Virus record (IMG/VR): IMGVR_UViG_3300011906_000002
Coordinates: 62,001-126,000 of that record
Length of the DNA stretch: 64,000 nt
DNA from: an uncultured virus (IMG/VR IMGVR_UViG_3300011906_000002)
Taxonomy: Duplodnaviria; Heunggongvirae; Uroviricota; Caudoviricetes
Reading direction: 5' to 3' (one strand)
Part shown: positions 1-64,000 of the stretch, in pieces
Layout of the letters: every line of letters starts with the position of its first letter
Numbering within the stretch: position 1 is the first letter of the stretch
Notes under the pieces: model-generated
Told to the model about the DNA's origin: nothing
The model's database searches: none
The model's input: only the letters and a program-made list of their open reading frames with translations
Position numbers and translations under genes: made by a program

Positions 1-1149
1 GATAGCTTCTTCGCCAGTGGCCTTGGCTGCGATGAACGCATCCAGAGCAGCTTGCAGGTCAGCCAGACCTTCAGTCGATGCAGCACCACCAGCGGCGATT
101 GCAGCATTGATGTCAGCGATGATCTGCGACAGAGCAACTTCAGCAGCGCCTTCGCCTTCACCAACCAGAAGGGTGTTAGTGGCGATGTTGCTACCCACTT
201 CAACCTTGGTCGACAGCGCAGTGTTGATGCCGTCAACGGCTGCGTCTACGTCAGCTTGATTGGCCTTGAGGGCCAGGGCTTCGGCTGTACCAGTGGCGTT
301 CTGTTCAACCTTGGCGTCAAGCGCTTCAGTTGCAGCAACTTGTGCCTGGTCAGCAGCTTCCAGACCGTTAAGGACTTGCTTGATCGACTGAGCTTCAGCA
401 CCTTCGGCCAGAGTGACCATGTACTGACTGAAGTCATCAGTCTTGAGCACGACGTTGGACATGTCCACGCCGTCGCGTGCCAGAGCCAGGACTTCGTCCA
501 GAGTCTTGCCAGCGAACAGGTTAGCGTTGTTGGCATTGCCGTCAACGTCAAAGTAGCTCATCACCTTGGCTTCAAAGGCTGCAGTGGCAGTCTCCAGAGC
601 TTCGATGGCAGTGGCGTTAACGCCAATGCTGGACATCAGGTTGTTGATGACGTCCGGGTCGTTGTTCAGTGCAGCGGAGATTTCCTGAATGGTATTCAGG
701 GTTTCCGGCGAGGAACCAACCAGTTCATCGATCTTGGTCTGAGCGATCTTAACCGCCAGCATGGCAGTGACGTACTTGTCAGCAGCGCCAGCCAGGGCTT
801 CGGCTTCGGTCGCAACACCGTAGTTAACGACGTTACCCAGACCGATGGATTCAGCAGTGACGTTGCTGATGTCGCCTTCCAGTTCGAGGCGCAGGGCGTC
901 GATGGCAGCAACCAGCTGAGCATTACGCTCGCTTTCCAGCGTGGTGAGGTCCTTGCCACCTACAGCCAGTGCGTTGTCGGCAGTGCCGGCAGTGGCGGCT
1001 TTACCAGCGAGGATCAGGCTGGTGATTTCAGCCAGAGACTTGCCTTCGAGCAACAGAGAGTCCGGCGCAACTTTGTTGGCCAGAGCGGTAACCAAGCGTT
1101 GAAGAGCCGATTTCAGGGCAACTTCGAGTTCCGCGTTAGACATTGCCAT
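1..1149 (-). CDS. Tail fibre-like structural protein (partial, runs off the window start); paralogue of 1235..2599
   Basis: Not in the ORF track. Manual translation from ATG 1149: MAMSNAELEVALK...GLGNVVNYGVATEAEALAG...LVGSSPETLNTIQEISAALNNDPDVI...FIAAKATGEEAI. The frame is open to position 1 and contains the phage fibre motif PE(T/A)L(N/D)TIQE..AL.N.P. Confidence 0.75.
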   Translation of the reverse strand, partial: MAMSNAELEVALKSALQRLVTALANKVAPDSLLLEGKSLAEITSLILAGKAATAGTADNALAVGGKDLTTLESERNAQLVAAIDALRLELEGDISNVTAESIGLGNVVNYGVATEAEALAGAADKYVTAMLAVKIAQTKIDELVGSSPETLNTIQEISAALNNDPDVINNLMSSIGVNATAIEALETATAAFEAKVMSYFDVDGNANNANLFAGKTLDEVLALARDGVDMSNVVLKTDDFSQYMVTLAEGAEAQSIKQVLNGLEAADQAQVAATEALDAKVEQNATGTAEALALKANQADVDAAVDGINTALSTKVEVGSNIATNTLLVGEGEGAAEVALSQIIADINAAIAAGGAASTEGLADLQAALDAFIAAKATGEEAI

Positions 1150-1234
1150 TGTATTTCATCCCCATGGACTGAATATAAACAAACCGTCCCAATTGTCAAG
1201 AACGGTCTTAAGAGTACTTACTTAAATACAAGTG

Positions 1235-2599
1235 TTACTGTACCGGTACTTCTTCTACAGGCCCTTCGATCTCAGCAGCCAGGCGGTTGAGTTCGTCGAT
1301 CAGAGCTTGGGTGGAAGCGTCACTGTACAGCTGAGCGGATTCAACGCTGGAAGCTGCAGTGGTATCGGCGTAAGCTTTGGCATCAACCAGGGCGGCATCA
1401 GCTTTGGCTTGTGCACCGGCAGGCGTTTCCTTGGTAGCGATCTGGTCAACCAGACCTTGGATCACATCCGGGTTGTTCTGCAGCGCAGTGGCCAACTCTT
1501 GAATGGTGTTCAGTGCTTCAGGAGCGGAACCGACCAGGTCGTTGACGGCTTGATCAATAGCACCTTTAACTGCCATGGCAGTGGTGTACTTGGCATCATC
1601 CAGACCGGCAATGACTTCAGCGGTAGTGGCTTTAGCAGCAACAAACGCATTGAAGGCAGCCTGTAGCGCTTCGAGGTCACTGGCATCGCCTGCTTCAGAA
1701 ATACCCGCCTGAAGCTGAGCAATCAGAACGCTCAGGGCAACCTGTTGAGCCGCTTCACCTTCACCTTGAGTGACAGTGTTGGTGGAGATGTCGCCACCTA
1801 CGTCAACTTTACCAGCCGACAGACGGGTGTCAACTTCAACGATTTTGTCGTCAAGTGCTTGGTCTGCAGTGGTACGCGCCAGAACTTCAGCGTCAACACG
1901 GTCGTTAACGGCCTGTACACCAGCTGTAAAGTCTGCCTGTGTTTGGGTGACTTCAGCATCGAGATCACTTACACGAGTGTCCAGCGCAGCAATTGCAGCG
2001 GTGTTGTCATTGACCAGCTGTTGCAGGACAGTGATAACGTCTGGGTTGTTTTGCAGAGCAGTAGAGATTTCTTGGATGGTATCCAGAGTCTCAGGTGCGG
2101 TACCAACCTTGTCAGCCCAGAACGCTTGCAACAGACCAGCCAGATCACCTGAAGCCAGCTTCTCATCCAACAGCAGTTGGGTGGCAGCAGACGTCAGGGC
2201 ACCGACTTGTTCAGCAGTGACTTCGTGCGGGTTGTCACGACGAGCCATGAAGGCGTCGAGGACCGGCATGAACAGCGCGTTCAACAGTTGCGTAACCCGC
2301 AGCGGGGTCATGTAACGATCGTTTACCGCTCCGGCTTCGGCTTCAATCTGAGAAGCAACGGAGAAGTCTTCAACGCTACCGAGACCAAAATCTTCCTTGG
2401 TTTTTGGTAGTGCATCCAGATCAGCCGTGGTGACCAACGGCAGAGACCAGTCACCGACGGTGTTAACGCCTACCGACTGGTAAACCCGGCGGTTGGCAAT
2501 GTCAATGTAGTGCTGACCAACCGCTGTAGGTACGAACGCCGGAGCGCCATTACCAAGCTGTACGTGCACCTCAGTTTGTGCATCGAGAAGGGTAGACAT
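1235..2599 (-). CDS. Tail fibre-like structural protein
   Basis: 454 aa. Two copies of APE(T/A)L(D/N)TIQE..TALQNNPDVI, plus RRDNPHEVTAEQVG and FGLGSVEDF motifs typical of jumbo-phage fibre proteins. GAGG SD upstream. Confidence 0.7.
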   Translation of the reverse strand: MSTLLDAQTEVHVQLGNGAPAFVPTAVGQHYIDIANRRVYQSVGVNTVGDWSLPLVTTADLDALPKTKEDFGLGSVEDFSVASQIEAEAGAVNDRYMTPLRVTQLLNALFMPVLDAFMARRDNPHEVTAEQVGALTSAATQLLLDEKLASGDLAGLLQAFWADKVGTAPETLDTIQEISTALQNNPDVITVLQQLVNDNTAAIAALDTRVSDLDAEVTQTQADFTAGVQAVNDRVDAEVLARTTADQALDDKIVEVDTRLSAGKVDVGGDISTNTVTQGEGEAAQQVALSVLIAQLQAGISEAGDASDLEALQAAFNAFVAAKATTAEVIAGLDDAKYTTAMAVKGAIDQAVNDLVGSAPEALNTIQELATALQNNPDVIQGLVDQIATKETPAGAQAKADAALVDAKAYADTTAASSVESAQLYSDASTQALIDELNRLAAEIEGPVEEVPVQ

Positions 2600-2670
2600 G
2601 TTCTGTTCCTCGTGGTTGTTAAGAGTTTGGCCTCTCTCATAGAATTACGGAGGGTTATTACCTGAAGTCT

Positions 2671-2717
2671 CGGCATAAAACGCGATGTTGAGGCCCCGAA
2701 GGACCCCAACACTACGC
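2671..2717 (-). terminator. Hairpin + TTTTATGCCG element
   Basis: On the minus strand an imperfect stem with a TTCG loop is followed by TTTTATGCCG, just after the stop of 2724..4181. Confidence 0.6.
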
Positions 2718-2723
2718 CTTAGT

Positions 2724-4181
2724 TTATACCGGCAGTTCTTCGCTCGAACTGATGCCTGCCCGAGACAAACGAATCGTCTCTTCGTTGGTCAGATAAATGT
2801 TACCGGTTTGGTCAGTCAGCGTTATGCCTTTGGGATCGACCCACGGAAATTTATCCGGGTTAGCTTCGATGTCCATGACTGAGAACCGAGTCAACACCAA
2901 GTACAACACTCGATCAAAACTCGCAGCAATGTACATCACGCCGTTGCGGATCACACGACTCATCCCCATTGGAACACTGGATGTTAAGGTCGCGTTTTCA
3001 GCCACAATCAACATCTCGTAAAAGAGGTTGATCCATTGCTGAGTTTTCAACTGCATCCGGTTGAAGTCAGGTGAGGTGGTCGGTACGATCAAATAGTCAG
3101 GCCACTTGTAATCGAGACGGAAGATCCCATCGCGGTTATAAGGACCGCCTACTGCAGCGAATGCCAACGACTTGTAGAGCACCGTTGAGAACACGAGGTT
3201 TTGGTTGACGTGTTCGCGGTTGTACCCTTTACCTTCAACGGCCGAGTACGCAAGTCCCAACGCCGCCAACATGTGCGTGGTCGGGGAATACATACCCGTC
3301 ACGATGGTGCGGTTGGGAATAGCAAACTGATCCCAGAAGGGCATCAGGATAAACTCGGTGTTGGTGAAGATGTCTGGGAAGATTACGATCCAGTCGTCTT
3401 CGGTGTACGCCGTGTTAGCTAAGATGTACCGAGCCAATTCCTGTTTAATGATGTCAGGGTTGTTACCAGCAATGCCCCAGATCATCACAGTCCAGTTGGT
3501 CATGATGCGTGTTTGTGCGGTGTCGCGTCCCCGGTACTCAAACTCCTGACTCAGGAGGAAGGTGTAGGGTAGCTTATTTTTGACTTCTTCGATGCGGTTG
3601 AAGATGTCGACGGTGGTGCGAGCAGCCAGACTGGACTTCACCACGAGGGGGTCCAAGAAGAAGCTGTCCAACGGTTCCAGTGCCGGTACGAATTGGATCT
3701 CGTACTCATCATACTGGAGTTGGAAGGATTCGTCACACAACCAGATCTTGACTTCGTTGGTATTGGTGTCATTGAGGGTGTAGCTGATCCACTCAGGCAT
3801 CCAACGGGTGCGGTCGGTTTTCATCTCACCGACTTTGATGTCGCTTACCAACACACCGAACTCAGCTTGCAAGAGTTCTAGACAGCGCACGTAGTTACTG
3901 GTAATCTCACCCAGTTCCGATTTGGTGTATAGCCACTGACCGATCCGCAGGGCTGCGCTCTGATGGACGATGGGCACTTGGGTCAGGGTTTCAATCCCGT
4001 CAACGAAGTTCTCGCTACGGAAGGTGGTGAGGATCACATCACGATAGCTAGGATTGGTGTAGTGACCTTTCTCTTTAGCGTACGTGTAGCTTTGGGTGGA
4101 GAGTTCCCCCAGCGGTGCGATCACGTTCACCGAGTTGTCGGCCAGTGGTGAAATCACCATAAAGCCTTTGAGAATATACAT
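2724..4181 (-). CDS. Conserved phiKZ-like virion structural protein (probable gp157-like by synteny)
   Basis: 485-aa ORF with GAGG SD, located next to RNase H as in phiKZ-like phages. Product inferred from recalled synteny. Confidence 0.5.
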   Translation of the reverse strand: MYILKGFMVISPLADNSVNVIAPLGELSTQSYTYAKEKGHYTNPSYRDVILTTFRSENFVDGIETLTQVPIVHQSAALRIGQWLYTKSELGEITSNYVRCLELLQAEFGVLVSDIKVGEMKTDRTRWMPEWISYTLNDTNTNEVKIWLCDESFQLQYDEYEIQFVPALEPLDSFFLDPLVVKSSLAARTTVDIFNRIEEVKNKLPYTFLLSQEFEYRGRDTAQTRIMTNWTVMIWGIAGNNPDIIKQELARYILANTAYTEDDWIVIFPDIFTNTEFILMPFWDQFAIPNRTIVTGMYSPTTHMLAALGLAYSAVEGKGYNREHVNQNLVFSTVLYKSLAFAAVGGPYNRDGIFRLDYKWPDYLIVPTTSPDFNRMQLKTQQWINLFYEMLIVAENATLTSSVPMGMSRVIRNGVMYIAASFDRVLYLVLTRFSVMDIEANPDKFPWVDPKGITLTDQTGNIYLTNEETIRLSRAGISSSEELPV

Positions 4182-4256
4182 GGAATTTACCTCAATTATC
4201 TGGGAGTTCCGTGACTTGGACTGTCTATAGTATTACGAGTTTTTAAGGAGCCGTCT

Positions 4257-4688
4257 GTGACGAATATCATTGCTATGCTCGGCTTACTTGTTAAGCTGGT
4301 ACCATTTTTAAAAGAAGTCTTTATTAAGAACAAAGACTTTCGTGAAGCTGTGCTCAGCAACCGCGCAGTACTGGGTATCTTCCTTGCCTGCATTGTGCTC
4401 TTCACCATTAACCTTGATCACATCGACACTCTGTTAACCAATCAAGAAAAGATTCGGGAGTTAACTCGAGGTTTTGAGGTGGTTCAAAAAGACCACGAAC
4501 GCCTAACCATAGAGATGCTCGGACTGCGTAGTCAGGTGATTGATCTACAAATCGAAAACCACAAATACGAAGTGGATCTAGCTGAGGCTAACAAAACCAT
4601 TCAGTTGCGTGAGGAACGGTTGACCGAAATGCGTGGAACCATCGAGATGCTTCGCGAGCGACTAGGCTACCCAAACCCTGCTAAGTAA
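4257..4688 (+). CDS. Membrane-anchored coiled-coil protein
   Basis: AAGGAG SD and GTG start. Hydrophobic segments (aa 3-19, 36-52) followed by a long heptad-rich C-terminus. Confidence 0.6.
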   Translation: MTNIIAMLGLLVKLVPFLKEVFIKNKDFREAVLSNRAVLGIFLACIVLFTINLDHIDTLLTNQEKIRELTRGFEVVQKDHERLTIEMLGLRSQVIDLQIENHKYEVDLAEANKTIQLREERLTEMRGTIEMLRERLGYPNPAK

Positions 4689-4741
4689 AAGCTTATAGCG
4701 GGGTGCTATGGAATAGTAGACTGGACTAAAGGCCAAATAAC

Positions 4742-6430
4742 GTGACTAAAGAAACTAAAATTAAGACCGCTGGGATGTTTGGTATGTTCAGCAAAGGCAA
4801 GCTTTCCCCAGAAGCCATGGCGGCGGTAGCGAACGTAGCTGAAGCGTTGGCCGGCACCGATATCAAGAAACCTATCACGGCATCTAAGTTGTCTGAGAAG
4901 GCCATTGAAGTCATGGAGCAACGCGACCTCGGTGCGGTACTCTACAGTGACGGTGGGTGCAAACCGTCTCGTGGCATTGGTGGTTGGGGTGTTCACGGCT
5001 ATCTTTACACCTTGGACGTACCGAAGCAAGGTTCTGGATGTGCAGCCGTTGTGACCAATATGGGTTACGTGGACGACAAGGATACTTACGAGACCTTGAA
5101 GTCTATGGAAGGGTTGGATTCTTTCTTCCCTCGTACCCAAATGTCCATCGACAAAATTCAAGTTGTGACCCCGGTGAAATACCTGGACGGTTACGGCAGT
5201 TTGATCCCAATTAGCACCAACAACATCGCCGAATTGACCGCAGCGACGAATGCGCTCCGGTATGCTATAGCGCACGGTGTAAAAGACCTCCTGTTGTTGA
5301 CTGACAGTAACTACGTCATCAAAGGCTTAACCTACTGCGACAACTGGGAAGCTCAGGGCTGGCGCCGTCGTGACGGCGAACCTGTGGCGAACGTGGAAGA
5401 ATGGATCGAGCTATTGAAACTCGCTCGTCAACTGCGTGCGGCAGGGTGCAATGTTCAGCTGGAGTGGGTACAAGGACATTCAGGCGATTTTGGTAACAAC
5501 CTCGTCGATGCCTACGCTTCCCGCTCCATTATTGCAGGGCGTAAAGGCCTAGCAGTTGATGAGCACAAGATCACCGACGCTAAGGGGTACTGGTCGAATA
5601 AAGTCTCGTACAACAAGCTCTTGAATCATCCTTACTGGTACTTCAACACGCACGTGGGTGGCCCTCTCAAGTCTCCTGATGGACGCGTTGTTTACTTTGT
5701 GGGGGACCACGGGACTGAAGACGAGTTCATCGGTAAAAAGGTAAGTGAAGCTGGTTTTGCGGTACTGTACTGTAAAGAAAGCGATCCGGTGTTGGATTGT
5801 CTGGCAGCTTATCAGGACGAGCTGGACAAGGGCGAGTTCAGTAACGTCATCGTGGGGCGGTTGTCGAACATACTGAGTGCAGCGAACTACGCTGACATCC
5901 AGAGCAATGGGACCAACTTCCTTCACACCCCAAACTATGGTCGTAATGACATCTGTACGGCTACGGATGTGTTACTGACACGTGAGTTGCGTCCGCCTTT
6001 GACCGCATTTCGATTGGCTGAAAACCTCTCCACCCTGGAAGAGGTCCTTCGCAACCACCTAGGTGCGGAACAGTCAATCTCTCTGGTTAAGACAGACATC
6101 ACCTCGTTGTTTTACGCGGAGGATAAAACTGCCAAGAAACCTGTCACCAAGTTGGCACCTACCATCACCACCGCTACAAAAAAGTTGGACGTTGTGGTGG
6201 CTTACGATACAGGGGTTAAAAAGGGAGAATTCAAAATCCCAGTAACCTTTGGGTTGGATGTGGGGATTCGCAACCTGATGTCTGGGATTGCGGAACAGTC
6301 ACCGACTGTAACGGTGGTCACTTGGCGTGAAAGCGACCAAGCCTTCCGGTACGGTATTGTGATTGAGACAACTGATGACGTGGGTATCTGGGCAAGTATT
6401 TATTCGAACATTTGTCTACTACCTAGTTAA
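4742..6430 (+). CDS. rnhA: Ribonuclease HI-like protein (phiKZ gp155-like) with long C-terminal extension
   Basis: RNase H motifs YSDGGC, GGWG, TNNIAELTA, TDSNYV, WVQGHSGDFGNNLVDAYA. Confidence 0.88.
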   Translation: MTKETKIKTAGMFGMFSKGKLSPEAMAAVANVAEALAGTDIKKPITASKLSEKAIEVMEQRDLGAVLYSDGGCKPSRGIGGWGVHGYLYTLDVPKQGSGCAAVVTNMGYVDDKDTYETLKSMEGLDSFFPRTQMSIDKIQVVTPVKYLDGYGSLIPISTNNIAELTAATNALRYAIAHGVKDLLLLTDSNYVIKGLTYCDNWEAQGWRRRDGEPVANVEEWIELLKLARQLRAAGCNVQLEWVQGHSGDFGNNLVDAYASRSIIAGRKGLAVDEHKITDAKGYWSNKVSYNKLLNHPYWYFNTHVGGPLKSPDGRVVYFVGDHGTEDEFIGKKVSEAGFAVLYCKESDPVLDCLAAYQDELDKGEFSNVIVGRLSNILSAANYADIQSNGTNFLHTPNYGRNDICTATDVLLTRELRPPLTAFRLAENLSTLEEVLRNHLGAEQSISLVKTDITSLFYAEDKTAKKPVTKLAPTITTATKKLDVVVAYDTGVKKGEFKIPVTFGLDVGIRNLMSGIAEQSPTVTVVTWRESDQAFRYGIVIETTDDVGIWASIYSNICLLPS

Positions 6431-6441
6431 GTGGGTTAAAC

Positions 6442-6849
6442 ATGAACCTGATTGGACGAGTGACGGAGAAGTTGCAACGCCTTAATCGGCGTCTTCTTGG
6501 CGTGATTCTTCGCTTTGGGTTGCCGCGCTACGGGAAGAAGCTGATGCTGTTGGTCAGTGTCTTCTCGGGGTTGCGACACCTGAAGGTGGTTACGCCAGTT
6601 GAGTTGGAGCGTTTGAATGCCACGCTGGGTTTGGCTTCTTGTCCTGAAGCGCTGGAGTTCCCCGCGCTGGTTTCCAAGGTAATTTGGAAAGGCTGTGAGC
6701 TGGACAACGTGGACTTCAACCAATCGTGTGATCGCTCAACTGATGCAGTATTGGCCAAGATCCCTCAATGGTTACGTTACGATACCGATGAGGCCATGGC
6801 CGATGACATCCGCAGTGTGGTATCCCACACGCGCCTACAAGCCGCTTGA
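6442..6849 (+). CDS. Hypothetical protein
   Basis: 135-aa ORF directly downstream of RNase H, ending at a hairpin element. Confidence 0.6.
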   Translation: MNLIGRVTEKLQRLNRRLLGVILRFGLPRYGKKLMLLVSVFSGLRHLKVVTPVELERLNATLGLASCPEALEFPALVSKVIWKGCELDNVDFNQSCDRSTDAVLAKIPQWLRYDTDEAMADDIRSVVSHTRLQAA

Positions 6850-6851
6850 TA

Positions 6852-6907
6852 GCAGCATAGGCTGACCACCCCTTCCGCTTGGAGGGGATGGTCAGGTGTT
6901 ATGCCGG
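6852..6907. terminator. Bidirectional hairpin/TATGCC element
   Basis: GCAGCATAG-CTGACCA.CCCCTTCC...GGAGGGG.TGGTCAG-GTGTTATGCCG between convergent genes. Confidence 0.65.
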
Positions 6908-7723
6908 TTAAACCAAACGCTCGATGCCTTTGTTGCTCTCTTGTACGCAGCCAGCCACTTCTGCCAACAGGTGTCCTGTGATGGAGAAGAACTCAACCAA
7001 CTTGGCTGTGGTAAGGATGCCTTGTACCAGCGCAGAGAGGGTCGCACCATTAGGTTTGAAGCTGTCATCGTTCTCCAGGCGGTCTGCCATCCGCTCCAGT
7101 ACGTCTACACAATCAGTCACCGATTGAATCAGTTCTTCACGGTTGACACGTAGGAAACGATCGATCATGTCATTGACCTGTTCGGTCACGATGTGCACTT
7201 CTTGGTTGTTGCGGTACAGCTTACCGTACTCGTGGATCGATTGCGTGCTGGCACGGTCGACACACTTTTCAAGCTTCTTACGGCAGTCGGTGATGGTGTC
7301 TTCACCGAAAGGAAGGGCTGGCTTGTCGCTACGAGCACTGTTGAAACGACCGGGTTCTGCCAACAGACCATTTGCGAATTGGGTCAGCGCACCGACTTGT
7401 TTCTCCTGGATGTTCGCTACGACATCCACAGACTGGTCCAGGGCGTGGAGGTACTCGCTGTAGGTGACCTTAAGACCCAGAGGTCCGTAGAGCTGGGTCT
7501 TGCGTTGAGCGGCGAAGTTGATGCTTTTGATCTTGGCCATGCTCAGAGGTTTGACCGCTGGGATCATCGGGACGTCGTTGGCCAGAAAGCCCTTGAGGCG
7601 ATCTTGAATGTTACGGGCAAAAGCCGGGAACACGCGAGTTACCGCCTGCATAGAAGCCTTAACGTTGAAGGCCTCCATCGACAGCATGGCGGCCTGCTGT
7701 TCCAAGGAGATTTGGAAATCCAT
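6908..7723 (-). CDS. Internal head protein (phiKZ gp153-like), probably proteolytically processed
   Basis: 271 aa, divergent from UvsX. N-terminal SLE and SME motifs match the phiKZ prohead-protease S/A/G-x-E cleavage rule. Confidence 0.55.
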   Translation of the reverse strand: MDFQISLEQQAAMLSMEAFNVKASMQAVTRVFPAFARNIQDRLKGFLANDVPMIPAVKPLSMAKIKSINFAAQRKTQLYGPLGLKVTYSEYLHALDQSVDVVANIQEKQVGALTQFANGLLAEPGRFNSARSDKPALPFGEDTITDCRKKLEKCVDRASTQSIHEYGKLYRNNQEVHIVTEQVNDMIDRFLRVNREELIQSVTDCVDVLERMADRLENDDSFKPNGATLSALVQGILTTAKLVEFFSITGHLLAEVAGCVQESNKGIERLV

Positions 7724-7835
7724 AAATACCTCAAGTGAATAGGGTGGTTGGGGTCATAAAAATAAACATCTTTCGGGTATCATTGTGAGTAACAACACTT
7801 ATCACGACCCAACACGGTTCAAGCGAGTATTCTGA

Positions 7836-9224
7836 ATGGAACTTTCTGATTATTTTGATCAGGCGCCCCGTCTGCGCCCTTTCCTCAACCTTGGCTGTCT
7901 GATGGACATCCCCACCGGTCGGTACTACGAAGGTAAACACGGTGAGATGATCCTGAACGGGGGTCTGGCACCCTTTACCGGGATTGGTGGACGTGGCAAC
8001 ATGGGTAAGTCGCTCGTGGCTCACTTCATGATGCTCTGCGCCTTGGCTCGCTATGGCAGCCCTACCAACTTCTACGACACTGAAGTCTCGTTGATGCTTG
8101 AGCGTCTGTACCACCTGGCCTCAGTGTTCCCGGAACTGCAAGGTCAGGATCTGGTGGACCTGCGTAAGCTGATCCTGACTGATTCGACTATGGTTTCGGG
8201 GAACAAGTGGTTCGACCGCTTCCGTGATTTCAGTCAGGCCAAGCGTAAAGAAGGCAAGTCGATGATGCGAACCCTCCCGTTCATTGACAACAAAGGTAAC
8301 AACATTCAGACGCTGATGGCCCACCTGTTTGAGATTGACTCACTCAGCATGTTCATCACCGACTCGGTTGAAGGCATCTACGAAAAGAACCAGATCGGTG
8401 ACTCGGGGGCGAACACCGACGCACTGCGTTCTGCAGCGGCCAAGACCCAGATGCTGATGCAGCTACCGAACATGACAGCCGGTGCTTCAAACTTCGTGAT
8501 CACCACTGCACACGTCGGTGACAAGCACCAACTCGATCCGTACGCACCGGACCCGAAGAAGCTCGCCTTCCTTAAAGGTAAGAACGTCTTCAAAAACGTT
8601 CCTGAGAAGTTTACCTTCCTCACCAACAACCTCTGGTACTGCCATAGCGTCTCGGTACTCCAGAACGCTACCACCAAAGGGCCTGAGTACCCTGAGAACT
8701 CGGATGACAACCTTAAGGGTGACACCGATCTCAATTTGTTGACCTTGCAGAACCTGCGGGCTAAGTCAGGTCCTACCGGCATGCCGTTCGAGGTGATCTA
8801 CTCACAACGTGACGGACTGCTGGCCTCGCTGACAGAGTTCAACTTCTGTAAGTTCTACAAGTATGGGTTGGGTGGTCATGACCGTGCTTACTACTTCGAC
8901 ATCAACCCCGAAGTGGTGATGCAACGGACCACTGTGCGCAGTAAGTTGGTGGAAACCTACGAACAGAAACGTGCAGCCGAGATCACCTCGGAACTGTGTC
9001 AGATGGATGTACTCGGCTTTACCCAGACCTTGGATTACATGATGCCACCGGCTGAACTGTACGCCAAGATCAAAGAGCAGGGTTACGACTGGCAGAAGAT
9101 TCTCAACAGCCGTGGTTACTGGATCTACAAAGAAGACGAAGCGACTAACCCTCGCAAGTTCCTGTCGACCTTTGACATCCTGCGCATGGCAAAAGGTGAG
9201 TACAGTCCGGAAGGCTTTAAATGA
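7836..9224 (+). CDS. uvsX: UvsX/RecA-like recombinase (phiKZ gp152-like)
   Basis: Walker A GRGNMGKS, YDTEVS, Walker B FEIDSLS. Size (462 aa) and position fit the phiKZ-type UvsX. Confidence 0.85.
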   Translation: MELSDYFDQAPRLRPFLNLGCLMDIPTGRYYEGKHGEMILNGGLAPFTGIGGRGNMGKSLVAHFMMLCALARYGSPTNFYDTEVSLMLERLYHLASVFPELQGQDLVDLRKLILTDSTMVSGNKWFDRFRDFSQAKRKEGKSMMRTLPFIDNKGNNIQTLMAHLFEIDSLSMFITDSVEGIYEKNQIGDSGANTDALRSAAAKTQMLMQLPNMTAGASNFVITTAHVGDKHQLDPYAPDPKKLAFLKGKNVFKNVPEKFTFLTNNLWYCHSVSVLQNATTKGPEYPENSDDNLKGDTDLNLLTLQNLRAKSGPTGMPFEVIYSQRDGLLASLTEFNFCKFYKYGLGGHDRAYYFDINPEVVMQRTTVRSKLVETYEQKRAAEITSELCQMDVLGFTQTLDYMMPPAELYAKIKEQGYDWQKILNSRGYWIYKEDEATNPRKFLSTFDILRMAKGEYSPEGFK

Positions 9225-9370
9225 TGAGTCCGTTGGGTTTGAGAACGCTGGATCTAGTGACTGAAGATCGGCAAACTGATCCGTTGACAGGGGTGCGTCT
9301 TAAGTGTCGTTCGTTCGGTTTACTCGGACTGTTACGCTTCGCTTTAGGCGTTACCCGCCGTCACGATTAA
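9221..9370 (+). CDS. Small hypothetical protein (49 aa)
   Basis: ATGA overlap with the uvsX stop. MMSPLGLRTLDL...VTRRHD, ending just before a hairpin element. Confidence 0.35.
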   Translation: MMSPLGLRTLDLVTEDRQTDPLTGVRLKCRSFGLLGLLRFALGVTRRHD

Positions 9371-9381
9371 CCCGTCCTCTG

Positions 9382-9410
9382 CGCTCAGGCTTCGGCCTGA
9401 GCGTATGCCG
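9382..9410 (+). terminator. Hairpin + TATGCCG element
   Basis: Perfect CGCTCAGGC-TTCG-GCCTGAGCG followed directly by TATGCCG, with no U-tract. Confidence 0.7.
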
Positions 9411-9520
9411 GTTAATTTTTAAAGTCCTCACCTAATGTATAGAACAAATGCCAACACTGCTCGTAATGATACGAAGGGCTATTTCCTATAGCTCACGCAC
9501 TTCATTCGAGGTTATCTAGG

Positions 9521-9787
9521 ATGAGTACTATGAACAAATTGCTGGAGAGACTTGAGCGCGCCTGTCCTGAAGTAGCACAGAAACTCAGTCAAAGCCTTAC
9601 CTGTACTTCTGCTACCCCGCAAGGGCAACAAGCAGAAATCAATGGCTACTTGCGTCGTCAACTGGGTTCGTTGGAAATCAACACCCAAAACGAGCGCGAG
9701 TATCTGATCGACCAGCGTCCGGTTGGTCTGTGGTTGCGCGACTTGGAACGTCATGTGTTCCCGACGTTGGTACAACACGGGATCTAA
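9521..9787 (+). CDS. Hypothetical protein
   Basis: 88-aa ORF with GAGG upstream. Confidence 0.6.
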   Translation: MSTMNKLLERLERACPEVAQKLSQSLTCTSATPQGQQAEINGYLRRQLGSLEINTQNEREYLIDQRPVGLWLRDLERHVFPTLVQHGI

Positions 9788-9791
9788 AAAC

Positions 9792-10244
9792 ATGGAAGAC
9801 TTCTTGGTAGGCATTGCCCCACAGCCGTCAGACAAAATTCGTGCAGTCACAGGTGGGCTGTACGATTCGATTGTTGTAGGGATCTTCGCGCAAACGCCTA
9901 ACCTCGATGCTGCTTCTTTTCGCCATACTCTGTTGTCAGCACTTACGAGTATGGGGTGGGATTCCCATGCACCGCAGTTGGGGGCGATTGTGCGTTTCAT
10001 TGGGGACCAACCATCTGTCATGCGGATGTCAAGTTTGGTTCAAGACATTCCGTTATCAAAATCATCAGCGCACATTTATCATGCGCCCTTAAGCGCGGAG
10101 TATTACCAACAGTTAGATTACGAGTTCAAACACCTGACACATTTGATCACTTTCCATCCTCACAACGAACCGGTCAATTTAACGGTACGGGGAATGGCGA
10201 AGGCGTATTGTCTTGGGGTGTTGGATGTGGTCACTGACTGGTAG
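9792..10244 (+). CDS. Hypothetical protein
   Basis: ATG 9792, 4 nt after the previous stop, is preferred over the ORF-track start at 9723. 150 aa. Confidence 0.55.
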   Translation: MEDFLVGIAPQPSDKIRAVTGGLYDSIVVGIFAQTPNLDAASFRHTLLSALTSMGWDSHAPQLGAIVRFIGDQPSVMRMSSLVQDIPLSKSSAHIYHAPLSAEYYQQLDYEFKHLTHLITFHPHNEPVNLTVRGMAKAYCLGVLDVVTDW

Positions 10245-10259
10245 TGGGGGAGAGTTGTA

Positions 10260-10931
10260 ATGACCAATCGTAAAGCTGCACAAGAATTGATTTTGAAGTA
10301 CGTCGACAAGTTGCTACCGGGCAGTCCTAACCGGGCTCGTTACGAAGAACTCTTCGCGGGGATGAGCGACAAGCAGTTCGACCAGTTTATGCAACACCTG
10401 GAGTCCGGTGAGGCAAGCCTGTCGATCATCAGTCCCAACCTTACCAAGGATCGTCTGGACCTTAAGCGCAACCTCAAAATTGCTGAGGAGCTTGGCCACG
10501 ACTTCTTCCAACGGTTGGTCTTGACTGATCCGACCACAGGGGTGTCTTACTTAACTCCACTGAAATACATGGTGGTGGACCTTCCGGTACGTCGTCAGGT
10601 ACAGCTGCTTCAGAAGAAAGCCACGATCCCTGAAAGCAACAAACACATCGACGAACTCTCGGGTCAATCGACTGGTGCTTCTAAGGGTTCGAAGATCTCC
10701 TTCCCCGAACTGCAAGTGTTGTTTGCCCAGAACTTGGAAAGTACGATCACTGAACTGATCAAGTTCCGGGGTGGTGACACCAAAGGCTTTAACTCGATGA
10801 ACCGTAGCATCTACGAAACAGGCGGTGCGAGCATCGAACATCTGGCCCAAGCCGGCACCAAGGTTAAGTCAGTAACCACCTTGAGCACCTTGCTCAAAGC
10901 CATGCACTTGGACAACACGTTGGATAAGTAA
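10260..10931 (+). CDS. Virion RNA polymerase beta subunit, C-terminal part (phiKZ gp149-like)
   Basis: 223 aa. LPVRRQVQLLQKK and GQSTGASKGSKISFPE resemble the beta C-terminal GQP..G...GG.RFGEME region. Synteny with uvsX. Confidence 0.8.
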   Translation: MTNRKAAQELILKYVDKLLPGSPNRARYEELFAGMSDKQFDQFMQHLESGEASLSIISPNLTKDRLDLKRNLKIAEELGHDFFQRLVLTDPTTGVSYLTPLKYMVVDLPVRRQVQLLQKKATIPESNKHIDELSGQSTGASKGSKISFPELQVLFAQNLESTITELIKFRGGDTKGFNSMNRSIYETGGASIEHLAQAGTKVKSVTTLSTLLKAMHLDNTLDK

Positions 10932-11434
10932 TGAACCAGAACGAAACATTCACTCACCTGTGTTCCCAAGCGCACCAGATGGTCACGGACTACATCAACC
11001 AGTTGTCCAGCATCAACACAGACCTCAACAACCACATCAAAGAACTCTTTGCTGAACGGGTTAAGGTCTTTCAGTTCGTCATGAAGCTGCGTCTGGATTT
11101 CCAACCGCTCTTTATCACAGATGCGGTGGTCGAAGATCTGTGGGCTGAGATTCGTACTGAGACGGCGTTGCAAGAGATGGTCAGTACGATCACCTTTAAG
11201 ATGTTGACGCATGTCAATTTCGATTTTCATGGTGAAGTGGCTCGAGTGGTATCCCATGCGGTTGAAGCGATGTCCAAAGCACAAGGGGCGTTGGATGCCG
11301 ATTACCACGAACGGATCGTTGCAACCGATGAACTCGAAAGCTTGGTTGTCGAGAATCCCTGGTTTGCTTTGATTTTGCTGATTGCTTTAGGGCGAGATGA
11401 ATATGTCAAACCACAATTCGCTGGCGCCGTCTGA
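10931..11434 (+). CDS. Conserved hypothetical protein
   Basis: 167 aa, translationally coupled (TAATG) to the RNAP subunit gene. Confidence 0.65.
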   Translation: MNQNETFTHLCSQAHQMVTDYINQLSSINTDLNNHIKELFAERVKVFQFVMKLRLDFQPLFITDAVVEDLWAEIRTETALQEMVSTITFKMLTHVNFDFHGEVARVVSHAVEAMSKAQGALDADYHERIVATDELESLVVENPWFALILLIALGRDEYVKPQFAGAV

Positions 11435-12143
11435 GTTCGACCAGACTGTCTACATTGACCTAGACAGCTTGTTAGACACGCGGGTAGGGGTAGTGGCCGT
11501 CAATGACCCTGAAGCGGCTGCTATGCTCATGCAGGAGCCTTACTGGCTACGTGAGTCTGATGACTTTGCAGAGCTGACTGAAGGGCGAGTAACTCATGCA
11601 CTGTTTCGACAGTGGTGGAAAGCTCGAGACAAGCAAGCGGTGGTGGCAGCGCGACCTACCAACATCATCCGTATCTTGGAGCAGTTGAGTGAGTCCTTGG
11701 TCTCCAGCCAAGTCAACCTACCTTTTGTAGCCAAGACCCTGTATCTGGTGAACTACTGGCCGTACCAGTTCGAGCCCCTTGAGGTTCAAGCGATCCAGCA
11801 GGCCTGTGAGATCCTGACCGGTAACGCGGTAGAGGTTAAGATGGTGTCTTGGAGCCCTGAGCAGATGACACCCCAGAAGATCAAACGTGACATCTCGTTG
11901 ATGATCATGTACGACTACTGGGCGTGGATGGAAGCCCAGCGGGATAACTTCGCGATCAGCCCGTTACCTGAGGTAAACCTACTGACGCCTGCCATTAGCC
12001 ACAACCACGTGGTGACACAGGAAGACCGGACCATTGAACATTTTGGGGAGGTCAACCCCTTTGCAGTCAGTGAAATGGTGATGTCGGTGTATATCTCGAT
12101 TCAGATGCTACCGGTGACGTTCTTCAGCTTGTTGCGGACATAA
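11397..12143 (+). CDS. Conserved hypothetical protein with N-terminal HAD-like DxD motif
   Basis: 248 aa. YIDLDSLLDTR resembles HAD motif I; the other HAD motifs are not evident. Confidence 0.55.
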   Translation: MNMSNHNSLAPSEFDQTVYIDLDSLLDTRVGVVAVNDPEAAAMLMQEPYWLRESDDFAELTEGRVTHALFRQWWKARDKQAVVAARPTNIIRILEQLSESLVSSQVNLPFVAKTLYLVNYWPYQFEPLEVQAIQQACEILTGNAVEVKMVSWSPEQMTPQKIKRDISLMIMYDYWAWMEAQRDNFAISPLPEVNLLTPAISHNHVVTQEDRTIEHFGEVNPFAVSEMVMSVYISIQMLPVTFFSLLRT

Positions 12144-12177
12144 ACAGGGCGGGTCAACCCCGCCCTGTATGCCGTCA
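12139..12177. terminator. Bidirectional hairpin/TATGCC element; near-identical copy at 15288..15325
   Basis: CATAAACAGGGCGGGTCAACCCCGCCCTGTATGCCGTCA between convergent genes. Confidence 0.75.
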
Positions 12178-12208
12178 GTAAACCGTTACCGAATACCCAG
12201 ATGATATG

Positions 12209-12619
12209 TTAATCTTCAAACTGTTTAACGAATTCGTTGAAATCATGTGACTCTACCCCGATGTTCATTTCACCGGGGACTGGGTTAGCCGAAGGCAAGA
12301 GCTTTGTGTCCGGCTCAGGGAATGCATCGATGATCACCCCGGAGTTGTTGTTCTCAAAAGGGTTTTTGCTACCGAAGTGTTTGATCACATCGGTAATGGC
12401 TTGAGCAACCAACTCGTTAGTACCGGCCAGTTTCTCGTCGGTCTTTATGCGCTTGTTCCCCAATGCTGTGCGATCCATGTCAGCCAGTAGGCGCATCAGC
12501 GCTTCTTGGTCTTCGGCAGTGGCGGGGATACCGTTAGACGTGTAGTGATCGAGGAGCTTTTTACGCTGACCTTGGGTTAGACGGATGATCTCGTCATCAG
12601 TCAATGTGAATTCGGACAT
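12209..12619 (-). CDS. Conserved hypothetical protein
   Basis: 136 aa with AAGGA SD. Confidence 0.65.
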   Translation of the reverse strand: MSEFTLTDDEIIRLTQGQRKKLLDHYTSNGIPATAEDQEALMRLLADMDRTALGNKRIKTDEKLAGTNELVAQAITDVIKHFGSKNPFENNNSGVIIDAFPEPDTKLLPSANPVPGEMNIGVESHDFNEFVKQFED

Positions 12620-13253
12620 GGTGATTTCCTTGAAAAATATTACAAACCTATATTATGTTTTCGAACAGTACCTACGAAAACTCTTTGGCAGGCCTCGTAT
12701 TGAGACTGTGGAAGAGGCCGTAAGTCGCATTCGTTCGGAACATACCGACAATGGCTACCTTCATAGGAATGTGGTCTATTGCCTTAAGCTTTTGAATCTA
12801 CTAGATTGCGAAGACTTGAGGGGATACGTGGTATCGGTTGGAACTCGCATCCAACTAAACACTGCGCATCCAAATGCTTACGAGCTGATTCGGTTACTCA
12901 ATCAAGCCAGTAAGCAAGTTTCGTCGAGTGAGACTGTGTCCGAAAAGATTCAACGCAGTCGGGAAAACCCTTTAAACTTAAGGCGAGTAACGCTGGATGA
13001 CTATCTGGTCACCCCAGTCGATGCGCCCATTGTACCGTTGGAGGTATATAATGCTGTCATCTTACAATTGGAATTTATCCAAAAAGGACTCACCAGCGCC
13101 GGCTTGACGCGTCAGGGAAGTGTCGATTACTACAATCGGCAACTGTCTCACCTGATGGGTGAAGTTGAGGCACTCACGCTGGCCTTTTTGGAGATCCCCC
13201 ATGTACGACAGAGAAAACCGCAGTCAGATGTTGGAGATTCTCCACGACCCTGA
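12585..13253 (+). CDS. Hypothetical protein (true start probably downstream, e.g. GTG 12708)
   Basis: Long ORF, but its 5' part overlaps the divergent gene and the putative promoter. Confidence 0.55.
   Translation: MISSSVNVNSDMVISLKNITNLYYVFEQYLRKLFGRPRIETVEEAVSRIRSEHTDNGYLHRNVVYCLKLLNLLDCEDLRGYVVSVGTRIQLNTAHPNAYELIRLLNQASKQVSSSETVSEKIQRSRENPLNLRRVTLDDYLVTPVDAPIVPLEVYNAVILQLEFIQKGLTSAGLTRQGSVDYYNRQLSHLMGEVEALTLAFLEIPHVRQRKPQSDVGDSPRP
12648..12668 (+). promoter_or_regulatory. Probable early promoter (variant CTATATTAT-N6-GAACAG)
   Basis: One mismatch to CTATATTAC, same N6-GAA spacing as the other four copies, AT-rich upstream. Confidence 0.5.
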
Positions 13254-13707
13254 CAAGAAGATAGACGAGGCGCGGGATGTCTTAAGCAAGGCGTTTCGCA
13301 CCATCCTGCGGGAGTCTCGGTTTAGTGTGATTGACTGGAATACCAATATGCCTCGGTATCTCGGTGACGCACGCAACCGTATTCCCCAGAATGGCAAGGA
13401 CATGTCGTCCGCGCGCGGTAACTTGTCTAAAGAGCTGTCCCGTAACACCATGACGTGGAACGTGTTCATGAAGGGCTTGTCCTTCATCAATCCCGTCTCC
13501 GCTAAACTCACCCTTGAAATCGAGTTTGAAAAGGAGAAGATCGTACTCCCCATGACGATCTATCGTAAGTCTCCTGGACAAGCACGCCCTACCCCTAGCC
13601 CGTATCGAATGGTGAATACCCCTTTGATCGACCCACAAACTGGACGTCTCAACGAGAACATGGAGAAGATTCGTCGTAGCGGCATTGGCGAAAAACTCTC
13701 TACCTAG
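13201..13707 (+). CDS. Conserved hypothetical protein
   Basis: ATG 13201 with GGAG SD; 168 aa. Confidence 0.65.
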   Translation: MYDRENRSQMLEILHDPDKKIDEARDVLSKAFRTILRESRFSVIDWNTNMPRYLGDARNRIPQNGKDMSSARGNLSKELSRNTMTWNVFMKGLSFINPVSAKLTLEIEFEKEKIVLPMTIYRKSPGQARPTPSPYRMVNTPLIDPQTGRLNENMEKIRRSGIGEKLST

Positions 13708-13712
13708 CACCC

Positions 13713-13741
13713 AAGCGCAGGGCAACCTGCGCTTTATGCCC
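13713..13741 (+). terminator. Hairpin + TATGCC element
   Basis: AAGCGCAGG-GCAA-CCTGCGCTT-TATGCCC. Confidence 0.7.
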
Positions 13742-13755
13742 TTTAAGGATTCACT

Positions 13756-14214
13756 ATGGAACTGACTCCTCTGCAAGACGGCATCACGCATTGCAATGTG
13801 TACAGCAAGGGGAAGACTGAGTTAGGACGTTGGCTCACCAATCCTTCACCCTTAGGCTTTGTTCATCCAAACTTCGGACACTTTAATACGGCTGAGGGTT
13901 TGCACTTCTTCCTGAAGACCGGAATGATCGACTACGATTACGCCAATCTCTCAGGCTTTGAAGCCCGTAAGAAAGGCAAAGCCGATCACAAGAACTACCA
14001 ACACAATCCCCAGTTCGATCACCTGATGCGGGTGGGTTGGATTTGTAAGATCACCCAGAACTCTGAGTTGTATTACCGGGTGTTGGATAACAAGTTGCCT
14101 TTGGTTCACTATTACTACTACGGCCGTGAAGACAATTGTAAGGTAATCCCTGACACCTCGGACTTTGCTAGCCGACTCACTGAGGTTTGTGACTTCATTG
14201 CTGGGCGTGAATAA
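13756..14214 (+). CDS. Phage protein, possible NADAR-superfamily member
   Basis: DGITHCNVYSKGKTELGRWLTN...F....GHFNTAEGLHFFLK resembles the NADAR LSNF/F.S.E..Y...K core. TAAGGA SD. Confidence 0.45.
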   Translation: MELTPLQDGITHCNVYSKGKTELGRWLTNPSPLGFVHPNFGHFNTAEGLHFFLKTGMIDYDYANLSGFEARKKGKADHKNYQHNPQFDHLMRVGWICKITQNSELYYRVLDNKLPLVHYYYYGREDNCKVIPDTSDFASRLTEVCDFIAGRE

Positions 14215-14239
14215 TATGAGCGACACCTTTTAAAGCTTG

Positions 14240-14261
14240 GGACTTCGGTCCCTTTTTTTTT
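14240..14261 (+). terminator. Canonical intrinsic terminator
   Basis: GGGAC-TTCG-GTCCC followed by a T9 tract. Confidence 0.8.
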
Positions 14262-14278
14262 GACCTTCGGAGAGCACA

Positions 14279-15283
14279 ATGGCTTCTAAGAAGAGAATGA
14301 CGTCACTGTTCGAATCAGGACCCATTGATGACCTGTTGACGGTTGATGCCTACAAGGTAAAGAAACAAGAAACCTTAAACAACATACCGGACTTGTTGGT
14401 CAACTCAGCCGAAGGGGCTGTAGATAAGATCAAGAAGAACCCACGGTTGATTAAGTCCCTCGCCAGTGACCTTGACAGGCTCTCTGCGGGACGTATGTCC
14501 AAAATGGATGTGCTGACCAACCTTGGTAAGAAACTCGGCGGAGGAGGGCTTACAAAGTCTTTGACAGCAGGTGTTCAAAGTAAGCTGTTTAAGACCATGG
14601 AAACCTTTGGGGTCAACTCAAACATCACCAAAGACTTAATGGTCTTGGGTCGCGAGGGTGCCAAAGCGTATGTCCGAGGCGACTTCAATGACTTTAAAGG
14701 GGTCTCGGATCTGGTTAAACGGATCAGTGGTCAAACTGATCTCTTTGAACTCTTTGACATTGCCTCTGAAGTGGCTGTGTTCAGTACAATCTTGGAGTAC
14801 AGCATTGAGGCCGGTCTAACCGACTTGATTCCAGGGCTGCTCAATACTGCACGTGATGAAGAGATCATTCGGCGTTCGTATTCCTTAAACGTACGGGTCA
14901 CTATCGCCCAGAGTAACTTAACCCTACTCAACCAGATCATGGACAAGATCGGGGTCGGTGGTGTATTGGCACAAGTACCTGATGCAACGCGGCAGATTCT
15001 GACCTTCTACAAGTCGCCTAGTCGTGGAGCTATAGCACAACAAGCTGAAGAGCTTGCGTTGTTACTCAGTACCCTTAAGCGTATCAATCCACAATGGGAC
15101 CAGTACAACCGTAAGGGTGAGATCATTCCAGACCTTGCCCCTTTTGCGTATGCGTCAAAGGCGGCTAAGACAGTCCTTGGTAGCAGTCCTGAGTATCAAC
15201 TACAGGTAATGGTAGCACCGCTTTACCGCAGTGAAAACCTGCTTAACCTGTATCAAAAGCAATACCCTCGAGTTGCATTCTAG
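14279..15283 (+). CDS. Conserved phiKZ-like protein, probably structural (tail region)
   Basis: 334 aa, GGAG SD, convergent with the gp182-like gene. Confidence 0.55.
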   Translation: MASKKRMTSLFESGPIDDLLTVDAYKVKKQETLNNIPDLLVNSAEGAVDKIKKNPRLIKSLASDLDRLSAGRMSKMDVLTNLGKKLGGGGLTKSLTAGVQSKLFKTMETFGVNSNITKDLMVLGREGAKAYVRGDFNDFKGVSDLVKRISGQTDLFELFDIASEVAVFSTILEYSIEAGLTDLIPGLLNTARDEEIIRRSYSLNVRVTIAQSNLTLLNQIMDKIGVGGVLAQVPDATRQILTFYKSPSRGAIAQQAEELALLLSTLKRINPQWDQYNRKGEIIPDLAPFAYASKAAKTVLGSSPEYQLQVMVAPLYRSENLLNLYQKQYPRVAF

Positions 15284-15287
15284 CGGG

Positions 15288-15325
15288 CATAAACAGGGCG
15301 GGTCACCCCGCCCTGTATGCCGTCA
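15288..15325. terminator. Bidirectional hairpin/TATGCC element; near-identical copy of 12139..12177
   Basis: CATAAACAGGGCGGGTCACCCCGCCCTGTATGCCGTCA. Confidence 0.75.
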
Positions 15326-17308
15326 AAGACTCATACCCACAGATTTAGCTGAGATCAAGCGTGCTGGAGAGCTACCCATAATCCAGTTAGTGAAGTGAGA
15401 AGCTGAGAACCAGGTGTTCATGGCACTGAACTGACGCGTCATGTTGATGCGCAGCTTTTGCATGGCGTAAACCTGTTCAGTCAAACTCAAGCTGGAGAGG
15501 GTCGCCAAGTAGTCTGAGTAAACACTGTCTGAGTCAAAGAAGCCTTTGGCAAAGTCAGTACCGGCCGCTAGACCCAGTGCACTACCTGCTCGTCCTAAGA
15601 AGCCTGTTGCACTACTACTCACAGAAGCTGCACGAGCCACCAGTCCTGCCGCCCCTGCCAACTCTACGGCGTCGCTGGTATCAAAGCCTGCAGTGATGGG
15701 CATGTGCATGATGGATGACATGTCCATGACGCTGAAGCTGACGTTGATCCCCAATGGCTTCATATCACGCGTCCAACCCAAGTTACCTTCACCTCGACTG
15801 ATTTGAAGGTTTTGGATCATCCCCAGACGGGTTTGGGTACGCCCTTTGTCATACACCTCACACAAGAACGGACTGGTGTAGGATTGCTTACCAGTAGAGA
15901 TCGGTAGGCTACCTGCTAACAGCATGCTCAAGGGGATAAACAGGTCCGTGAAGCGACTGTAGTCATTTCCGTAGGGGGTACGCAGCTTGATCTGATAATC
16001 CGCCTTAGGGAGGTCCGCAGACGAGCTGTCCCACATCTTTGGAATGTCGGCAATCGCAGAACCTGAGAACGCCAACAACCCTTGTAGGTTCACAGCGGAT
16101 GCCAAACCTTCTAAGTAGGCACCACCCATCTTAAGCATGTCGTCGATAAACGCAATGCCGGTTTGACCGTCGGCTGAACTGAATCGCGCTTGACGGGCAC
16201 CGGAAGATAGACCATTCAACTTACTGGAAATCTCAGGTTCGGTCGCACTGTTACTGAACGATTCTGAAACCGTACCTGTGTGCTCCACGTGGAAGGTGAC
16301 GAACTGAGAACCGTCTTCGTATTCAGCTTCAAAGAACCGAGCCGTCTTTTCGGTGAAGGACATCTTCTTGCCCACCACATCCACCGCCCCGTTGTCTTCA
16401 TTCTCTCCTTTCTCATTCAGAGAGTGCCAAGACTTAAGGTACGCTTCGTAAGATTCAAAGCCGCGCTGGGTGTTGGTGTAGCGACCTGAGTCCACCATCG
16501 CTTGGATCTTAGCTTGAACTGCTTCGGCACTCTCCCCAGTTTCCAAGGCTTTGTTCAGTTCACGACGTTGTTCATTCGCCAACCGTTGTGCCCGTGAAGC
16601 CAAGGAGTAGACATCAATCTCACCAGACTCGTGCCAAATCTCAGGGTTGAGTTTCTGGTAACGTTTACCAATCGCCGCAGTGTATTCGGGCTCACCTTTA
16701 ACAGTAGCCTTTTCTGCATTGGCCATAATGCGTGGAACCAGACCCATGTTCACTGCAATACCGTTAGCGATGGTGTTCACAGCGTTCCAGTACAATGGCA
16801 TCGTTGGCTTCAAGTAGTAGTACTTGGAAGTGTCACGACCCATCAGAAATTGCAACGCAGCACCGGCTGCGGTAAACAACTGAATCGGTAGAGGGAACAG
16901 GGTCCCCGTGACCTTACCAATCGAGAAGGCAAGATCATAACTTCGACCCGTACGTGCCATGCGTGCCGTTTGCGGGTTGAAGAAGTTGAAGAAATAGTTC
17001 AATAGTGAGTTGAACTGAGGGACGCCAAAACGCATGTGGATCAGCTGTGCGCTGTCGTCAATCGCTTCGCTGTAGTACCGCCCCATGCCTTTAGAGCCTG
17101 AGAACAAACTCGGTACGGGAATGTCAGCAAAGCGGGTGAATTGATAGGGTGGGTTAATGGCAAAGTTGCCGCCCACAGTGGTGTCGGTAAATTTGAACCG
17201 TGCATCACTCAGTGTACGACGCAGTGCATCCGAATTGGAGATCGTGCGTTTGGGGAGCATGAACGACTGTCGAACCCAGTCCACGTCACGCAAAGGAGAA
17301 GTCGACAT
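15323..17308 (-). CDS. Virion tail/baseplate structural protein (phiKZ gp182-like)
   Basis: 661 aa, immediately downstream of the tape-measure/lysin gene. GAGG SD. Size and position match phiKZ gp182. Confidence 0.7.
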   Translation of the reverse strand: MSTSPLRDVDWVRQSFMLPKRTISNSDALRRTLSDARFKFTDTTVGGNFAINPPYQFTRFADIPVPSLFSGSKGMGRYYSEAIDDSAQLIHMRFGVPQFNSLLNYFFNFFNPQTARMARTGRSYDLAFSIGKVTGTLFPLPIQLFTAAGAALQFLMGRDTSKYYYLKPTMPLYWNAVNTIANGIAVNMGLVPRIMANAEKATVKGEPEYTAAIGKRYQKLNPEIWHESGEIDVYSLASRAQRLANEQRRELNKALETGESAEAVQAKIQAMVDSGRYTNTQRGFESYEAYLKSWHSLNEKGENEDNGAVDVVGKKMSFTEKTARFFEAEYEDGSQFVTFHVEHTGTVSESFSNSATEPEISSKLNGLSSGARQARFSSADGQTGIAFIDDMLKMGGAYLEGLASAVNLQGLLAFSGSAIADIPKMWDSSSADLPKADYQIKLRTPYGNDYSRFTDLFIPLSMLLAGSLPISTGKQSYTSPFLCEVYDKGRTQTRLGMIQNLQISRGEGNLGWTRDMKPLGINVSFSVMDMSSIMHMPITAGFDTSDAVELAGAAGLVARAASVSSSATGFLGRAGSALGLAAGTDFAKGFFDSDSVYSDYLATLSSLSLTEQVYAMQKLRINMTRQFSAMNTWFSASHFTNWIMGSSPARLISAKSVGMSL

Positions 17309-17325
17309 AAACTTACCTCGGACCA

Positions 17326-17367
17326 GAAAAAAGGAAAAAGAAAGGAGGGGAGTTGCCTCCCCTCCTG
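17326..17367 (-). terminator. Intrinsic terminator
   Basis: Minus strand: AGGAGGGGAG-GCAA-CTCCCCTCCT followed by TTCTTTTTCCTTTTTT. Confidence 0.75.
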
Positions 17368-17370
17368 ACT

Positions 17371-20300
17371 TCAGTTACCACTGACGCGACGACGGAAGTT
17401 AATCGGCGTGAGTGACGCCGGTGTTGCTTCAGCACGCTTAGGGATTGAACTGGATGGTGGGGTCGGTGTGGTAGCTTTCTTAGGCTCCTCGGTGACACCC
17501 ATCTGCTTGGCCAGTTGCTGAATCCCAACATCAATGTTCTTAAGGCTTGCATCCATAGACATTTGTATCTCAAGCTGCTGTTTCATCAATGTTTCAACGG
17601 CAGCTGTGTTGGCTTGGGTTTGCTTTGAGACCTCAGTTGATTGACGTTGTACGTTCGCCGCTTGCTGAGCCTTACGCTGTTGTTGTTCAACCATGGCTTC
17701 AGGGGTGATGTTCGCCGCTGTAGGTGGTGCTAACAGGTTTGGCACTTCAATCGTTGCGTTAAGTGCTTGTCCAGGCTTGCGACCTGGGCTGGCTGGGTTA
17801 GTGATGGACGTCGTAGACGGACCTACAGGTGCCAACAACGAGGTGGGGTTATTCACCGCGTCAACCTGTTCACTTTCAACCGGCAATGGTGCTGTGTCTT
17901 CTGCCGCACCAACAACGTTCAGCGTGAATGAGCGACCGCCCATCTTCTGCATGAGGGCTGCCAATGCAGGCTTGCTTTCGAGCACCGCACTTTGGTTGTT
18001 CAACCGTCCTCGGCTCATGCCAAGTATGATACAACCTTGTACATCTGATTTCAGTCCACGGTCAGTGTTGCCTGCAGTGTTACCGGCATGGATCAGGATC
18101 GCTGACCGATTCGGTACACCTTTGACTTCATAGACCGTTCCAAACTTAGGCGAGTTACGAATCTCAACCTTGTACGTACCCGGTGGGATACAGGACTTAC
18201 CCGTTTCGTTGTTACGCCACGGAAGTTCTAAGGTATTGAACGAAGAGCCGCCTGGTAGAGTTAGAACGCCGTACGTACCGTCTTCTTTCGAAGGTTCGCG
18301 TACCAACATGGCTTGACCGCCTTGCTGTGCAGTCGTAGGGTCTACCGTTGGGTTGACTGGCTTGCTGGTGCTGGTGTAGCTGGGTGACGCCCCTTGTGGG
18401 GACGGGGCACCGCTTTCAGATTTAAGAATGCCCACCGGTCCGCTGTTGGCTGCTGGCGCCGAAGCGTTAGGCAGCGTGGTCAGAGTACCCAATGTGGACG
18501 ATGGAGTGGTTGGAACGCTTGAAGCTGCGGTAACACCTGGGATCACTGGAGCCGAAGCCACAGCACGCACTTCACCCATACCGGCTAACTTGCGCGCATC
18601 GTTACCTGAGTTGTAGCGCCAGACTGACATCCGTGAATCGATCTCTGCCTGTACTTGTGCCACCGTACGGGCTTTGCCATCCTTGCTAAAGAAGATGCCT
18701 TCGTTGTTACGTGCCGCCGCAGGCATGACTTTCGATGCCACTTCGTTCGGGTTACTACTGAGGAATTTCTTCGCTCCATTGGCCCCAAAGAAATGTGACA
18801 AATACAGGTCGATGTCTGTAGCATCACGTCCAAACTCTTGCTTGAACTTCTTGGCGTTTTCTTTCAGGTATTCAGCACCCATCAACGCGTTAGCCCGTGG
18901 GTCCAAGACGTCAGCGTCTTCGGACAGTCCGTACTTCTTCCCGTACTTCTTCAGCATTTCTGCCCAAGTTTCGTCGGTGAATTGGTACAGTCCCTTGGCT
19001 GAGCCTTTGGGTGCACCTACCCGCCCACGGAAGGACGATTCCATGCCGGCCATGGTTGCCATCAACGCCGGGTCTACACCCGCCATCTTCGAGGCTGCCA
19101 CAATCAGATCACGGTAAGACATGTACTGACCTTCAGGACCGCCCACACCAGGTAGTGACGTCCAGATACCTCCTTCGGCTTCAACACCCATTACCGCCAT
19201 TCCACCACCGGTCATTCCACGTTCTGTCGAAACAGGCGCAGAGCCGTACATGGCGTTCTGGAGAGGTGTGGTGTAGGTCGCATTCGGATTAGCCACTGCA
19301 CGAGCAGCCGCCATGCTGACTTGACCTTTGGTGGTCTGTCCTGCAGTCGGTGCACCACTACCACCCTTGTTTGCGTTTGCCTTTTCAGCCAAGATGGTTC
19401 GACGGGCCGCTTCTTCCAACACCAACATGAACGGTGCAATACTACTTGGGTCCATGTTAGGTTCATGACGGTCGTACGGAATGTCTGCAATGCTCCACAC
19501 CGAAATCCGATCAGCCACTTTAGCATCCGGGTTACTGGACGCTTGTGCAATGAACCGGGCAATCTCGAGCACTTGTGGTGGTCGTAGACGATCGGCTGCA
19601 TCGAACGGGTTACCGTTTTGATCGAAGGCGTAAACAGAGCTTAAGTAGGCCAAGAACACCGGCAAGAAACGCTTGGTAAACCAGGCATTCCACTGGGTCA
19701 TGACTTCTTCAGATTCCGTGTTGGTGACAAACATCCCACCAACTTGTTTGAACAGACCTTTGGCATCACCGTTCCACGTTGCTCGGCCACGACCGTTGTA
19801 CGAGACATCCTTGATCAGGATTTCCTCGAGCTTCGACAGTGGCTGCGCTTTGCTGTACTCCATGACGGACAAGCCGTACAGGCGGTACCGGATACTGGTT
19901 AAGGCATCGATCTCGCGATTGAGGATCGAGGGGACCTTGAACTCTTCGGTGAAGAATTTACCTTTGATCCATTCAAACATCGACTTGCCTAAGCCCGCCA
20001 ATTTCTCAGCAGCCTTGATGGCAACCCCGGCCATGATCCCGATGGGGGTGTACTTCATCAGCACGTCTTTGACCGTACCAAGAGCCCGCGACAAGATCCC
20101 AGGTTTCTCACCTGCAGTGGCGCTTGCTACAGCCGCAGCAGCGGCAGCTCCACCGGCAGCAGCGGCTTCTGGTTTAGCCTGTTGACCTACCTCAGCGGTG
20201 TAGTCATTCTTCAACTGAAGCGCAATGGCTTCAACGTCGTCTGTCTCCATCGCCAAGTTACCTTCCTGCATCGGATGGTCCAAGAATTGGTAGGCGTTGT

Positions 20301-23300
20301 TGTTAGGCAACTTCACCACTTCCAAATACTTGAGCTTGTCTTCTGCTTTCAGGGTTCCGTCAACATCTTCCATCTTACCGTCTGGTGAGAACTTCTTGGT
20401 CGCTGCATCGTGTGCCAAGTACACTGGGGTAAAGCGTGCATCACACCAACGTGCAAACCGATTAAACCCTTCTGGGTCATCCTCGCCGATGTTAAACATT
20501 TCCCGGATCTTATCCACGTCCACAGACTTGAAGTCAATCAGGGATTCGCCTGCCCGCGATTTCACCGCAGGTTTCACCAGATCTTCGAACGCCAACAGTT
20601 TGTCAACATTCTCATGATCATCAACGGCAAAACCGTATTGAGCCATCCGCAACTTAAGCAGACCACCGCGTTGATTTCGCTTGTACTTCTTGTACAGCCA
20701 CCAGGCACCAAAACCTACCGCTGCAACGGCTGCTACACCGAGCACAACTGGAGCACTCAATGCCGCTAACGCAGCAGACCCGACAGCCGCGGCCCCTGAA
20801 GCCAAGCCGCTGAGCATGGCCCCTCCGCCCATCAGCGCCAGCCGTCCTGCCCCAAGGGCTACACGACCTGCACCTTTACCGAAGGTTTTCAAACCACGTC
20901 CTAGACGCCCCAGACGACCTCCTTTACGTTTACCGTCAGGAACATCCACTCCACCACTCAACGCATCAGAAGCGCCTTTAATCAGAGCTTTCTGGGCAAG
21001 GATCTCACCCAGTCGATGAATGCCGTTGTTAAGCGCCGCCGGAATCCCAGCGAGCATCCCAACTGCAGCCGTCAACAACCCCATCAAGCCGCCTTTCTTT
21101 TCCTTGGGTTCTTTAGTGGGTTTCTCACCTTTGTCGTTTTTGGCTTCACGGTTGGCTTTGCGTTGAGCTACAATGTCAGCCCACGAACCATCTCTATCCC
21201 CATCACCATCCGAGTCACCTTTTTTGGATTTGGGTTTCAAGTCCCGTACACCGTCACGGATTTCTTCAAGGAGTAGGATTTGGTACTCACCGATGACTTC
21301 CATCATCTCCGAACTACCGCCACCACCGAACTTAGACTTCAGCCCTTTGAGACCACCCTTCATGAAGCCACCCACCCGTTTAGCCAGGTTCAGTGCACCC
21401 CGTCCAAGTTTCTTGGCCCCATCGATAGCCATGCCACCGTACTTCTTGGTTTTGTCAACCAAGCTACCCAACAAGCCTCGCGCCAGTTCCAACTTCTGTC
21501 CGGCGGAGTCCATCATGCCTTTGGTCAGCATGTCCAAGGTGACAACCACGTTCCCTTCAAGATCGTAGACAGCCCCTTTGATGTCGGTCCATTTGGTAAT
21601 CGTCGATCCGTCAGCGTTTTTGTAACCACCAGCTTTCATCACAGAGGCTAGGATGATCGGTTCTTCACGCCCTGGGATATAGATGTCACGTGGTTTGTTA
21701 AACGCATCGCGAATACTTTCACCCAGTTTCTTAGCGCCTCCGAACAGACCTTTGATCATCTCTACGGGCGACTTCAACACTTTCTTAGTGCTGAGCCAGG
21801 CATCACCCAAACGTTTGGTAAGGCTTTCCTTCCACGGCTTCCCGTGGTTGGTCCACAACCCTTTAGCAAAGTCTTCAGCCGTGAGGATCATCTCGCCAGA
21901 CTTATCTTTGATAGGTCCTTTGATATCTTCCCACTTCTTAATGACCTCACCCGTTTTAGCGTCGATGTATTCGCCGGCTTCCAGTTTGGCTTTGGTTAGC
22001 TTAGCTTGGAATTCACCACGAACGTACATCTCTTTGATGTCGTTGAACTTACCCGTGGCTTTATTCCAAATGGCCTTTAAACCATCCTTCGCTTTATTCG
22101 CAGCCCATAGTGGTGACTTGACAGTGTTCATCACACCAGTCTTTGCCATTCCCAATACAGAACCTACCCCTTTACCCAAACGACTGTTCTTCAGTCCCGT
22201 AAAGCGTGAGCCCAATCCCTTGAACCCACCCTTTATACGGTCCTTCATGGATCTGAACATCTCGTTGCCATCCACAGAGAAAACCATCATCTGTCCGGAC
22301 TGCATGTACTCGTAGATGCCGGCTAACAGTGCAATCTGCTCAGCCTGTTGGGCATTCTCTGTATGTGACTTGGTGATCTCAGCCACCAATCGATCATTGC
22401 CGTCCTTGACTGCTTGTATCAGACGATCGAATTCGTCACCACAAACACACTCTTCCACTTTAGCCTTTACTTCGGCCGCAGACCTTGGAGTATTGCTCCG
22501 ATTACCGCCAGCGGAATTGTAACCACGGTTAGAGTTGCCTCCACTATGGCCAACAGGACCAAACAGATTAGAAGCGATACGAGGATCACTACCTGCTTGA
22601 TCAAATTTGTCACCAATACCCCCTTGCACGAGCATTTCAGTAATACGGTCGAAGTTAACCTGACGGTCTTCATTCTCCCCTGTTACCAAACCGGCTCGGC
22701 GCATGTGTTCCAACCCACCGGCCTGCATCGACAGTGCTTTGATTGCCTCTGCCGGGTTATTCAGGTAATCGCGGATCTGGTGGAACTTTTTGGACTGAGC
22801 ATTTTGTTTTACGATGTCATCTTTAGACTCAAGGAACAAATCTGACAGCGCAACACGGTCTGCATCCGACAAGTCCGAATCGGCCCAGGTGTCGACGTCG
22901 TACAACTTCTTGGCGTCGTAGTGCCCACCTAACCGGGAAGCCTCAGAGATCATCCGCTTCTTCAGTGCTTGGCGCGCACCGGGTGACAACTTGTTGGTGT
23001 CACCACCAGTTAGGTCATCAATCAGTGCGTCGGTGCTTTCTTGGGTCTTCTTGAAATTATCCTCTGAGAACAAGGACCCAACGAGGTTTTTAGTGATCGA
23101 CCCTGTGTCACGGAATGAACCGTCACGCAGGTCATAGTCGACACGTGCAATGTTGGCATCACCTGTACGGATAATAGCCAACTCGTGATGAATGCGCGAC
23201 AAGAAACCTGGAATGATGTCAGTCAATGACTTACGGGCTGCGTGGCTAAACGCAACAGCATCATTGGCCTTGGTCAGGTCCGTTTCTTTTTTGCTATCCA

Positions 23301-24579
23301 GTAACGGATCGTCGATGTCATTCGGGGCTTGGTCTTTAAGCCAACGCACGGTTTTGTTCACCCAGTCAAACTTGGTGTTCTCACCTTTGTCGCTCTTAAC
23401 CAATTGCTCAATCAGTCCGGGGAGGTTGTCCACCCCATATTCCAAATAAGCACCGCCCTTCTTCACTTTTTCCATGTCGCCCAAAAGGGGCTTTAGCAAC
23501 TTAGCTAACTTGTTGCCTGCCCAATTGCCGGCGGCAGAACCTGCCAACCGACCGCCAGATTTGTAGGGATCAGATTGCTCCCCCATCTCGGCCATTTGCT
23601 CTTGCATGTCCAGCCCCATGTCAGCAGCAGAGAGTGCACCCATGGCGCCTTCTTTGAACTGATCGACGTGACCTTTCATGTTCTTAATCAGGTTGTCTTT
23701 GTACTTACCAAAGTACTTACTTGCCACATCCTTTACACGTGCCTGGGTGGCGCTGAGCATGCGGTCACGGAACTGCTGACCAGCCGCTTCACCCAGAGTG
23801 GTTTTCTGGTACTCAGGCAAGCCTGTGTTTTTGGCAATGATGTCGAGCTGTTGTTTGGTTTCCCGTGTCGCCGCCCGGTGCAACTCGAAGGTGTCTTTCA
23901 AGGTGTAGTACTGGAGATAAGACAGCTCCAATGCTTTACGTTGATACTTCGAGGTGATTTGGTCTTGATAAGTGACTAAGCGTGAGATACCACCATGGAT
24001 AGCCGAGAGGGCATCAATGTTGACCTTGAACTTTTTACGGTCCTCCAATTTCTCACGGGCTTTCTCAACCTTGTCGGTCAAGCGATCTTCTTGATCCTGT
24101 TCAGCCACTGCACCAAAGATACTGGCGACTTCAGACTGTACAGCGGCCTCACGAGACTGTTGGGCGGTCATCCCACCTTCTTGGTCATCGTTAGTCATCT
24201 GCTCGAGCTTCTTTGCCAACTTTTCAGGCAAGAAACTCTTCACCCCAGGCAAGGCACGACGGGCTACACGCTTAGCATCCCGTAGAACCGGTTTCAACTC
24301 GCCAATGGTGGTATTGTATAGATCACGTCCGGCCCCTGCGACTTCACCCAGCATGTTATCGGCTTTGGAATAGCCATCAGGCAGGGCACTTAAGGTCAAG
24401 CGCTTTACGGTGGTCGGGTTGGTGAATTCATCGGCCACACCCCCCAAAAAGGAGGTCGCGACCTTGGTGACAGGCTTTCTATCATCGGGCTGGGGTGCGG
24501 TATCAAAATCGTCGTCACCCGCCCCGAAGTCGAAATCGTCGAAATCATCGTCGATGTCGAGGTCTTTGTCCTTAGCCAT
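17371..24579 (-). CDS. Tape-measure / tail-associated lysin (phiKZ gp181-like) with lytic transglycosylase and DUF5675-like domains
   Basis: ~2402 aa from ATG 24579 (GGAG SD). Helical body with hydrophobic segments. SLT motif MAGMESSF...AKGLYQFTDETW...ANALMGAEY...YLSHFFG (~18630-19116). Second domain TLELPW..N....SCIPPGTY...ILIHAGN...GCI (~17910-18310). Confidence 0.88.
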   Translation of the reverse strand: MAKDKDLDIDDDFDDFDFGAGDDDFDTAPQPDDRKPVTKVATSFLGGVADEFTNPTTVKRLTLSALPDGYSKADNMLGEVAGAGRDLYNTTIGELKPVLRDAKRVARRALPGVKSFLPEKLAKKLEQMTNDDQEGGMTAQQSREAAVQSEVASIFGAVAEQDQEDRLTDKVEKAREKLEDRKKFKVNIDALSAIHGGISRLVTYQDQITSKYQRKALELSYLQYYTLKDTFELHRAATRETKQQLDIIAKNTGLPEYQKTTLGEAAGQQFRDRMLSATQARVKDVASKYFGKYKDNLIKNMKGHVDQFKEGAMGALSAADMGLDMQEQMAEMGEQSDPYKSGGRLAGSAAGNWAGNKLAKLLKPLLGDMEKVKKGGAYLEYGVDNLPGLIEQLVKSDKGENTKFDWVNKTVRWLKDQAPNDIDDPLLDSKKETDLTKANDAVAFSHAARKSLTDIIPGFLSRIHHELAIIRTGDANIARVDYDLRDGSFRDTGSITKNLVGSLFSEDNFKKTQESTDALIDDLTGGDTNKLSPGARQALKKRMISEASRLGGHYDAKKLYDVDTWADSDLSDADRVALSDLFLESKDDIVKQNAQSKKFHQIRDYLNNPAEAIKALSMQAGGLEHMRRAGLVTGENEDRQVNFDRITEMLVQGGIGDKFDQAGSDPRIASNLFGPVGHSGGNSNRGYNSAGGNRSNTPRSAAEVKAKVEECVCGDEFDRLIQAVKDGNDRLVAEITKSHTENAQQAEQIALLAGIYEYMQSGQMMVFSVDGNEMFRSMKDRIKGGFKGLGSRFTGLKNSRLGKGVGSVLGMAKTGVMNTVKSPLWAANKAKDGLKAIWNKATGKFNDIKEMYVRGEFQAKLTKAKLEAGEYIDAKTGEVIKKWEDIKGPIKDKSGEMILTAEDFAKGLWTNHGKPWKESLTKRLGDAWLSTKKVLKSPVEMIKGLFGGAKKLGESIRDAFNKPRDIYIPGREEPIILASVMKAGGYKNADGSTITKWTDIKGAVYDLEGNVVVTLDMLTKGMMDSAGQKLELARGLLGSLVDKTKKYGGMAIDGAKKLGRGALNLAKRVGGFMKGGLKGLKSKFGGGGSSEMMEVIGEYQILLLEEIRDGVRDLKPKSKKGDSDGDGDRDGSWADIVAQRKANREAKNDKGEKPTKEPKEKKGGLMGLLTAAVGMLAGIPAALNNGIHRLGEILAQKALIKGASDALSGGVDVPDGKRKGGRLGRLGRGLKTFGKGAGRVALGAGRLALMGGGAMLSGLASGAAAVGSAALAALSAPVVLGVAAVAAVGFGAWWLYKKYKRNQRGGLLKLRMAQYGFAVDDHENVDKLLAFEDLVKPAVKSRAGESLIDFKSVDVDKIREMFNIGEDDPEGFNRFARWCDARFTPVYLAHDAATKKFSPDGKMEDVDGTLKAEDKLKYLEVVKLPNNNAYQFLDHPMQEGNLAMETDDVEAIALQLKNDYTAEVGQQAKPEAAAAGGAAAAAAVASATAGEKPGILSRALGTVKDVLMKYTPIGIMAGVAIKAAEKLAGLGKSMFEWIKGKFFTEEFKVPSILNREIDALTSIRYRLYGLSVMEYSKAQPLSKLEEILIKDVSYNGRGRATWNGDAKGLFKQVGGMFVTNTESEEVMTQWNAWFTKRFLPVFLAYLSSVYAFDQNGNPFDAADRLRPPQVLEIARFIAQASSNPDAKVADRISVWSIADIPYDRHEPNMDPSSIAPFMLVLEEAARRTILAEKANANKGGSGAPTAGQTTKGQVSMAAARAVANPNATYTTPLQNAMYGSAPVSTERGMTGGGMAVMGVEAEGGIWTSLPGVGGPEGQYMSYRDLIVAASKMAGVDPALMATMAGMESSFRGRVGAPKGSAKGLYQFTDETWAEMLKKYGKKYGLSEDADVLDPRANALMGAEYLKENAKKFKQEFGRDATDIDLYLSHFFGANGAKKFLSSNPNEVASKVMPAAARNNEGIFFSKDGKARTVAQVQAEIDSRMSVWRYNSGNDARKLAGMGEVRAVASAPVIPGVTAASSVPTTPSSTLGTLTTLPNASAPAANSGPVGILKSESGAPSPQGASPSYTSTSKPVNPTVDPTTAQQGGQAMLVREPSKEDGTYGVLTLPGGSSFNTLELPWRNNETGKSCIPPGTYKVEIRNSPKFGTVYEVKGVPNRSAILIHAGNTAGNTDRGLKSDVQGCIILGMSRGRLNNQSAVLESKPALAALMQKMGGRSFTLNVVGAAEDTAPLPVESEQVDAVNNPTSLLAPVGPSTTSITNPASPGRKPGQALNATIEVPNLLAPPTAANITPEAMVEQQQRKAQQAANVQRQSTEVSKQTQANTAAVETLMKQQLEIQMSMDASLKNIDVGIQQLAKQMGVTEEPKKATTPTPPSSSIPKRAEATPASLTPINFRRRVSGN

Positions 24580-24634
24580 GCTGGACTCCACATTCAGGGT
24601 TTAAATAGATCATATCATTTTCGGAGCGGTTACC

Positions 24635-26266
24635 GTGAAAAATAGTTCCATTCCTTTTAACGTCTCGATCATGGAGTTGACGCCGGAAAAACTCGCCAAG
24701 ATCCGTCCGGTCAAGGCGCCCGACATTTATGACGGGATCTCCGGTAACTTTCATGAAGACGGCTTGTTCTCTGTACTGACCTTTGGTCGAGTAGGGGACG
24801 AACAACGCGACATGCGTTTTGGTTACATCGACGCTGTGGTGACAGTCTTTCATCCGACAATCTTCCGTGCTTTGTGTCAACTAAAAGCTTTGTACCGGGA
24901 CATCATGTCCGGTACCCGTTATGCCATCTGGAACGCCAAGGAAGCTGACTTTGAAGCAGCCACCGAGATGGACGGCGAAACAGGCTATGCGTTCTTCTTG
25001 ACACACTGGCACAAACTCAAATTCAAGGAATCAAAGTCACCCATTCGGACAGAGCGCATCCGGATGATTGAGAAGTATCGCAAGATGGCCACCACCGATA
25101 AAATCTTGGTGTTGCCAGCAGGACTGCGGGACTACGTGATTGATGCCTCAGGACGCGGTACACAAGACGAGATCAACGACATCTACCGGAAAATCATCGG
25201 TGCGTCGAAGGTCTTAGTCAGTGCCGAGGGGGCTGAGTTGTCCCCTATTTTCGACAACAGTCGTAAGTCCATACAACAAAGCTTCAACGAGATCTACGAC
25301 ACGATCTCACAAATGATTACGGGCAAGAAGGGCTTCTTTCAGGAGAAGTTTGGTAGCCGCCGTATCTTCAACGGTACGCGTAACGTAATCTCGGCAATGG
25401 ATACCTCGGTTGCTGACTTGGATGCCGACAATGCCCCTGGGTTTAACGACAGCATCATTGGCCTGTTTCAGGTCATGAAGGGTGCTCTACCGGTGACCAT
25501 TTACCAACTGCGTAATGGTTGGTTGGGCGACGTCTTTGGGATTGGGGGTTCTGGTACTTCAGCCCGTTTGGTTGATCCTAAGTCCTTGCAACAGGACGTC
25601 GTGGACCTACCACTGGATGTACGCGATAAGTGGGTAACGGTTGAAGGGTTGGAAAAGCTGATTGAAGGTTTCCGTAACCCAGGCATTCGTTTCAAGCCGA
25701 TCAAGATCGAAGGGCGTTACTTGGGTTTGATTTACATCGGACCTGACAAGACGTTTAAGATCTTTGGGGACATTCGTGAATTGCCGGAACACTTGGACCG
25801 TCAATACGTTGAGCCTCTGACCTATGTACACTTGTTTTATCTGTGTGCGTATCGTCGTTGGAACACCCTCAAAGCTATCGTAACCCGTTACCCCGTCGCC
25901 GGTATTGGTTCGACCTACCCTTCTCACGTGTATTGCAAAACCACCATCGTCGGTGAAGTACGCTACGAGTTAGGTGATGATTGGCAGCCCCTAGGTGAGG
26001 AATACAAAGCGTTGGAATTTCCGACGCGTAAGCCTGAAGCCTTCGTGGACTCGCAGGTTATCCACCCCAGTCGCCTGGCAGGTTTGGCTGCGGACTACGA
26101 CGGTGACACCGCCTCTGCCACAATCGTGTACAGCGATGAAGCCTTGGCCGAACTGGACCGTTTCTTGGACAGCACGGCAGCCTACCTCGACCCGCGTGGC
26201 GGCTTTAAGGCTGGGTGTGACGTCGACACCGTGACATTGGTTTTGAAGAATATGACTGGTGACTGA
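24635..26266 (+). CDS. Virion RNA polymerase beta-prime catalytic subunit (phiKZ gp180-like)
   Basis: EDGLFSVLTFG, SRRIFNGTRNVIS, TRYP and catalytic ADYDGD motif. Divergent from the gp181-like gene. Confidence 0.92.
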   Translation: MKNSSIPFNVSIMELTPEKLAKIRPVKAPDIYDGISGNFHEDGLFSVLTFGRVGDEQRDMRFGYIDAVVTVFHPTIFRALCQLKALYRDIMSGTRYAIWNAKEADFEAATEMDGETGYAFFLTHWHKLKFKESKSPIRTERIRMIEKYRKMATTDKILVLPAGLRDYVIDASGRGTQDEINDIYRKIIGASKVLVSAEGAELSPIFDNSRKSIQQSFNEIYDTISQMITGKKGFFQEKFGSRRIFNGTRNVISAMDTSVADLDADNAPGFNDSIIGLFQVMKGALPVTIYQLRNGWLGDVFGIGGSGTSARLVDPKSLQQDVVDLPLDVRDKWVTVEGLEKLIEGFRNPGIRFKPIKIEGRYLGLIYIGPDKTFKIFGDIRELPEHLDRQYVEPLTYVHLFYLCAYRRWNTLKAIVTRYPVAGIGSTYPSHVYCKTTIVGEVRYELGDDWQPLGEEYKALEFPTRKPEAFVDSQVIHPSRLAGLAADYDGDTASATIVYSDEALAELDRFLDSTAAYLDPRGGFKAGCDVDTVTLVLKNMTGD

Positions 26267-26307
26267 GGTTGCCAGGCCCCTTTGTTTGATTCTAAGGAAA
26301 ATGATCC

Positions 26308-29300
26308 ATGCTTCTTTATCCTGCTTGGTACCGGAAACGGGGTATCCGTCGTCTGGTTGCCCTGACTGCACCGGAAACCCACAGTTTGGTCAACTTGAAC
26401 ATGCCCCGTGGGGCGGTGTTGAGTTACCTACCTGAAGACAGTACCTCCTTAGGTCCTGGTAAAGATGATCCCTTGATCAAAGCCGCTGAGCGGATCGTCT
26501 ACGTGGATCACATCACCGAACTGCGCAGCGAGATTGGTAACCCCAAGCCCGTGGTGTGGCCTGTTGATCGTCACTTGCGGGACTACCAGCGTACGAACCG
26601 GGGTAAGATCCGGCCGATGCTGAATCCTGAAACGGTGATGTCCAATACGAAAACGTTGGTAGTGGAGAACTTCGCTCCGCTCCAATTCGTTAAGCGATAT
26701 ACCGCGAACTTCTTTGCTTCGTATTACAAGTGGGTGAACATTCGCCACACGATGTGGAAGAAGCTCAATGAGGTGGCTAACCAGTTTCCTGAGCGACATT
26801 TGTTTGTGAACATAGTGCTGCCTGAAGTACTGCCTTCGTTCACCGCGTTGCGTCGGGCTGAAAAGTCCATTGTGCGTAACACCTTGGAGAAGTTCACCAC
26901 CAATGAGTCGTTGGACATCCTAGACATCTGGACTTGGTTGGGTGAACAGCGCAATGAAGCGCCTATGGCGAATTTGGAGACGAAGAACCTTGATCGCCTG
27001 AACCTACTCTTCCTTTATAAGGATCGTTGGTTCTGCGTGAACCTGGGGCTTCTCAACGCGTGGCGTAAAACTGCCGACGAATCCCAAGGGACCGAAGAAG
27101 GATTGGATTCTGCAGCTTTGCAAAAGCGATTCTTGCGTGGTCTGATGCATTTGATCGAATCGCGAGCAATCGTTGACCTTGACGAAGAACCTGAAGTCGA
27201 GGAAGAGGACGATATACCAGACGTGTCGGATGACGATGACAGTGATGGCCCTACTCGTATCTCTGATGGACGGCGGCGGGTAGAAGAGCCCAAGGACGTT
27301 AAAGGCAAATCCACCAAGCCTGAATTGATCGTGGTAAAAGACGATCCCATCAGTGCGGAAACCTCGGACATCAACTTCGAGGAAGAAACCGCAGAGATGC
27401 TTAAGGAGGATTACGAGCTACTGCGTCAGGCGGAACTTGACGATGCCAAGATCGAGAAGGAACTCGAAAGCTTGGAGATAATCGAACAGGTTAAAGAAGA
27501 CACCGCCCAGATCCAAGAAGCGCCTGTTACGTTGATCAAGGTTACGGGTGAGGCGCGTGATGTTGAGAAAGGCATTCTGGATAAGGCCAACGAAATGGCT
27601 GATGCGGGTTTGCTTTCAGGGTCTGAGTACAAGCGAGCACAACGCCTGGCTTCAACGTACAAAGAACTCCCCAACCCGTACGGTGGCAAAGGGACCTTGG
27701 CTGATGTCATGAGCCTGAGTCCTGAAACCCTCAAGATCACCAACCCGCCGAAGATGCCGAAGAACTCGGAAGTCTTTGACGAGCGCGTCTTGAAGTCCAC
27801 TTTGTTTGAGTTCGACTCGCGGTATGTAAAAGATGTGTTGCCTAAGGACATCGTGAACTCAGTGATGTCTGTACAAAACGCAGGCGTAGTGGTGGCTGAC
27901 TATAATGTCGAGACTGTGGAAGACGTGATGAACCATTACGAAATCCATGCCATCAAACTTTCGCCAGTAACCGGTGTGGGTAGCACCATTCGTTTCCGGG
28001 TTCCTAAGATCCACGAAGACGGTACCTACTTTGCGAACGGCGTACGTTATCACCTGCGTAAACAACGGGGTGACATGCCGATCCGTAAGGTGTTGCCGAA
28101 TCGGGTGGCGTTGACCAGCTACTACGGCAAGAGCTTTGTCTCGCGTTCGGAGAAAGCCGTCCATAACTACCCAGGTTGGTTGTGTAACCAGATCATGGCC
28201 ATCGGTCTTGATCCGAAGGACCCACGGGTGAGCAACCTTAAACCCACTAACGTGTTCAATCCGTTGAACAAAGTCCCGAAACTGTACAGCATGCTGGCAC
28301 ACAAGTTCAGAAGCTTCAGTGCAGGAGGGATAGACTTCTTCTTAGACTACGCCAAGCTTGAGGAGAACTTTGGCGAGAAGGCGATTAACCGACCCGAAGC
28401 ACGCGGGCTGGTACCGATTGGTAAGCAAGGTCAAGACGTGGTGTATATCGACCCGAGCAACATGATGTTTGTGTTGAAAGGGCGTGGTCCTCAGCCGATT
28501 CCAGCAATTGAGGAAGTGTTGGGTTTGGACATCAGCAAAGCCCCGGTTGAAGTAGCTGAGCTTAAAGTGTTCAACAAAGAACTGCCCATGGGTCTGGTGT
28601 TGGGGTATTACCTTGGACTGGACAAGCTGATCAAAGCGTTGAAGCCTACAGCGTTTCGTCGGGTACAGGTAGGGGATCGGTTGAAGTTAACTGATGGAGA
28701 ATACGTGGTTCGCTTTGCAGACGAGAACCTGGTGTTTCATCGGGATGATCGGTTGTGTGCGTTGATCATGGCAGGCTTTAACAGCTACCACAAAACCATC
28801 CGTAACTACAACGTCTACGACTTCGACCGCAAAGACGTATACCTGAACGTGTTGGAAGCCAACGGGATTGGCATTCGTTACCTGCGTGAACTGGACCTGT
28901 TGAAAGACATGTTCATTGACCCGATCACCCATGACCTGTTGGTGGAGATGCAAGAACCCACTGATTGGATCGGTCTGGTTACCCGTGCAACCGAATTGTT
29001 GACGACTGATTGGTCGCCTGCTGAAACGGACATGGAGTACATGCGGATCAAAGGCTACGAGCGTATTGCAGGAGCGGTCTATACGGAACTGGTTCGTTCG
29101 GTTCGAACGCATCAAGCTCGTCGGGGTGCTTCTAGCAACAAGATCGAAATGCCACCGAATGCAATCTGGCAAGCGATTCAAGAAGACCCCTCAAAAGGGA
29201 TGGTGGAAGAGTCTAACCCGATCGAGTGCTTGCGTGAGCAAGAGGCTGTGACCATGGGCGGTACTGGTGGTCGGAGTCGGCGCTCGATGGTTAAGCGTAG

Positions 29301-30627
29301 CCGTATTTATCACCGTAACGACATGGGGGTTATCTCCGAGGCGACAGTGGACTCAGGCGACGTGGCGATCAACACCTTCTTGTCTGCTGACCCGAACTTC
29401 AAGTCACTGCGTGGCACCAGCAACCGGTACGATGCGAAGAACGACAGTGCGGCAACCTTGTTCAGTACAGCAGCTCTGATCTCTCCCGGTTCTGACCGCG
29501 ACGATCCTAAGCGGGTTAACTTCGTGGGGATTCAGTATCACTCCACAATGTTCTCGGAAGGGTACGAGCCTGCGATGGTGCGTACAGGTTACGAGCAGAT
29601 GGTAGCGCATCGGGTAGACGATCTGTTTGCCAGTACGGCTAAAGATGACGGCACGGTAACTAACGTGACGGATGAAGCCATCACCATTGCGTATAAGAAT
29701 GGTTCGTCTAAGAGCATTCAGCTAGGTCGCCGGTTCGGGACTGTGGCAGGTACCATGTTCCCACACAATGTGGTGACTGTGCTCAAGGCGGGAGACAAGT
29801 TCAAAGCAGGCGATCCGATTGCCTATAACACCAACTACTTCCAGCTTGATCCGATCAATCCGAAACTCCTGTTGATGAAGACAGGGATTCTGGCAAAGAC
29901 GGTGTTGTTGGAATCGACAGACACCTTGGAAGACTCCTCGGTTATCTCGGAAAAGTTGGCAAATAAGCTTGGAACCAAGATTACCAAGATCCGTGACATT
30001 GTTGTAACCTTCGATCAGAAGCTACATTCTTTGGTCAAGGTTGGGCAAAAGCTTGAGTCGGACGATATTTTATGTACGATTGAAGATGCCGTCACGGCAG
30101 ACAACGAACTGTTTGATGAAAACTCCCTCGATACACTGCGTCTGTTGGGTTCCCAAACTCCACGGGCGAAGTACGAAGGAATCGTTGAACGGGTTGAAGT
30201 CTTCTACAACGGTGATCTGGAGGACATGTCAGAATCCATTCGTGCGGTTGCTGTCAACGCAGATAAAGGACGGGCGAAAGTTGCTCGGGGGCTGAACAAG
30301 ACTGTGCTTTCAGGACAGGTCGACAGCTCTTTGCGTATTGGGGGTAATCCACTGAACGTTGACTCCATGGCTGTGCGGGTGTACATCACCATGCAAGTAG
30401 GCACAGGGGTCGGTGACAAGGGCGTGTTCGCCAACCAGTTGAAAACCATCTTTGGGCGGGTGATGTCAGGTGAGAACCGTACTGAGTCGGGTGAAGATCT
30501 GGATGCCATCTTTGGTTATACCAGCATCAACGCGCGGATCGTGTTGTCTCCAGACTTGATAGGTACCACCACCACCCTGTTGAAGGTGATCGCCAAACAA
30601 GCCGTCAAGGTCTATAAGGGGTCGTAA
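26308..30627 (+). CDS. Virion RNA polymerase beta subunit, N-terminal/main part (phiKZ gp178-like)
   Basis: 1439 aa. Beta motifs NGVRY, GTGGRS, DRDDPKRVNF, EDSSVISE, GDKGVFANQLKT. Confidence 0.92.
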   Translation: MLLYPAWYRKRGIRRLVALTAPETHSLVNLNMPRGAVLSYLPEDSTSLGPGKDDPLIKAAERIVYVDHITELRSEIGNPKPVVWPVDRHLRDYQRTNRGKIRPMLNPETVMSNTKTLVVENFAPLQFVKRYTANFFASYYKWVNIRHTMWKKLNEVANQFPERHLFVNIVLPEVLPSFTALRRAEKSIVRNTLEKFTTNESLDILDIWTWLGEQRNEAPMANLETKNLDRLNLLFLYKDRWFCVNLGLLNAWRKTADESQGTEEGLDSAALQKRFLRGLMHLIESRAIVDLDEEPEVEEEDDIPDVSDDDDSDGPTRISDGRRRVEEPKDVKGKSTKPELIVVKDDPISAETSDINFEEETAEMLKEDYELLRQAELDDAKIEKELESLEIIEQVKEDTAQIQEAPVTLIKVTGEARDVEKGILDKANEMADAGLLSGSEYKRAQRLASTYKELPNPYGGKGTLADVMSLSPETLKITNPPKMPKNSEVFDERVLKSTLFEFDSRYVKDVLPKDIVNSVMSVQNAGVVVADYNVETVEDVMNHYEIHAIKLSPVTGVGSTIRFRVPKIHEDGTYFANGVRYHLRKQRGDMPIRKVLPNRVALTSYYGKSFVSRSEKAVHNYPGWLCNQIMAIGLDPKDPRVSNLKPTNVFNPLNKVPKLYSMLAHKFRSFSAGGIDFFLDYAKLEENFGEKAINRPEARGLVPIGKQGQDVVYIDPSNMMFVLKGRGPQPIPAIEEVLGLDISKAPVEVAELKVFNKELPMGLVLGYYLGLDKLIKALKPTAFRRVQVGDRLKLTDGEYVVRFADENLVFHRDDRLCALIMAGFNSYHKTIRNYNVYDFDRKDVYLNVLEANGIGIRYLRELDLLKDMFIDPITHDLLVEMQEPTDWIGLVTRATELLTTDWSPAETDMEYMRIKGYERIAGAVYTELVRSVRTHQARRGASSNKIEMPPNAIWQAIQEDPSKGMVEESNPIECLREQEAVTMGGTGGRSRRSMVKRSRIYHRNDMGVISEATVDSGDVAINTFLSADPNFKSLRGTSNRYDAKNDSAATLFSTAALISPGSDRDDPKRVNFVGIQYHSTMFSEGYEPAMVRTGYEQMVAHRVDDLFASTAKDDGTVTNVTDEAITIAYKNGSSKSIQLGRRFGTVAGTMFPHNVVTVLKAGDKFKAGDPIAYNTNYFQLDPINPKLLLMKTGILAKTVLLESTDTLEDSSVISEKLANKLGTKITKIRDIVVTFDQKLHSLVKVGQKLESDDILCTIEDAVTADNELFDENSLDTLRLLGSQTPRAKYEGIVERVEVFYNGDLEDMSESIRAVAVNADKGRAKVARGLNKTVLSGQVDSSLRIGGNPLNVDSMAVRVYITMQVGTGVGDKGVFANQLKTIFGRVMSGENRTESGEDLDAIFGYTSINARIVLSPDLIGTTTTLLKVIAKQAVKVYKGS

Positions 30628-30641
30628 GGCCCCTTTCTTTT
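30616..30641 (+). terminator. Intrinsic terminator overlapping the RNAP beta stop
   Basis: AAGGGGTC-GTAA-GGCCCCTT followed by TCTTTT. Confidence 0.6.
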
Positions 30642-30661
30642 AGTAAACGGAAGGTCTTCCC

Positions 30662-30856
30662 ATGAGTAAGAAATTCGAGCAAAACGCTACGGTGCTCGCC
30701 AACGCAGCCGAACTCGGTGCGGCGATCATGCGACGCATCTCTGGCAACGCAGTGTCCAACCACATCGATGGTCAACTGCAAAGCGACGGCGCAACCAAGG
30801 GAGCCTTGGTGGCTGTTATTCAACGCAAGCTGACCAAGAAGCACGGGGTGGTCTGA
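30662..30856 (+). CDS. Small conserved protein (SPN3US gp242-like position)
   Basis: 64 aa; stop overlaps the next ATG. Confidence 0.6.
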   Translation: MSKKFEQNATVLANAAELGAAIMRRISGNAVSNHIDGQLQSDGATKGALVAVIQRKLTKKHGVV

Positions 30857-32301
30857 TGATTCGTGAAAATACATTGACTAGCGTTGCAACGCTGGCCGAC
30901 AAATTGGCTAATGCCAACGTCACTCTGGCCCCTGTTGAAAGCTCACCGCTTTCGGCGTTGATTGGTGCCGGTACGATCCCCATGCCGGATCGGGGTGGTT
31001 TCGAAATCCCCTTCGAGCGTCGTTTGCTGGAAGGTTCTTTGTACAAGAACCCCCAAGGCATTTGCGAACACGACCTGGTGATGGACGAAGTGGTAGAGGT
31101 CGTTGAAAAGACGGTGAACCTCAACCTCGACTTGACGCAAAACAAAGTCAACCCGATGGTCAAGCGTGTACTGGAAGCGACTCAAGAGTTCGTCTCCAAC
31201 AAGCAAGCCCTCGACCCGACTGCGATCAGCATCCTGCCAACCATGTATCACAGCGTGTGGGGTAGCCATTACCTGACAGGCATGATCGAACGTTTCACTG
31301 AGACGGCCGTTAAAGACGTAAGTCTGGCCCTCAAGGTACCGATGCCGACCGTTGAGAACGAGTTCGAACTGATCAGCACCGGTCTGTCGCGTTTCGATGC
31401 TGAACTGGCGGACATGGCGCAAACCCTGGAGCCGGGTACGATCACTGATTTGTATCGTCGTCTGTTCGTCGTGGAAAACGAGGAATACACCCCGACGCTG
31501 CTGCCGTACCTGAACTACCTCAAGGTGAGCCCGAACCAGCCGTTGCTGGTGTTCCTCATTGCGAACAAGCTGTTGGACATGCTGCCAGAAGGCGTTAAGT
31601 CTTCTCCGCAGGGTTACAAGGAATACATCAGTAGCATTCTGGCTCAGGCTGGTCGTGCGCTGTGTCGTCAGATCGAGCGCCGTGAATCGGCAGCTAAGAA
31701 CCGTACCCTCGTAAGTAGCTGGCCGAGCGCTCAAGTCAGTGACCTGGGTGTACGTCCTGTTACCATCGAAGTTAACGGTGACGTCTACAGCAAGTGGTTG
31801 GCTGAAGGCGGTAGCCCAGACGTACTCTTCGGTGCGTTCTGTGTAGACCGGCAGGCGAACTACAACCTGCTACTCGAACGTAAGGATCAGTACATCGCCT
31901 CCTGGGGTCGTCAACAGCGCATGCTGCAAAGCGAGCGTCGTCTGCAGATGGACAACCATATGTTGGTCGGTCTGTCTAAAGCGGTCGAGAAAGAAATTCT
32001 CGAAATGGCCGAAGACGAACTGCTGGTGGATCGTAAGAAGTACCTGTCGGTGCTGAACGAGTACATCCGCAACATGCCAAACGGTTGGCAGAAAGAAAAT
32101 CTGTACTACTCGGTGCGTAAGATTGTCTGTGGGGTGATCTATCCGCACACCATGGCTTTCGACATCCTCGTGGCAATCGACAGTGCTTGTGAAGCGCACC
32201 CGGATCTTCCGGTACGTGAAGCAGCCTTCTTCGGTGCCATGGAAGTGGTGGCGGATTGGTTGGTACAACTGATCAAGGTCGACGCGCAAGCCTCGGCGTA
32301 A
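30856..32301 (+). CDS. Head protein (phiKZ gp177 / SPN3US gp243-like)
   Basis: 481 aa with strong codon bias. Lies between the RNAP beta gene and the protease block. Confidence 0.6.
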   Translation: MIRENTLTSVATLADKLANANVTLAPVESSPLSALIGAGTIPMPDRGGFEIPFERRLLEGSLYKNPQGICEHDLVMDEVVEVVEKTVNLNLDLTQNKVNPMVKRVLEATQEFVSNKQALDPTAISILPTMYHSVWGSHYLTGMIERFTETAVKDVSLALKVPMPTVENEFELISTGLSRFDAELADMAQTLEPGTITDLYRRLFVVENEEYTPTLLPYLNYLKVSPNQPLLVFLIANKLLDMLPEGVKSSPQGYKEYISSILAQAGRALCRQIERRESAAKNRTLVSSWPSAQVSDLGVRPVTIEVNGDVYSKWLAEGGSPDVLFGAFCVDRQANYNLLLERKDQYIASWGRQQRMLQSERRLQMDNHMLVGLSKAVEKEILEMAEDELLVDRKKYLSVLNEYIRNMPNGWQKENLYYSVRKIVCGVIYPHTMAFDILVAIDSACEAHPDLPVREAAFFGAMEVVADWLVQLIKVDAQASA

Positions 32302-32313
32302 CAAGAGAACGTT

Positions 32314-33039
32314 ATGGACCCTAAAAAGCTGACACGTGATGCTTCGAAGGTTCATGCGGCATTAAAGGAACTCGATGACGGGTCGGTGGTCACAACCAAA
32401 GGTTGCAAGATCATCATACCGGCCCGCTTCGCCGAGCAACAACTGGCTGTGTTAGGCAATGAGATCAACATCTGTGGTCTCTTTGCTATCGTCGTAGAAG
32501 ACCGCTTTTATGGGGTCTCCTCGGCCATGGCCATGATGCGCATTGAACCGAGCGTTACCAACACCATCAAGATTGAGGACGAGGACTTCCTGGAGTTTGT
32601 GTTTGATCCGGGCTGTACTGTGATCTCAAGTACTGAACTGGTGAAGTCTGACGCATTCATTTACCTGGTGTATTCTGAGATCATTGCAAAGGGCAACGTC
32701 CCTTGGTACATGAACTACGAGGACATGGGTCGGCTGTTTGAAAGCGCTCCGCATCATGCGGGGGTGTCAGTCGGTGCTAACTTCGCAGTGATTGAAATGA
32801 TCATGGCGGCAATCAGCCGTTCTGAGAAAGACCGGACCAAATACTTCCGTCACCAACTGGCTACTAAGCAAGACCTGGACAAAGAAGTACCGGCCTTTAT
32901 ACCGCTGCGCAGTGTCACCTACGGGGCGAGTAACACCACAGCAAAACTCATCGGTGCATACTGGGAAGAAGGCCTCACCTCAGCGTTGGTGAATCCGACT
33001 GAAACAGTGGAGCCGATCGAAGGGCTTTTACGACGGTAA
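32314..33039 (+). CDS. Probable virion RNAP beta-prime C-terminal subunit (phiKZ gp176 / SPN3US gp244-like)
   Basis: 241 aa. C-terminal IPLRSVTYGASNTTAKLIGAYWEEGLTSAL resembles the beta-prime C-terminal conserved block. Synteny. Confidence 0.6.
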   Translation: MDPKKLTRDASKVHAALKELDDGSVVTTKGCKIIIPARFAEQQLAVLGNEINICGLFAIVVEDRFYGVSSAMAMMRIEPSVTNTIKIEDEDFLEFVFDPGCTVISSTELVKSDAFIYLVYSEIIAKGNVPWYMNYEDMGRLFESAPHHAGVSVGANFAVIEMIMAAISRSEKDRTKYFRHQLATKQDLDKEVPAFIPLRSVTYGASNTTAKLIGAYWEEGLTSALVNPTETVEPIEGLLRR

Positions 33040-33049
33040 GGGGTGGGTT

Positions 33050-33808
33050 ATGGAACGTGTAGTCTATGGCTGTACGGCCCTGGTTGGCACCAACAAGACC
33101 GGGAAGCTTTCGCCTGACAGCGATGGCTACTACGAACTGGTGCTCGGTGGGCTGGACTGCTACAACAGTGGTGGAGCGTTCTATCCGCTTTCCACTGCGC
33201 GGGGATTGTTTGAAGCATCCTCAACTTTGATGCGCCGAATCGAAAGTGGGGCGTGTCGCGGAGAATACGGTCATCCGAAGAAAGACCCCAGCCAAAACAT
33301 GTCCAGCTTTTTGCAGCGGGTCTCAACGATCTACGAAGACAACGTTTGTTGCCACTTCAAAGACGTGCGGATCGAGCAGAACGCAGTCAAGGACAAAGAC
33401 GGTAACCGTGTGGTTGCCATCGTGGGGCGGGTTAAACCTTCGGGTCCTAAAGGCGAGTTCCTCCGTGCCTCGTTAGAGAGCAAAGATGAGAACGTGTGCT
33501 TCTCGGTACGCAGTCTGACTGACGATCGTGTCGAAGGTGGTCGCCTGGTGAAGAACATCCGTTCTATCATCACTTGGGATTACGTGAACGAGCCAGGTAT
33601 CGCCGTGGCCAAGAAGTGGCATGCGCCGTCTCTTGAATCCATCGACGATGCAGTCTTCAGCCGCCAGATGGTTGAGAACCTCGAAGCCAGTGCCGGTGGG
33701 ATTGGGATGGAGTCGGTAAACGAGATCTGCAAAACGATCTTCGTTGACTTTGGTTGGAAGAAGAAGGTCGGTTCCGATCTGGTCTTGCCGCCAAGCGCCC
33801 GTTGGTAA
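33050..33808 (+). CDS. Prohead maturation protease (phiKZ gp175-like, T4 gp21 family)
   Basis: GEYGHP (His), CFSVRS (Ser), TWDYVNEPG (Asp). C-terminal SLE/GME sites could be autocleavage sites. Confidence 0.88.
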   Translation: MERVVYGCTALVGTNKTGKLSPDSDGYYELVLGGLDCYNSGGAFYPLSTARGLFEASSTLMRRIESGACRGEYGHPKKDPSQNMSSFLQRVSTIYEDNVCCHFKDVRIEQNAVKDKDGNRVVAIVGRVKPSGPKGEFLRASLESKDENVCFSVRSLTDDRVEGGRLVKNIRSIITWDYVNEPGIAVAKKWHAPSLESIDDAVFSRQMVENLEASAGGIGMESVNEICKTIFVDFGWKKKVGSDLVLPPSARW

Positions 33809-33813
33809 ACATG

Positions 33814-33851
33814 CAAAGCTGCTGGTTCGCCGGCAGCTTTGTTTATGCCCG
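33814..33851 (+). terminator. Hairpin + TATGCC element
   Basis: CAAAGCTGCTGG-TTCG-CCGGCAGCTTTG-TTTATGCCCG. Confidence 0.7.
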
Positions 33852-33895
33852 GCAAAGATACTATGACCCCTGCTTTCGCCTACCGGTAACCAAAC

Positions 33896-34612
33896 ATGAA
33901 CGCTAAAGAACAGATGGAGAAGTACCTCTCCAATTTTAACAACGGAGTAAAAGAGAACGTAACGATCGTAACTGCCGAAGAGCTAGGGCAGCGTTGGTTG
34001 TATCACATCTCGACCAATGGCAAGATCAAACAGTTCGTTCCTTCCTTGACACAGCGCAGTGCCCAAAAGGAAGATCGCTCGGTACCGCGTATCTCCACCG
34101 CCCCTACGATCATCGGGTGCCTCTTGGGTTACCAGGCTGACATCATGGAGTTCTTGGATAACGAGCTTGGCGACTCTTGGAAGGGGGGTTGGTATATCTA
34201 CGGGTTCGAGAACGAGTGTAGTCTACTGCCGAAGAAGAAATTGCTGACTGACATTGCGATCAGTGATGAGCGTTGGTTGGTTCCGTACACGGCACAGAAG
34301 TGGAGCTACCCGGCTAAGGTAATCGGTAAGTTGTTCTACCGTACCGTGAGTACCCAGAACGTACTTAAGGGCAAGAGCATCTGGGAATGTGAAGTGCTCT
34401 TCGAAGTCAATCGTGGGTGTGAGGTTCGGGCATTCAAAGGCTTGACCTTGACTGAAGGTTACTGGATCATGACCTTTACTCGCTCGATGAAAGAATGGAA
34501 CACTGAAGATGCACAACAGGTGCGTCAGTTAACGTCTTCTGAATACAAGGGTATCAAGGTCGTACATGCCGACATGCTCTCGTATCAAGAACCCCCTAGC
34601 GCCACTTGGTAA
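33896..34612 (+). CDS. Conserved phiKZ-like virion protein following the protease
   Basis: 238 aa. LYHIS...FVP...EDRSVPRISTAPTIIGCL motif; ends in PPSATW. Confidence 0.55.
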   Translation: MNAKEQMEKYLSNFNNGVKENVTIVTAEELGQRWLYHISTNGKIKQFVPSLTQRSAQKEDRSVPRISTAPTIIGCLLGYQADIMEFLDNELGDSWKGGWYIYGFENECSLLPKKKLLTDIAISDERWLVPYTAQKWSYPAKVIGKLFYRTVSTQNVLKGKSIWECEVLFEVNRGCEVRAFKGLTLTEGYWIMTFTRSMKEWNTEDAQQVRQLTSSEYKGIKVVHADMLSYQEPPSATW

Positions 34613-34616
34613 GTAC

Positions 34617-34644
34617 GCACCCGCCTCCGGGCGGGTGTATGCCG
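34617..34644 (+). terminator. Hairpin + TATGCCG element
   Basis: GCACCCGCC-TCCG-GGCGGGTG-TATGCCG, with no U-tract. Confidence 0.65.
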
Positions 34645-34663
34645 ATGGAAAATATATTTAAAC

Positions 34664-34684
34664 CTATATTACCTATTCGAATAG
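34664..34684 (+). promoter_or_regulatory. phiKZ-type early promoter
   Basis: CTATATTAC-N6-GAATAG with AT-rich upstream. TATATTAC is the established phiKZ early consensus. Confidence 0.8.
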
Positions 34685-34729
34685 ATGAAGCTCATCTCTT
34701 ATCAGAATAAACTCTAAGCGAGTCTGCCA

Positions 34730-35497
34730 ATGACCACAGTAGTGTACTTAGGTAATCGGATCATTGCCGACACCCGTGCAACGATTCAACAAGAAGGTTT
34801 TGTTACTTCAACTGGGGAGAGTCAATTGTACAACGACGGGACTGTGAAGTTCCGCACCTTCGATCCTGGCTATATGTGGGATGACAAACGGGACATCCGG
34901 TTGATCGGCGGGGCCGGGACGCTTTTGGGTCTTCGCAAGTTCGTGGAGTTTATGAAACAGCTACGGTGCCCTATGGAACAGTTCTTACTGACCTTGGGTG
35001 ATCGAGAAACCGGTCTCTTGGCCCGGATCGTAGGACTGGAAAGGCACTCAAGTTACATCCTGTGCCTGAATACTGGGGAGTCAATCAAACTGACAGTCGG
35101 TCAGAAATCCCACACCTACAAAGGTCCTGACAACAAAGTCAAGGCTATTGGTAGTGGGGCGTTCTACTTTGATGCGCTACAGGACGTCTTCCAGATGGAC
35201 CCTGAGCTGGTCTTCCGGCTAGCTATCAACACCGACAAACATTCCAGTAAGGACGTCTTCATTGAAGGGGTCTACGATGCTGAGAAACAAAACTGGACGA
35301 TGGACCCTGAGCCGTACAAGTACTCAAACCCAGTAGATCCTGAGGCGTTGATCAACTCGTTCAATCCCAACATTAAAGCGATCTTTAAAGGAGTGCTGGA
35401 CGTGTTGGTTACAGCACCCAGTGAGACGCCTTCGGATGATCCGGAGGTTGAAGAGAACGTCCCTGTGAAGATTCCACCTACCAAGAAAGGTAAGTAG
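34730..35497 (+). CDS. HslV/proteasome-beta-like Ntn hydrolase (putative Thr protease)
   Basis: M-T-T start, IIADTR, IGGAG and AIGSGA motifs. Confidence 0.7.
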   Translation: MTTVVYLGNRIIADTRATIQQEGFVTSTGESQLYNDGTVKFRTFDPGYMWDDKRDIRLIGGAGTLLGLRKFVEFMKQLRCPMEQFLLTLGDRETGLLARIVGLERHSSYILCLNTGESIKLTVGQKSHTYKGPDNKVKAIGSGAFYFDALQDVFQMDPELVFRLAINTDKHSSKDVFIEGVYDAEKQNWTMDPEPYKYSNPVDPEALINSFNPNIKAIFKGVLDVLVTAPSETPSDDPEVEENVPVKIPPTKKGK

Positions 35498-35498
35498 T

Positions 35499-35786
35499 GT
35501 GGAGCCGCTTAAGGTATCGTTGGCTGACTTGAAGGTGGGTGACTACCTTCCGTTACTTAAAGCTAGCGTCATTCAAAAACAAACCATTCGCTGGGGACGT
35601 GGTCGTGGGGTGATCCGCACGATAAACTATGCCCTCAGTGATGGCAGGTTCTTGTTGTCCCATAACGCAGCCCTACTGTACCGGGACGCACAAGGTAAGT
35701 TGAGGAACGTTCTACAACGCCCTCGCATCATCGGACTTGTGGAGGTGATACGCCTACCAATGGAATCTGATTCAAAAGAAACATAG
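35499..35786 (+). CDS. Hypothetical protein
   Basis: 95-aa ORF with GTG start right after the previous stop. Confidence 0.45.
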   Translation: MEPLKVSLADLKVGDYLPLLKASVIQKQTIRWGRGRGVIRTINYALSDGRFLLSHNAALLYRDAQGKLRNVLQRPRIIGLVEVIRLPMESDSKET

Positions 35787-35788
35787 GC

Positions 35789-35809
35789 CTATATTACCTA
35801 TGTGAAGAT
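35789..35809 (+). promoter_or_regulatory. phiKZ-type early promoter
   Basis: CTATATTAC-N6-GAAGAT. Confidence 0.7.
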
Positions 35810-35916
35810 TCAGCGCTGAACCTTCTTCAATGGTTGTTAGTCGATAAAAGATTATCGTCACAGCCAAGGGTATGAAAGAACCCGTCCCCATAAACGCAAG
35901 CAAAAAGGAAATACCC

Positions 35917-36396
35917 ATGAGCGACGTTAAGCAAGCTGTACAAGATCTGGCCGCCAAGATCAAGCCGATGTTCACCCTCGCGGACAACGGTGTGGTTCTG
36001 CCTGCAGCCGATCTGTACGAGAAGTCCCTGCCCGAAGGGATCACTACTGATCAGATCAAAGCCATCCAACAGCACAACACTGCGCTCGTTGCGGCGACTG
36101 GCCTGGCGGTAGGCGAGCTGGCTATCGATGCGTTCAAGGCCGACAAGGACTTGACTCGCGTCAGCACCGAGTTCGCCGCAGTAGGTGACAAGATCTCTAC
36201 TGCAGTGATTCGCAGCCGTGAATACCCGGCCGGCGGCATCCCGAAGGAAGGCGAAGTTCGTGACCCGAACGCGAAGATCGTCAAGTACGGCGTGATCGAA
36301 GCCGCTTACGAAGTTGCCAGCAATGGTAACAAAGGTGAGCTGAAGAAGGTCCGTACGCACATCGGCGCTCTGGCACTGGCCGCTCTGGGTCAGTAA
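35917..36396 (+). CDS. Hypothetical protein, probably highly expressed
   Basis: ATG 35917 with AAGGA SD, strong codon bias, and its own promoter and terminator. Confidence 0.7.
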   Translation: MSDVKQAVQDLAAKIKPMFTLADNGVVLPAADLYEKSLPEGITTDQIKAIQQHNTALVAATGLAVGELAIDAFKADKDLTRVSTEFAAVGDKISTAVIRSREYPAGGIPKEGEVRDPNAKIVKYGVIEAAYEVASNGNKGELKKVRTHIGALALAALGQ

Positions 36397-36404
36397 CCCA
36401 AGGT

Positions 36405-36444
36405 AGATCCAACGGGGGTTAACCTCCCCGTTGGGTTTTATGCC
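36405..36444 (+). terminator. Hairpin + TATGCC element
   Basis: CCAACGGGG...CCCCGTTGG-GTTTTATGCC. Confidence 0.7.
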
Positions 36445-36470
36445 ACATCACCACCACCTTCTTTTTTTGG

Positions 36471-36995
36471 ATGTACTCGATGATCGAACTCTACACCATC
36501 CAGCTAGCTCGGTGGCGCTTGGCTAAAGCCCACGACATCCAACTGATTGACACCACGGCTAAGTCTGGAGAGAAGGCAGGCTATGGTTTCCTTGCTCCGA
36601 GTTGGGACATCGTCATGGGGATCAAGCAAGGGGAGATCACTGAGGAGGAGTACACCCACGTCTACCTAAGGATGTTGGCTCAGAGTCGTCAACGCTATCC
36701 TGAGAAGTGGGCGACGTTACTAAGCCTGACTAAGGTGGCCTTTGCTTGTTATTGTAGCAGCAACAAGTTCTGTCACCGACACTTGCTCTATGAAGACTTC
36801 CAATCGTATGTCAAAGCTTGTGGTGTCGAATTCCGTCTGGGTGGTGAAATCACCATGGGGCCAGGGGAACGGCAACACGTTACGAAAGGAAGGGCTGTCA
36901 CCCATGAAGCAAACCAGGAACAATTTCACCAACGTGATTCAACCCCTGTTGGTGGGGACACGGAAGCTGCGCAACACACTGAGCCTCCCGAATAA
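36471..36995 (+). CDS. DUF488-like protein
   Basis: LAPSWD...Y...M...FACYC....CHRHLL pattern typical of the DUF488 family. Confidence 0.6.
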   Translation: MYSMIELYTIQLARWRLAKAHDIQLIDTTAKSGEKAGYGFLAPSWDIVMGIKQGEITEEEYTHVYLRMLAQSRQRYPEKWATLLSLTKVAFACYCSSNKFCHRHLLYEDFQSYVKACGVEFRLGGEITMGPGERQHVTKGRAVTHEANQEQFHQRDSTPVGGDTEAAQHTEPPE

Positions 36996-37395
36996 CTACC
37001 CACGGGCGCAATACCTCAGTGAGTACTGTACGGTTGGGTTTATTGCAGGAAAGCAACAAGGTAAGACCAGTTGGGTATTCGAACAACTTCAGGACAACCC
37101 TGATGCGATTGCCTTTGTGTCCTACCCGTTACAAAAGGGTGAGGGTGATCTTAGCTACGATCAGTTGATTGCAGGACTGCCGTCTTCTGTCAGCGACCGT
37201 ATCTACACCTTGACCGAACTCAAAGAGGCCATTGCGTCAGCACGAACGCCCTTTGGCAAGGATGAATTGCGGGAACACTTTACGCAGGTGTATGTGGATG
37301 ATGCTGCGTATGTCTTCGAGAAAGTCCGTCGGTCTTCGTTTTACGTGTGGCTTGCAGGCCGCGCTCAAGAACTGGAGATTGTATTGGTTAATTGA
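36904..37395 (+). CDS. Small P-loop NTPase-like protein
   Basis: AGKQQGKTS (Walker A-like) and VYVDDA (Walker B-like). ATG 36904 has GGAAGG upstream. Confidence 0.45.
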   Translation: MKQTRNNFTNVIQPLLVGTRKLRNTLSLPNNYPRAQYLSEYCTVGFIAGKQQGKTSWVFEQLQDNPDAIAFVSYPLQKGEGDLSYDQLIAGLPSSVSDRIYTLTELKEAIASARTPFGKDELREHFTQVYVDDAAYVFEKVRRSSFYVWLAGRAQELEIVLVN

Positions 37396-37426
37396 GTTCA
37401 TGTGTAAATCTGCTAGGAGTTGAGCC

Positions 37427-37852
37427 ATGCGTAATGACCAAGGCATCAGTATCATCCTGTCTGACAGCGACGATGAAGTAAAGCACCTAATCAAACAGCT
37501 GGGTGTTACCGACGCATTTCCACTGACCATGTTATCGAAAGTCTGTGTCACACACCCTGACGCGGTCTACTACGAAATCCTTGAGTCTGAAGAACAGCTT
37601 CTGCGCTTGTCCGAAAACTTCAAGATCCGTCGCGGCATCCTCAGCGTTAACGGGAAACGTCAGTACCTGGGGTTCAATGTCGATTGGATGGCAAAGACCC
37701 TGGTGACGCGCGATCTCGAAAAAGCCATTGAAGCGTCTATACCTTCACTCATGACTACCCCGTCTTTGATGCGACCCACCCCGGTACTCGTGGTGAGTAA
37801 TGATGAAGACCGTGAAGATCCCTACGAAGCATTGGGTTACTCACGCCGCTAA
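37427..37852 (+). CDS. Hypothetical protein
   Basis: 141 aa, AGGAG SD. Confidence 0.65.
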   Translation: MRNDQGISIILSDSDDEVKHLIKQLGVTDAFPLTMLSKVCVTHPDAVYYEILESEEQLLRLSENFKIRRGILSVNGKRQYLGFNVDWMAKTLVTRDLEKAIEASIPSLMTTPSLMRPTPVLVVSNDEDREDPYEALGYSRR

Positions 37853-37858
37853 CTGTAA

Positions 37859-37889
37859 GGGGTCGGGGCGACTCGACCTTTTATGCCCG
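37859..37889 (+). terminator. Hairpin + TATGCC element
   Basis: GGTCGGG-GCGA-CTCGACC-TTTTATGCCCG. Confidence 0.65.
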
Positions 37890-37930
37890 ATACTAAAAAA
37901 GCAACACTAACCTTAAACTGGAGCAAGACC

Positions 37931-38461
37931 ATGACCGAGTTTCATGACATCATCACTCAGACCGATGCGGAGAGAGCTGCTGAAATCGATGCAGGTATTC
38001 TGGCGCGCGAACGATTGGAAATCAAACGCTTTAAACGCGCTAGGACACTGACGCGCATCTTGACGTGTTTCCTAATTACGCTGGTGGGTGGATTCTCAGC
38101 TGCAGGTTATACTGCTTACGTTGAATTGAATAAGCCTGGGGTGCGTTACACCGACTACCGGGAATGTAAGTACGAAGATCCCGACCAGAAGCTTGAGTTA
38201 ACAGGCAAACGTGAGTACTCGTATTTGCAGAAAGAGTTCTTTGGTTTGCAGTATCGCCAAGGCAATCAGGTTACCGAACAGACAGTGATGAACGTGCGTG
38301 GTAACTCGATGTCTATTGTGGGCTTGAGTAAAGAGGCTTGGAAGTCCATCTACGTAGGCGAAGGGGAACAGGGGATACAGATCCTGATGCCTGCAGAACT
38401 TTACGTAGTCACCCTGGGTAAAAAGACTGCGGTGTTTAACTACGCCGACTTCTGTAAGTAA
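37931..38461 (+). CDS. Single-pass membrane protein
   Basis: ATG 37931 with GGAG SD. TM segment ILTCFLITLVGGFSAAGYTAYV follows a basic patch. Confidence 0.6.
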   Translation: MTEFHDIITQTDAERAAEIDAGILARERLEIKRFKRARTLTRILTCFLITLVGGFSAAGYTAYVELNKPGVRYTDYRECKYEDPDQKLELTGKREYSYLQKEFFGLQYRQGNQVTEQTVMNVRGNSMSIVGLSKEAWKSIYVGEGEQGIQILMPAELYVVTLGKKTAVFNYADFCK

Positions 38462-38466
38462 TACAA

Positions 38467-38508
38467 GCACTCCCAGGGGCTTCGGCCCTTGGGAGTGCGT
38501 TATGCCCG
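38467..38508 (+). terminator. Hairpin + TATGCC element
   Basis: GCACTCCCAGGGGC-TTCG-GCCCTTGGGAGTGC-GTTATGCCCG. Confidence 0.75.
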
Positions 38509-38518
38509 AAATGCTAAT

Positions 38519-38603
38519 TAAAATTTTTTCAGATCTATATTACTCTTGTGAATAGGATACAAAATCTTGTATCCAATACCCCTGGATTCTTAGGAGAATC
38601 AAC
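38519..38603 (+). promoter_or_regulatory. Early promoter + 5' stem-loop + SD-hairpin leader module
   Basis: TTTCAGATCTATATTAC-N6-GAATAG, then GGATACAA-AATC-TTGTATCC, then GATTCT-TAGG-AGAATC. Homologous to 51476..51561. Confidence 0.85.
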
Positions 38604-38861
38604 ATGAACACTACTCAAGCTCAAGCTGTACTGGAAACTGTTAAGCGCACTGGTCTGAACGACACCATGGCTACAGAACTCCACATGGTTAAAGACGTCC
38701 GTGACTTCAAGGTAGCTGGCGTATTCAACTACCCAGAAGGTCCTGAATTCGTTGTCATCTCCCAAGGTGAGAACGGTCGTTGGACCACCAAAGCTGAACT
38801 GATGTACGAAGGCGACACCGCCAAGAGCATGGCTGATGACCTCGGTCTCTACCTGCTGTAA
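38604..38861 (+). CDS. Early hypothetical protein
   Basis: 85 aa, AGGAG SD, strong codon bias. Confidence 0.7.
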   Translation: MNTTQAQAVLETVKRTGLNDTMATELHMVKDVRDFKVAGVFNYPEGPEFVVISQGENGRWTTKAELMYEGDTAKSMADDLGLYLL

Positions 38862-38926
38862 GCTACACCCTCTACAATACCAAGGGTCTTCGGACCCTAC
38901 CCCATAAGTTCTAAGGAGAACTAACC

Positions 38927-39082
38927 ATGCGTAACTTCATCCTGTATACCCTGATCGCTCTTGCTTGTGTAGGTACTGTCGTTCTGGCTGCTAAGACCAA
39001 TGATCGACTGACTCCGACCCAAGCTTGGGAGCAGAGCAGTAACTTGAAAGCTGAACTGCGTCAGCTTGAAAACAATAAGTAA
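38927..39082 (+). CDS. Small early membrane/secreted protein (51 aa)
   Basis: Below the ORF-track cutoff. MRNFILYTLIALACVGTVVLAAK...QLENNK, with AAGGAG SD. Confidence 0.7.
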   Translation: MRNFILYTLIALACVGTVVLAAKTNDRLTPTQAWEQSSNLKAELRQLENNK

Positions 39083-39114
39083 AACAACCTCACTCAAGTT
39101 TAAGGAATACGACC

Positions 39115-39363
39115 ATGACTTTCAACATCATCCGCGCTATCTCCATCGCAGCTGTTATCGGCACCATGATCTCTCTGTTTGCAGCTTACAACGTAACCAA
39201 GGATCTGACTTACAAGTCGCCGCTGAGCAATTGCTCGGGCGGCTTCTGCGACATGACTCAAACCAGCATCGACACCAACGGCTACTTCATCCAGACCACC
39301 GCTAAGGTGTGGGTCGGTGGATCAGTAGCCAGTCGTGACAACGATGGCATCACCCGGTTTTAA
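39115..39363 (+). CDS. Small early membrane protein
   Basis: 82 aa, N-terminal TM, CxxxxC pair, TAAGGA SD. Confidence 0.65.
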   Translation: MTFNIIRAISIAAVIGTMISLFAAYNVTKDLTYKSPLSNCSGGFCDMTQTSIDTNGYFIQTTAKVWVGGSVASRDNDGITRF

Positions 39364-39401
39364 TTCACGCTACACCCCCCCCAGTTCTTAGGAGAACACA
39401 C

Positions 39402-39758
39402 ATGAACAAGCAAATCGCCCTGAACATCGTAAAGAAAATCGTTGCTGACTACAAAGGTAGTGGTCAAGGTAGTATCGTACTGAACAACTTCGCTTTAGAG
39501 GTTAAAGGGGAAGGCAAGTTCAAGGTGGAATCGATCTCCATCAAGTGGGACTTCAAGAATGTCGACTTCTCCAAGGAACAAGGCACCCTCACTACCTCAG
39601 GCAACAGCACCCTCGAACTGTCGATCAAGGGTCTGAGTCTGGATCACCATAAAGGTGCTTGGAGCATCGGTGATATCCAGATTAATTCGGTTGACGAATT
39701 GAACAACCTCAGCCTGGTCCTGCCTTTGGAAGATCTGGCCGCATTCTTTCAGTCCTAA
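39402..39758 (+). CDS. Early hypothetical protein
   Basis: 118 aa, AGGAG SD in a hairpin. Confidence 0.7.
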   Translation: MNKQIALNIVKKIVADYKGSGQGSIVLNNFALEVKGEGKFKVESISIKWDFKNVDFSKEQGTLTTSGNSTLELSIKGLSLDHHKGAWSIGDIQINSVDELNNLSLVLPLEDLAAFFQS

Positions 39759-39783
39759 CCCCAGGAGTTCTTAGGAGAACGCC

Positions 39784-40161
39784 ATGACTTACAGCAACCC
39801 GAACATCAAAGCCCGTCACGAAGCTGCCATCAAACAGATCAAAGCTCAGAACGGCTTGATCGATGACCTGCATCGTCCCAATGGCAAAATCCAGATCAGT
39901 CACGTAGGGGTCTTCCAACAGAACCCGAACGCCAAGAACCCATTGCTGGTGGCGCTGTTGGATGGTGTCATGTTCTGCATCAACCACATCGACCTGACTC
40001 AGGAGAGACCTGCCTTGAGTCGTGAGTCCGTCGGCGGAACCATGGAGGCTATCAGCCTACCCATGATCGAACGTTGCCAACGCTATAACGATGAAGCTTG
40101 CACAATAGGCAAGTTCATTCAAATCGTTCATGTAAAGATTGACGCTGCGAAAGCGGCATAA
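39784..40161 (+). CDS. Early hypothetical protein
   Basis: 125 aa, AGGAG SD in a hairpin. Confidence 0.7.
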   Translation: MTYSNPNIKARHEAAIKQIKAQNGLIDDLHRPNGKIQISHVGVFQQNPNAKNPLLVALLDGVMFCINHIDLTQERPALSRESVGGTMEAISLPMIERCQRYNDEACTIGKFIQIVHVKIDAAKAA

Positions 40162-40237
40162 AAGAAGAAACCGGTGTAGGCACCTTTGGGTGTCTGCACC
40201 ATCATCAACGTAACACATTAACTAAAGGAGAAAACTT

Positions 40238-40447
40238 ATGTTTACAGTAAAGCAAACCCGCATCATCGAAAACTATAAAGAACTGCTCAAAGCTGGTCTG
40301 GATCGTCTGGTGGCTCGTACTATCGCCCTGCGCGTTTCGGCTGCAGTGATCCTGAACGTAGCAGTATCGGATCATGGCGTACACGTTGAACTGTACGAAG
40401 TAGCTGAACGCGAAGAGAAGACTATGGTCTTCCGCTTCGTGGCATAA
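40238..40447 (+). CDS. Early hypothetical protein
   Basis: 69 aa, AAGGAG SD. Confidence 0.7.
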   Translation: MFTVKQTRIIENYKELLKAGLDRLVARTIALRVSAAVILNVAVSDHGVHVELYEVAEREEKTMVFRFVA

Positions 40448-40493
40448 AAAGAAAGGGATTCTCACCCCTTTCTTTTTTTTTGCTTTTATGCCG
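40441..40493. terminator. Bidirectional terminator with GGCATA...TATGCC ends and a U-tract
   Basis: GGCATAAAAAGAAAGGG...CCCTTTCTTTTTTTTTGCTTTTATGCCGG, overlapping both convergent stop codons. Confidence 0.8.
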
Positions 40494-41727
40494 GCTGATC
40501 GCTTTTGATAGCCCGTGCCACCAACACCCGAGAGGCCAAGGCCATCTTGATGCAGCGGTCGGTTTCATCTGCCAGCGGTGAGCGGTAGTAGTGCGAGATG
40601 TGCTTGGAGACGGTGATCAATTGCTTAAGAGCTTTGATGTTGTTTGACGACAACGCAGAATTTTTCAAATCCAGTTGCTGTACAGACTTCATAACCCGGT
40701 CCAACGCACTGGCCATTTTGCGGTAAGTACCCCAACCACTGACAACCAGATCACAGTAACTTTCCGAACAGCCCAGCAAGGCCTCTAAATCGCTCGCTGC
40801 GAGCTTTGCGACATCAGAACGTTGTAGCGGCTTGCCTCCCCGCTCACGCACCACCTGCTTCGTTGCAAGGTCTGCTAGGTGTGCATAGCTGGCATCAATC
40901 CCACGGGCACGCGGACTGGGCTTTTTGGTGACAAACAACGAGGTGTTAAACAACAGCTCTTCGGTGAGAGGTATCTTCTTAGCAAAGCTCTCCACCGGAT
41001 GCGTCAGCGTCTGGATCTTAGCCATCACTGTGCGTTCGAATCCTTCATCAGAACTGAGGTCTGCTGAGGTGATCAGCTTGTGGTAAGCGTTAGCAAACGC
41101 CATTACCTGGGCAGGGATCACTTCCATCAGTACACTGGCTTGGGCCAAGTCCTTTTTCAAGGCGCTCACCAAATCGCGTACCGCACGCCCATCGCGGGTA
41201 AATGCGTTACCGACGTTCTTGCCCGACAGACTGACTTCAAGATTCCCTTTCACCGGCGCGGCCTTAAGCTTCTGACGCAGAGCCTGGGTGCGTTTGATGC
41301 CGGACTTGGCAGTGTGGATACTGCCCAACGAAACGTTCGACAGGGCTGTGATCACACTGGCGAAGTTATCGTTGTACGCCTTGCTGGTCATTTTGGCAAC
41401 GTTGTGCAAAGCCGGCATGACGCTGTCTTTGAAGTCTTCGCTGCTGTAGGTGTCACTCTCCAACGCCGGGAGGGTATTCAAAATACGTCCGGTTACCCCT
41501 TCCAGTGCTTGAATGCGTTCAAGGGCTAGAATTCCAACCCCTGGGTTTAATGCACCCATTTCGGAGAGGTGTTCGAGGGTGACTTCCAAATGATCCAATT
41601 CGTCAACGGTGTCGGCCAACTCCTCCATACTCACCAACCAGTTCTGATTGGTGTGAACAATCATCTGCAGTTGATCAATAGACAGGTTAGTGGGGCGCGC
41701 GTTGGTACGTGCCAATTTCTTCAGCAT
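40486..41727 (-). CDS. Internal head protein, paralogous family (phiKZ inner-head type)
   Basis: ~413 aa. Acidic N-terminal propeptide with SME/TLE/ALE sites; similar layout to 41780..43039. Confidence 0.6.
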   Translation of the reverse strand: MLKKLARTNARPTNLSIDQLQMIVHTNQNWLVSMEELADTVDELDHLEVTLEHLSEMGALNPGVGILALERIQALEGVTGRILNTLPALESDTYSSEDFKDSVMPALHNVAKMTSKAYNDNFASVITALSNVSLGSIHTAKSGIKRTQALRQKLKAAPVKGNLEVSLSGKNVGNAFTRDGRAVRDLVSALKKDLAQASVLMEVIPAQVMAFANAYHKLITSADLSSDEGFERTVMAKIQTLTHPVESFAKKIPLTEELLFNTSLFVTKKPSPRARGIDASYAHLADLATKQVVRERGGKPLQRSDVAKLAASDLEALLGCSESYCDLVVSGWGTYRKMASALDRVMKSVQQLDLKNSALSSNNIKALKQLITVSKHISHYYRSPLADETDRCIKMALASRVLVARAIKSDQPA

Positions 41728-41779
41728 GGGGATCACCTAAATGAGTGGTCAGGTAGGAGGAGCTACCTGTACCTAGGAG

Positions 41780-43039
41780 TTACTGGGCTGTGGCGATGGT
41801 TCGGCTGGCCAGAATCCGGATCGCAGGGATCAGGTTCTTGATGCGCAGCTGCTCGTGGAAGTACGGGGTTTTGGCGTAACGCTTCATACCACGTACAAAC
41901 TTCAACACTTGCTTGAACGCCTTCTTGTTGACTGGCGACAAACCGTCCACACTGTTTACCTTGTCGACTGTAGAGGCAAGGTTCTTAAATGCGCGCTGGA
42001 GCGGTACGAAACCGGTCTTGGCACTGATCAGGAAGTCGCAATACAGATCAGCGAAATCAAGCATTTTGTCGACGTCTTCGGTGCTGAAGTAGAAGTCTTC
42101 CAGAATGCCGCTGTTCATGTTCGACCAGGTCATGACGTATTCGCGCACGTGGGTGGTGACGCAGAGGTCAGCCAGGTCACGATAAACCTTATCGTCGCCT
42201 ACGGGTTTAACAGCACGCCCTTTCCAAACTTCCAGACCTTTGTTGGTCAGCAGGACGTTGCCTTCGCCAACACCCGGACCTTTAAAGACCTTGAAAGGGT
42301 GCTCGAACTGAGCCAACTTATCGAGGACGGTGCGCTTGAACTGCTCGTCGTTTTCGAACTTAGCGCTGTTCAAAACGCCGCGAACCTTTTCCAGATACAC
42401 GGCCAGATCTTTGGGATACTGGCGGTTGATGTAGCTGGCGTACTTGCTGTCGCTGGTCAGGTCTTCGAGTGGCGTCTTGGAGATCCGGCCATCGATACGA
42501 AACATCTGTGGCAAGTAGCTACCGGCCATCGATGCCTTGTGACGCTTTTCATTGAGGGAGGGCTTCTTATCCTTCCACTCTTGGCGCAGCTTGTGGTGGC
42601 GACGTTTCTGACGAGAGGCCCAACCTTCAGACGTACTGAAGAAACGAATGTAGGCATCCCATTCCATCTGGAAATCAGCCACGATCACTTGTTTGATGCG
42701 GTTCCAGAAACCACTGACCGCTTCCATCGAGACCTGTACGAACATCTCTGGATTGTCGTTGTGACTTTCCAGTGAAGCCACAGGGGCTTCCATGTTAATC
42801 CAGTCGCCGATGTTTTGCAGACGTGCTTGAATCATGAACATCTCAGGGCCGCTGATCGATCCCTGTGTCCGAACAACTTCGAGTTGGTCTTCAACTTCCT
42901 CGAGTTCTTCCATGGCCAATTCCAGCTCATCGCCTGTGGCCATAGCCGCAAGTACGTACTCACTGGAGTCGTGAAGCTCTTCGATGCTGTATGTCCCTAC
43001 AGGACTTTCCTGCGCATCTTTGAAAAGATCGGCAAGCAT
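41780..43039 (-). CDS. Internal head protein, paralogous family (phiKZ inner-head type)
   Basis: 419 aa. Acidic propeptide, ASLES and VSMEA sites followed by GFWNRIKQ, the pattern typical of phiKZ-like processed head proteins. Confidence 0.65.
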   Translation of the reverse strand: MLADLFKDAQESPVGTYSIEELHDSSEYVLAAMATGDELELAMEELEEVEDQLEVVRTQGSISGPEMFMIQARLQNIGDWINMEAPVASLESHNDNPEMFVQVSMEAVSGFWNRIKQVIVADFQMEWDAYIRFFSTSEGWASRQKRRHHKLRQEWKDKKPSLNEKRHKASMAGSYLPQMFRIDGRISKTPLEDLTSDSKYASYINRQYPKDLAVYLEKVRGVLNSAKFENDEQFKRTVLDKLAQFEHPFKVFKGPGVGEGNVLLTNKGLEVWKGRAVKPVGDDKVYRDLADLCVTTHVREYVMTWSNMNSGILEDFYFSTEDVDKMLDFADLYCDFLISAKTGFVPLQRAFKNLASTVDKVNSVDGLSPVNKKAFKQVLKFVRGMKRYAKTPYFHEQLRIKNLIPAIRILASRTIATAQ

Positions 43040-43097
43040 GGTGCACCTATCTTAAAGGGTTAAATGGAGGGTTCATTAAATAGCGATGTCTGATAAC

Positions 43098-43130
43098 AGC
43101 ATAAGCGGCAGGCCGAAGCCCACCGCTCAG
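43098..43130 (-). terminator. Hairpin + TTATGC element after the tail tube gene
   Basis: Minus strand AGCGGTGGGC-TTCG-GCCTGCCGCT-TATGCTG. Confidence 0.6.
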
Positions 43131-43138
43131 CTCAGGGG

Positions 43139-44008
43139 TTAGAGGACAGCCGCAGCTGCGATCTCTTCCATCTGTTCGGAGTAGCCATTGCCGTCGGCGC
43201 CAGCTGCTTCGACTTCCGCGTCGATCTCGGTGATGAACGCTTGACGCAGGTTCTGGTTAGCACCAGTGAGGGTCATGCGGTCCAGGAATTCCTGAGCCAA
43301 CAAGTCCACACCTTCGCCGACCTGAGTCAGTGCGGTGAATTCAACGGTGTAATCCGTCTTATCACCACCAGCGGTCAATTCACGACGACCTTGGATCTCG
43401 GCCACGGTACCGTTCGGACGCATGTTGGTCGACAACCACGACGTAATCACTTTGGAGTGAGTCGGATCGGGTTCGATGAACAACACAGTCATCCCGGTGT
43501 AGTCAGGAAGCAGGTCAACCGGACGGTTGGCAAGCTTGACCACGCGGGGGTACTTGGTTTCCGGGTCCATGATCAGGTTGAGTGTCCAACCGTTCAGGAA
43601 GTTGGCAACCGAGCGACCGTACTTCTCGTTCCAGGTGAACGACGGCGTTGAACGCTGGCGAGTGACGTTGGTGATGTCTTGTTGCATCTCACCAGCACCA
43701 CCGAACGGATTCTCGCTGTGCTCAACCGAGAGGGTCTGGTTCAACCCTTCGATGGTCAGCGGAGCCAGTTCGACCAGGTTCTTCAACGTAGCAACCCAGT
43801 ACTCTGGATCTTCGAGATCCTGGAACCCACGCGGTGCCTCGATGAGGATCGTAATCAGGTTCCGGCGGATGTACGAAGCGTTCGATACGTACGCATCGAA
43901 TACCGGAGCATGGCCCATTTGACCACCCTTACGGATGTCGACGGCGGGCGCTTGACCGTACTGATTGAACCCCTTGTTGTCAAGGAGCGTATCTGCTAGG
44001 CGGCTCAT
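43139..44008 (-). CDS. Tail tube protein (phiKZ gp30-like)
   Basis: 289 aa, directly downstream of the sheath gene (ATGA overlap). Size and position match the phiKZ tube. Confidence 0.8.
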   Translation of the reverse strand: MSRLADTLLDNKGFNQYGQAPAVDIRKGGQMGHAPVFDAYVSNASYIRRNLITILIEAPRGFQDLEDPEYWVATLKNLVELAPLTIEGLNQTLSVEHSENPFGGAGEMQQDITNVTRQRSTPSFTWNEKYGRSVANFLNGWTLNLIMDPETKYPRVVKLANRPVDLLPDYTGMTVLFIEPDPTHSKVITSWLSTNMRPNGTVAEIQGRRELTAGGDKTDYTVEFTALTQVGEGVDLLAQEFLDRMTLTGANQNLRQAFITEIDAEVEAAGADGNGYSEQMEEIAAAAVL

Positions 44009-46062
44009 TGTTCGAGGTCCTCACGACGGCGGGCTACGATAGTGAACGAGCCCACGGTTTTCATGTTGTTGCCGTACATCACGATGTTGCAACCCCAGCT
44101 GAAGCCACGCTGCTTATCGGCTTCGGACACGAAGGTATCCGGGACGATCACAACACGGTTGTCGAAGCGGCCTTTAACAGCTTCTTCGATCAGACGGTTC
44201 GAACGGGTGATGAACTGGTTCTCGGTCAGACCGGTGATACCAGTCAACTGACGCCAGGTGATTTCAGCAACCTTTTCCAGTTCGACAGCGATCAACATAT
44301 TGAACACGGAGTTCAGGATGCTGGTGTCGTCGTCGTACACGGTTTGCAGACCAGGGAAGAACTGGCTGCGGCGGTCGAAGTTCTGTACCCACACCAGACC
44401 TGCGTCCCAATCCTTGCTGCGTGCGTTGGCCTTTTTATAGGTCGCATTCACATCACGGAACATGGTGACTTGGTTGGCTGGGGAGATGTCGAACTTGGCA
44501 CGCGACTTCCAGACGCCGTCGCCGGCACCCATGTACGCAGCGCACTTGTCCGCCAGCTCGATGGTCAGCGGAGTCAGGTTTTTCCACTTCGAGTTCACGA
44601 GGTAACCCGAGTGACCGACCACTACCGCGCGGCAGCACGAAGTTCCGTAGATTTCCGATTCTGGGTACATGCGAGCAGCGGTACGCAGGGAAACGGCGAT
44701 CGAGGATTCTTCGGAGTTGCTGTTCTGCGGCTGAGACGCATCTTGCGTCGACAGGAACACAGCCATGTCTTTACGACGGCCGAGTACGGTCAGCAGCTTC
44801 TTCTTGGTTTCCAGACCGAAGCCTGAGTCCCAGATGCAAGACTGCGGATAAACCGCGCTGTCGAGGAAGTGGAATTCGCCTTCACCGTAGTTGGCGCAGA
44901 TGTCGCCGACCAGACGATCGAAGGTTTCGAAATCCATGGTGCCGTCAGCACCACCACGGGCATAGTGAGTCGAACTTTCGTTCAACAGAACACCGCCAGC
45001 GGAAGGACCTTCGATCTGCAGACTGTGATACGGAGTACCGTTGTAGTCATGACCACCGATGAAGTTGACCATGTGCAGGTCTTCTTCGGCATCGGACACG
45101 AGCCCGAAAGGACTTTCGGTTGCCTGGAGCAGCACCAACAGGTCTTCGATGTTCTCGAGATAGACGTGTTGATCATCAATCAGACCGATTGTCGGTGGCA
45201 GACCGTTGCTAGCCGATTCGTTCCAGCTTTGCAGCAGAACTTCGTCAACCGACATTTCGCTGTCAGTCTTGGCGTTGATCACACCAGGCTTGAACGCGAA
45301 GTCGATGAACTGGTCACCGGACAGGGTTTCTTTGACCACTGGCAAGCTGTTGGCAGAAGGACGTTCTACCAGGGCGAAGCGGTACATGTACGCGCGCGCA
45401 GCTTCGATCAGCTCGTCATCCACCGGGCTCGAGGAGTCGATGGTTGGCGAGGACAGACGAATACCAACGAGGTCACCGAACGAACCGTGCGACGATACAC
45501 GCTGAGCGATCATCGGGTACATGGTCGATTGGGCGCCGTCGCGGTCAGCCACGAGATTCCCGACGCGAGGCTCGAGTTCGTGCAGACCTTTGTTGGCTGG
45601 AACGCCTTCGATGACGTAACGTACGCGGTAGCCCGAAATGGTTTCGCCAGTCGGAATGCGCGCGCCATTGGCGTCAAGCAGGAAGCGGCCGTTTTCAGCA
45701 CGCTGGTAGTCAGGGATGTCATCCGCGACATAGTCAGCCCACAGGCTCAACGCAGCAATAGCGGCGTCATCGGCTACTACACGCTGGGCGACCATCATGT
45801 TGCCGCGAGCGTTAACAGTGTTGATCAGCACTGTCTGGTGAGTAGCGTACTTGGAGCGATAGTCGAACGACTCCGCACCATAAGTGGACATAAGGCTGTC
45901 ACCTACGACCACCTGAGGAACCAAAGTACCGCGCTGTGCAAAAAGAAACACATGCGGCATGTGAGTCGGACGGGCTTCGGGTTGATACACCGGAGCGCGA
46001 CCAGACTCGTCTTTGATACCGTTCAGGATGGCGCGAGGGGCAGCGTTTTTGATTGTAACCAT
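44005..46062 (-). CDS. Contractile tail sheath protein (phiKZ gp29-like)
   Basis: ~685 aa from ATG 46062 (GGAG SD). NAAPR...GIKDES N-terminus, WDSGF, YPESEIYGT and FPGLQTVYDDDTS motifs of phiKZ-like sheaths. Confidence 0.85.
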   Translation of the reverse strand: MVTIKNAAPRAILNGIKDESGRAPVYQPEARPTHMPHVFLFAQRGTLVPQVVVGDSLMSTYGAESFDYRSKYATHQTVLINTVNARGNMMVAQRVVADDAAIAALSLWADYVADDIPDYQRAENGRFLLDANGARIPTGETISGYRVRYVIEGVPANKGLHELEPRVGNLVADRDGAQSTMYPMIAQRVSSHGSFGDLVGIRLSSPTIDSSSPVDDELIEAARAYMYRFALVERPSANSLPVVKETLSGDQFIDFAFKPGVINAKTDSEMSVDEVLLQSWNESASNGLPPTIGLIDDQHVYLENIEDLLVLLQATESPFGLVSDAEEDLHMVNFIGGHDYNGTPYHSLQIEGPSAGGVLLNESSTHYARGGADGTMDFETFDRLVGDICANYGEGEFHFLDSAVYPQSCIWDSGFGLETKKKLLTVLGRRKDMAVFLSTQDASQPQNSNSEESSIAVSLRTAARMYPESEIYGTSCCRAVVVGHSGYLVNSKWKNLTPLTIELADKCAAYMGAGDGVWKSRAKFDISPANQVTMFRDVNATYKKANARSKDWDAGLVWVQNFDRRSQFFPGLQTVYDDDTSILNSVFNMLIAVELEKVAEITWRQLTGITGLTENQFITRSNRLIEEAVKGRFDNRVVIVPDTFVSEADKQRGFSWGCNIVMYGNNMKTVGSFTIVARRREDLEQ

Positions 46063-46273
46063 AACAGCTCCCGTGATCAAAATTGATCATTAATCGCGAT
46101 TAAAGGACCAAGCAAACCTACTCCTCGTCCAAGCCATGGTCTTATCAGAGGAGAAATAACTTGAATGGTATAGTTGCCGTACACTGATGTAGTACATCAT
46201 ACTATTCCAGCGACGAACTACATACCTACGTTTAGTAAACTTTTACGTCCCAGAAAACCAGGAGATCGAACAG

Positions 46274-47167
46274 ATGAAAGTCTCTCCATACGATACCAAG
46301 CCCTGCGCGTCGTATAACATGGCCGATACGCTCAAACACATTCGTTTGGCGTTTGTGGAGGGTACTCTCTACAAGCTTGAAGGCACTCAACTCCAAGACA
46401 TCTATTTGGTCTCGCCGCGTAATAAAGAGATCAAGCCTTTCACACATCCGGTAATGATCGACCATGGTGGTACCCAAGTCGTGGTCATTGATGCCCGTGC
46501 ATTGATCCGTGAAAACGGACCTACCTACAAGGTGGCTAACCACACCGAGTTCCAGTTCAACGTGACCCGTGCAGCGTTGACGCTGTATGCACACCGCCAT
46601 TCGATGGAAGACATCGGCAACCTTGGCGATCTGGGACTGACTGTCTTTTCCCGCTACATCGCTGAGAACATCACGCGGCGTTTGAACCTCAACCCTGAGG
46701 AGCAGATGAAGCTGGCCATGGTCGCCTCTTTCTGGCACCTGTGTGGTATGCGCGAACTCACCGAACTGACTGAACGTGACCTGCAACGCATGGTTCCACG
46801 TATCGCTCGTTGCACCAAACTCAACGCCCAGTGGATCTTCGACAACATTGGCCCGATCCGCTACATGGACAATGTCAGCGACTTTGTCGCCGTGGTCAAA
46901 GAGCTGATTCCGAACCGTCGTTTGGAGCAACTCGATGTGGCGTTGTTGTACGCCATGCTTGGTGGCGGTTGGTTTGGTTTCAACGCTCGTGAAGTGGTGG
47001 CCGTTGGTTTGGAACACATCCCGACGTGGTACGCCATCATTTATTCGTCGTTGATTGACCGCAGCTTCCGTAAAGCGCCGATCGCCAACATCGTTCAAAT
47101 CAACGATCGCAATGGCGCTGGCAAACAGTTCACCATTAACTTGGCTCGCATGCTTGAGGTGCTCTAA
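46274..47167 (+). CDS. Virion structural protein (phiKZ gp28-like)
   Basis: 297 aa, AGGAG SD, divergent from the sheath gene; conserved synteny. Confidence 0.65.
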   Translation: MKVSPYDTKPCASYNMADTLKHIRLAFVEGTLYKLEGTQLQDIYLVSPRNKEIKPFTHPVMIDHGGTQVVVIDARALIRENGPTYKVANHTEFQFNVTRAALTLYAHRHSMEDIGNLGDLGLTVFSRYIAENITRRLNLNPEEQMKLAMVASFWHLCGMRELTELTERDLQRMVPRIARCTKLNAQWIFDNIGPIRYMDNVSDFVAVVKELIPNRRLEQLDVALLYAMLGGGWFGFNAREVVAVGLEHIPTWYAIIYSSLIDRSFRKAPIANIVQINDRNGAGKQFTINLARMLEVL

Positions 47168-49731
47168 TGTCTAACTTTCTGGCGATGCACGGAACTAAAC
47201 ATGTTTGGTGCACCCCAGATCAAGACTATCAACACATCTTCCAAGTTGCCCGTATCACTCGCGCCTTAGGCGTCAGTCGCACCTGTGCAGTGGAATGGCA
47301 AACCATTCCTTTGCCGAATCTGACCGACGTCTTTCACGTGTATTCGCTGGGACAGATTCATCCAGGACACTTAGGCTTGTCTAACAAGCAGAAGGTCTGG
47401 CAACGGATGGATCAGATGGCGGGTATTGAAAACGTGACGGTGGCCCTGTACCACAAAGACGGTTTTGTGTTCCCTCGACACTTGGCCTACTTGATGGTGA
47501 TGGGTGATCGTAACGTCGTGGTGGCACTGCGGCAAATCGATGTGCTGAAAGCTCGTTACGTCCAACCCCTGTATGTGCGTTTTTACTCGAACGCTTTCTA
47601 CGGGTCCCAGCGTTCTGATGGTGTCTCAGAGACCATCGTGTGCAAAGGGTATACCCATTGGGGATCGACGCAAGATCTGGTCACGTTTCAAACACTGCGC
47701 AATACCTACCGAGACATGGTGGGCAAAACCCTGACCTTCCATAACGGCCAATACGTGGATGACGTACAGCCTGGGCGGATGATCTTGGGGGATGAAGCGG
47801 AGTTCTTTTATGATGCCTCGATTCGGCGTCAGGTGATCTTCAAGATCAAAGACCTGCAAACCTTCGACAGCGAGATCGATCAGAAGCGTAAGTTCCTGCT
47901 GTACCGGGACAAGGCTAATGCCGATGCTTGGATTGACTACCGCGACGACATTGACTTGTATCTGGTTAAGCGGGACAGTACCGGTCGATTCTCAGGGGTT
48001 TACTACCATCGTAATCGTGAAGACGCACTGCGCATGGTAACGCACAATGCGTACTCAGTCCCTGTGACCTATGTTCAGGGGTATGTGAACGATCATCCTG
48101 AGTGGACAGATATCAACGATTTGGAACTGCACCTGTTTATTCGGGAAGCCGGTTACAAACGTCCGTTGGTGTTTGAACACAACCGGTTGCACGAGCTATA
48201 CAAGCTGACAGACCAACAGATCCAAGAGGCCATGTTGGGGTTGGAGTCGGTGGTGCCAAACTGGCGTGCTGAAGCATTGGAGTCTTCGTGGTATACCGCA
48301 TTGATGCGGGTGCGTGACGGGCAGATTTCCTCAGAGATGGTTGAGAAAGCCTACGGCTACAACGCCATTACCCAGCTGGTGGTACCAACCCCTCAAAAGG
48401 TTGACCTGATGGCGGGTACGCGTTTTGTCAAAGTGCCGGTGGGTTTCTATGACCCTTCAACTATGCTCGAGTTTGATGCAGCGGGTAAGTTGCTTGGCTT
48501 TCATATCCACAACGGAGGTCAGTACTACAACCCCATCGAACGCAAGACGCGGATGATCGAAGCACACCGTGGTCTGGGCAGTAAACAGATCCATGTGTAC
48601 CACGGGTTGGATAGTCGTGCTTTGTCTGGACAGTACAACTACCGGTTTTACAAGTCACCGAAGTTAGCTGGAGTGGTCACTAAAGAATGGAGACCTGCTG
48701 TAGAGAACATCGATTACACCTTCGTCAATGGGGTCGTGACTTGGGCACTGGAAAGTGTGGGTTGGCAAGGGTTGGTGAAGTCGGATCAAACGCACCTGCT
48801 GTATGCGATGGATCTGGAGGCAGAGAGCGGCCTTTATCATTTCACACTTCGCAGCAGTGAGTTGCGAGACGGGGTCAACTTCATAGAGGGGGATCTGACG
48901 GTTAACCCTCGGCGAATCAGTCTCTGGCTCAACGGCTATGCATTGATCGAACACATCGACTACTACGTCAAAGGCACTAAGGTGGTACTCACCAATAAAG
49001 AGTATCTGGTACCTGGCACCCAACGCGTGGTGGTAATGGCTGAAGGGTTCTGTCAAGACGACATGTCCTGTGAACCTCAACCAGATGTGGGTTATGTAGA
49101 GTACGGTTTGCTCAGCATGAACCATACGGTCAACCTACGAGACGACAAGAACGTTCGAATCGTGGTGGGTGGGTGTGCCAAACACCGTTCTGAGGTGGCC
49201 TTCGTTGAGGACTACCCAGCTGTGGATTCGACCCTACTGTTGCAAAATGGCCGACCCTACCAAGTCGATGAGATCGTAAACCCGTTGGGTGTGTACACCC
49301 CGTCTGATACCTACGCGCTGCGTAAGCTGTCGCAGCCGGTGGATGTGGTGGTGGAGACCTACATCAACGGTAAACGGTCGCAGCCGACCTTGCCTGGCAT
49401 CAGTCCGATTCCAGATCGTTATCGGGTTTACAGTCCGTTCGTGGCGCGGGTATTGGATGACTTGGACCGTGGGGTATTGTGGGACGATCGAATGATTGGT
49501 CGTTACGACATCACGTTCATGCGCACCTTGCTCAAGCCGTATGAATGGTTGCTCGACTACGAACCCAGTAAGAACGCAATCGACGACCGTTATGTGGTGG
49601 TTCATCCTCACACGTACGACTCGGTCTTTGAGTTGAATATCTACAAGCTCACGTTTCTAAAGCGTGCAATTGAGTATTACCTCGACGACAAAGTTAACGT
49701 CAACCACTTTGTTTCCATCTCTGACGATTAG
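47167..49731 (+). CDS. Virion structural/baseplate protein (phiKZ gp27-like)
   Basis: 854 aa; VWCTPDQDYQ N-terminus; synteny. Confidence 0.7.
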   Translation: MSNFLAMHGTKHVWCTPDQDYQHIFQVARITRALGVSRTCAVEWQTIPLPNLTDVFHVYSLGQIHPGHLGLSNKQKVWQRMDQMAGIENVTVALYHKDGFVFPRHLAYLMVMGDRNVVVALRQIDVLKARYVQPLYVRFYSNAFYGSQRSDGVSETIVCKGYTHWGSTQDLVTFQTLRNTYRDMVGKTLTFHNGQYVDDVQPGRMILGDEAEFFYDASIRRQVIFKIKDLQTFDSEIDQKRKFLLYRDKANADAWIDYRDDIDLYLVKRDSTGRFSGVYYHRNREDALRMVTHNAYSVPVTYVQGYVNDHPEWTDINDLELHLFIREAGYKRPLVFEHNRLHELYKLTDQQIQEAMLGLESVVPNWRAEALESSWYTALMRVRDGQISSEMVEKAYGYNAITQLVVPTPQKVDLMAGTRFVKVPVGFYDPSTMLEFDAAGKLLGFHIHNGGQYYNPIERKTRMIEAHRGLGSKQIHVYHGLDSRALSGQYNYRFYKSPKLAGVVTKEWRPAVENIDYTFVNGVVTWALESVGWQGLVKSDQTHLLYAMDLEAESGLYHFTLRSSELRDGVNFIEGDLTVNPRRISLWLNGYALIEHIDYYVKGTKVVLTNKEYLVPGTQRVVVMAEGFCQDDMSCEPQPDVGYVEYGLLSMNHTVNLRDDKNVRIVVGGCAKHRSEVAFVEDYPAVDSTLLLQNGRPYQVDEIVNPLGVYTPSDTYALRKLSQPVDVVVETYINGKRSQPTLPGISPIPDRYRVYSPFVARVLDDLDRGVLWDDRMIGRYDITFMRTLLKPYEWLLDYEPSKNAIDDRYVVVHPHTYDSVFELNIYKLTFLKRAIEYYLDDKVNVNHFVSISDD

Positions 49732-49738
49732 GTGAGTT

Positions 49739-51418
49739 ATGTCAACTACCCCTATGGTGCCGGTGATCAACCCCGATCGGGGACATCGTCGCTGGCGTAA
49801 AACTGAAATCTACACAGGTCCGGACGGCACGGGCCGTTACTGCCCTAACTTGGACGATGAAGTCTGGGATTGGGCAACGGGTTTGTGGCGTGTGGCGAGT
49901 GTCGACTACACCACTGGTCTGTCGCGTTTGGTGCGCTATGAAGAACCGCTTGAAAGCGGGGCTATTACCGACGAAGACATTCTGTTGGGCGTAGGTCCTG
50001 GCTACCAAAGCGAATCGTACCGGGCGTTTATTGACACCTCTGTGGTTCCACACACTCTGGCGTTGGATTCGCGGTTGTCCTTTAAAGGCACCACGGTCGA
50101 TTACGTTAAAGTGTTCTTGGGTTCGGCGATTGGCGATGCTTCCAATGTGATCTCGTCGATGTATGACCAGAACGGCCAGCTCCTGGGGGAGAACATCCCG
50201 TTGGAACTGGTTCAGGTGCCTAACAACCCAGACGGACAGCCTTCGGCCTACAACATGGCGGTGAAGGTGCCGATGGCGGCGTACACGATGCGTCAGCTGC
50301 CGGACAACGAACCGTTGACGGTAGTGGCTTACGATCAGGTGGGTAACGTGCGGTCTATCGCTCGAGTGTTGGTGTGCAACACCGCCTTTGCTCGGACCAC
50401 TGATGCGTACCGCAAGTACATTCGTGCGATCCACCTGGAGTCACCGTTCTTGTCGGAAGTCGATCAGACGTTGCTTCAGTTCCCAATCAACCTACCGGTC
50501 TCGGCGTTGAATGCAATCGGTGTAGTGACCTACAGCGACAACAGTCAGACACGGATGGCTATTGACGGGTCGAAGTTCAACCTGTACGGACTGAACAACT
50601 ACATGGCGACGCAGCAGGGTCAGCGACTGGACCTGGTGTTGACCTACCGGTTGGGCGAGGATGAGTATTGCTACGGGGCTACGGCTAACCAAGGTAAGCA
50701 CATGTCGGCGGCGTACAAAGCCACTACCTTGCGTATGGACGGGGCGTATAGCGTTAAGTTGTTCTGCGCACCGGTGTGGGTGGACGGTGTTTACGGGTAT
50801 CGTCTGCGTTGGTTCTTGTTAAATCTGGACCGTGAAGAATGGTTCGAAGTTACAGGTCAAGTCTCAATGGCTGTGGGTTCGGCTGAATTCCGACCGACCG
50901 AATACGGCACTTTGCAGAACTTGACTGTGGGTATCAACATGAAAGACGTTGATCCTCAGTTCAAGAACTACCGTCATAGCCAGACCATTGGGTTGGTGCT
51001 GCGTCAACCGGATAACCTGGTCAGTGATGACCGCTGGGCCATCCGTTACACGCCGGGCCAGAACCCCATGTACGGTTCGGGTGTCAAAGCCTACTCGCGC
51101 ATGGAGAACGTCAACAACTGGAAGCTGGACCTCAGTAACGGTTTGAGCAACTACGCAGTATGGTTGGACCAAGTGTTCTACCGTGCTGAACCATTGTTCA
51201 ATCCATCTGTGGAACAACGTGCACCAGAGCCGACTCACTTCGCGCTCTACATCAACGGGGAGAACTTCGAGTACCCCTTGGAGATGTGGAACCATGAACT
51301 GGTGTCGCCACATGCGATCAAGACTGGGGAGCCTGTGATCATCCGCTTCTTCCGTCGTACCGCGGTGACCGATATCCAATTGGGTATGGGTGTGATGTAC
51401 ACCGAACAACGCAGTTAA
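49739..51418 (+). CDS. Virion structural/baseplate protein (phiKZ gp26-like)
   Basis: 559 aa; W...EIYTGPDGTGRYCPN N-terminus; synteny. Confidence 0.7.
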   Translation: MSTTPMVPVINPDRGHRRWRKTEIYTGPDGTGRYCPNLDDEVWDWATGLWRVASVDYTTGLSRLVRYEEPLESGAITDEDILLGVGPGYQSESYRAFIDTSVVPHTLALDSRLSFKGTTVDYVKVFLGSAIGDASNVISSMYDQNGQLLGENIPLELVQVPNNPDGQPSAYNMAVKVPMAAYTMRQLPDNEPLTVVAYDQVGNVRSIARVLVCNTAFARTTDAYRKYIRAIHLESPFLSEVDQTLLQFPINLPVSALNAIGVVTYSDNSQTRMAIDGSKFNLYGLNNYMATQQGQRLDLVLTYRLGEDEYCYGATANQGKHMSAAYKATTLRMDGAYSVKLFCAPVWVDGVYGYRLRWFLLNLDREEWFEVTGQVSMAVGSAEFRPTEYGTLQNLTVGINMKDVDPQFKNYRHSQTIGLVLRQPDNLVSDDRWAIRYTPGQNPMYGSGVKAYSRMENVNNWKLDLSNGLSNYAVWLDQVFYRAEPLFNPSVEQRAPEPTHFALYINGENFEYPLEMWNHELVSPHAIKTGEPVIIRFFRRTAVTDIQLGMGVMYTEQRS

Positions 51419-51420
51419 GG

Positions 51421-51464
51421 CGTCATAAACCTGTAGGGGGCAACCCCTACAGGCTTTTATGCCG
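51421..51464 (+). terminator. Hairpin + TATGCC element
   Basis: GTCATAAA-CCTGTAGGGG-GCAA-CCCCTACAGG-CTTTTATGCCG. Confidence 0.75.
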
Positions 51465-51475
51465 TAAGACCAAAT

Positions 51476-51561
51476 AAAAAAATTTCAGATCTATATTACT
51501 AACTTGAATAGAATACAAAAACTTGTATTCAACACTACCATAAGTTCTTAGGAGAACACCT
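51476..51561 (+). promoter_or_regulatory. Early promoter + 5' stem-loop + SD-hairpin leader module
   Basis: TTTCAGATCTATATTAC-N6-GAATAG, then GAATACAA-AAAC-TTGTATTC, then GTTCT-TAGG-AGAAC. Confidence 0.85.
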
Positions 51562-51975
51562 GTGGATAATGTTAATATCAATCGCTACTCACGCTTGTTG
51601 AACTTAACCTTAGGCGATACTCGTGATCTTCTTTTGAAGGTTCTCGATACAGCTTCTAAGGTACTGTACGGCCGCACTAACTTACTCATCCTAACCGATG
51701 GTGGGTTTAAGGTCTATGGGATTTCCTTTGATCACTACAAGATCATCTGGGAAGCTGATCGTGAAGAGATCATTACTGATCCTAACCAGATCACTCTGGT
51801 TAAGCGGATGCACATTGAGTTAAGTGGTTGGGAACTCAAACCCAATTCTTGGCACGAAGAACAATTGAATCAACTGCGTTCAATGTCAGCTCAAGACATG
51901 GTCCGAGCAGGACTGTGGATACAACGTAATGCTGTTGAAGAACCTATCGAAGAGGAGGTCGAAGACGACCTCTGA
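51562..51975 (+). CDS. Early hypothetical protein
   Basis: 137 aa, GTG start, AGGAG SD, acidic tail. Confidence 0.7.
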   Translation: MDNVNINRYSRLLNLTLGDTRDLLLKVLDTASKVLYGRTNLLILTDGGFKVYGISFDHYKIIWEADREEIITDPNQITLVKRMHIELSGWELKPNSWHEEQLNQLRSMSAQDMVRAGLWIQRNAVEEPIEEEVEDDL

Positions 51976-52007
51976 TCTATACCCTGTATCCCTAAGGAGG
52001 GAACACC

Positions 52008-52169
52008 ATGGCTACTCAAGAAAAGAACCAAAACTTTGCAATGCTGTCGCTGGACGAAGCGCTGATGGAATTCGATTGTGAAGTCGATCGTCTGGAGCGG
52101 GATCGTCAGGCTCTTGAAGATTTTTGTAAATCAGGCAAATCTGTTCTGGGTTACAAATTCGTTAACTGA
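52008..52169 (+). CDS. Small early hypothetical protein (53 aa)
   Basis: Below the ORF-track cutoff. MATQEKNQNFAML...GYKFVN, with TAAGGAGG SD. Confidence 0.7.
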   Translation: MATQEKNQNFAMLSLDEALMEFDCEVDRLERDRQALEDFCKSGKSVLGYKFVN

Positions 52170-52174
52170 AGGAT

Positions 52175-52468
52175 GTGAACATGGACATAGTAAATGTTAC
52201 ATTTCGAAGCCTGACTGTCACTATGCAGAGTCGGGTTTGTGATTTGAAAGAGCATCCTCAAGTCGTTAACTTATTGACCCAACTTGAAAAGGCAACTGAC
52301 GATCTACAACGCTTAGGCTTGGCTGAAGAGATCGTCTCGTTGGTACAGGAAGCAACCAACTACAAGGTTGAAGAAGTGCTTTTGGAGTCAGCTACCGAAT
52401 ATTCAGAAATTCTGTTCAGAGAGTTTCGCGACAACGGTATCTCCACTTATGTGGTAGAGCAACTATGA
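52175..52468 (+). CDS. Early hypothetical protein
   Basis: ~95-97 aa; AAGGA SD (ATG 52181 likely). Confidence 0.6.
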   Translation: MNMDIVNVTFRSLTVTMQSRVCDLKEHPQVVNLLTQLEKATDDLQRLGLAEEIVSLVQEATNYKVEEVLLESATEYSEILFREFRDNGISTYVVEQL

Positions 52469-52809
52469 ACTTGAAATCCAGTTTCAGACAATTGATCACC
52501 AGTCGTAAGACAGATAACCAAGAACTGGTACTGTCGTGGGGTGAGATTGTTTTGATCTTCAGACCCCACTTTACGGCTAAGTTGTTATCTAAACAATTTT
52601 CCGTGGTCGATACACAGCTCATACTGAGTGAGGCGCTCTTGAAGTATAATCCCTTGTTGGATGAACTACTACAAGAGATTATTGCTGATATTCCCAATCC
52701 GGGAAAAGTAATCCCCTTGAAATATCAAGGTCGAAATTGTCTGGCAGCCCTACATCGCATGGAGACAAATGAGGGCGTTTGTCTTCGAATGCGACTGCAG
52801 GCACAATGA
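52465..52809 (+). CDS. Early hypothetical protein
   Basis: 114 aa; ATGA overlap with the previous gene. Confidence 0.6.
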   Translation: MNLKSSFRQLITSRKTDNQELVLSWGEIVLIFRPHFTAKLLSKQFSVVDTQLILSEALLKYNPLLDELLQEIIADIPNPGKVIPLKYQGRNCLAALHRMETNEGVCLRMRLQAQ

Positions 52810-52814
52810 ATTAG

Positions 52815-52846
52815 AAAAGAGGCCTTCGGGTCTCTTTTTTTTTGCC
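52815..52846 (+). terminator. Canonical intrinsic terminator
   Basis: AGAGGCC-TTCG-GGTCTCT followed by a long T-tract and GCC. Confidence 0.8.
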
Positions 52847-52910
52847 TTGTTGGAGAGGGGTTTCCTTATGCTATAGACTCTACTACCCCTTGATGTCAAA
52901 AGGTGACCCT

Positions 52911-55127
52911 ATGATTTTGTTTGGAAACGATTGGCATCGTTACCCGATGGCCAGGGTGGACTACAGCACCACCAACGAATCTTTCTTGCGTTACAGCTCC
53001 CTACTAAAAGAGATGGGGGTGAAAAACTGTTTGTGGCCGCTGGCGATCATGCAGCCCGAATTGATTGGTGTCGACCCGCATTCTGCTGTGTTGTCTGACG
53101 CCTACAAAATGAAAATCGGTTTGGAATGCCGATACAACATCTGGTACTACTTGCGTGAAGTGGTACGCATTCCACCCGTGGCAGGTCCTAACCCGGTACC
53201 GTATAAAGCGAACCGTGGAAACATGGCGACCACGTGGACGTTCATGAACAACATGGACATTGCGTTGATCCAGCCTCGTCAGACAGGTAAATCTGTATCC
53301 ACCGACTGTTTGATGATCTGGCTGTTGTTCTTAGGAACCAGTAACTCTCGTATCAACATGATTACAAAGGACGATGCCCTGCGTAAGGCAAACGTTGAGC
53401 GTTTGAAGAAGATCCGGGATCTGTTGCCAGGCTATCTCGTAGCACGGGGTCGTACTGACTCTGATAACCAGTTTGAAGTGACCTGTAAGAAGTGGGAGAA
53501 CACCTACTCCACAGGCGTTGCTCAGAACTCTGAGTCTTCGGCAAACAACTTGGGTCGTGGACAGACCTCACCGATCAGCCACATCGACGAAGGTCCGTTC
53601 ATTAACTTCATTGGCATCACCTTGCCTGCGGCCCTGGCTGCCGGTAACGCCGCTCGTGAAGAAGCCCGTCAACACAACCGACCCCACGGCAACATCTTCA
53701 CTACAACCGCCGGTAAGAAAGACGACCGTGACGGCAAGTACATGTACGACATGATCCACGGTGGGGCGAAGTGGTCTGAGCTGTTCTTGGATTGTGCTGA
53801 TCGTGAAGCTTTCCAAGAGATGGTTAAGAAGAACAACCCTGGTCGTAAGATCCTGATCAACGCAACCTTCTCTCACCGTCAGTTGGGTTACACCGATGAG
53901 TGGTTGTACAAAACCATGGCCGAGGCGAACTCCTACGGCGATGGAGCGAACCGCGACTTCTTCAACGTGTGGACTTCAGGTACTCAGAGTTCACCGTTGA
54001 CTCCGCAGCTCAACGAAATGATCAAGAACTCGGTCAGAGACATTCTCTACAACTACGTCTCCAAAGAGTTGTATGTGGTGCGTTGGTATGTCGATGAAGT
54101 TTCTTTACAGCGGATGTGTCAAACCGAACAGTTCATTCTGGGTCTGGATACTTCCGAAGCAGTAGGTCGAGATGGTATTGCGGGTACGATCATCAACACC
54201 AAAGACTTGTCTGTGGTGGGGGCGTTCAACGTCAACGAAACCAACTTGATTCGCTTCTCTAACTTCTTGGCAGAGTTCTTGGTTCGCTTTAAGAACGTTA
54301 CCTTGATTCCTGAGAAGAAGTCAACTGGCCAGATGATTGTCGATGCGTTGATCTTGAAGCTACCGGCGCTGGGTGAAGATCCGTTCCGCCGTATCTTTAA
54401 CCGGATTGTGGAGAACTCTAATGAGAAAGCAGAGCTTTACAAGACCATCTGTAAACCCATGGGTACGCGATCGGAACAATTCTACGACGAGACTAAAGGC
54501 TACTTTGGCTTTAACACGAATGCCGAAACTCGCGCGTTGCTCTATGGACCGGTGCTTCAAAACGCGGCAAAAGATAGCGGGCACTTGGTACACGACAAAC
54601 AGCTCTCTGAGGAGATTCGTGGCTTGGTGGTGAAGAAGGGTCGGATTGACCACGCAGCCTCCGGACACGACGACACTGTGATTGCATGGTTGTTGGCTCA
54701 ATGGCTCGTGACCATGGGACGGAACTTGGATCACTACGGGATTGACACCAGTAAGTTGATGTCGGCAGTAACGTCGAACAACAAGCAGTTGTCGCCTGAG
54801 GAGCTGTATCAACGCAGTCAGTTTAACCGCATGAAGAAAGAGATGGAGGAGATCTACGAAGAGTTGATCAATGCCAAGGAAACCTTTGTAGTGGCGAGAC
54901 TGGAAGCAAAGCTTGAACACCTGACCCGTAAACTTGCGGCGTTGGACCATGTAGATGAAGTTGCAGTGACCAGCTTGTCAAGCCTGATTCAGAAGGCTTC
55001 TGAGGAGCGAAGCATGCGCAACATCAAAGCTGCACGGGCTCACAACGTGGCGACTATGGGTAAGAACCTCAACCCCTGGGGCAAGATCATGGGGCGTGGC
55101 GGTATCACTGGGCGCCGAGCGGCATAA
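52911..55127 (+). CDS. terL: Terminase large subunit (phiKZ gp25-like)
   Basis: ATG 52911 (AGGTG SD). Walker A PRQTGKS, Walker B ISHIDE, TTTAG coupling motif, nuclease LGLDTSE and GHDDTVIAW. Confidence 0.92.
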   Translation: MILFGNDWHRYPMARVDYSTTNESFLRYSSLLKEMGVKNCLWPLAIMQPELIGVDPHSAVLSDAYKMKIGLECRYNIWYYLREVVRIPPVAGPNPVPYKANRGNMATTWTFMNNMDIALIQPRQTGKSVSTDCLMIWLLFLGTSNSRINMITKDDALRKANVERLKKIRDLLPGYLVARGRTDSDNQFEVTCKKWENTYSTGVAQNSESSANNLGRGQTSPISHIDEGPFINFIGITLPAALAAGNAAREEARQHNRPHGNIFTTTAGKKDDRDGKYMYDMIHGGAKWSELFLDCADREAFQEMVKKNNPGRKILINATFSHRQLGYTDEWLYKTMAEANSYGDGANRDFFNVWTSGTQSSPLTPQLNEMIKNSVRDILYNYVSKELYVVRWYVDEVSLQRMCQTEQFILGLDTSEAVGRDGIAGTIINTKDLSVVGAFNVNETNLIRFSNFLAEFLVRFKNVTLIPEKKSTGQMIVDALILKLPALGEDPFRRIFNRIVENSNEKAELYKTICKPMGTRSEQFYDETKGYFGFNTNAETRALLYGPVLQNAAKDSGHLVHDKQLSEEIRGLVVKKGRIDHAASGHDDTVIAWLLAQWLVTMGRNLDHYGIDTSKLMSAVTSNNKQLSPEELYQRSQFNRMKKEMEEIYEELINAKETFVVARLEAKLEHLTRKLAALDHVDEVAVTSLSSLIQKASEERSMRNIKAARAHNVATMGKNLNPWGKIMGRGGITGRRAA

Positions 55128-55159
55128 ATGGACGGGAGGGCAACCTCCCGTTTATGCCG
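55120..55159 (+). terminator. Hairpin/TATGCC element; left flank of the adhesin-like cassette
   Basis: CGGCATAAA...ACGGGAGG-GCAA-CCTCCCGT-TTATGCCG. Confidence 0.75.
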
Positions 55160-55221
55160 AGTAATCCTCAGAAATTTTATGAAGGTGACTCTTTTCCTAA
55201 TCAATCTCAATGGGGTGTGTC

Positions 55222-55740
55222 ATGAGACTACGTAATGCGGGGAATTGGCGGAAGTCGTTACCCCATATCAAAAGTGCTGGGGTGTGGCGTAAAGGCGAGC
55301 ACCTGTTCAATAAGGTCAACGGTCAGTGGAAGGACATCAGTGAGCCGTTTAAACCGGCCAGTATCATTGACCTGTATATCGTACCTACGCATCAGACGCC
55401 GTCTTATGGTGAACGCTATGGGTACGCACAGTCTTACGTCCCTACAGGCGATATCAGTACCAAATTTCTAAACCTGTACGATCCCACTATTGAGTTTGCC
55501 AGTTGTGAATGGGGTGGTGATCCTGCGTTAGGTGCTGAGGTAGGTCCGTGGAAATGGTTTACCTTCCATATAGCGGGGGATCGAAGTGGCATCCCATGGC
55601 CACAGATTGGATTGTTTAATGACATCCCTTTACACTTCCACTCGAATGTGTGGCAACCCCAATATGGGGCAACGCGGGTATGGTACCGAACGTATCGGGA
55701 TCTACCTCAGAACCAGAACCAACACCGCATTTTGATTTAA
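55222..55740 (+). CDS. Putative tail-fibre-associated adhesin (KxxGxW-repeat N-terminus)
   Basis: MRLRNAGNWRK...IKSAGVWRK...NKVNGQWK N-terminal module, then an aromatic-rich C-domain. Confidence 0.5.
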   Translation: MRLRNAGNWRKSLPHIKSAGVWRKGEHLFNKVNGQWKDISEPFKPASIIDLYIVPTHQTPSYGERYGYAQSYVPTGDISTKFLNLYDPTIEFASCEWGGDPALGAEVGPWKWFTFHIAGDRSGIPWPQIGLFNDIPLHFHSNVWQPQYGATRVWYRTYRDLPQNQNQHRILI

Positions 55741-55749
55741 GGGGGCGAC

Positions 55750-56367
55750 ATGTTAATTAAAGTGGGGAGCTGGAAACAAGGTTTGTTGCGCTTTAAGCAG
55801 GCTGGACAGTGGCTTAAACCTGATAAGATGATGACCAAACATAACGGTATCTGGGCGATGGTTGAAGGACTTGAACTGGTGGTCCTTAATCAGCTTTCGG
55901 ATATTTTGCCAAACACTGCAAATTGGGCGTACGATGCGACTCGGGGTTGGTATCGCGATGTTTACGAGTGGACTAATTACCAACAGAGTAAGTTCACTCC
56001 TGAGTTCCTATCAAAAATCCGCAAAGTATCGGTAGCGGTCACTGGGTATTACAACGTTCCGTCAGACTGTATGGGCGTTAACATCTTAAACATCAAACTC
56101 AGTAACGGCACCACCATGAACATCGGTACTTCGGATGGATGGGACTTGCCTTCCAGTGGTCACAGTGTCTACAAAGGCGATGCCGGTGTTGAGAACAATG
56201 TGACACGCAATATCGTGGGTGAACGATTCACTTGTACGATCCCTGAGGGGGTGACTGTCACGGGAATCTCTATAAACTCAGGCGGTTATTACTATTCAAC
56301 TACCGGTCGTTACTACGCGTTCTCCTTACGTGGCCTCAAAGACTTCGAATTTACACTGGGGTATTGA
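55750..56367 (+). CDS. Putative adhesin (KxxGxW-repeat N-terminus); paralogue of 56371..56979
   Basis: MLIKVGSWK...FKQAGQW...TKHNGIW. Shares EFLSKIRKVS, YKGDAGVE and DFEFTL with the next gene. Confidence 0.55.
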   Translation: MLIKVGSWKQGLLRFKQAGQWLKPDKMMTKHNGIWAMVEGLELVVLNQLSDILPNTANWAYDATRGWYRDVYEWTNYQQSKFTPEFLSKIRKVSVAVTGYYNVPSDCMGVNILNIKLSNGTTMNIGTSDGWDLPSSGHSVYKGDAGVENNVTRNIVGERFTCTIPEGVTVTGISINSGGYYYSTTGRYYAFSLRGLKDFEFTLGY

Positions 56368-56370
56368 GTT

Positions 56371-56979
56371 ATGTTAATCAAACAAGGGACGTGGCGCAAC
56401 GGCGCCTTGAAATACAAACACCCGAGTAAAGGGTGGTCTGAACCTAATCTGTCGTTTGTTAAGCAGAATGGGTTATGGGTACCGGTACAGGGTAGACAAG
56501 TAATCGTCAAAGACCTTGGGGAAATATTGGTGAGTATGGGTGGGTGGGAATATCACAGTACCCGAGGTTGGTATCGAAACAGTTACAATTTAGAAGCCCA
56601 TCCAAGTAAACTGTCACTAGAATTCTTATCTAAGATTCGTAAGGTCAGTGCAGTATTCACCAACTACTACGATAACCCATCAGGAGGAATGGGGGCTAAC
56701 TCAATGCTCTTTAATTTGAGTAACGGTGAGTCACCATACTTCGGAGTTCGAGATGCCTGGGTTGATCCATCGGGAGGACAGAACATCTATAAAGGTGATG
56801 CAGGGGTTGAATCGAGGGTGATGCGGAACGTTATTGGTGAGCGCTATACCTACACCGTACCTGTCGGTACTGTCATCACAAGCATTTACTTAGATTCACG
56901 AGGTTACGCTGATCCCGGCATCAATTATTTGTTTGCCTATCGAGGGATGCGTGACTTTGAGTTCACGTTACAACACTGA
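56371..56979 (+). CDS. Putative adhesin (KxxGxW-repeat N-terminus)
   Basis: MLIKQGTWR...KGW...VKQNGLW; tandem paralogue of the previous gene. Confidence 0.55.
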   Translation: MLIKQGTWRNGALKYKHPSKGWSEPNLSFVKQNGLWVPVQGRQVIVKDLGEILVSMGGWEYHSTRGWYRNSYNLEAHPSKLSLEFLSKIRKVSAVFTNYYDNPSGGMGANSMLFNLSNGESPYFGVRDAWVDPSGGQNIYKGDAGVESRVMRNVIGERYTYTVPVGTVITSIYLDSRGYADPGINYLFAYRGMRDFEFTLQH

Positions 56980-56990
56980 CGGAGGACACC

Positions 56991-57719
56991 ATGCACATTA
57001 AGGTAGGAGCTATCTGGCGTAACAGCAAGTTGCGTTATAAAAGACCCAATGGGGGTTGGCTACAACCTTTGCGACAATACATCAAAGTAGGTGGTGTGTG
57101 GTCACGTTTTTATAACGACCCCAATGCGGTAGTAGAGACCTTTGAGACTGGTAATCTGTTTACCGAAGGGACCCTATCGGTTATTCGGCAGGCTACTTCA
57201 GCATACAAGGGTGGTTATGGGTTATACGCGGCAGGTACCCACGACACCCTGCGCGCCAAGCTTTCGTCGGCGGTGCTCCAAGATCTCACAGGTACTTACC
57301 GCTATGAAACCATGGTACGACCTGTCTTGACAGATTGGGGTCAGTCGTTGGTTGGGTTGGCGTTCTGTGGGGCCACTGCAGATACACAAGACGTCTACAG
57401 TGCTTTCATCGACACTAGAAATACTGCGAACAATCCAGCAGTACCAACAACTACGATGGGTCTCCAATTGCGTTATGGTACTGGTTGGAACGAGCTACTG
57501 AACGCCACTCTCCAAGAGGTTAATTTTGGTCAGTGGTATCGGTTAGTCGTGACACATAACCAGACAACGGGATTAATTGAAGTAGCCCTTGAAGACGAGG
57601 CCGGGGCTGTACTGAATAAGATAACAAAAGTGGATCAACGACTCAAAGGTGGTCGCTTCGGTGTATTCACTGTTGGGGCTGGTGATTTTGACTTGGTGTC
57701 TCGTGAGAAAGTAAGCTGA
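56991..57719 (+). CDS. Putative adhesin with concanavalin-A-like beta-sandwich C-domain
   Basis: MHIKVGAIWR...GGW...YIKVGGVWS. The C-domain pattern GQWYRLVV...GGRFGV...FD is typical of ConA-like folds. Confidence 0.55.
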   Translation: MHIKVGAIWRNSKLRYKRPNGGWLQPLRQYIKVGGVWSRFYNDPNAVVETFETGNLFTEGTLSVIRQATSAYKGGYGLYAAGTHDTLRAKLSSAVLQDLTGTYRYETMVRPVLTDWGQSLVGLAFCGATADTQDVYSAFIDTRNTANNPAVPTTTMGLQLRYGTGWNELLNATLQEVNFGQWYRLVVTHNQTTGLIEVALEDEAGAVLNKITKVDQRLKGGRFGVFTVGAGDFDLVSREKVS

Positions 57720-57724
57720 TCTAA

Positions 57725-57752
57725 GCGGGAGGTAACACTCCCGTTTATGCCG
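57725..57752 (+). terminator. Hairpin/TATGCC element; right flank of the adhesin-like cassette
   Basis: GCGGGAG-GTAACA-CTCCCGT-TTATGCCG. Confidence 0.75.
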
Positions 57753-57826
57753 CCTTATTAAAAAATATTAAAAACCTAAACTATATAAAGGAATCTTCAA
57801 CTGACCTTAACCTTAAGGACTACACC

Positions 57827-58540
57827 ATGACCATTAAAGCCGATCGTTGGATCGCTACCCGTTCGACCCCGCCGAGTCACATCCTCCACACGGTCCACGG
57901 ACGAGAAACACAATTCGCTTGGGAGGGGATCACCCACACCAAGGAACAGCTGCGCACCATGCAGGAGCGTTACGTAGCTACCCGCATCAGTCCTGAAGAC
58001 CTTCAGAAAGAAGGCTGGGCACCGATGATCGAACCGTTTGAGCGCCAGCAGGTTCGTGAACAAAACGGGGAGCGTGTGATCTCTTACGGGAACTCCAGTT
58101 ACGGCTACGACGTGCGTTGTGCTGATGAGTTCAAGATCTTCACCAACATTAACTCAGCGATCATCGATCCTAAGAGCTTCGATGCCAAAAGCTTTGTTGA
58201 TGTTAAGAGCGATGTCTGCATCATCCCACCGAACTCCTTTGCCTTGGCTCGTACGGTTGAGTACTTCCGTATTCCACGCAACGTTCTGACTGTCTGCTTG
58301 GGTAAGAGTACTTACGCTCGATGTGGGATCATTGTGAACGTAACCCCTTTGGAGCCGGAGTGGGAAGGACACGTGACTCTCGAGTTCTCCAACACGACGA
58401 ACCTGCCGGCTAAGATCTACGCTAACGAAGGTGTGGCGCAGATGCTGTTCTTCCAGTCTGACGAGGAGTGCGAAACCTCGTATGCAGATCGGGGCGGTAA
58501 GTACCAGGGTCAAACAGGCGTCGTCGTACCACGTATGTGA
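57827..58540 (+). CDS. dcd: dCTP deaminase
   Basis: [45 protein letters not shown] and GKYQGQ motifs. Confidence 0.95.
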
Positions 58541-58549
58541 GGAGTAGGT

Positions 58550-58804
58550 ATGCTTGAGTTGTTCCTCTTCAGTTCAGTGACTGCGTTTGCTATTGTCCTT
58601 GCAATTACCTGGGACAAATATCGCGGTTATCACAAACTGATCATTGGACGAGGCTTCAGACATTACCTGTGGGAGAGGCGCCGTAAGGCGTTTCTCCAAT
58701 ACGTCTCGATCAAGGCGATCTTGGTATTGGTAATGATTGGTCTGTATCTCCTGATGGCAGGAATGCCTGTTATAACACCTTTACCGGTTTTGGAGGAGTG
58801 GTGA
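58550..58804 (+). CDS. Small two-TM membrane protein
   Basis: 84 aa, two hydrophobic segments, GAGGAG SD. Confidence 0.6.
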   Translation: MLELFLFSSVTAFAIVLAITWDKYRGYHKLIIGRGFRHYLWERRRKAFLQYVSIKAILVLVMIGLYLLMAGMPVITPLPVLEEW

Positions 58805-59013
58805 ACGACTATCAGTTTCTCGTGTTGTTGGGGTTCGGGTTAGCGTTGGTGTGTCGGAGCTTGTGGGGTGCGGTAGAACGTTTGGTAATACCACCGCGTG
58901 GCTATCGCGGTTCTCTTATGATGAGATTGCATGAGGGGGCTTGGGAAGTGCTAATAGGCGGATTGATCATCACAGCCTTCCTGTGGGTGGGTTACCTCGT
59001 ACAGCATCGATGA
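58801..59013 (+). CDS. Small two-TM membrane protein
   Basis: ~70 aa, GTGA overlap, GGAGG SD, two hydrophobic segments. Confidence 0.55.
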   Translation: MNDYQFLVLLGFGLALVCRSLWGAVERLVIPPRGYRGSLMMRLHEGAWEVLIGGLIITAFLWVGYLVQHR

Positions 59014-59053
59014 GGGATATCAGGTAAGTCAAACCAAAAGTTAGTGTTAGTGA

Positions 59054-59087
59054 GCAATCAGGGCGCAAGTCCTGATTGTTTATGACC
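59054..59087 (+). terminator. Hairpin + TTTATGACC variant element
   Basis: GCAATCAGGGC-GCAA-GTCCTGATTGT-TTATGACC. Confidence 0.6.
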
Positions 59088-59112
59088 CCTCTAAACTAGG
59101 AGCGTATAAAAC

Positions 59113-59424
59113 ATGCGTATTCGAAAAGCACCAATATTGGTAATGGGTTTTGTGATTGTGTTCTCCGGCGCTGTAGGGGTCGCTATTCCCTTCATCGGCA
59201 AAGCAGTAAACAATGAAGAACCTCTGAACAAAGCCTTTCGCCTGTACGGGGGTTGTGTACATGAGAAGCTGGAGTTTTTAAATAAGGAGGGCTTGTTGGA
59301 GGAAACTCACCAAGAAATCTCTGAGCGGTGTCGGACGTATGCAGGTCTGGGGTGGGAAGTAAGGGAAGTGCGTAACGAAGCAGGCAGGATAGTGTTTCGT
59401 GAGAAAGACGCATATACCTACTGA
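59113..59424 (+). CDS. Membrane-anchored hypothetical protein
   Basis: 103 aa, N-terminal TM, AGGAG SD. Confidence 0.6.
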   Translation: MRIRKAPILVMGFVIVFSGAVGVAIPFIGKAVNNEEPLNKAFRLYGGCVHEKLEFLNKEGLLEETHQEISERCRTYAGLGWEVREVRNEAGRIVFREKDAYTY

Positions 59425-59441
59425 ACTTGGGAGTATGAGTC

Positions 59442-59690
59442 ATGCGCACTCAACTAATGTTTGGTGTATACGTTGTCTTGTTAGGATGCACCACGCCTCA
59501 AGAAGAGACTGTTACGGTCTACCAAGCACTTTCCTTAGGTGGGTGTGAAGACGAACAGTCGCAGGTGTTAACCAAGCAAGTGCCGGTCACCTACACCGAA
59601 CAAGAACGTACTACCGAATGCAGCGTCTTCGTTGACTTGCGCTATATAAACAAAGAGGAGCCTGTGGCTTCTGAACCTACCAAGGAGTGA
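59442..59690 (+). CDS. Putative lipoprotein
   Basis: Signal peptide with lipobox LLGC at Cys16; GGAG SD. Confidence 0.55.
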   Translation: MRTQLMFGVYVVLLGCTTPQEETVTVYQALSLGGCEDEQSQVLTKQVPVTYTEQERTTECSVFVDLRYINKEEPVASEPTKE

Positions 59691-59694
59691 AACG

Positions 59695-60150
59695 ATGTCA
59701 GTGGTCTTTATAGTGTTTGCTCGTGAAGAAGCTTTGTCGAACGATAAGTCTCTTGACTATGTCGGTTGCATCGAAAAATTCAGTGGGAAACAATTTGACA
59801 CCAATGTTCGTTTCCGTGAAATCGAACTTGAAGAAGGGTCGGGTTATCTTTTCGTGTTGTACGACGCAACGCACGATTCTGATCGGCTACACACGATCTT
59901 CTACGACGCACCTAAAGACTTCGATACCCCAGAAGCCACCGAATACGCCCAGTGGCTTCAGAGTTGTCTAACGGAAGTCTTTAGTCAATTCCAGATCTAT
60001 GACGCCAAAGACATCAAGTCCTATGGCGTGTCTCGCACCAACACCAGCGATAAGACGGCCATTGTTTACGACACCCCTTTCGACAAAACCGGGTTCATGG
60101 ACGGGGTGGCAAAAGACCTGCGTAAGCGAATCGGCCTTGTGAAGGAGTAG
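59695..60150 (+). CDS. Hypothetical protein
   Basis: 151 aa, AAGGAG SD. Confidence 0.65.
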   Translation: MSVVFIVFAREEALSNDKSLDYVGCIEKFSGKQFDTNVRFREIELEEGSGYLFVLYDATHDSDRLHTIFYDAPKDFDTPEATEYAQWLQSCLTEVFSQFQIYDAKDIKSYGVSRTNTSDKTAIVYDTPFDKTGFMDGVAKDLRKRIGLVKE

Positions 60151-60154
60151 TTAG

Positions 60155-60770
60155 GTGCAGACACCCGAATTCAAAGGATGGTTTGCAGGTGTGGGGAGTA
60201 GAGAAACCCCAGAAGACGTCTGTAAGCTCATGCAGAAGCTTGCTGTGGTCTTTTATGCCCTAGGGTACGGATTATCTTCAGGGGATGCCAGAGGGGCTGA
60301 TAGAGCCTTTTGGGAGGGTGCTCTGCTGAGTCCCTTTTTACCGCAAGATAGGTGCACGCATCTACCTCTGTGATGAATGGGTGCGGGGTCGTAGTGCTGA
60401 CCCTAAGAACTTCTTCTTCAATGCCCAACGGTTTCCAACCTTTGAACGTGCTAAGAACATGGCGCTGGAAGCACGCGGTAGTTTTCATGGCTTAGACGAC
60501 TGGGGGATTAATCTCCATAGTCGTAACGTCATGCAGATCCACGGGGCTAACTTACAGGATAAAGTTGAGTACCTGATCTACTGGGCGATTCCTGTGGGTA
60601 AAGCCGAACGCTGTAAAGGTGGTACGAATACGGCTTTGCAGATCGCTAAGAAAGCTGAAGTCAAACACCGCATCAACCTATACACCACTGAAGGTCAGAT
60701 CTGGGCCAGTCAGTTCTTGAACACCCCGATCGCACAAGAAGCCTTGCGTGAAGCAGACCTTGTAGCATAA
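60155..60770 (+). pseudogene. DprA/Smf-like (SLOG) nucleotide-binding protein split by a +1 frameshift
   Basis: AGVGSRETP and SGDARGAD lie in the first ORF; RN..Q..G and GGTNTA lie in the second. Deleting one T from CCCTTTTTA (60332-60340) gives a continuous ~204-aa protein (SPFYRKIGARIYLCDEWVRG). Confidence 0.75.
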
Positions 60771-60784
60771 CCTTAAACGCATCA

Positions 60785-61822
60785 ATGGGCAAGACTATGG
60801 AAAACGATTACACTCGCGTGTGCGCTGACATCGCAGCAACCATGAACCAAGCTTCGGGAATGGCAGCGGCGGTTCCTGGGGTACAGCACGCCTTCATGAT
60901 GATGGCTTGTAATGTTGGTGTGTTGGCTCAGGAAGAACGCAAGCGTCTGTTCTGGGAAATGGTGGAGGGCAAAGGACCTAAGAGCCAGACCCACCGCATG
61001 ATCTACAAAAACCCTGAAGAAAGTTATGGAACGCCCTTATTCAAAAAGAATGATCGTCCTGACACGGCAATGCCTGAGGTTGTTCAGTTGGTGGGGTGGT
61101 ATATCTACTTGTTGATTAACAAACTGTACATTGCAGGAGAGTTACCGGACCATGTCCGTGCGTATCAGTTGTACTCGTACGGGGCGGGGAGCACACGGTT
61201 TTACAGTTTGGTTAAAGTTTCCAATGGTAGTGGTCACGCACTTACTGAGTTTGAAGTCCTCTGTCCTGACGTAAAAATCGAACGAGTCTATTACACCAAT
61301 GAACTGGAACAGGTCGAGCGTACCGATCTGAACGTGTTATTGAACGTTAACCCAGTGGCGTTCGTTGATTACGAAAGGTTTCGCCAAGAGTATCTGTCTT
61401 TTGTTAAAGGAATGAAAGGCGGTGCTTTCGAAGCCTTTAAGGACGACCTGCCTTCGACTCCAGACTGGGCGAAGTTGACTCTGGTGGGTCAGTATTTGGC
61501 AAGTGATGAACTGGTGGTGAGTATTGAAAACTTCACCGTACATCCTTCTAGCAAAGAACCTCTGGCGTTCACGCTGGCGTTCTACCGTGACGATGAAGAT
61601 CGCTTGTGCTACACCACCAACGACGTTGCCTATGCTTTCCTAACGGTAAAGCAAGGCTATTGGCAAAACCTCCCTTTCTTGATCCGTCGTCTGATTGGTA
61701 AACTGGACATCAAACACACCGGCACCTGGAGCACCGATTACGAGATTCGTGATAACGATATCTTTCCTGTGAGCGGTAATGTAACCCTCCACCACAACCC
61801 GCTATACCTTAGCGACCTTTAA
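60785..61822 (+). CDS. Hypothetical protein
   Basis: 345-aa ORF. Confidence 0.65.
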   Translation: MGKTMENDYTRVCADIAATMNQASGMAAAVPGVQHAFMMMACNVGVLAQEERKRLFWEMVEGKGPKSQTHRMIYKNPEESYGTPLFKKNDRPDTAMPEVVQLVGWYIYLLINKLYIAGELPDHVRAYQLYSYGAGSTRFYSLVKVSNGSGHALTEFEVLCPDVKIERVYYTNELEQVERTDLNVLLNVNPVAFVDYERFRQEYLSFVKGMKGGAFEAFKDDLPSTPDWAKLTLVGQYLASDELVVSIENFTVHPSSKEPLAFTLAFYRDDEDRLCYTTNDVAYAFLTVKQGYWQNLPFLIRRLIGKLDIKHTGTWSTDYEIRDNDIFPVSGNVTLHHNPLYLSDL

Positions 61823-61869
61823 CCTTAAGGAGCCTTAAAATGGCCGACGAGACTGTTAGGAGGTGAGAG

Positions 61870-62118
61870 ATGCACACGCGCTTTAAACCCGGTCACAAGA
61901 CTTGGAATAAAGGTGGTAAGTTGTCCAAAGAACACCGCGAGAAGGTTCGTAAGGCTGCGCTGGTGCGCGAAGCATCGATCCGTCAACCGGTGGTAGTCAA
62001 TGGGGTGAAGTATCCCAACTACAGTCGCGCTGCTAAAGCTACAGGTTTGAGCCCACGTTCAATCAAACGCTACGTGTTGTCGGATAAACCTGAGCACGAA
62101 ACGTACCGTCTGGGGTAA
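61870..62118 (+). CDS. NUMOD3/NUMOD1-type DNA-binding protein (homing-endonuclease-derived, no nuclease domain)
   Basis: FKPGHKTWNKG.KLSKEHREKVR (NUMOD3-like) plus VNGVKYPNYSRAAKATGLS (HTH). Strong AGGAGG SD. Confidence 0.65.
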   Translation: MHTRFKPGHKTWNKGGKLSKEHREKVRKAALVREASIRQPVVVNGVKYPNYSRAAKATGLSPRSIKRYVLSDKPEHETYRLG

Positions 62119-62121
62119 CAA

Positions 62122-62161
62122 GAAAGAAAGGGGGCTTCGGCTCCCTTTCTTTTTTTTTGCC
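62122..62161 (+). terminator. Canonical intrinsic terminator
   Basis: AGAAAGGGGGC-TTCG-GCTCCCTTTCT followed by a T-tract and GCC. Confidence 0.8.
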
Positions 62162-62221
62162 GTCTAGGGCTGGAAATCCTATGAAAGCTAAGCTTTAAAC
62201 CTAACGTACGGTGGATTGGAT

Positions 62222-62932
62222 ATGAAAGTTAAAGCAGGGGGGGCTTGGCGGTGGTCACACCTTCGAGTGAAATGGGGTGGGTTGTGGAAAACACCTCAGC
62301 GGATACTGACGAAGGTCAACGGGGTCTGGCAAGGCATCCAACACCTCCTCTCGGTAATGAATGGACTTACCCGTTGGTGGTTGTCGGAAAGCAAAACCGT
62401 TGATCCGATCACCGGAACTTCACTGACCGTTTCATCGGGGGCGAGCTTTGCGGCTGTGTTGGGTCGGATGTCTCTGCGCGTTTATGGGGGTCGGTATGCA
62501 TTGGTTCCTAGCGTAAGCCTAAGTGGGAACTGGACCATTAACCTGTGGTATTACCCATTGGGGTATGCGACCTATAGTCATTTGCTAACACATCTAAGTG
62601 GTCAGGTCAACTTCGCACTCAAGTTGACCGTTACGGATGGTCGACCTTATCTCCATTACAAAGGTGTTAGTTACGGACTGTCAAGTGCTGGACTGTCTCT
62701 GAACCAATGGTCAATGGTTACGGTTACTCATGAAGCAGGGGTCTTGAAGATCTATTTGAATAAGGTTTTGCAAACCACCGCTAATGTCACTGTGTCTCAA
62801 GCGGCTGTGAACATGTACGTGGGGCGTGGTCATGAGGAGGAATATTCCAACGGTTATCAACGTGATCTGTTGTTTTATAATCGAGCGTTAAGTCAAGCTG
62901 AGATCAACACCGTTTATCAAGAACAGGCGTAA
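62222..62932 (+). CDS. Putative adhesin: KxxGxW-repeat N-terminus + LamG/ConA-like domain
   Basis: MKVKAGGAWR...VKWGGLWK...TKVNGVWQ. LamG pattern WTINLW...NQWSMVTVT...KIYLN...YNRALSQAEI. Confidence 0.7.
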   Translation: MKVKAGGAWRWSHLRVKWGGLWKTPQRILTKVNGVWQGIQHLLSVMNGLTRWWLSESKTVDPITGTSLTVSSGASFAAVLGRMSLRVYGGRYALVPSVSLSGNWTINLWYYPLGYATYSHLLTHLSGQVNFALKLTVTDGRPYLHYKGVSYGLSSAGLSLNQWSMVTVTHEAGVLKIYLNKVLQTTANVTVSQAAVNMYVGRGHEEEYSNGYQRDLLFYNRALSQAEINTVYQEQA

Positions 62933-62935
62933 AGG

Positions 62936-62979
62936 CGGCATACAGGGAGGCTCATGCCTCCCTGTAGGCTTTTATGCCA
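62936..62979. terminator. Bidirectional hairpin/TATGCC element
   Basis: CGGCA-TACAGGGAGGC-TCAT-GCCTCCCTGTA-GGCTTTTATGCCA between convergent genes. Confidence 0.75.
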
Positions 62980-63301
62980 GCAGTGTCCAACCATGTGTAG
63001 GGCGGCGAGCATAGCACTTTTCGACCATTGCATCTAACCGAGCGTGGGGGATGTTGTGGGCGGTTACACCACCGACGCTACCGTCCGTGAATTCATGAAA
63101 CAGGAAGATAGAGAAACTCTCCCCTTCACGACGCACCTTCCACGAGAACCACCCAAGGTGAGCATAGATCTGCGTGTACTGTTTCTTGATCAAGAACCGG
63201 CTGCGCTTAACTCCACGAAACTCCTCCTCTCGACCAAAAGGTAGGCGCACATACTCTTGGTAGTGTTCCCAACGATCCGCCCGACTGAAGAGTTTCTTCA
63301 T
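62972..63301 (-). CDS. Hypothetical protein
   Basis: 109 aa; ATGA overlap with the upstream gene. Confidence 0.55.
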   Translation of the reverse strand: MKKLFSRADRWEHYQEYVRLPFGREEEFRGVKRSRFLIKKQYTQIYAHLGWFSWKVRREGESFSIFLFHEFTDGSVGGVTAHNIPHARLDAMVEKCYARRPTHGWTLLA

Positions 63302-64000
63302 GAGTAGTACTCCATCGTGAACGTACGCAGTACGATGTACAGTTGCAAACCTGTACGCAGACTCGCTTGAACCGAACTGGACTTGGTGGTAGCCGACTTA
63401 GAGACGATCTCTTCAGCCAAGCCTTTCATCTTGAGCAGGACCGGGTCATTCATCTTCGAGGCCATGTACAGGTTACGCAGACGGCTGACCAGGGAGGACA
63501 GGTTCGACTGGTTCCGGATCAAGGCGCGGTTCTGCGACAGGTACTCAAACGCATGCAACAAAGTCTCATCACACAGCTCACCAATGCCTTCATGGCGTGC
63601 TTTGCCGTAGTTCGCTGAACAATGCTCCAAGACCTCGACCAAAAGCTTCGGAGGCATGGTGTGCATGGCATCGTTGATCACCGAGAGCACTTCACTGCGG
63701 ATGAAGGTGTCGCGGTCAGTGATGATCGTGTGGATGTACCGCTTGTAGTTACTGATGCTGCGTTGGCGATCTTTGAGGATACTCTCCCCGTCGATGGCTA
63801 CGGTACTGGAGGTGGAGGAGATGCGTTGCTTGTCATCCTTCAACTCAATCATCACCGCATACATCTTTTTGACCACTTCACGGATGCGCCCTTGCACGTC
63901 TGTAATTAGGTACAAAATAGCGTCATCGTCTGTGAAGTCTTTGATCGTCTTGTGGTGAATCCCGGTGCGCGAGACAATGTCTTGCGACCGTGCCGTGAAC
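63298..64000 (-). CDS. Conserved phiKZ-like virion structural protein (probably gp164-like), 5' partial
   Basis: The frame is open to the window end (FTARSQDIV...). ITDVQGRIREVVKK and RTGLQLYIVLR resemble a conserved phiKZ-family structural protein as recalled. Confidence 0.55.
   Translation of the reverse strand, partial: FTARSQDIVSRTGIHHKTIKDFTDDDAILYLITDVQGRIREVVKKMYAVMIELKDDKQRISSTSSTVAIDGESILKDRQRSISNYKRYIHTIITDRDTFIRSEVLSVINDAMHTMPPKLLVEVLEHCSANYGKARHEGIGELCDETLLHAFEYLSQNRALIRNQSNLSSLVSRLRNLYMASKMNDPVLLKMKGLAEEIVSKSATTKSSSVQASLRTGLQLYIVLRTFTMEYYS

Follow-up and report, generated by a model that had tools for sequence, protein, structure and literature searches.

In a phiKZ-like phage, the Shine-Dalgarno (SD) sequences of a group of early genes are built into a short hairpin of the form 5'-NNN-CU-[NNGG]-AG-N'N'N'-3'. 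The geometry of this element is fixed, its stem covaries, it is conserved across deep divergence, and it is restricted to genes behind early-type promoters. Our tentative reading is that early mRNAs in a single clade of nucleus-forming, phiKZ-like jumbo phages have this cis-acting RNA hairpin as their ribosome-binding site (RBS). The window, which is the whole 64-kb stretch of DNA that was analysed, belongs to a 223-kb genome (G000) encoding chimallin, PhuZ and a phiKZ-type capsid protein; 226 of its 233 predicted proteins were scanned for domains.

The six hairpins that the original prediction had listed at early genes of the window were all present in the sequence, each on the plus strand and 3-5 nt upstream of an ATG or GTG opening an ORF of 51-137 aa. 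Four of them belong to one operon behind the phiKZ-type early promoter core TATATTAC at 38536..38543 (plus strand), which has cagatc and an A-tract upstream. GATTCT/TAGG/AGAATC at 38585..38600 (28.6 bits in the covariance model below) precedes the ATG at 38604 of an 85-aa ORFan, the first gene behind this promoter, and is followed by AGTTCT/AAGG/AGAACT at 38907..38922 (31.3 bits; ATG 38927, 51 aa) and by two copies of GTTCT/TAGG/AGAAC at 39384..39397 (33.4 bits; ATG 39402, 118 aa) and 39767..39780 (29.8 bits; ATG 39784, 125 aa). The other two stand in an operon behind a second early promoter core TATATTAC at 51492..51499 (plus strand), the first gene of which, a 137-aa ORF with its GTG at 51562, carries GTTCT/TAGG/AGAAC at 51544..51557 (29.1 bits), and TCCCT/AAGG/AGGGA at 51989..52002 (28.7 bits) precedes an ATG at 52008 (53 aa).

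Matches to TTCTWAGGAGAA with at most one mismatch numbered 6 in the window, compared with 0.40 expected and a maximum of 2 in 100 shuffles; five of them were sites of the original prediction, and the sixth, at 26290, had its stem broken by the mismatch. A covariance model trained on 77 related sites was then run against the window and scored the six sites at 28.6-33.4 bits, with the next match at 9.5 bits, so the list of sites given for the window was complete. No Rfam family matched the 64-kb window at gathering score. The minimum free energy (MFE) structure of a 60-nt segment contained the hairpin at all six sites, and the folding-energy z-scores of these segments against shuffles were 0.32, 0.75, -0.33, 0.48, -1.73 and 0.53, none of them significant. 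Folding energy by itself does not set the sites apart, and the case consists of recurrence, fixed geometry and covariation.

A total of 19 hairpin sites, all on the coding strand, were found in G000, with the start codon 1-6 nt past the end of the stem. The stem is 5 bp long, sometimes 6-8 bp, and encloses an NNGG tetraloop, in which the GG of the SD core lies, mostly with the preceding A; the 3' arm opens with the AG of GGAG, which pairs together with the next three bases to an upstream complement. GGAG was present at 18 of the 19 sites, and the remaining one had GGAA with the closing C-G swapped for U-A (ACTTTT-AAGG-AAAAGT). The mean stability of the hairpins was -4.5 kcal/mol (range about -2 to -8). 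A constant (T/A)AGG loop, as originally described, proved too narrow for the whole genome and its relatives, since nine loop types occurred in the 77 sites: AAGG (34), TAGG (18), GAGG (9), CAGG (6), ATGG (5), AGGG (2), and TTGG, TGGG and GTGG once each. The tract that had been described as C/A-rich upstream of the hairpin was indeed present, but the 9 nt 5' of the stem were marked by a scarcity of G more than by a strict preference for C and A (A 30%, C 36%, G 9% and T 25% in the 77 sites).

For GGAG ahead of a start codon in G000, the distribution of stem lengths was bimodal, with 146, 40, 10, 5, 2, 12 and 5 cases at lengths from 0 to 6 or more, compared with 742, 137, 49, 35, 8, 2 and 1 for GGAG without a start. 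When loops of 3-8 nt were all allowed, the NNGG-loop geometry was found at 17, 17, 15, 14 and 16 sites in G000, G001, G002, G006 and G007 respectively, at none in G008 and at 2 in phiKZ, and other geometries remained at background.

Covariation was evaluated in eight related genome pieces, with CTNNGGAG plus a start codon as the sole selection. Three further Watson-Crick pairs were formed at 97/193 of the CTNNGGAG sites before a start codon, compared with 17/518 elsewhere. Among unique 20-mers, 70/149 were fully paired, whereas 10,000 shuffles gave 9.85 on average and never more than 19. These outer stems comprised 20 distinct sequences, and all four Watson-Crick types were represented in the three outer pairs. 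Compensatory changes were also seen at orthologous sites: two double changes separate AGACT/AGTCT in G000 from AACCT/AGGTT in G002, and at a second site ATCCT/AGGAT is matched by TTCCT/AGGAA. The stem covariation proposed from the window was confirmed by these counts and exchanges. Mismatch types gave no strand signal (G·U/U·G 6 versus A·C/C·A 6). GTTCT/AGAAC made up 33 of the 70 unique paired sites, and as GUUCU/AGAAC it ranked first among the stems of each subclade, although their proteins share about 48% identity.

The scan of the genome and its relatives that the original prediction had suggested recovered the six sites of the window and showed the element in G002 and G006 as well, with 18 covariance-model matches in G000, 13 in G002 (about 75-77% amino acid identity) and 12 in G006 (about 48%). 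The element was absent from phiKZ and from five of six other jumbo phages tested, the sixth giving one weak match, and none of 21 AT-rich phiKZ early leaders carried the hairpin. In the orthologous operon, the 85-aa gene is missing in G002 and both the 85- and 51-aa genes are missing in G005, and in each case the gene that now stands first in the shortened operon has the hairpin.

The assignment of TATATTAC as an early promoter rests on analogy to phiKZ and 201phi2-1, whose early promoter is given in passages of the literature as an AT-rich motif with this core. The same core occurs before phiKZ early leaders, 13 early-type copies were predicted from the motif in G000, and a 14-mer of the promoter, CAGATCTATATTAC, recurs in many jumbo-phage contigs. 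Between the first promoter and the G-poor tract lies a stem-loop of the conserved early leader, GGATACAA/AATC/TTGTATCC (38555..38574, plus strand); the 5' leader of the second operon has GAATACAA/AAAC/TTGTATTC (51511..51530, plus strand), and paired changes distinguish the two stems.

An early-type promoter lies no more than 1 kb upstream of the start of 26 genes, and 14 of these carried the hairpin, compared with 5 of the 207 others (Fisher p 8e-12), which agreed with the proposed tie to early genes. The carriers were ORFans and one RNAP beta-like subunit. As the original prediction had stated for structural genes, the hairpin was missing from every annotated capsid, protease, internal-head, sheath and tube gene. 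The suggested early-mRNA regulon is supported in the sense of a shared cis-element. The hairpin was found on the first gene behind only 7 of the 13 early-type promoters, and the early chimallin gene lacks it, so it is not needed for early expression as such.

In predicted ensembles, the median probability that the GG is unpaired was 0.87 for hairpin genes; it fell to 0.17 across the remaining genes (p 2e-7) and to 0.26 for those among them whose SD is GGAG or AGGA (p 4e-6). The total MFE of the -40..+20 region did not differ (-7.5 for hairpin genes versus -9.0, p 0.41), and the predicted SD:anti-SD duplex had a median of -8.6 in hairpin genes versus -6.5 in the others. It had been assumed that a hairpin over the SD would hinder initiation, which was not supported by the predicted GG exposure or by hairpins averaging -4.5 kcal/mol against a predicted SD:anti-SD duplex with a median of -8.6. 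Predicted GG accessibility was low in some contexts, as at genome positions 174275 (0.06) and 16559 (0.25).

Since the GG core is predicted to be more exposed than at other genes, a self-contained SD-presenting module was favoured as the best explanation of the early-mRNA RBS hairpin, although we adopt it with some reserve; the hairpin probably keeps the RBS exposed for fast translation. A local stem this weak (about -2 to -8 kcal/mol) would occupy the SD flanks and leave the GG core exposed irrespective of the surrounding gene or leader; most other SDs of this genome (51% GC) are predicted to be largely paired. Pairing with the 16S anti-SD would nucleate in the loop, the resulting duplex (about -7 to -13 kcal/mol) would then displace the stem, and the 30S subunit may use the G-poor unstructured tract for landing or standby. 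Early genes would thereby be translated fast and independently of context directly after injection, by a portable module that could remain promoter-proximal as early ORFan cassettes come and go.

RNA thermometers of the fourU/ROSE type, in which rising temperature melts the pairing that hides the SD core, were considered and rejected, because here the GG core lies in the loop with a median predicted unpaired probability of 0.87. The very strict geometry and the shared modal stem would not be required for general insulation and count against the favoured module; they would suit a specific partner that recognises the hairpin.

Among described systems, the start-associated sequence (SAS) found in Cluster K mycobacteriophages comes closest (Pope et al. 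2011, PMC3203893; for its status in 2025, PMC12699233), and passages of the former paper propose for it a part in translation initiation or the binding of a product of host or phage. According to the same passages, the SAS is likewise a short motif containing AGGAG, with 11-19 copies per genome (19 here), in one orientation and near starts (3-7 bp before, compared with 1-6 nt from the stem end here); it lies in the non-structural half, often on different gene families, as the present element lies on non-structural genes only, and its outer bases are symmetric (GGG...CCC). However, the SAS is described there as conserved in sequence with a symmetric edge of at most 3 bp, whereas the present stem has 5 covarying base pairs in 20 variants and is tied to the virion-RNAP early promoter class. 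The phages also differ, being a phiKZ-like jumbo myovirus here and a mycobacterial siphovirus there, with hosts presumably of different phyla. The 13-bp SAS consensus 5'-GGGATAGGAGCCC had no copy with at most one mismatch in G000, G001, G002, G006 and G007, and 1, 1, 4, 2 and 2 copies respectively at 2 mismatches. The standby-site and C/A-rich enhancer concepts likewise place an unstructured tract rich in C and A directly 5' of a structured RBS, but those cases concern single genes or engineered constructs, whereas about 19 natural sites per genome share one architecture here. A translation enhancer with ACA motifs is the subject of PMC3879156.

Recognition of the hairpin by a trans-acting factor, either a later phage protein or a host protein, through which early mRNAs would be switched on or off jointly, is somewhat unlikely. 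It would make the set a true post-transcriptional regulon with a logic like that of T4 RegA or coat-protein operators, and it would suit the strict geometry with fixed loop size, the modal stem GUUCU/AGAAC common to subclades at about 48% protein identity and the confinement to one temporal class; the SAS authors, too, left binding of a host or phage product open in the passages concerned (PMC3203893). Against such a reader, conservation is limited to the SD (GGAG) and its pairing partner CU, loop positions 1-2 vary, twenty different stems are tolerated, and none of the scanned proteins (226 of 233 predicted) had a recognised RNA-binding domain, with Pfam finding no S1, KH, CSD, CsrA or RegB domain; this absence is weak evidence because most phage proteins have no family at all. 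It is rather doubtful that the hairpin is an address label, with an unrecognised phage or host factor reading CU-NNGG-AG so that first-wave mRNAs from the injected RNA polymerase are favoured by ribosomes, or are jointly silenced or cleaved at the onset of the middle phase. Cleavage inside GGAG by a functional analogue of T4 RegB/S1, which would mark early mRNAs for endonucleolytic shut-off as originally suggested, is quite improbable. GGAG at 18/19 G000 sites on early genes only would fit it, as would GGAGRAY, resembling the start of the T4 strong-site consensus, at 48/77 sites, although the invariance of GGAG in the 77-site set is partly a product of site selection. T4 targets, as described in passages of PMC3014915, also have GGAG in early-gene translation initiation regions and an unpaired GG adjoining a constrained G, much as at the loop-stem junction here, but they lack structure, which would shield them from cleavage, whereas the present sites would lie in a hairpin with the A of GGA predicted to be paired. 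The RegB family (PF10715) had no match in G000, G002 and G006 (T4 regB control, E 1.1e-69), and the full 11-nt consensus GGAGRAYARAA occurred at 0/77 sites. Public sequencing runs yielded metagenome contigs only and no raw RNA reads.

Host CsrA/RsmA-type proteins, the other binding partners originally considered, are very unlikely readers. Their sites have the consensus (A/U)CANGGANG(U/A), with GGA in a hexaloop, and CsrA/RsmE hairpins resemble the present element in having GGA atop a short hairpin overlapping the SD; the core ANGGA is found at 43/77 sites. However, the loop here is a tetraloop, GGA is one position out of register with its A paired, CANGGANG and the longer consensus as commonly given were found at 0/77 sites, no phage-encoded CsrA was detected (no PF02599 match), and a host regulator repressing the phage's own early genes would bring no evident benefit. 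That the motif is mainly a repeat spreading with and shuffling early ORFan cassettes, its palindrome being incidental or secondary, is improbable, and this reading is compatible with the self-contained SD-presenting module. Homologues in G006 or G007 exist for only 3-4 of the 19 hairpin genes, and they lack the hairpin; the two cassette indels in the orthologous operon have their joints at the hairpin RBS, and GTTCT/AGAAC prevails among the unique paired sites. Those two indels are the only events examined, and pairing kept through 20 stems with compensatory orthologous changes would not be expected of a mere repeat. In the promoter-early stem-loop (PeSL) cassettes of T4-type phages (PMC2839356, PMC4122927), repeated regulatory motifs similarly flank fast-evolving early ORFans, with cassette gain and loss at the motif; in contrast, the PeSL is a promoter plus a terminator-like stem-loop and no RBS, while the repeated unit here is the SD hairpin. 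It is hardly credible that the palindrome is a DNA operator for a dimeric repressor of early transcription, even with a perfect inverted repeat of 14-16 bp in double-stranded DNA and an Arc-like DNA-binding protein encoded at genome position 203854, because the half-sites covary rather than staying conserved, the centre (NNGG) is asymmetric, all copies lie on the coding strand and are spaced from a start codon as an SD would be, even in internal cistrons well away from promoters, and pairing is concentrated before start codons (97/193 versus 17/518).

In nucleus-forming jumbo phages, early genes need immediate translation in rivalry with host mRNA, before the protective compartment exists. To our knowledge, apart from transcription, little has been established about how this early step is controlled. 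A compact, portable RBS module would explain the reliable expression of a changing set of early ORFans and, if true, would be a natural context-insulating RBS design. The hairpin also lends itself as a tractable model in which to study the start-associated sequences that are still unexplained in other phages. Should there be a trans-acting reader instead, temporal control in this phage family would gain a new layer.

The six mini-hairpins that the original prediction had placed over the Shine-Dalgarno (SD) sequences of early genes were all found in the sequence, at window 38585, 38907, 39384, 39767, 51544 and 51989, and the core pattern gave 6 matches in the window against 0.40 expected. The whole genome containing the window (G000, 223 kb) was scanned for an NAGG loop with complementary arms, and the hairpin was detected at 19 gene starts, at 15702, 16546, 100591, 100913, 101389, 101772, 113549, 113994, 126634, 126924, 131496, 153660, 158562, 173743, 174262, 174562, 175418 and 191091 on the plus strand and at 40971 on the minus strand. 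The stems were GTTCT, ATTCT, TCCCT, ATCCT, AATCT, GTACT and AGACT, together with GCCCT, which had a terminal G·U pair, and CTTTT, which had GGAA in place of GGAG; one hairpin had a stem of 8 bp that included a single U·G pair. A covariance model trained on 77 non-identical sites recovered precisely the six predicted sites in the window (28.6-33.4 bits), and everything else scored 9.5 bits or less. The near-copy TTCTAAGGAAAA at window 26290-26301, upstream of a 1439-aa gene, reached 9.5 bits with a stem mismatch (C opposite A) and was probably not a member of the hairpin family. The hairpins were weak (-1.7 to -8.3 kcal/mol, mean -4.5 kcal/mol), and the 9 nt upstream of the stem contained only 9% G.

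The phage record from which the window (bases 62001-126000) was taken is 223,076 bp long and has direct terminal repeats. Among the predicted proteins, Pfam recognised chimallin, a tubulin resembling PhuZ and a major capsid protein of the phiKZ type. Also identified were phiKZ internal head proteins, tube and sheath proteins, a divergent DNA polymerase of family B and pieces resembling RNAP beta and beta'. Based on this set of capsid, chimallin, tubulin, head and RNAP proteins, the source is by its sequence a phiKZ-like, nucleus-forming jumbo phage. A nucleotide search with 4 kb of the window against a phage collection gave zero matches, a virion protein showed 34-40% identity to those of Xanthomonas, Ralstonia, Burkholderia, Pseudomonas and Erwinia jumbo phages, and the related-locus search with the 118-aa early protein led to a single locus. 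The comparison set consisted of five related IMG/VR genomes and three more contigs. About 190-198 kb of G001 and G002 could be aligned with G000, with a nucleotide identity of 78-80%, while G006 and G007 had 143-144 of 232 predicted proteins in common with it at about 48% identity; the corresponding values were 83 proteins and 33.5% for phiKZ, and 50 proteins and 28% for G008. In public sequencing runs, 20 rows contained part of the stretch, all as metagenome contigs. For window 38400-42400, at least 65% of the sampled words were present in seven public runs from four studies, labelled marine plankton, soil, groundwater and marine metagenome.

The stem was then evaluated against chance pairing. 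At GGAG followed by a start codon in G000, stem lengths of 0 to 6 or more occurred 146, 40, 10, 5, 2, 12 and 5 times, compared with 742, 137, 49, 35, 8, 2 and 1 times at GGAG without a start, and the distribution at GGAG with a start was bimodal in all genomes of the clade. In a non-circular test, CTNNGGAG and a start codon opening an ORF of 40 aa or more were the sole criteria for picking sites, and the pairing of the next three bases outward was scored. All three outer pairs were formed in 97 of 193 sites with a start compared with 17 of 518 without one; for unique 20-mers, 70 of 149 were paired, where shuffling gave 9.85 on average (sd 2.62, at most 19 in 10,000 shuffles). The covariation claimed for the stem was borne out by 20 distinct 3-bp outer stems and by compensatory changes at orthologous sites, AGACT/AGTCT in G000 against AACCT/AGGTT in G002 at one and ATCCT/AGGAT against TTCCT/AGGAA at another. 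The 77-site alignment contained all four Watson-Crick types at each of the three outer pairs; since that set was picked for pairing, its evidential value lies in the variety of pairs alone. The sixth pair was at chance (19/77), and the helix is therefore 5 bp. When loops of 3-8 nt were all allowed, enrichment was found only for the geometry of two free bases, GG and the stem, with 17, 17, 15, 14 and 16 sites in G000, G001, G002, G006 and G007, respectively, and 0 in G008 and 2 in phiKZ outside the clade. The case was weakened by energy z-scores against shuffles, which were not significant for the six 60-nt windows around the predicted sites, and by the mismatch types, which as a test of the RNA strand gave no strand signal (G·U 6, A·C 6). 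An apparent orthologous G·U to G-C series at the gene of genome 126648 failed once orthology was checked.

G000 carried 13 early-type promoter motifs, (T/C)ATATTA(C/T) behind an A-tract, the form described for early promoters that the virion RNAP reads in phiKZ and 201phi2-1. The hairpin was present on 14 of the 26 genes whose start lay no more than 1 kb downstream from one of these motifs, compared with 5 of 207 others (Fisher p 8e-12), one of the latter being miscounted through a spurious opposite-strand ORF call. As predicted, it was restricted to early genes, and zero annotated structural genes carried it; the SD hairpin is real and early-specific. The first gene had a hairpin behind 5/5 of the 'cagatcTATATTAC' promoters and 7/13 of the early-type promoters overall, and the chimallin gene behind an early-type promoter had none. 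Two more early-type cores (cc-TATATTAC-cta) were seen at window 34665-34672 and 35790-35797, and their first genes were without the SD hairpin. The carriers were mostly small ORFans without a family; the remainder were a subunit resembling RNAP beta (754 aa), a phrog_3209 protein of 520 aa and members of two more PHROG families without known function. A second conserved promoter-like motif, gatgTATA(A/C)TATCTACTGGCAA or GGTATAATA, was located directly upstream of three more hairpin genes, the 520-aa phrog_3209 gene among them (G000 131216-131240, 153633-153657 and, on the minus strand, 40978-40986); it was kept in G001 and G002 and is perhaps a middle-class promoter. Many non-early genes had the motif (A)ACCTTAAAC(T) directly upstream of the SD, for example at window 37905-37930 and 57795-57826; it may act as an enhancer or as a middle or late promoter.

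Downstream of each early promoter, TATATTAC-N5-TGAATAG was followed by a 5'-proximal stem-loop, at window 38555-38574 and 51511-51530 and at genome 15669-15690, 126600-126618, 173700-173720 and 191058-191078. From one promoter or relative to another, the two arms of these leader stems changed in pairs (GGATACAA/TTGTATCC, GAATACAA/TTGTATTC, AGACT/AGTCT, GGATT/AATCC and GACTAGA/TCTGGTC), and the structure probably stabilises early mRNAs as a hairpin at their 5' terminus. The phiKZ leaders often had a 5' stem-loop too. Just upstream of the early promoters, GC-rich terminator hairpins followed by (T)TTATGCC were found at window 38466-38510 and 51428-51466, similar to a terminator motif conserved in phiKZ that has a TTAT tail (Putzeys preprint). 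A staphylococcal-nuclease-like protein (PF00565, E 1.6e-9; G000 176920-177372) was encoded adjoining, on the downstream side, the early operon that holds four hairpin genes.

The conservation proposed originally extended to the relatives, and the covariance model gave 18 matches in G000, 13 in G002 and 12 in G006. One match each was found in G009 and PhiEaH1 and none in G008, phiKZ, LucasX, Xoo-sp14 or RSL2; the phiKZ early leaders contained the hairpin in 0/21. Because the matches occurred in G000, G002 and G006 and in almost none of the other jumbo phages, sequence comparison places the SD hairpin as an innovation of one clade, kept in both subclades. Among the 19 carrier genes, no more than 3-4 had a homologue in G006 or G007, where it was without the hairpin. 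The orthologous early operon (window 38536-40161; L157 of G002, 8689-9600; L188 of G005, minus strand, around 765-300) differed by whole-gene cassettes: G002 was without the 85-aa first gene, and G005 without the first two genes (85 and 51 aa). In both, the gene now first in the operon had the hairpin, the 82-aa gene having taken over the hairpin ribosome-binding site (RBS) in G005. Across these genomes, the hairpin follows gene class and position, not particular genes.

Rfam gave zero matches in the 64-kb window, an SD hairpin of this form in jumbo phages was not found described in the literature, nor was one mentioned in passages from transcriptome papers on phiKZ and 201phi2-1. The closest described element was the start-associated sequence (SAS) of Cluster K mycobacteriophages, which is 13 bp long, contains AGGAG and occurs in 11-19 copies, 3-7 bp upstream of starts in the non-structural genome half (PMC3203893); its function was not known in 2011 (PMC3203893), nor in 2025 (PMC12699233). 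The SAS sequence is unrelated and is kept as a word, whereas the SD hairpin is kept as a covarying stem, is better supported as an RNA hairpin and is tied to a defined early promoter class.

A hairpin so strict in geometry, with a modal stem (GUUCU/AGAAC) identical in both subclades, would suit a trans-acting factor that reads it; but conservation ends at GGAG and its pairing partner CU, Pfam RNA-binding domains were found in none of the 226 predicted proteins scanned (of 233), and such trans-regulation seems rather unlikely. The host CsrA/RsmA site suggested originally is very unlikely, its consensus occurring in 0/77 sites and its register not being matched. There is some resemblance to a RegB-like cleavage signal at early SDs, as GGAGRAY was present in 48/77 sites; however, structure protects the T4 sites (PMC3014915), the search that recovered T4 regB as positive control found no RegB homologue in G000, G002 or G006, and the 11-nt consensus was absent from the sites, which speaks against the T4 RegB-like signal of the original prediction. 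The palindrome is unlikely to be a DNA operator, because its half-sites covary and all copies lie on the coding strand at SD distance. An N4-like DNA-hairpin promoter was rejected because multisubunit RNAP genes were present and the constant bases were exactly the SD at SD distance. The idea that the 5' arm pairs with a fixed stretch of 16S was discarded because that arm covaries with the 3' arm. A shuffling role like that of the promoter-early stem-loop (PeSL) of T4-type phages is compatible with the data and may exist alongside an RBS function.

A hairpin over the SD had been expected to hinder initiation, and the predicted ensembles of the -40 to +20 region indicated the opposite: the median probability of the SD GG being unpaired was 0.87 at the 19 hairpin genes, whereas the 211 other genes had 0.17 and the 118 among them whose SD was GGAG or AGGA had 0.26. 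Hairpin and other genes had the same total folding energy in this region. In this 51% GC genome most other SDs were predicted to be largely paired, and the AT-rich phiKZ does without the hairpin. The short stem would tie up both flanks of the SD and thereby hold its core open in the tetraloop, the G-poor tract ahead of it would serve as a landing tract, and the anti-SD would displace the stem; the predicted SD:anti-SD duplex (median -8.6 kcal/mol) was stronger than the hairpin. Given the exposed GG, the weak stem relative to the anti-SD duplex and the G-poor tract, these models suggested that the element is probably a self-contained RBS, which would act in the early genes of this clade as a translation module, not a brake.
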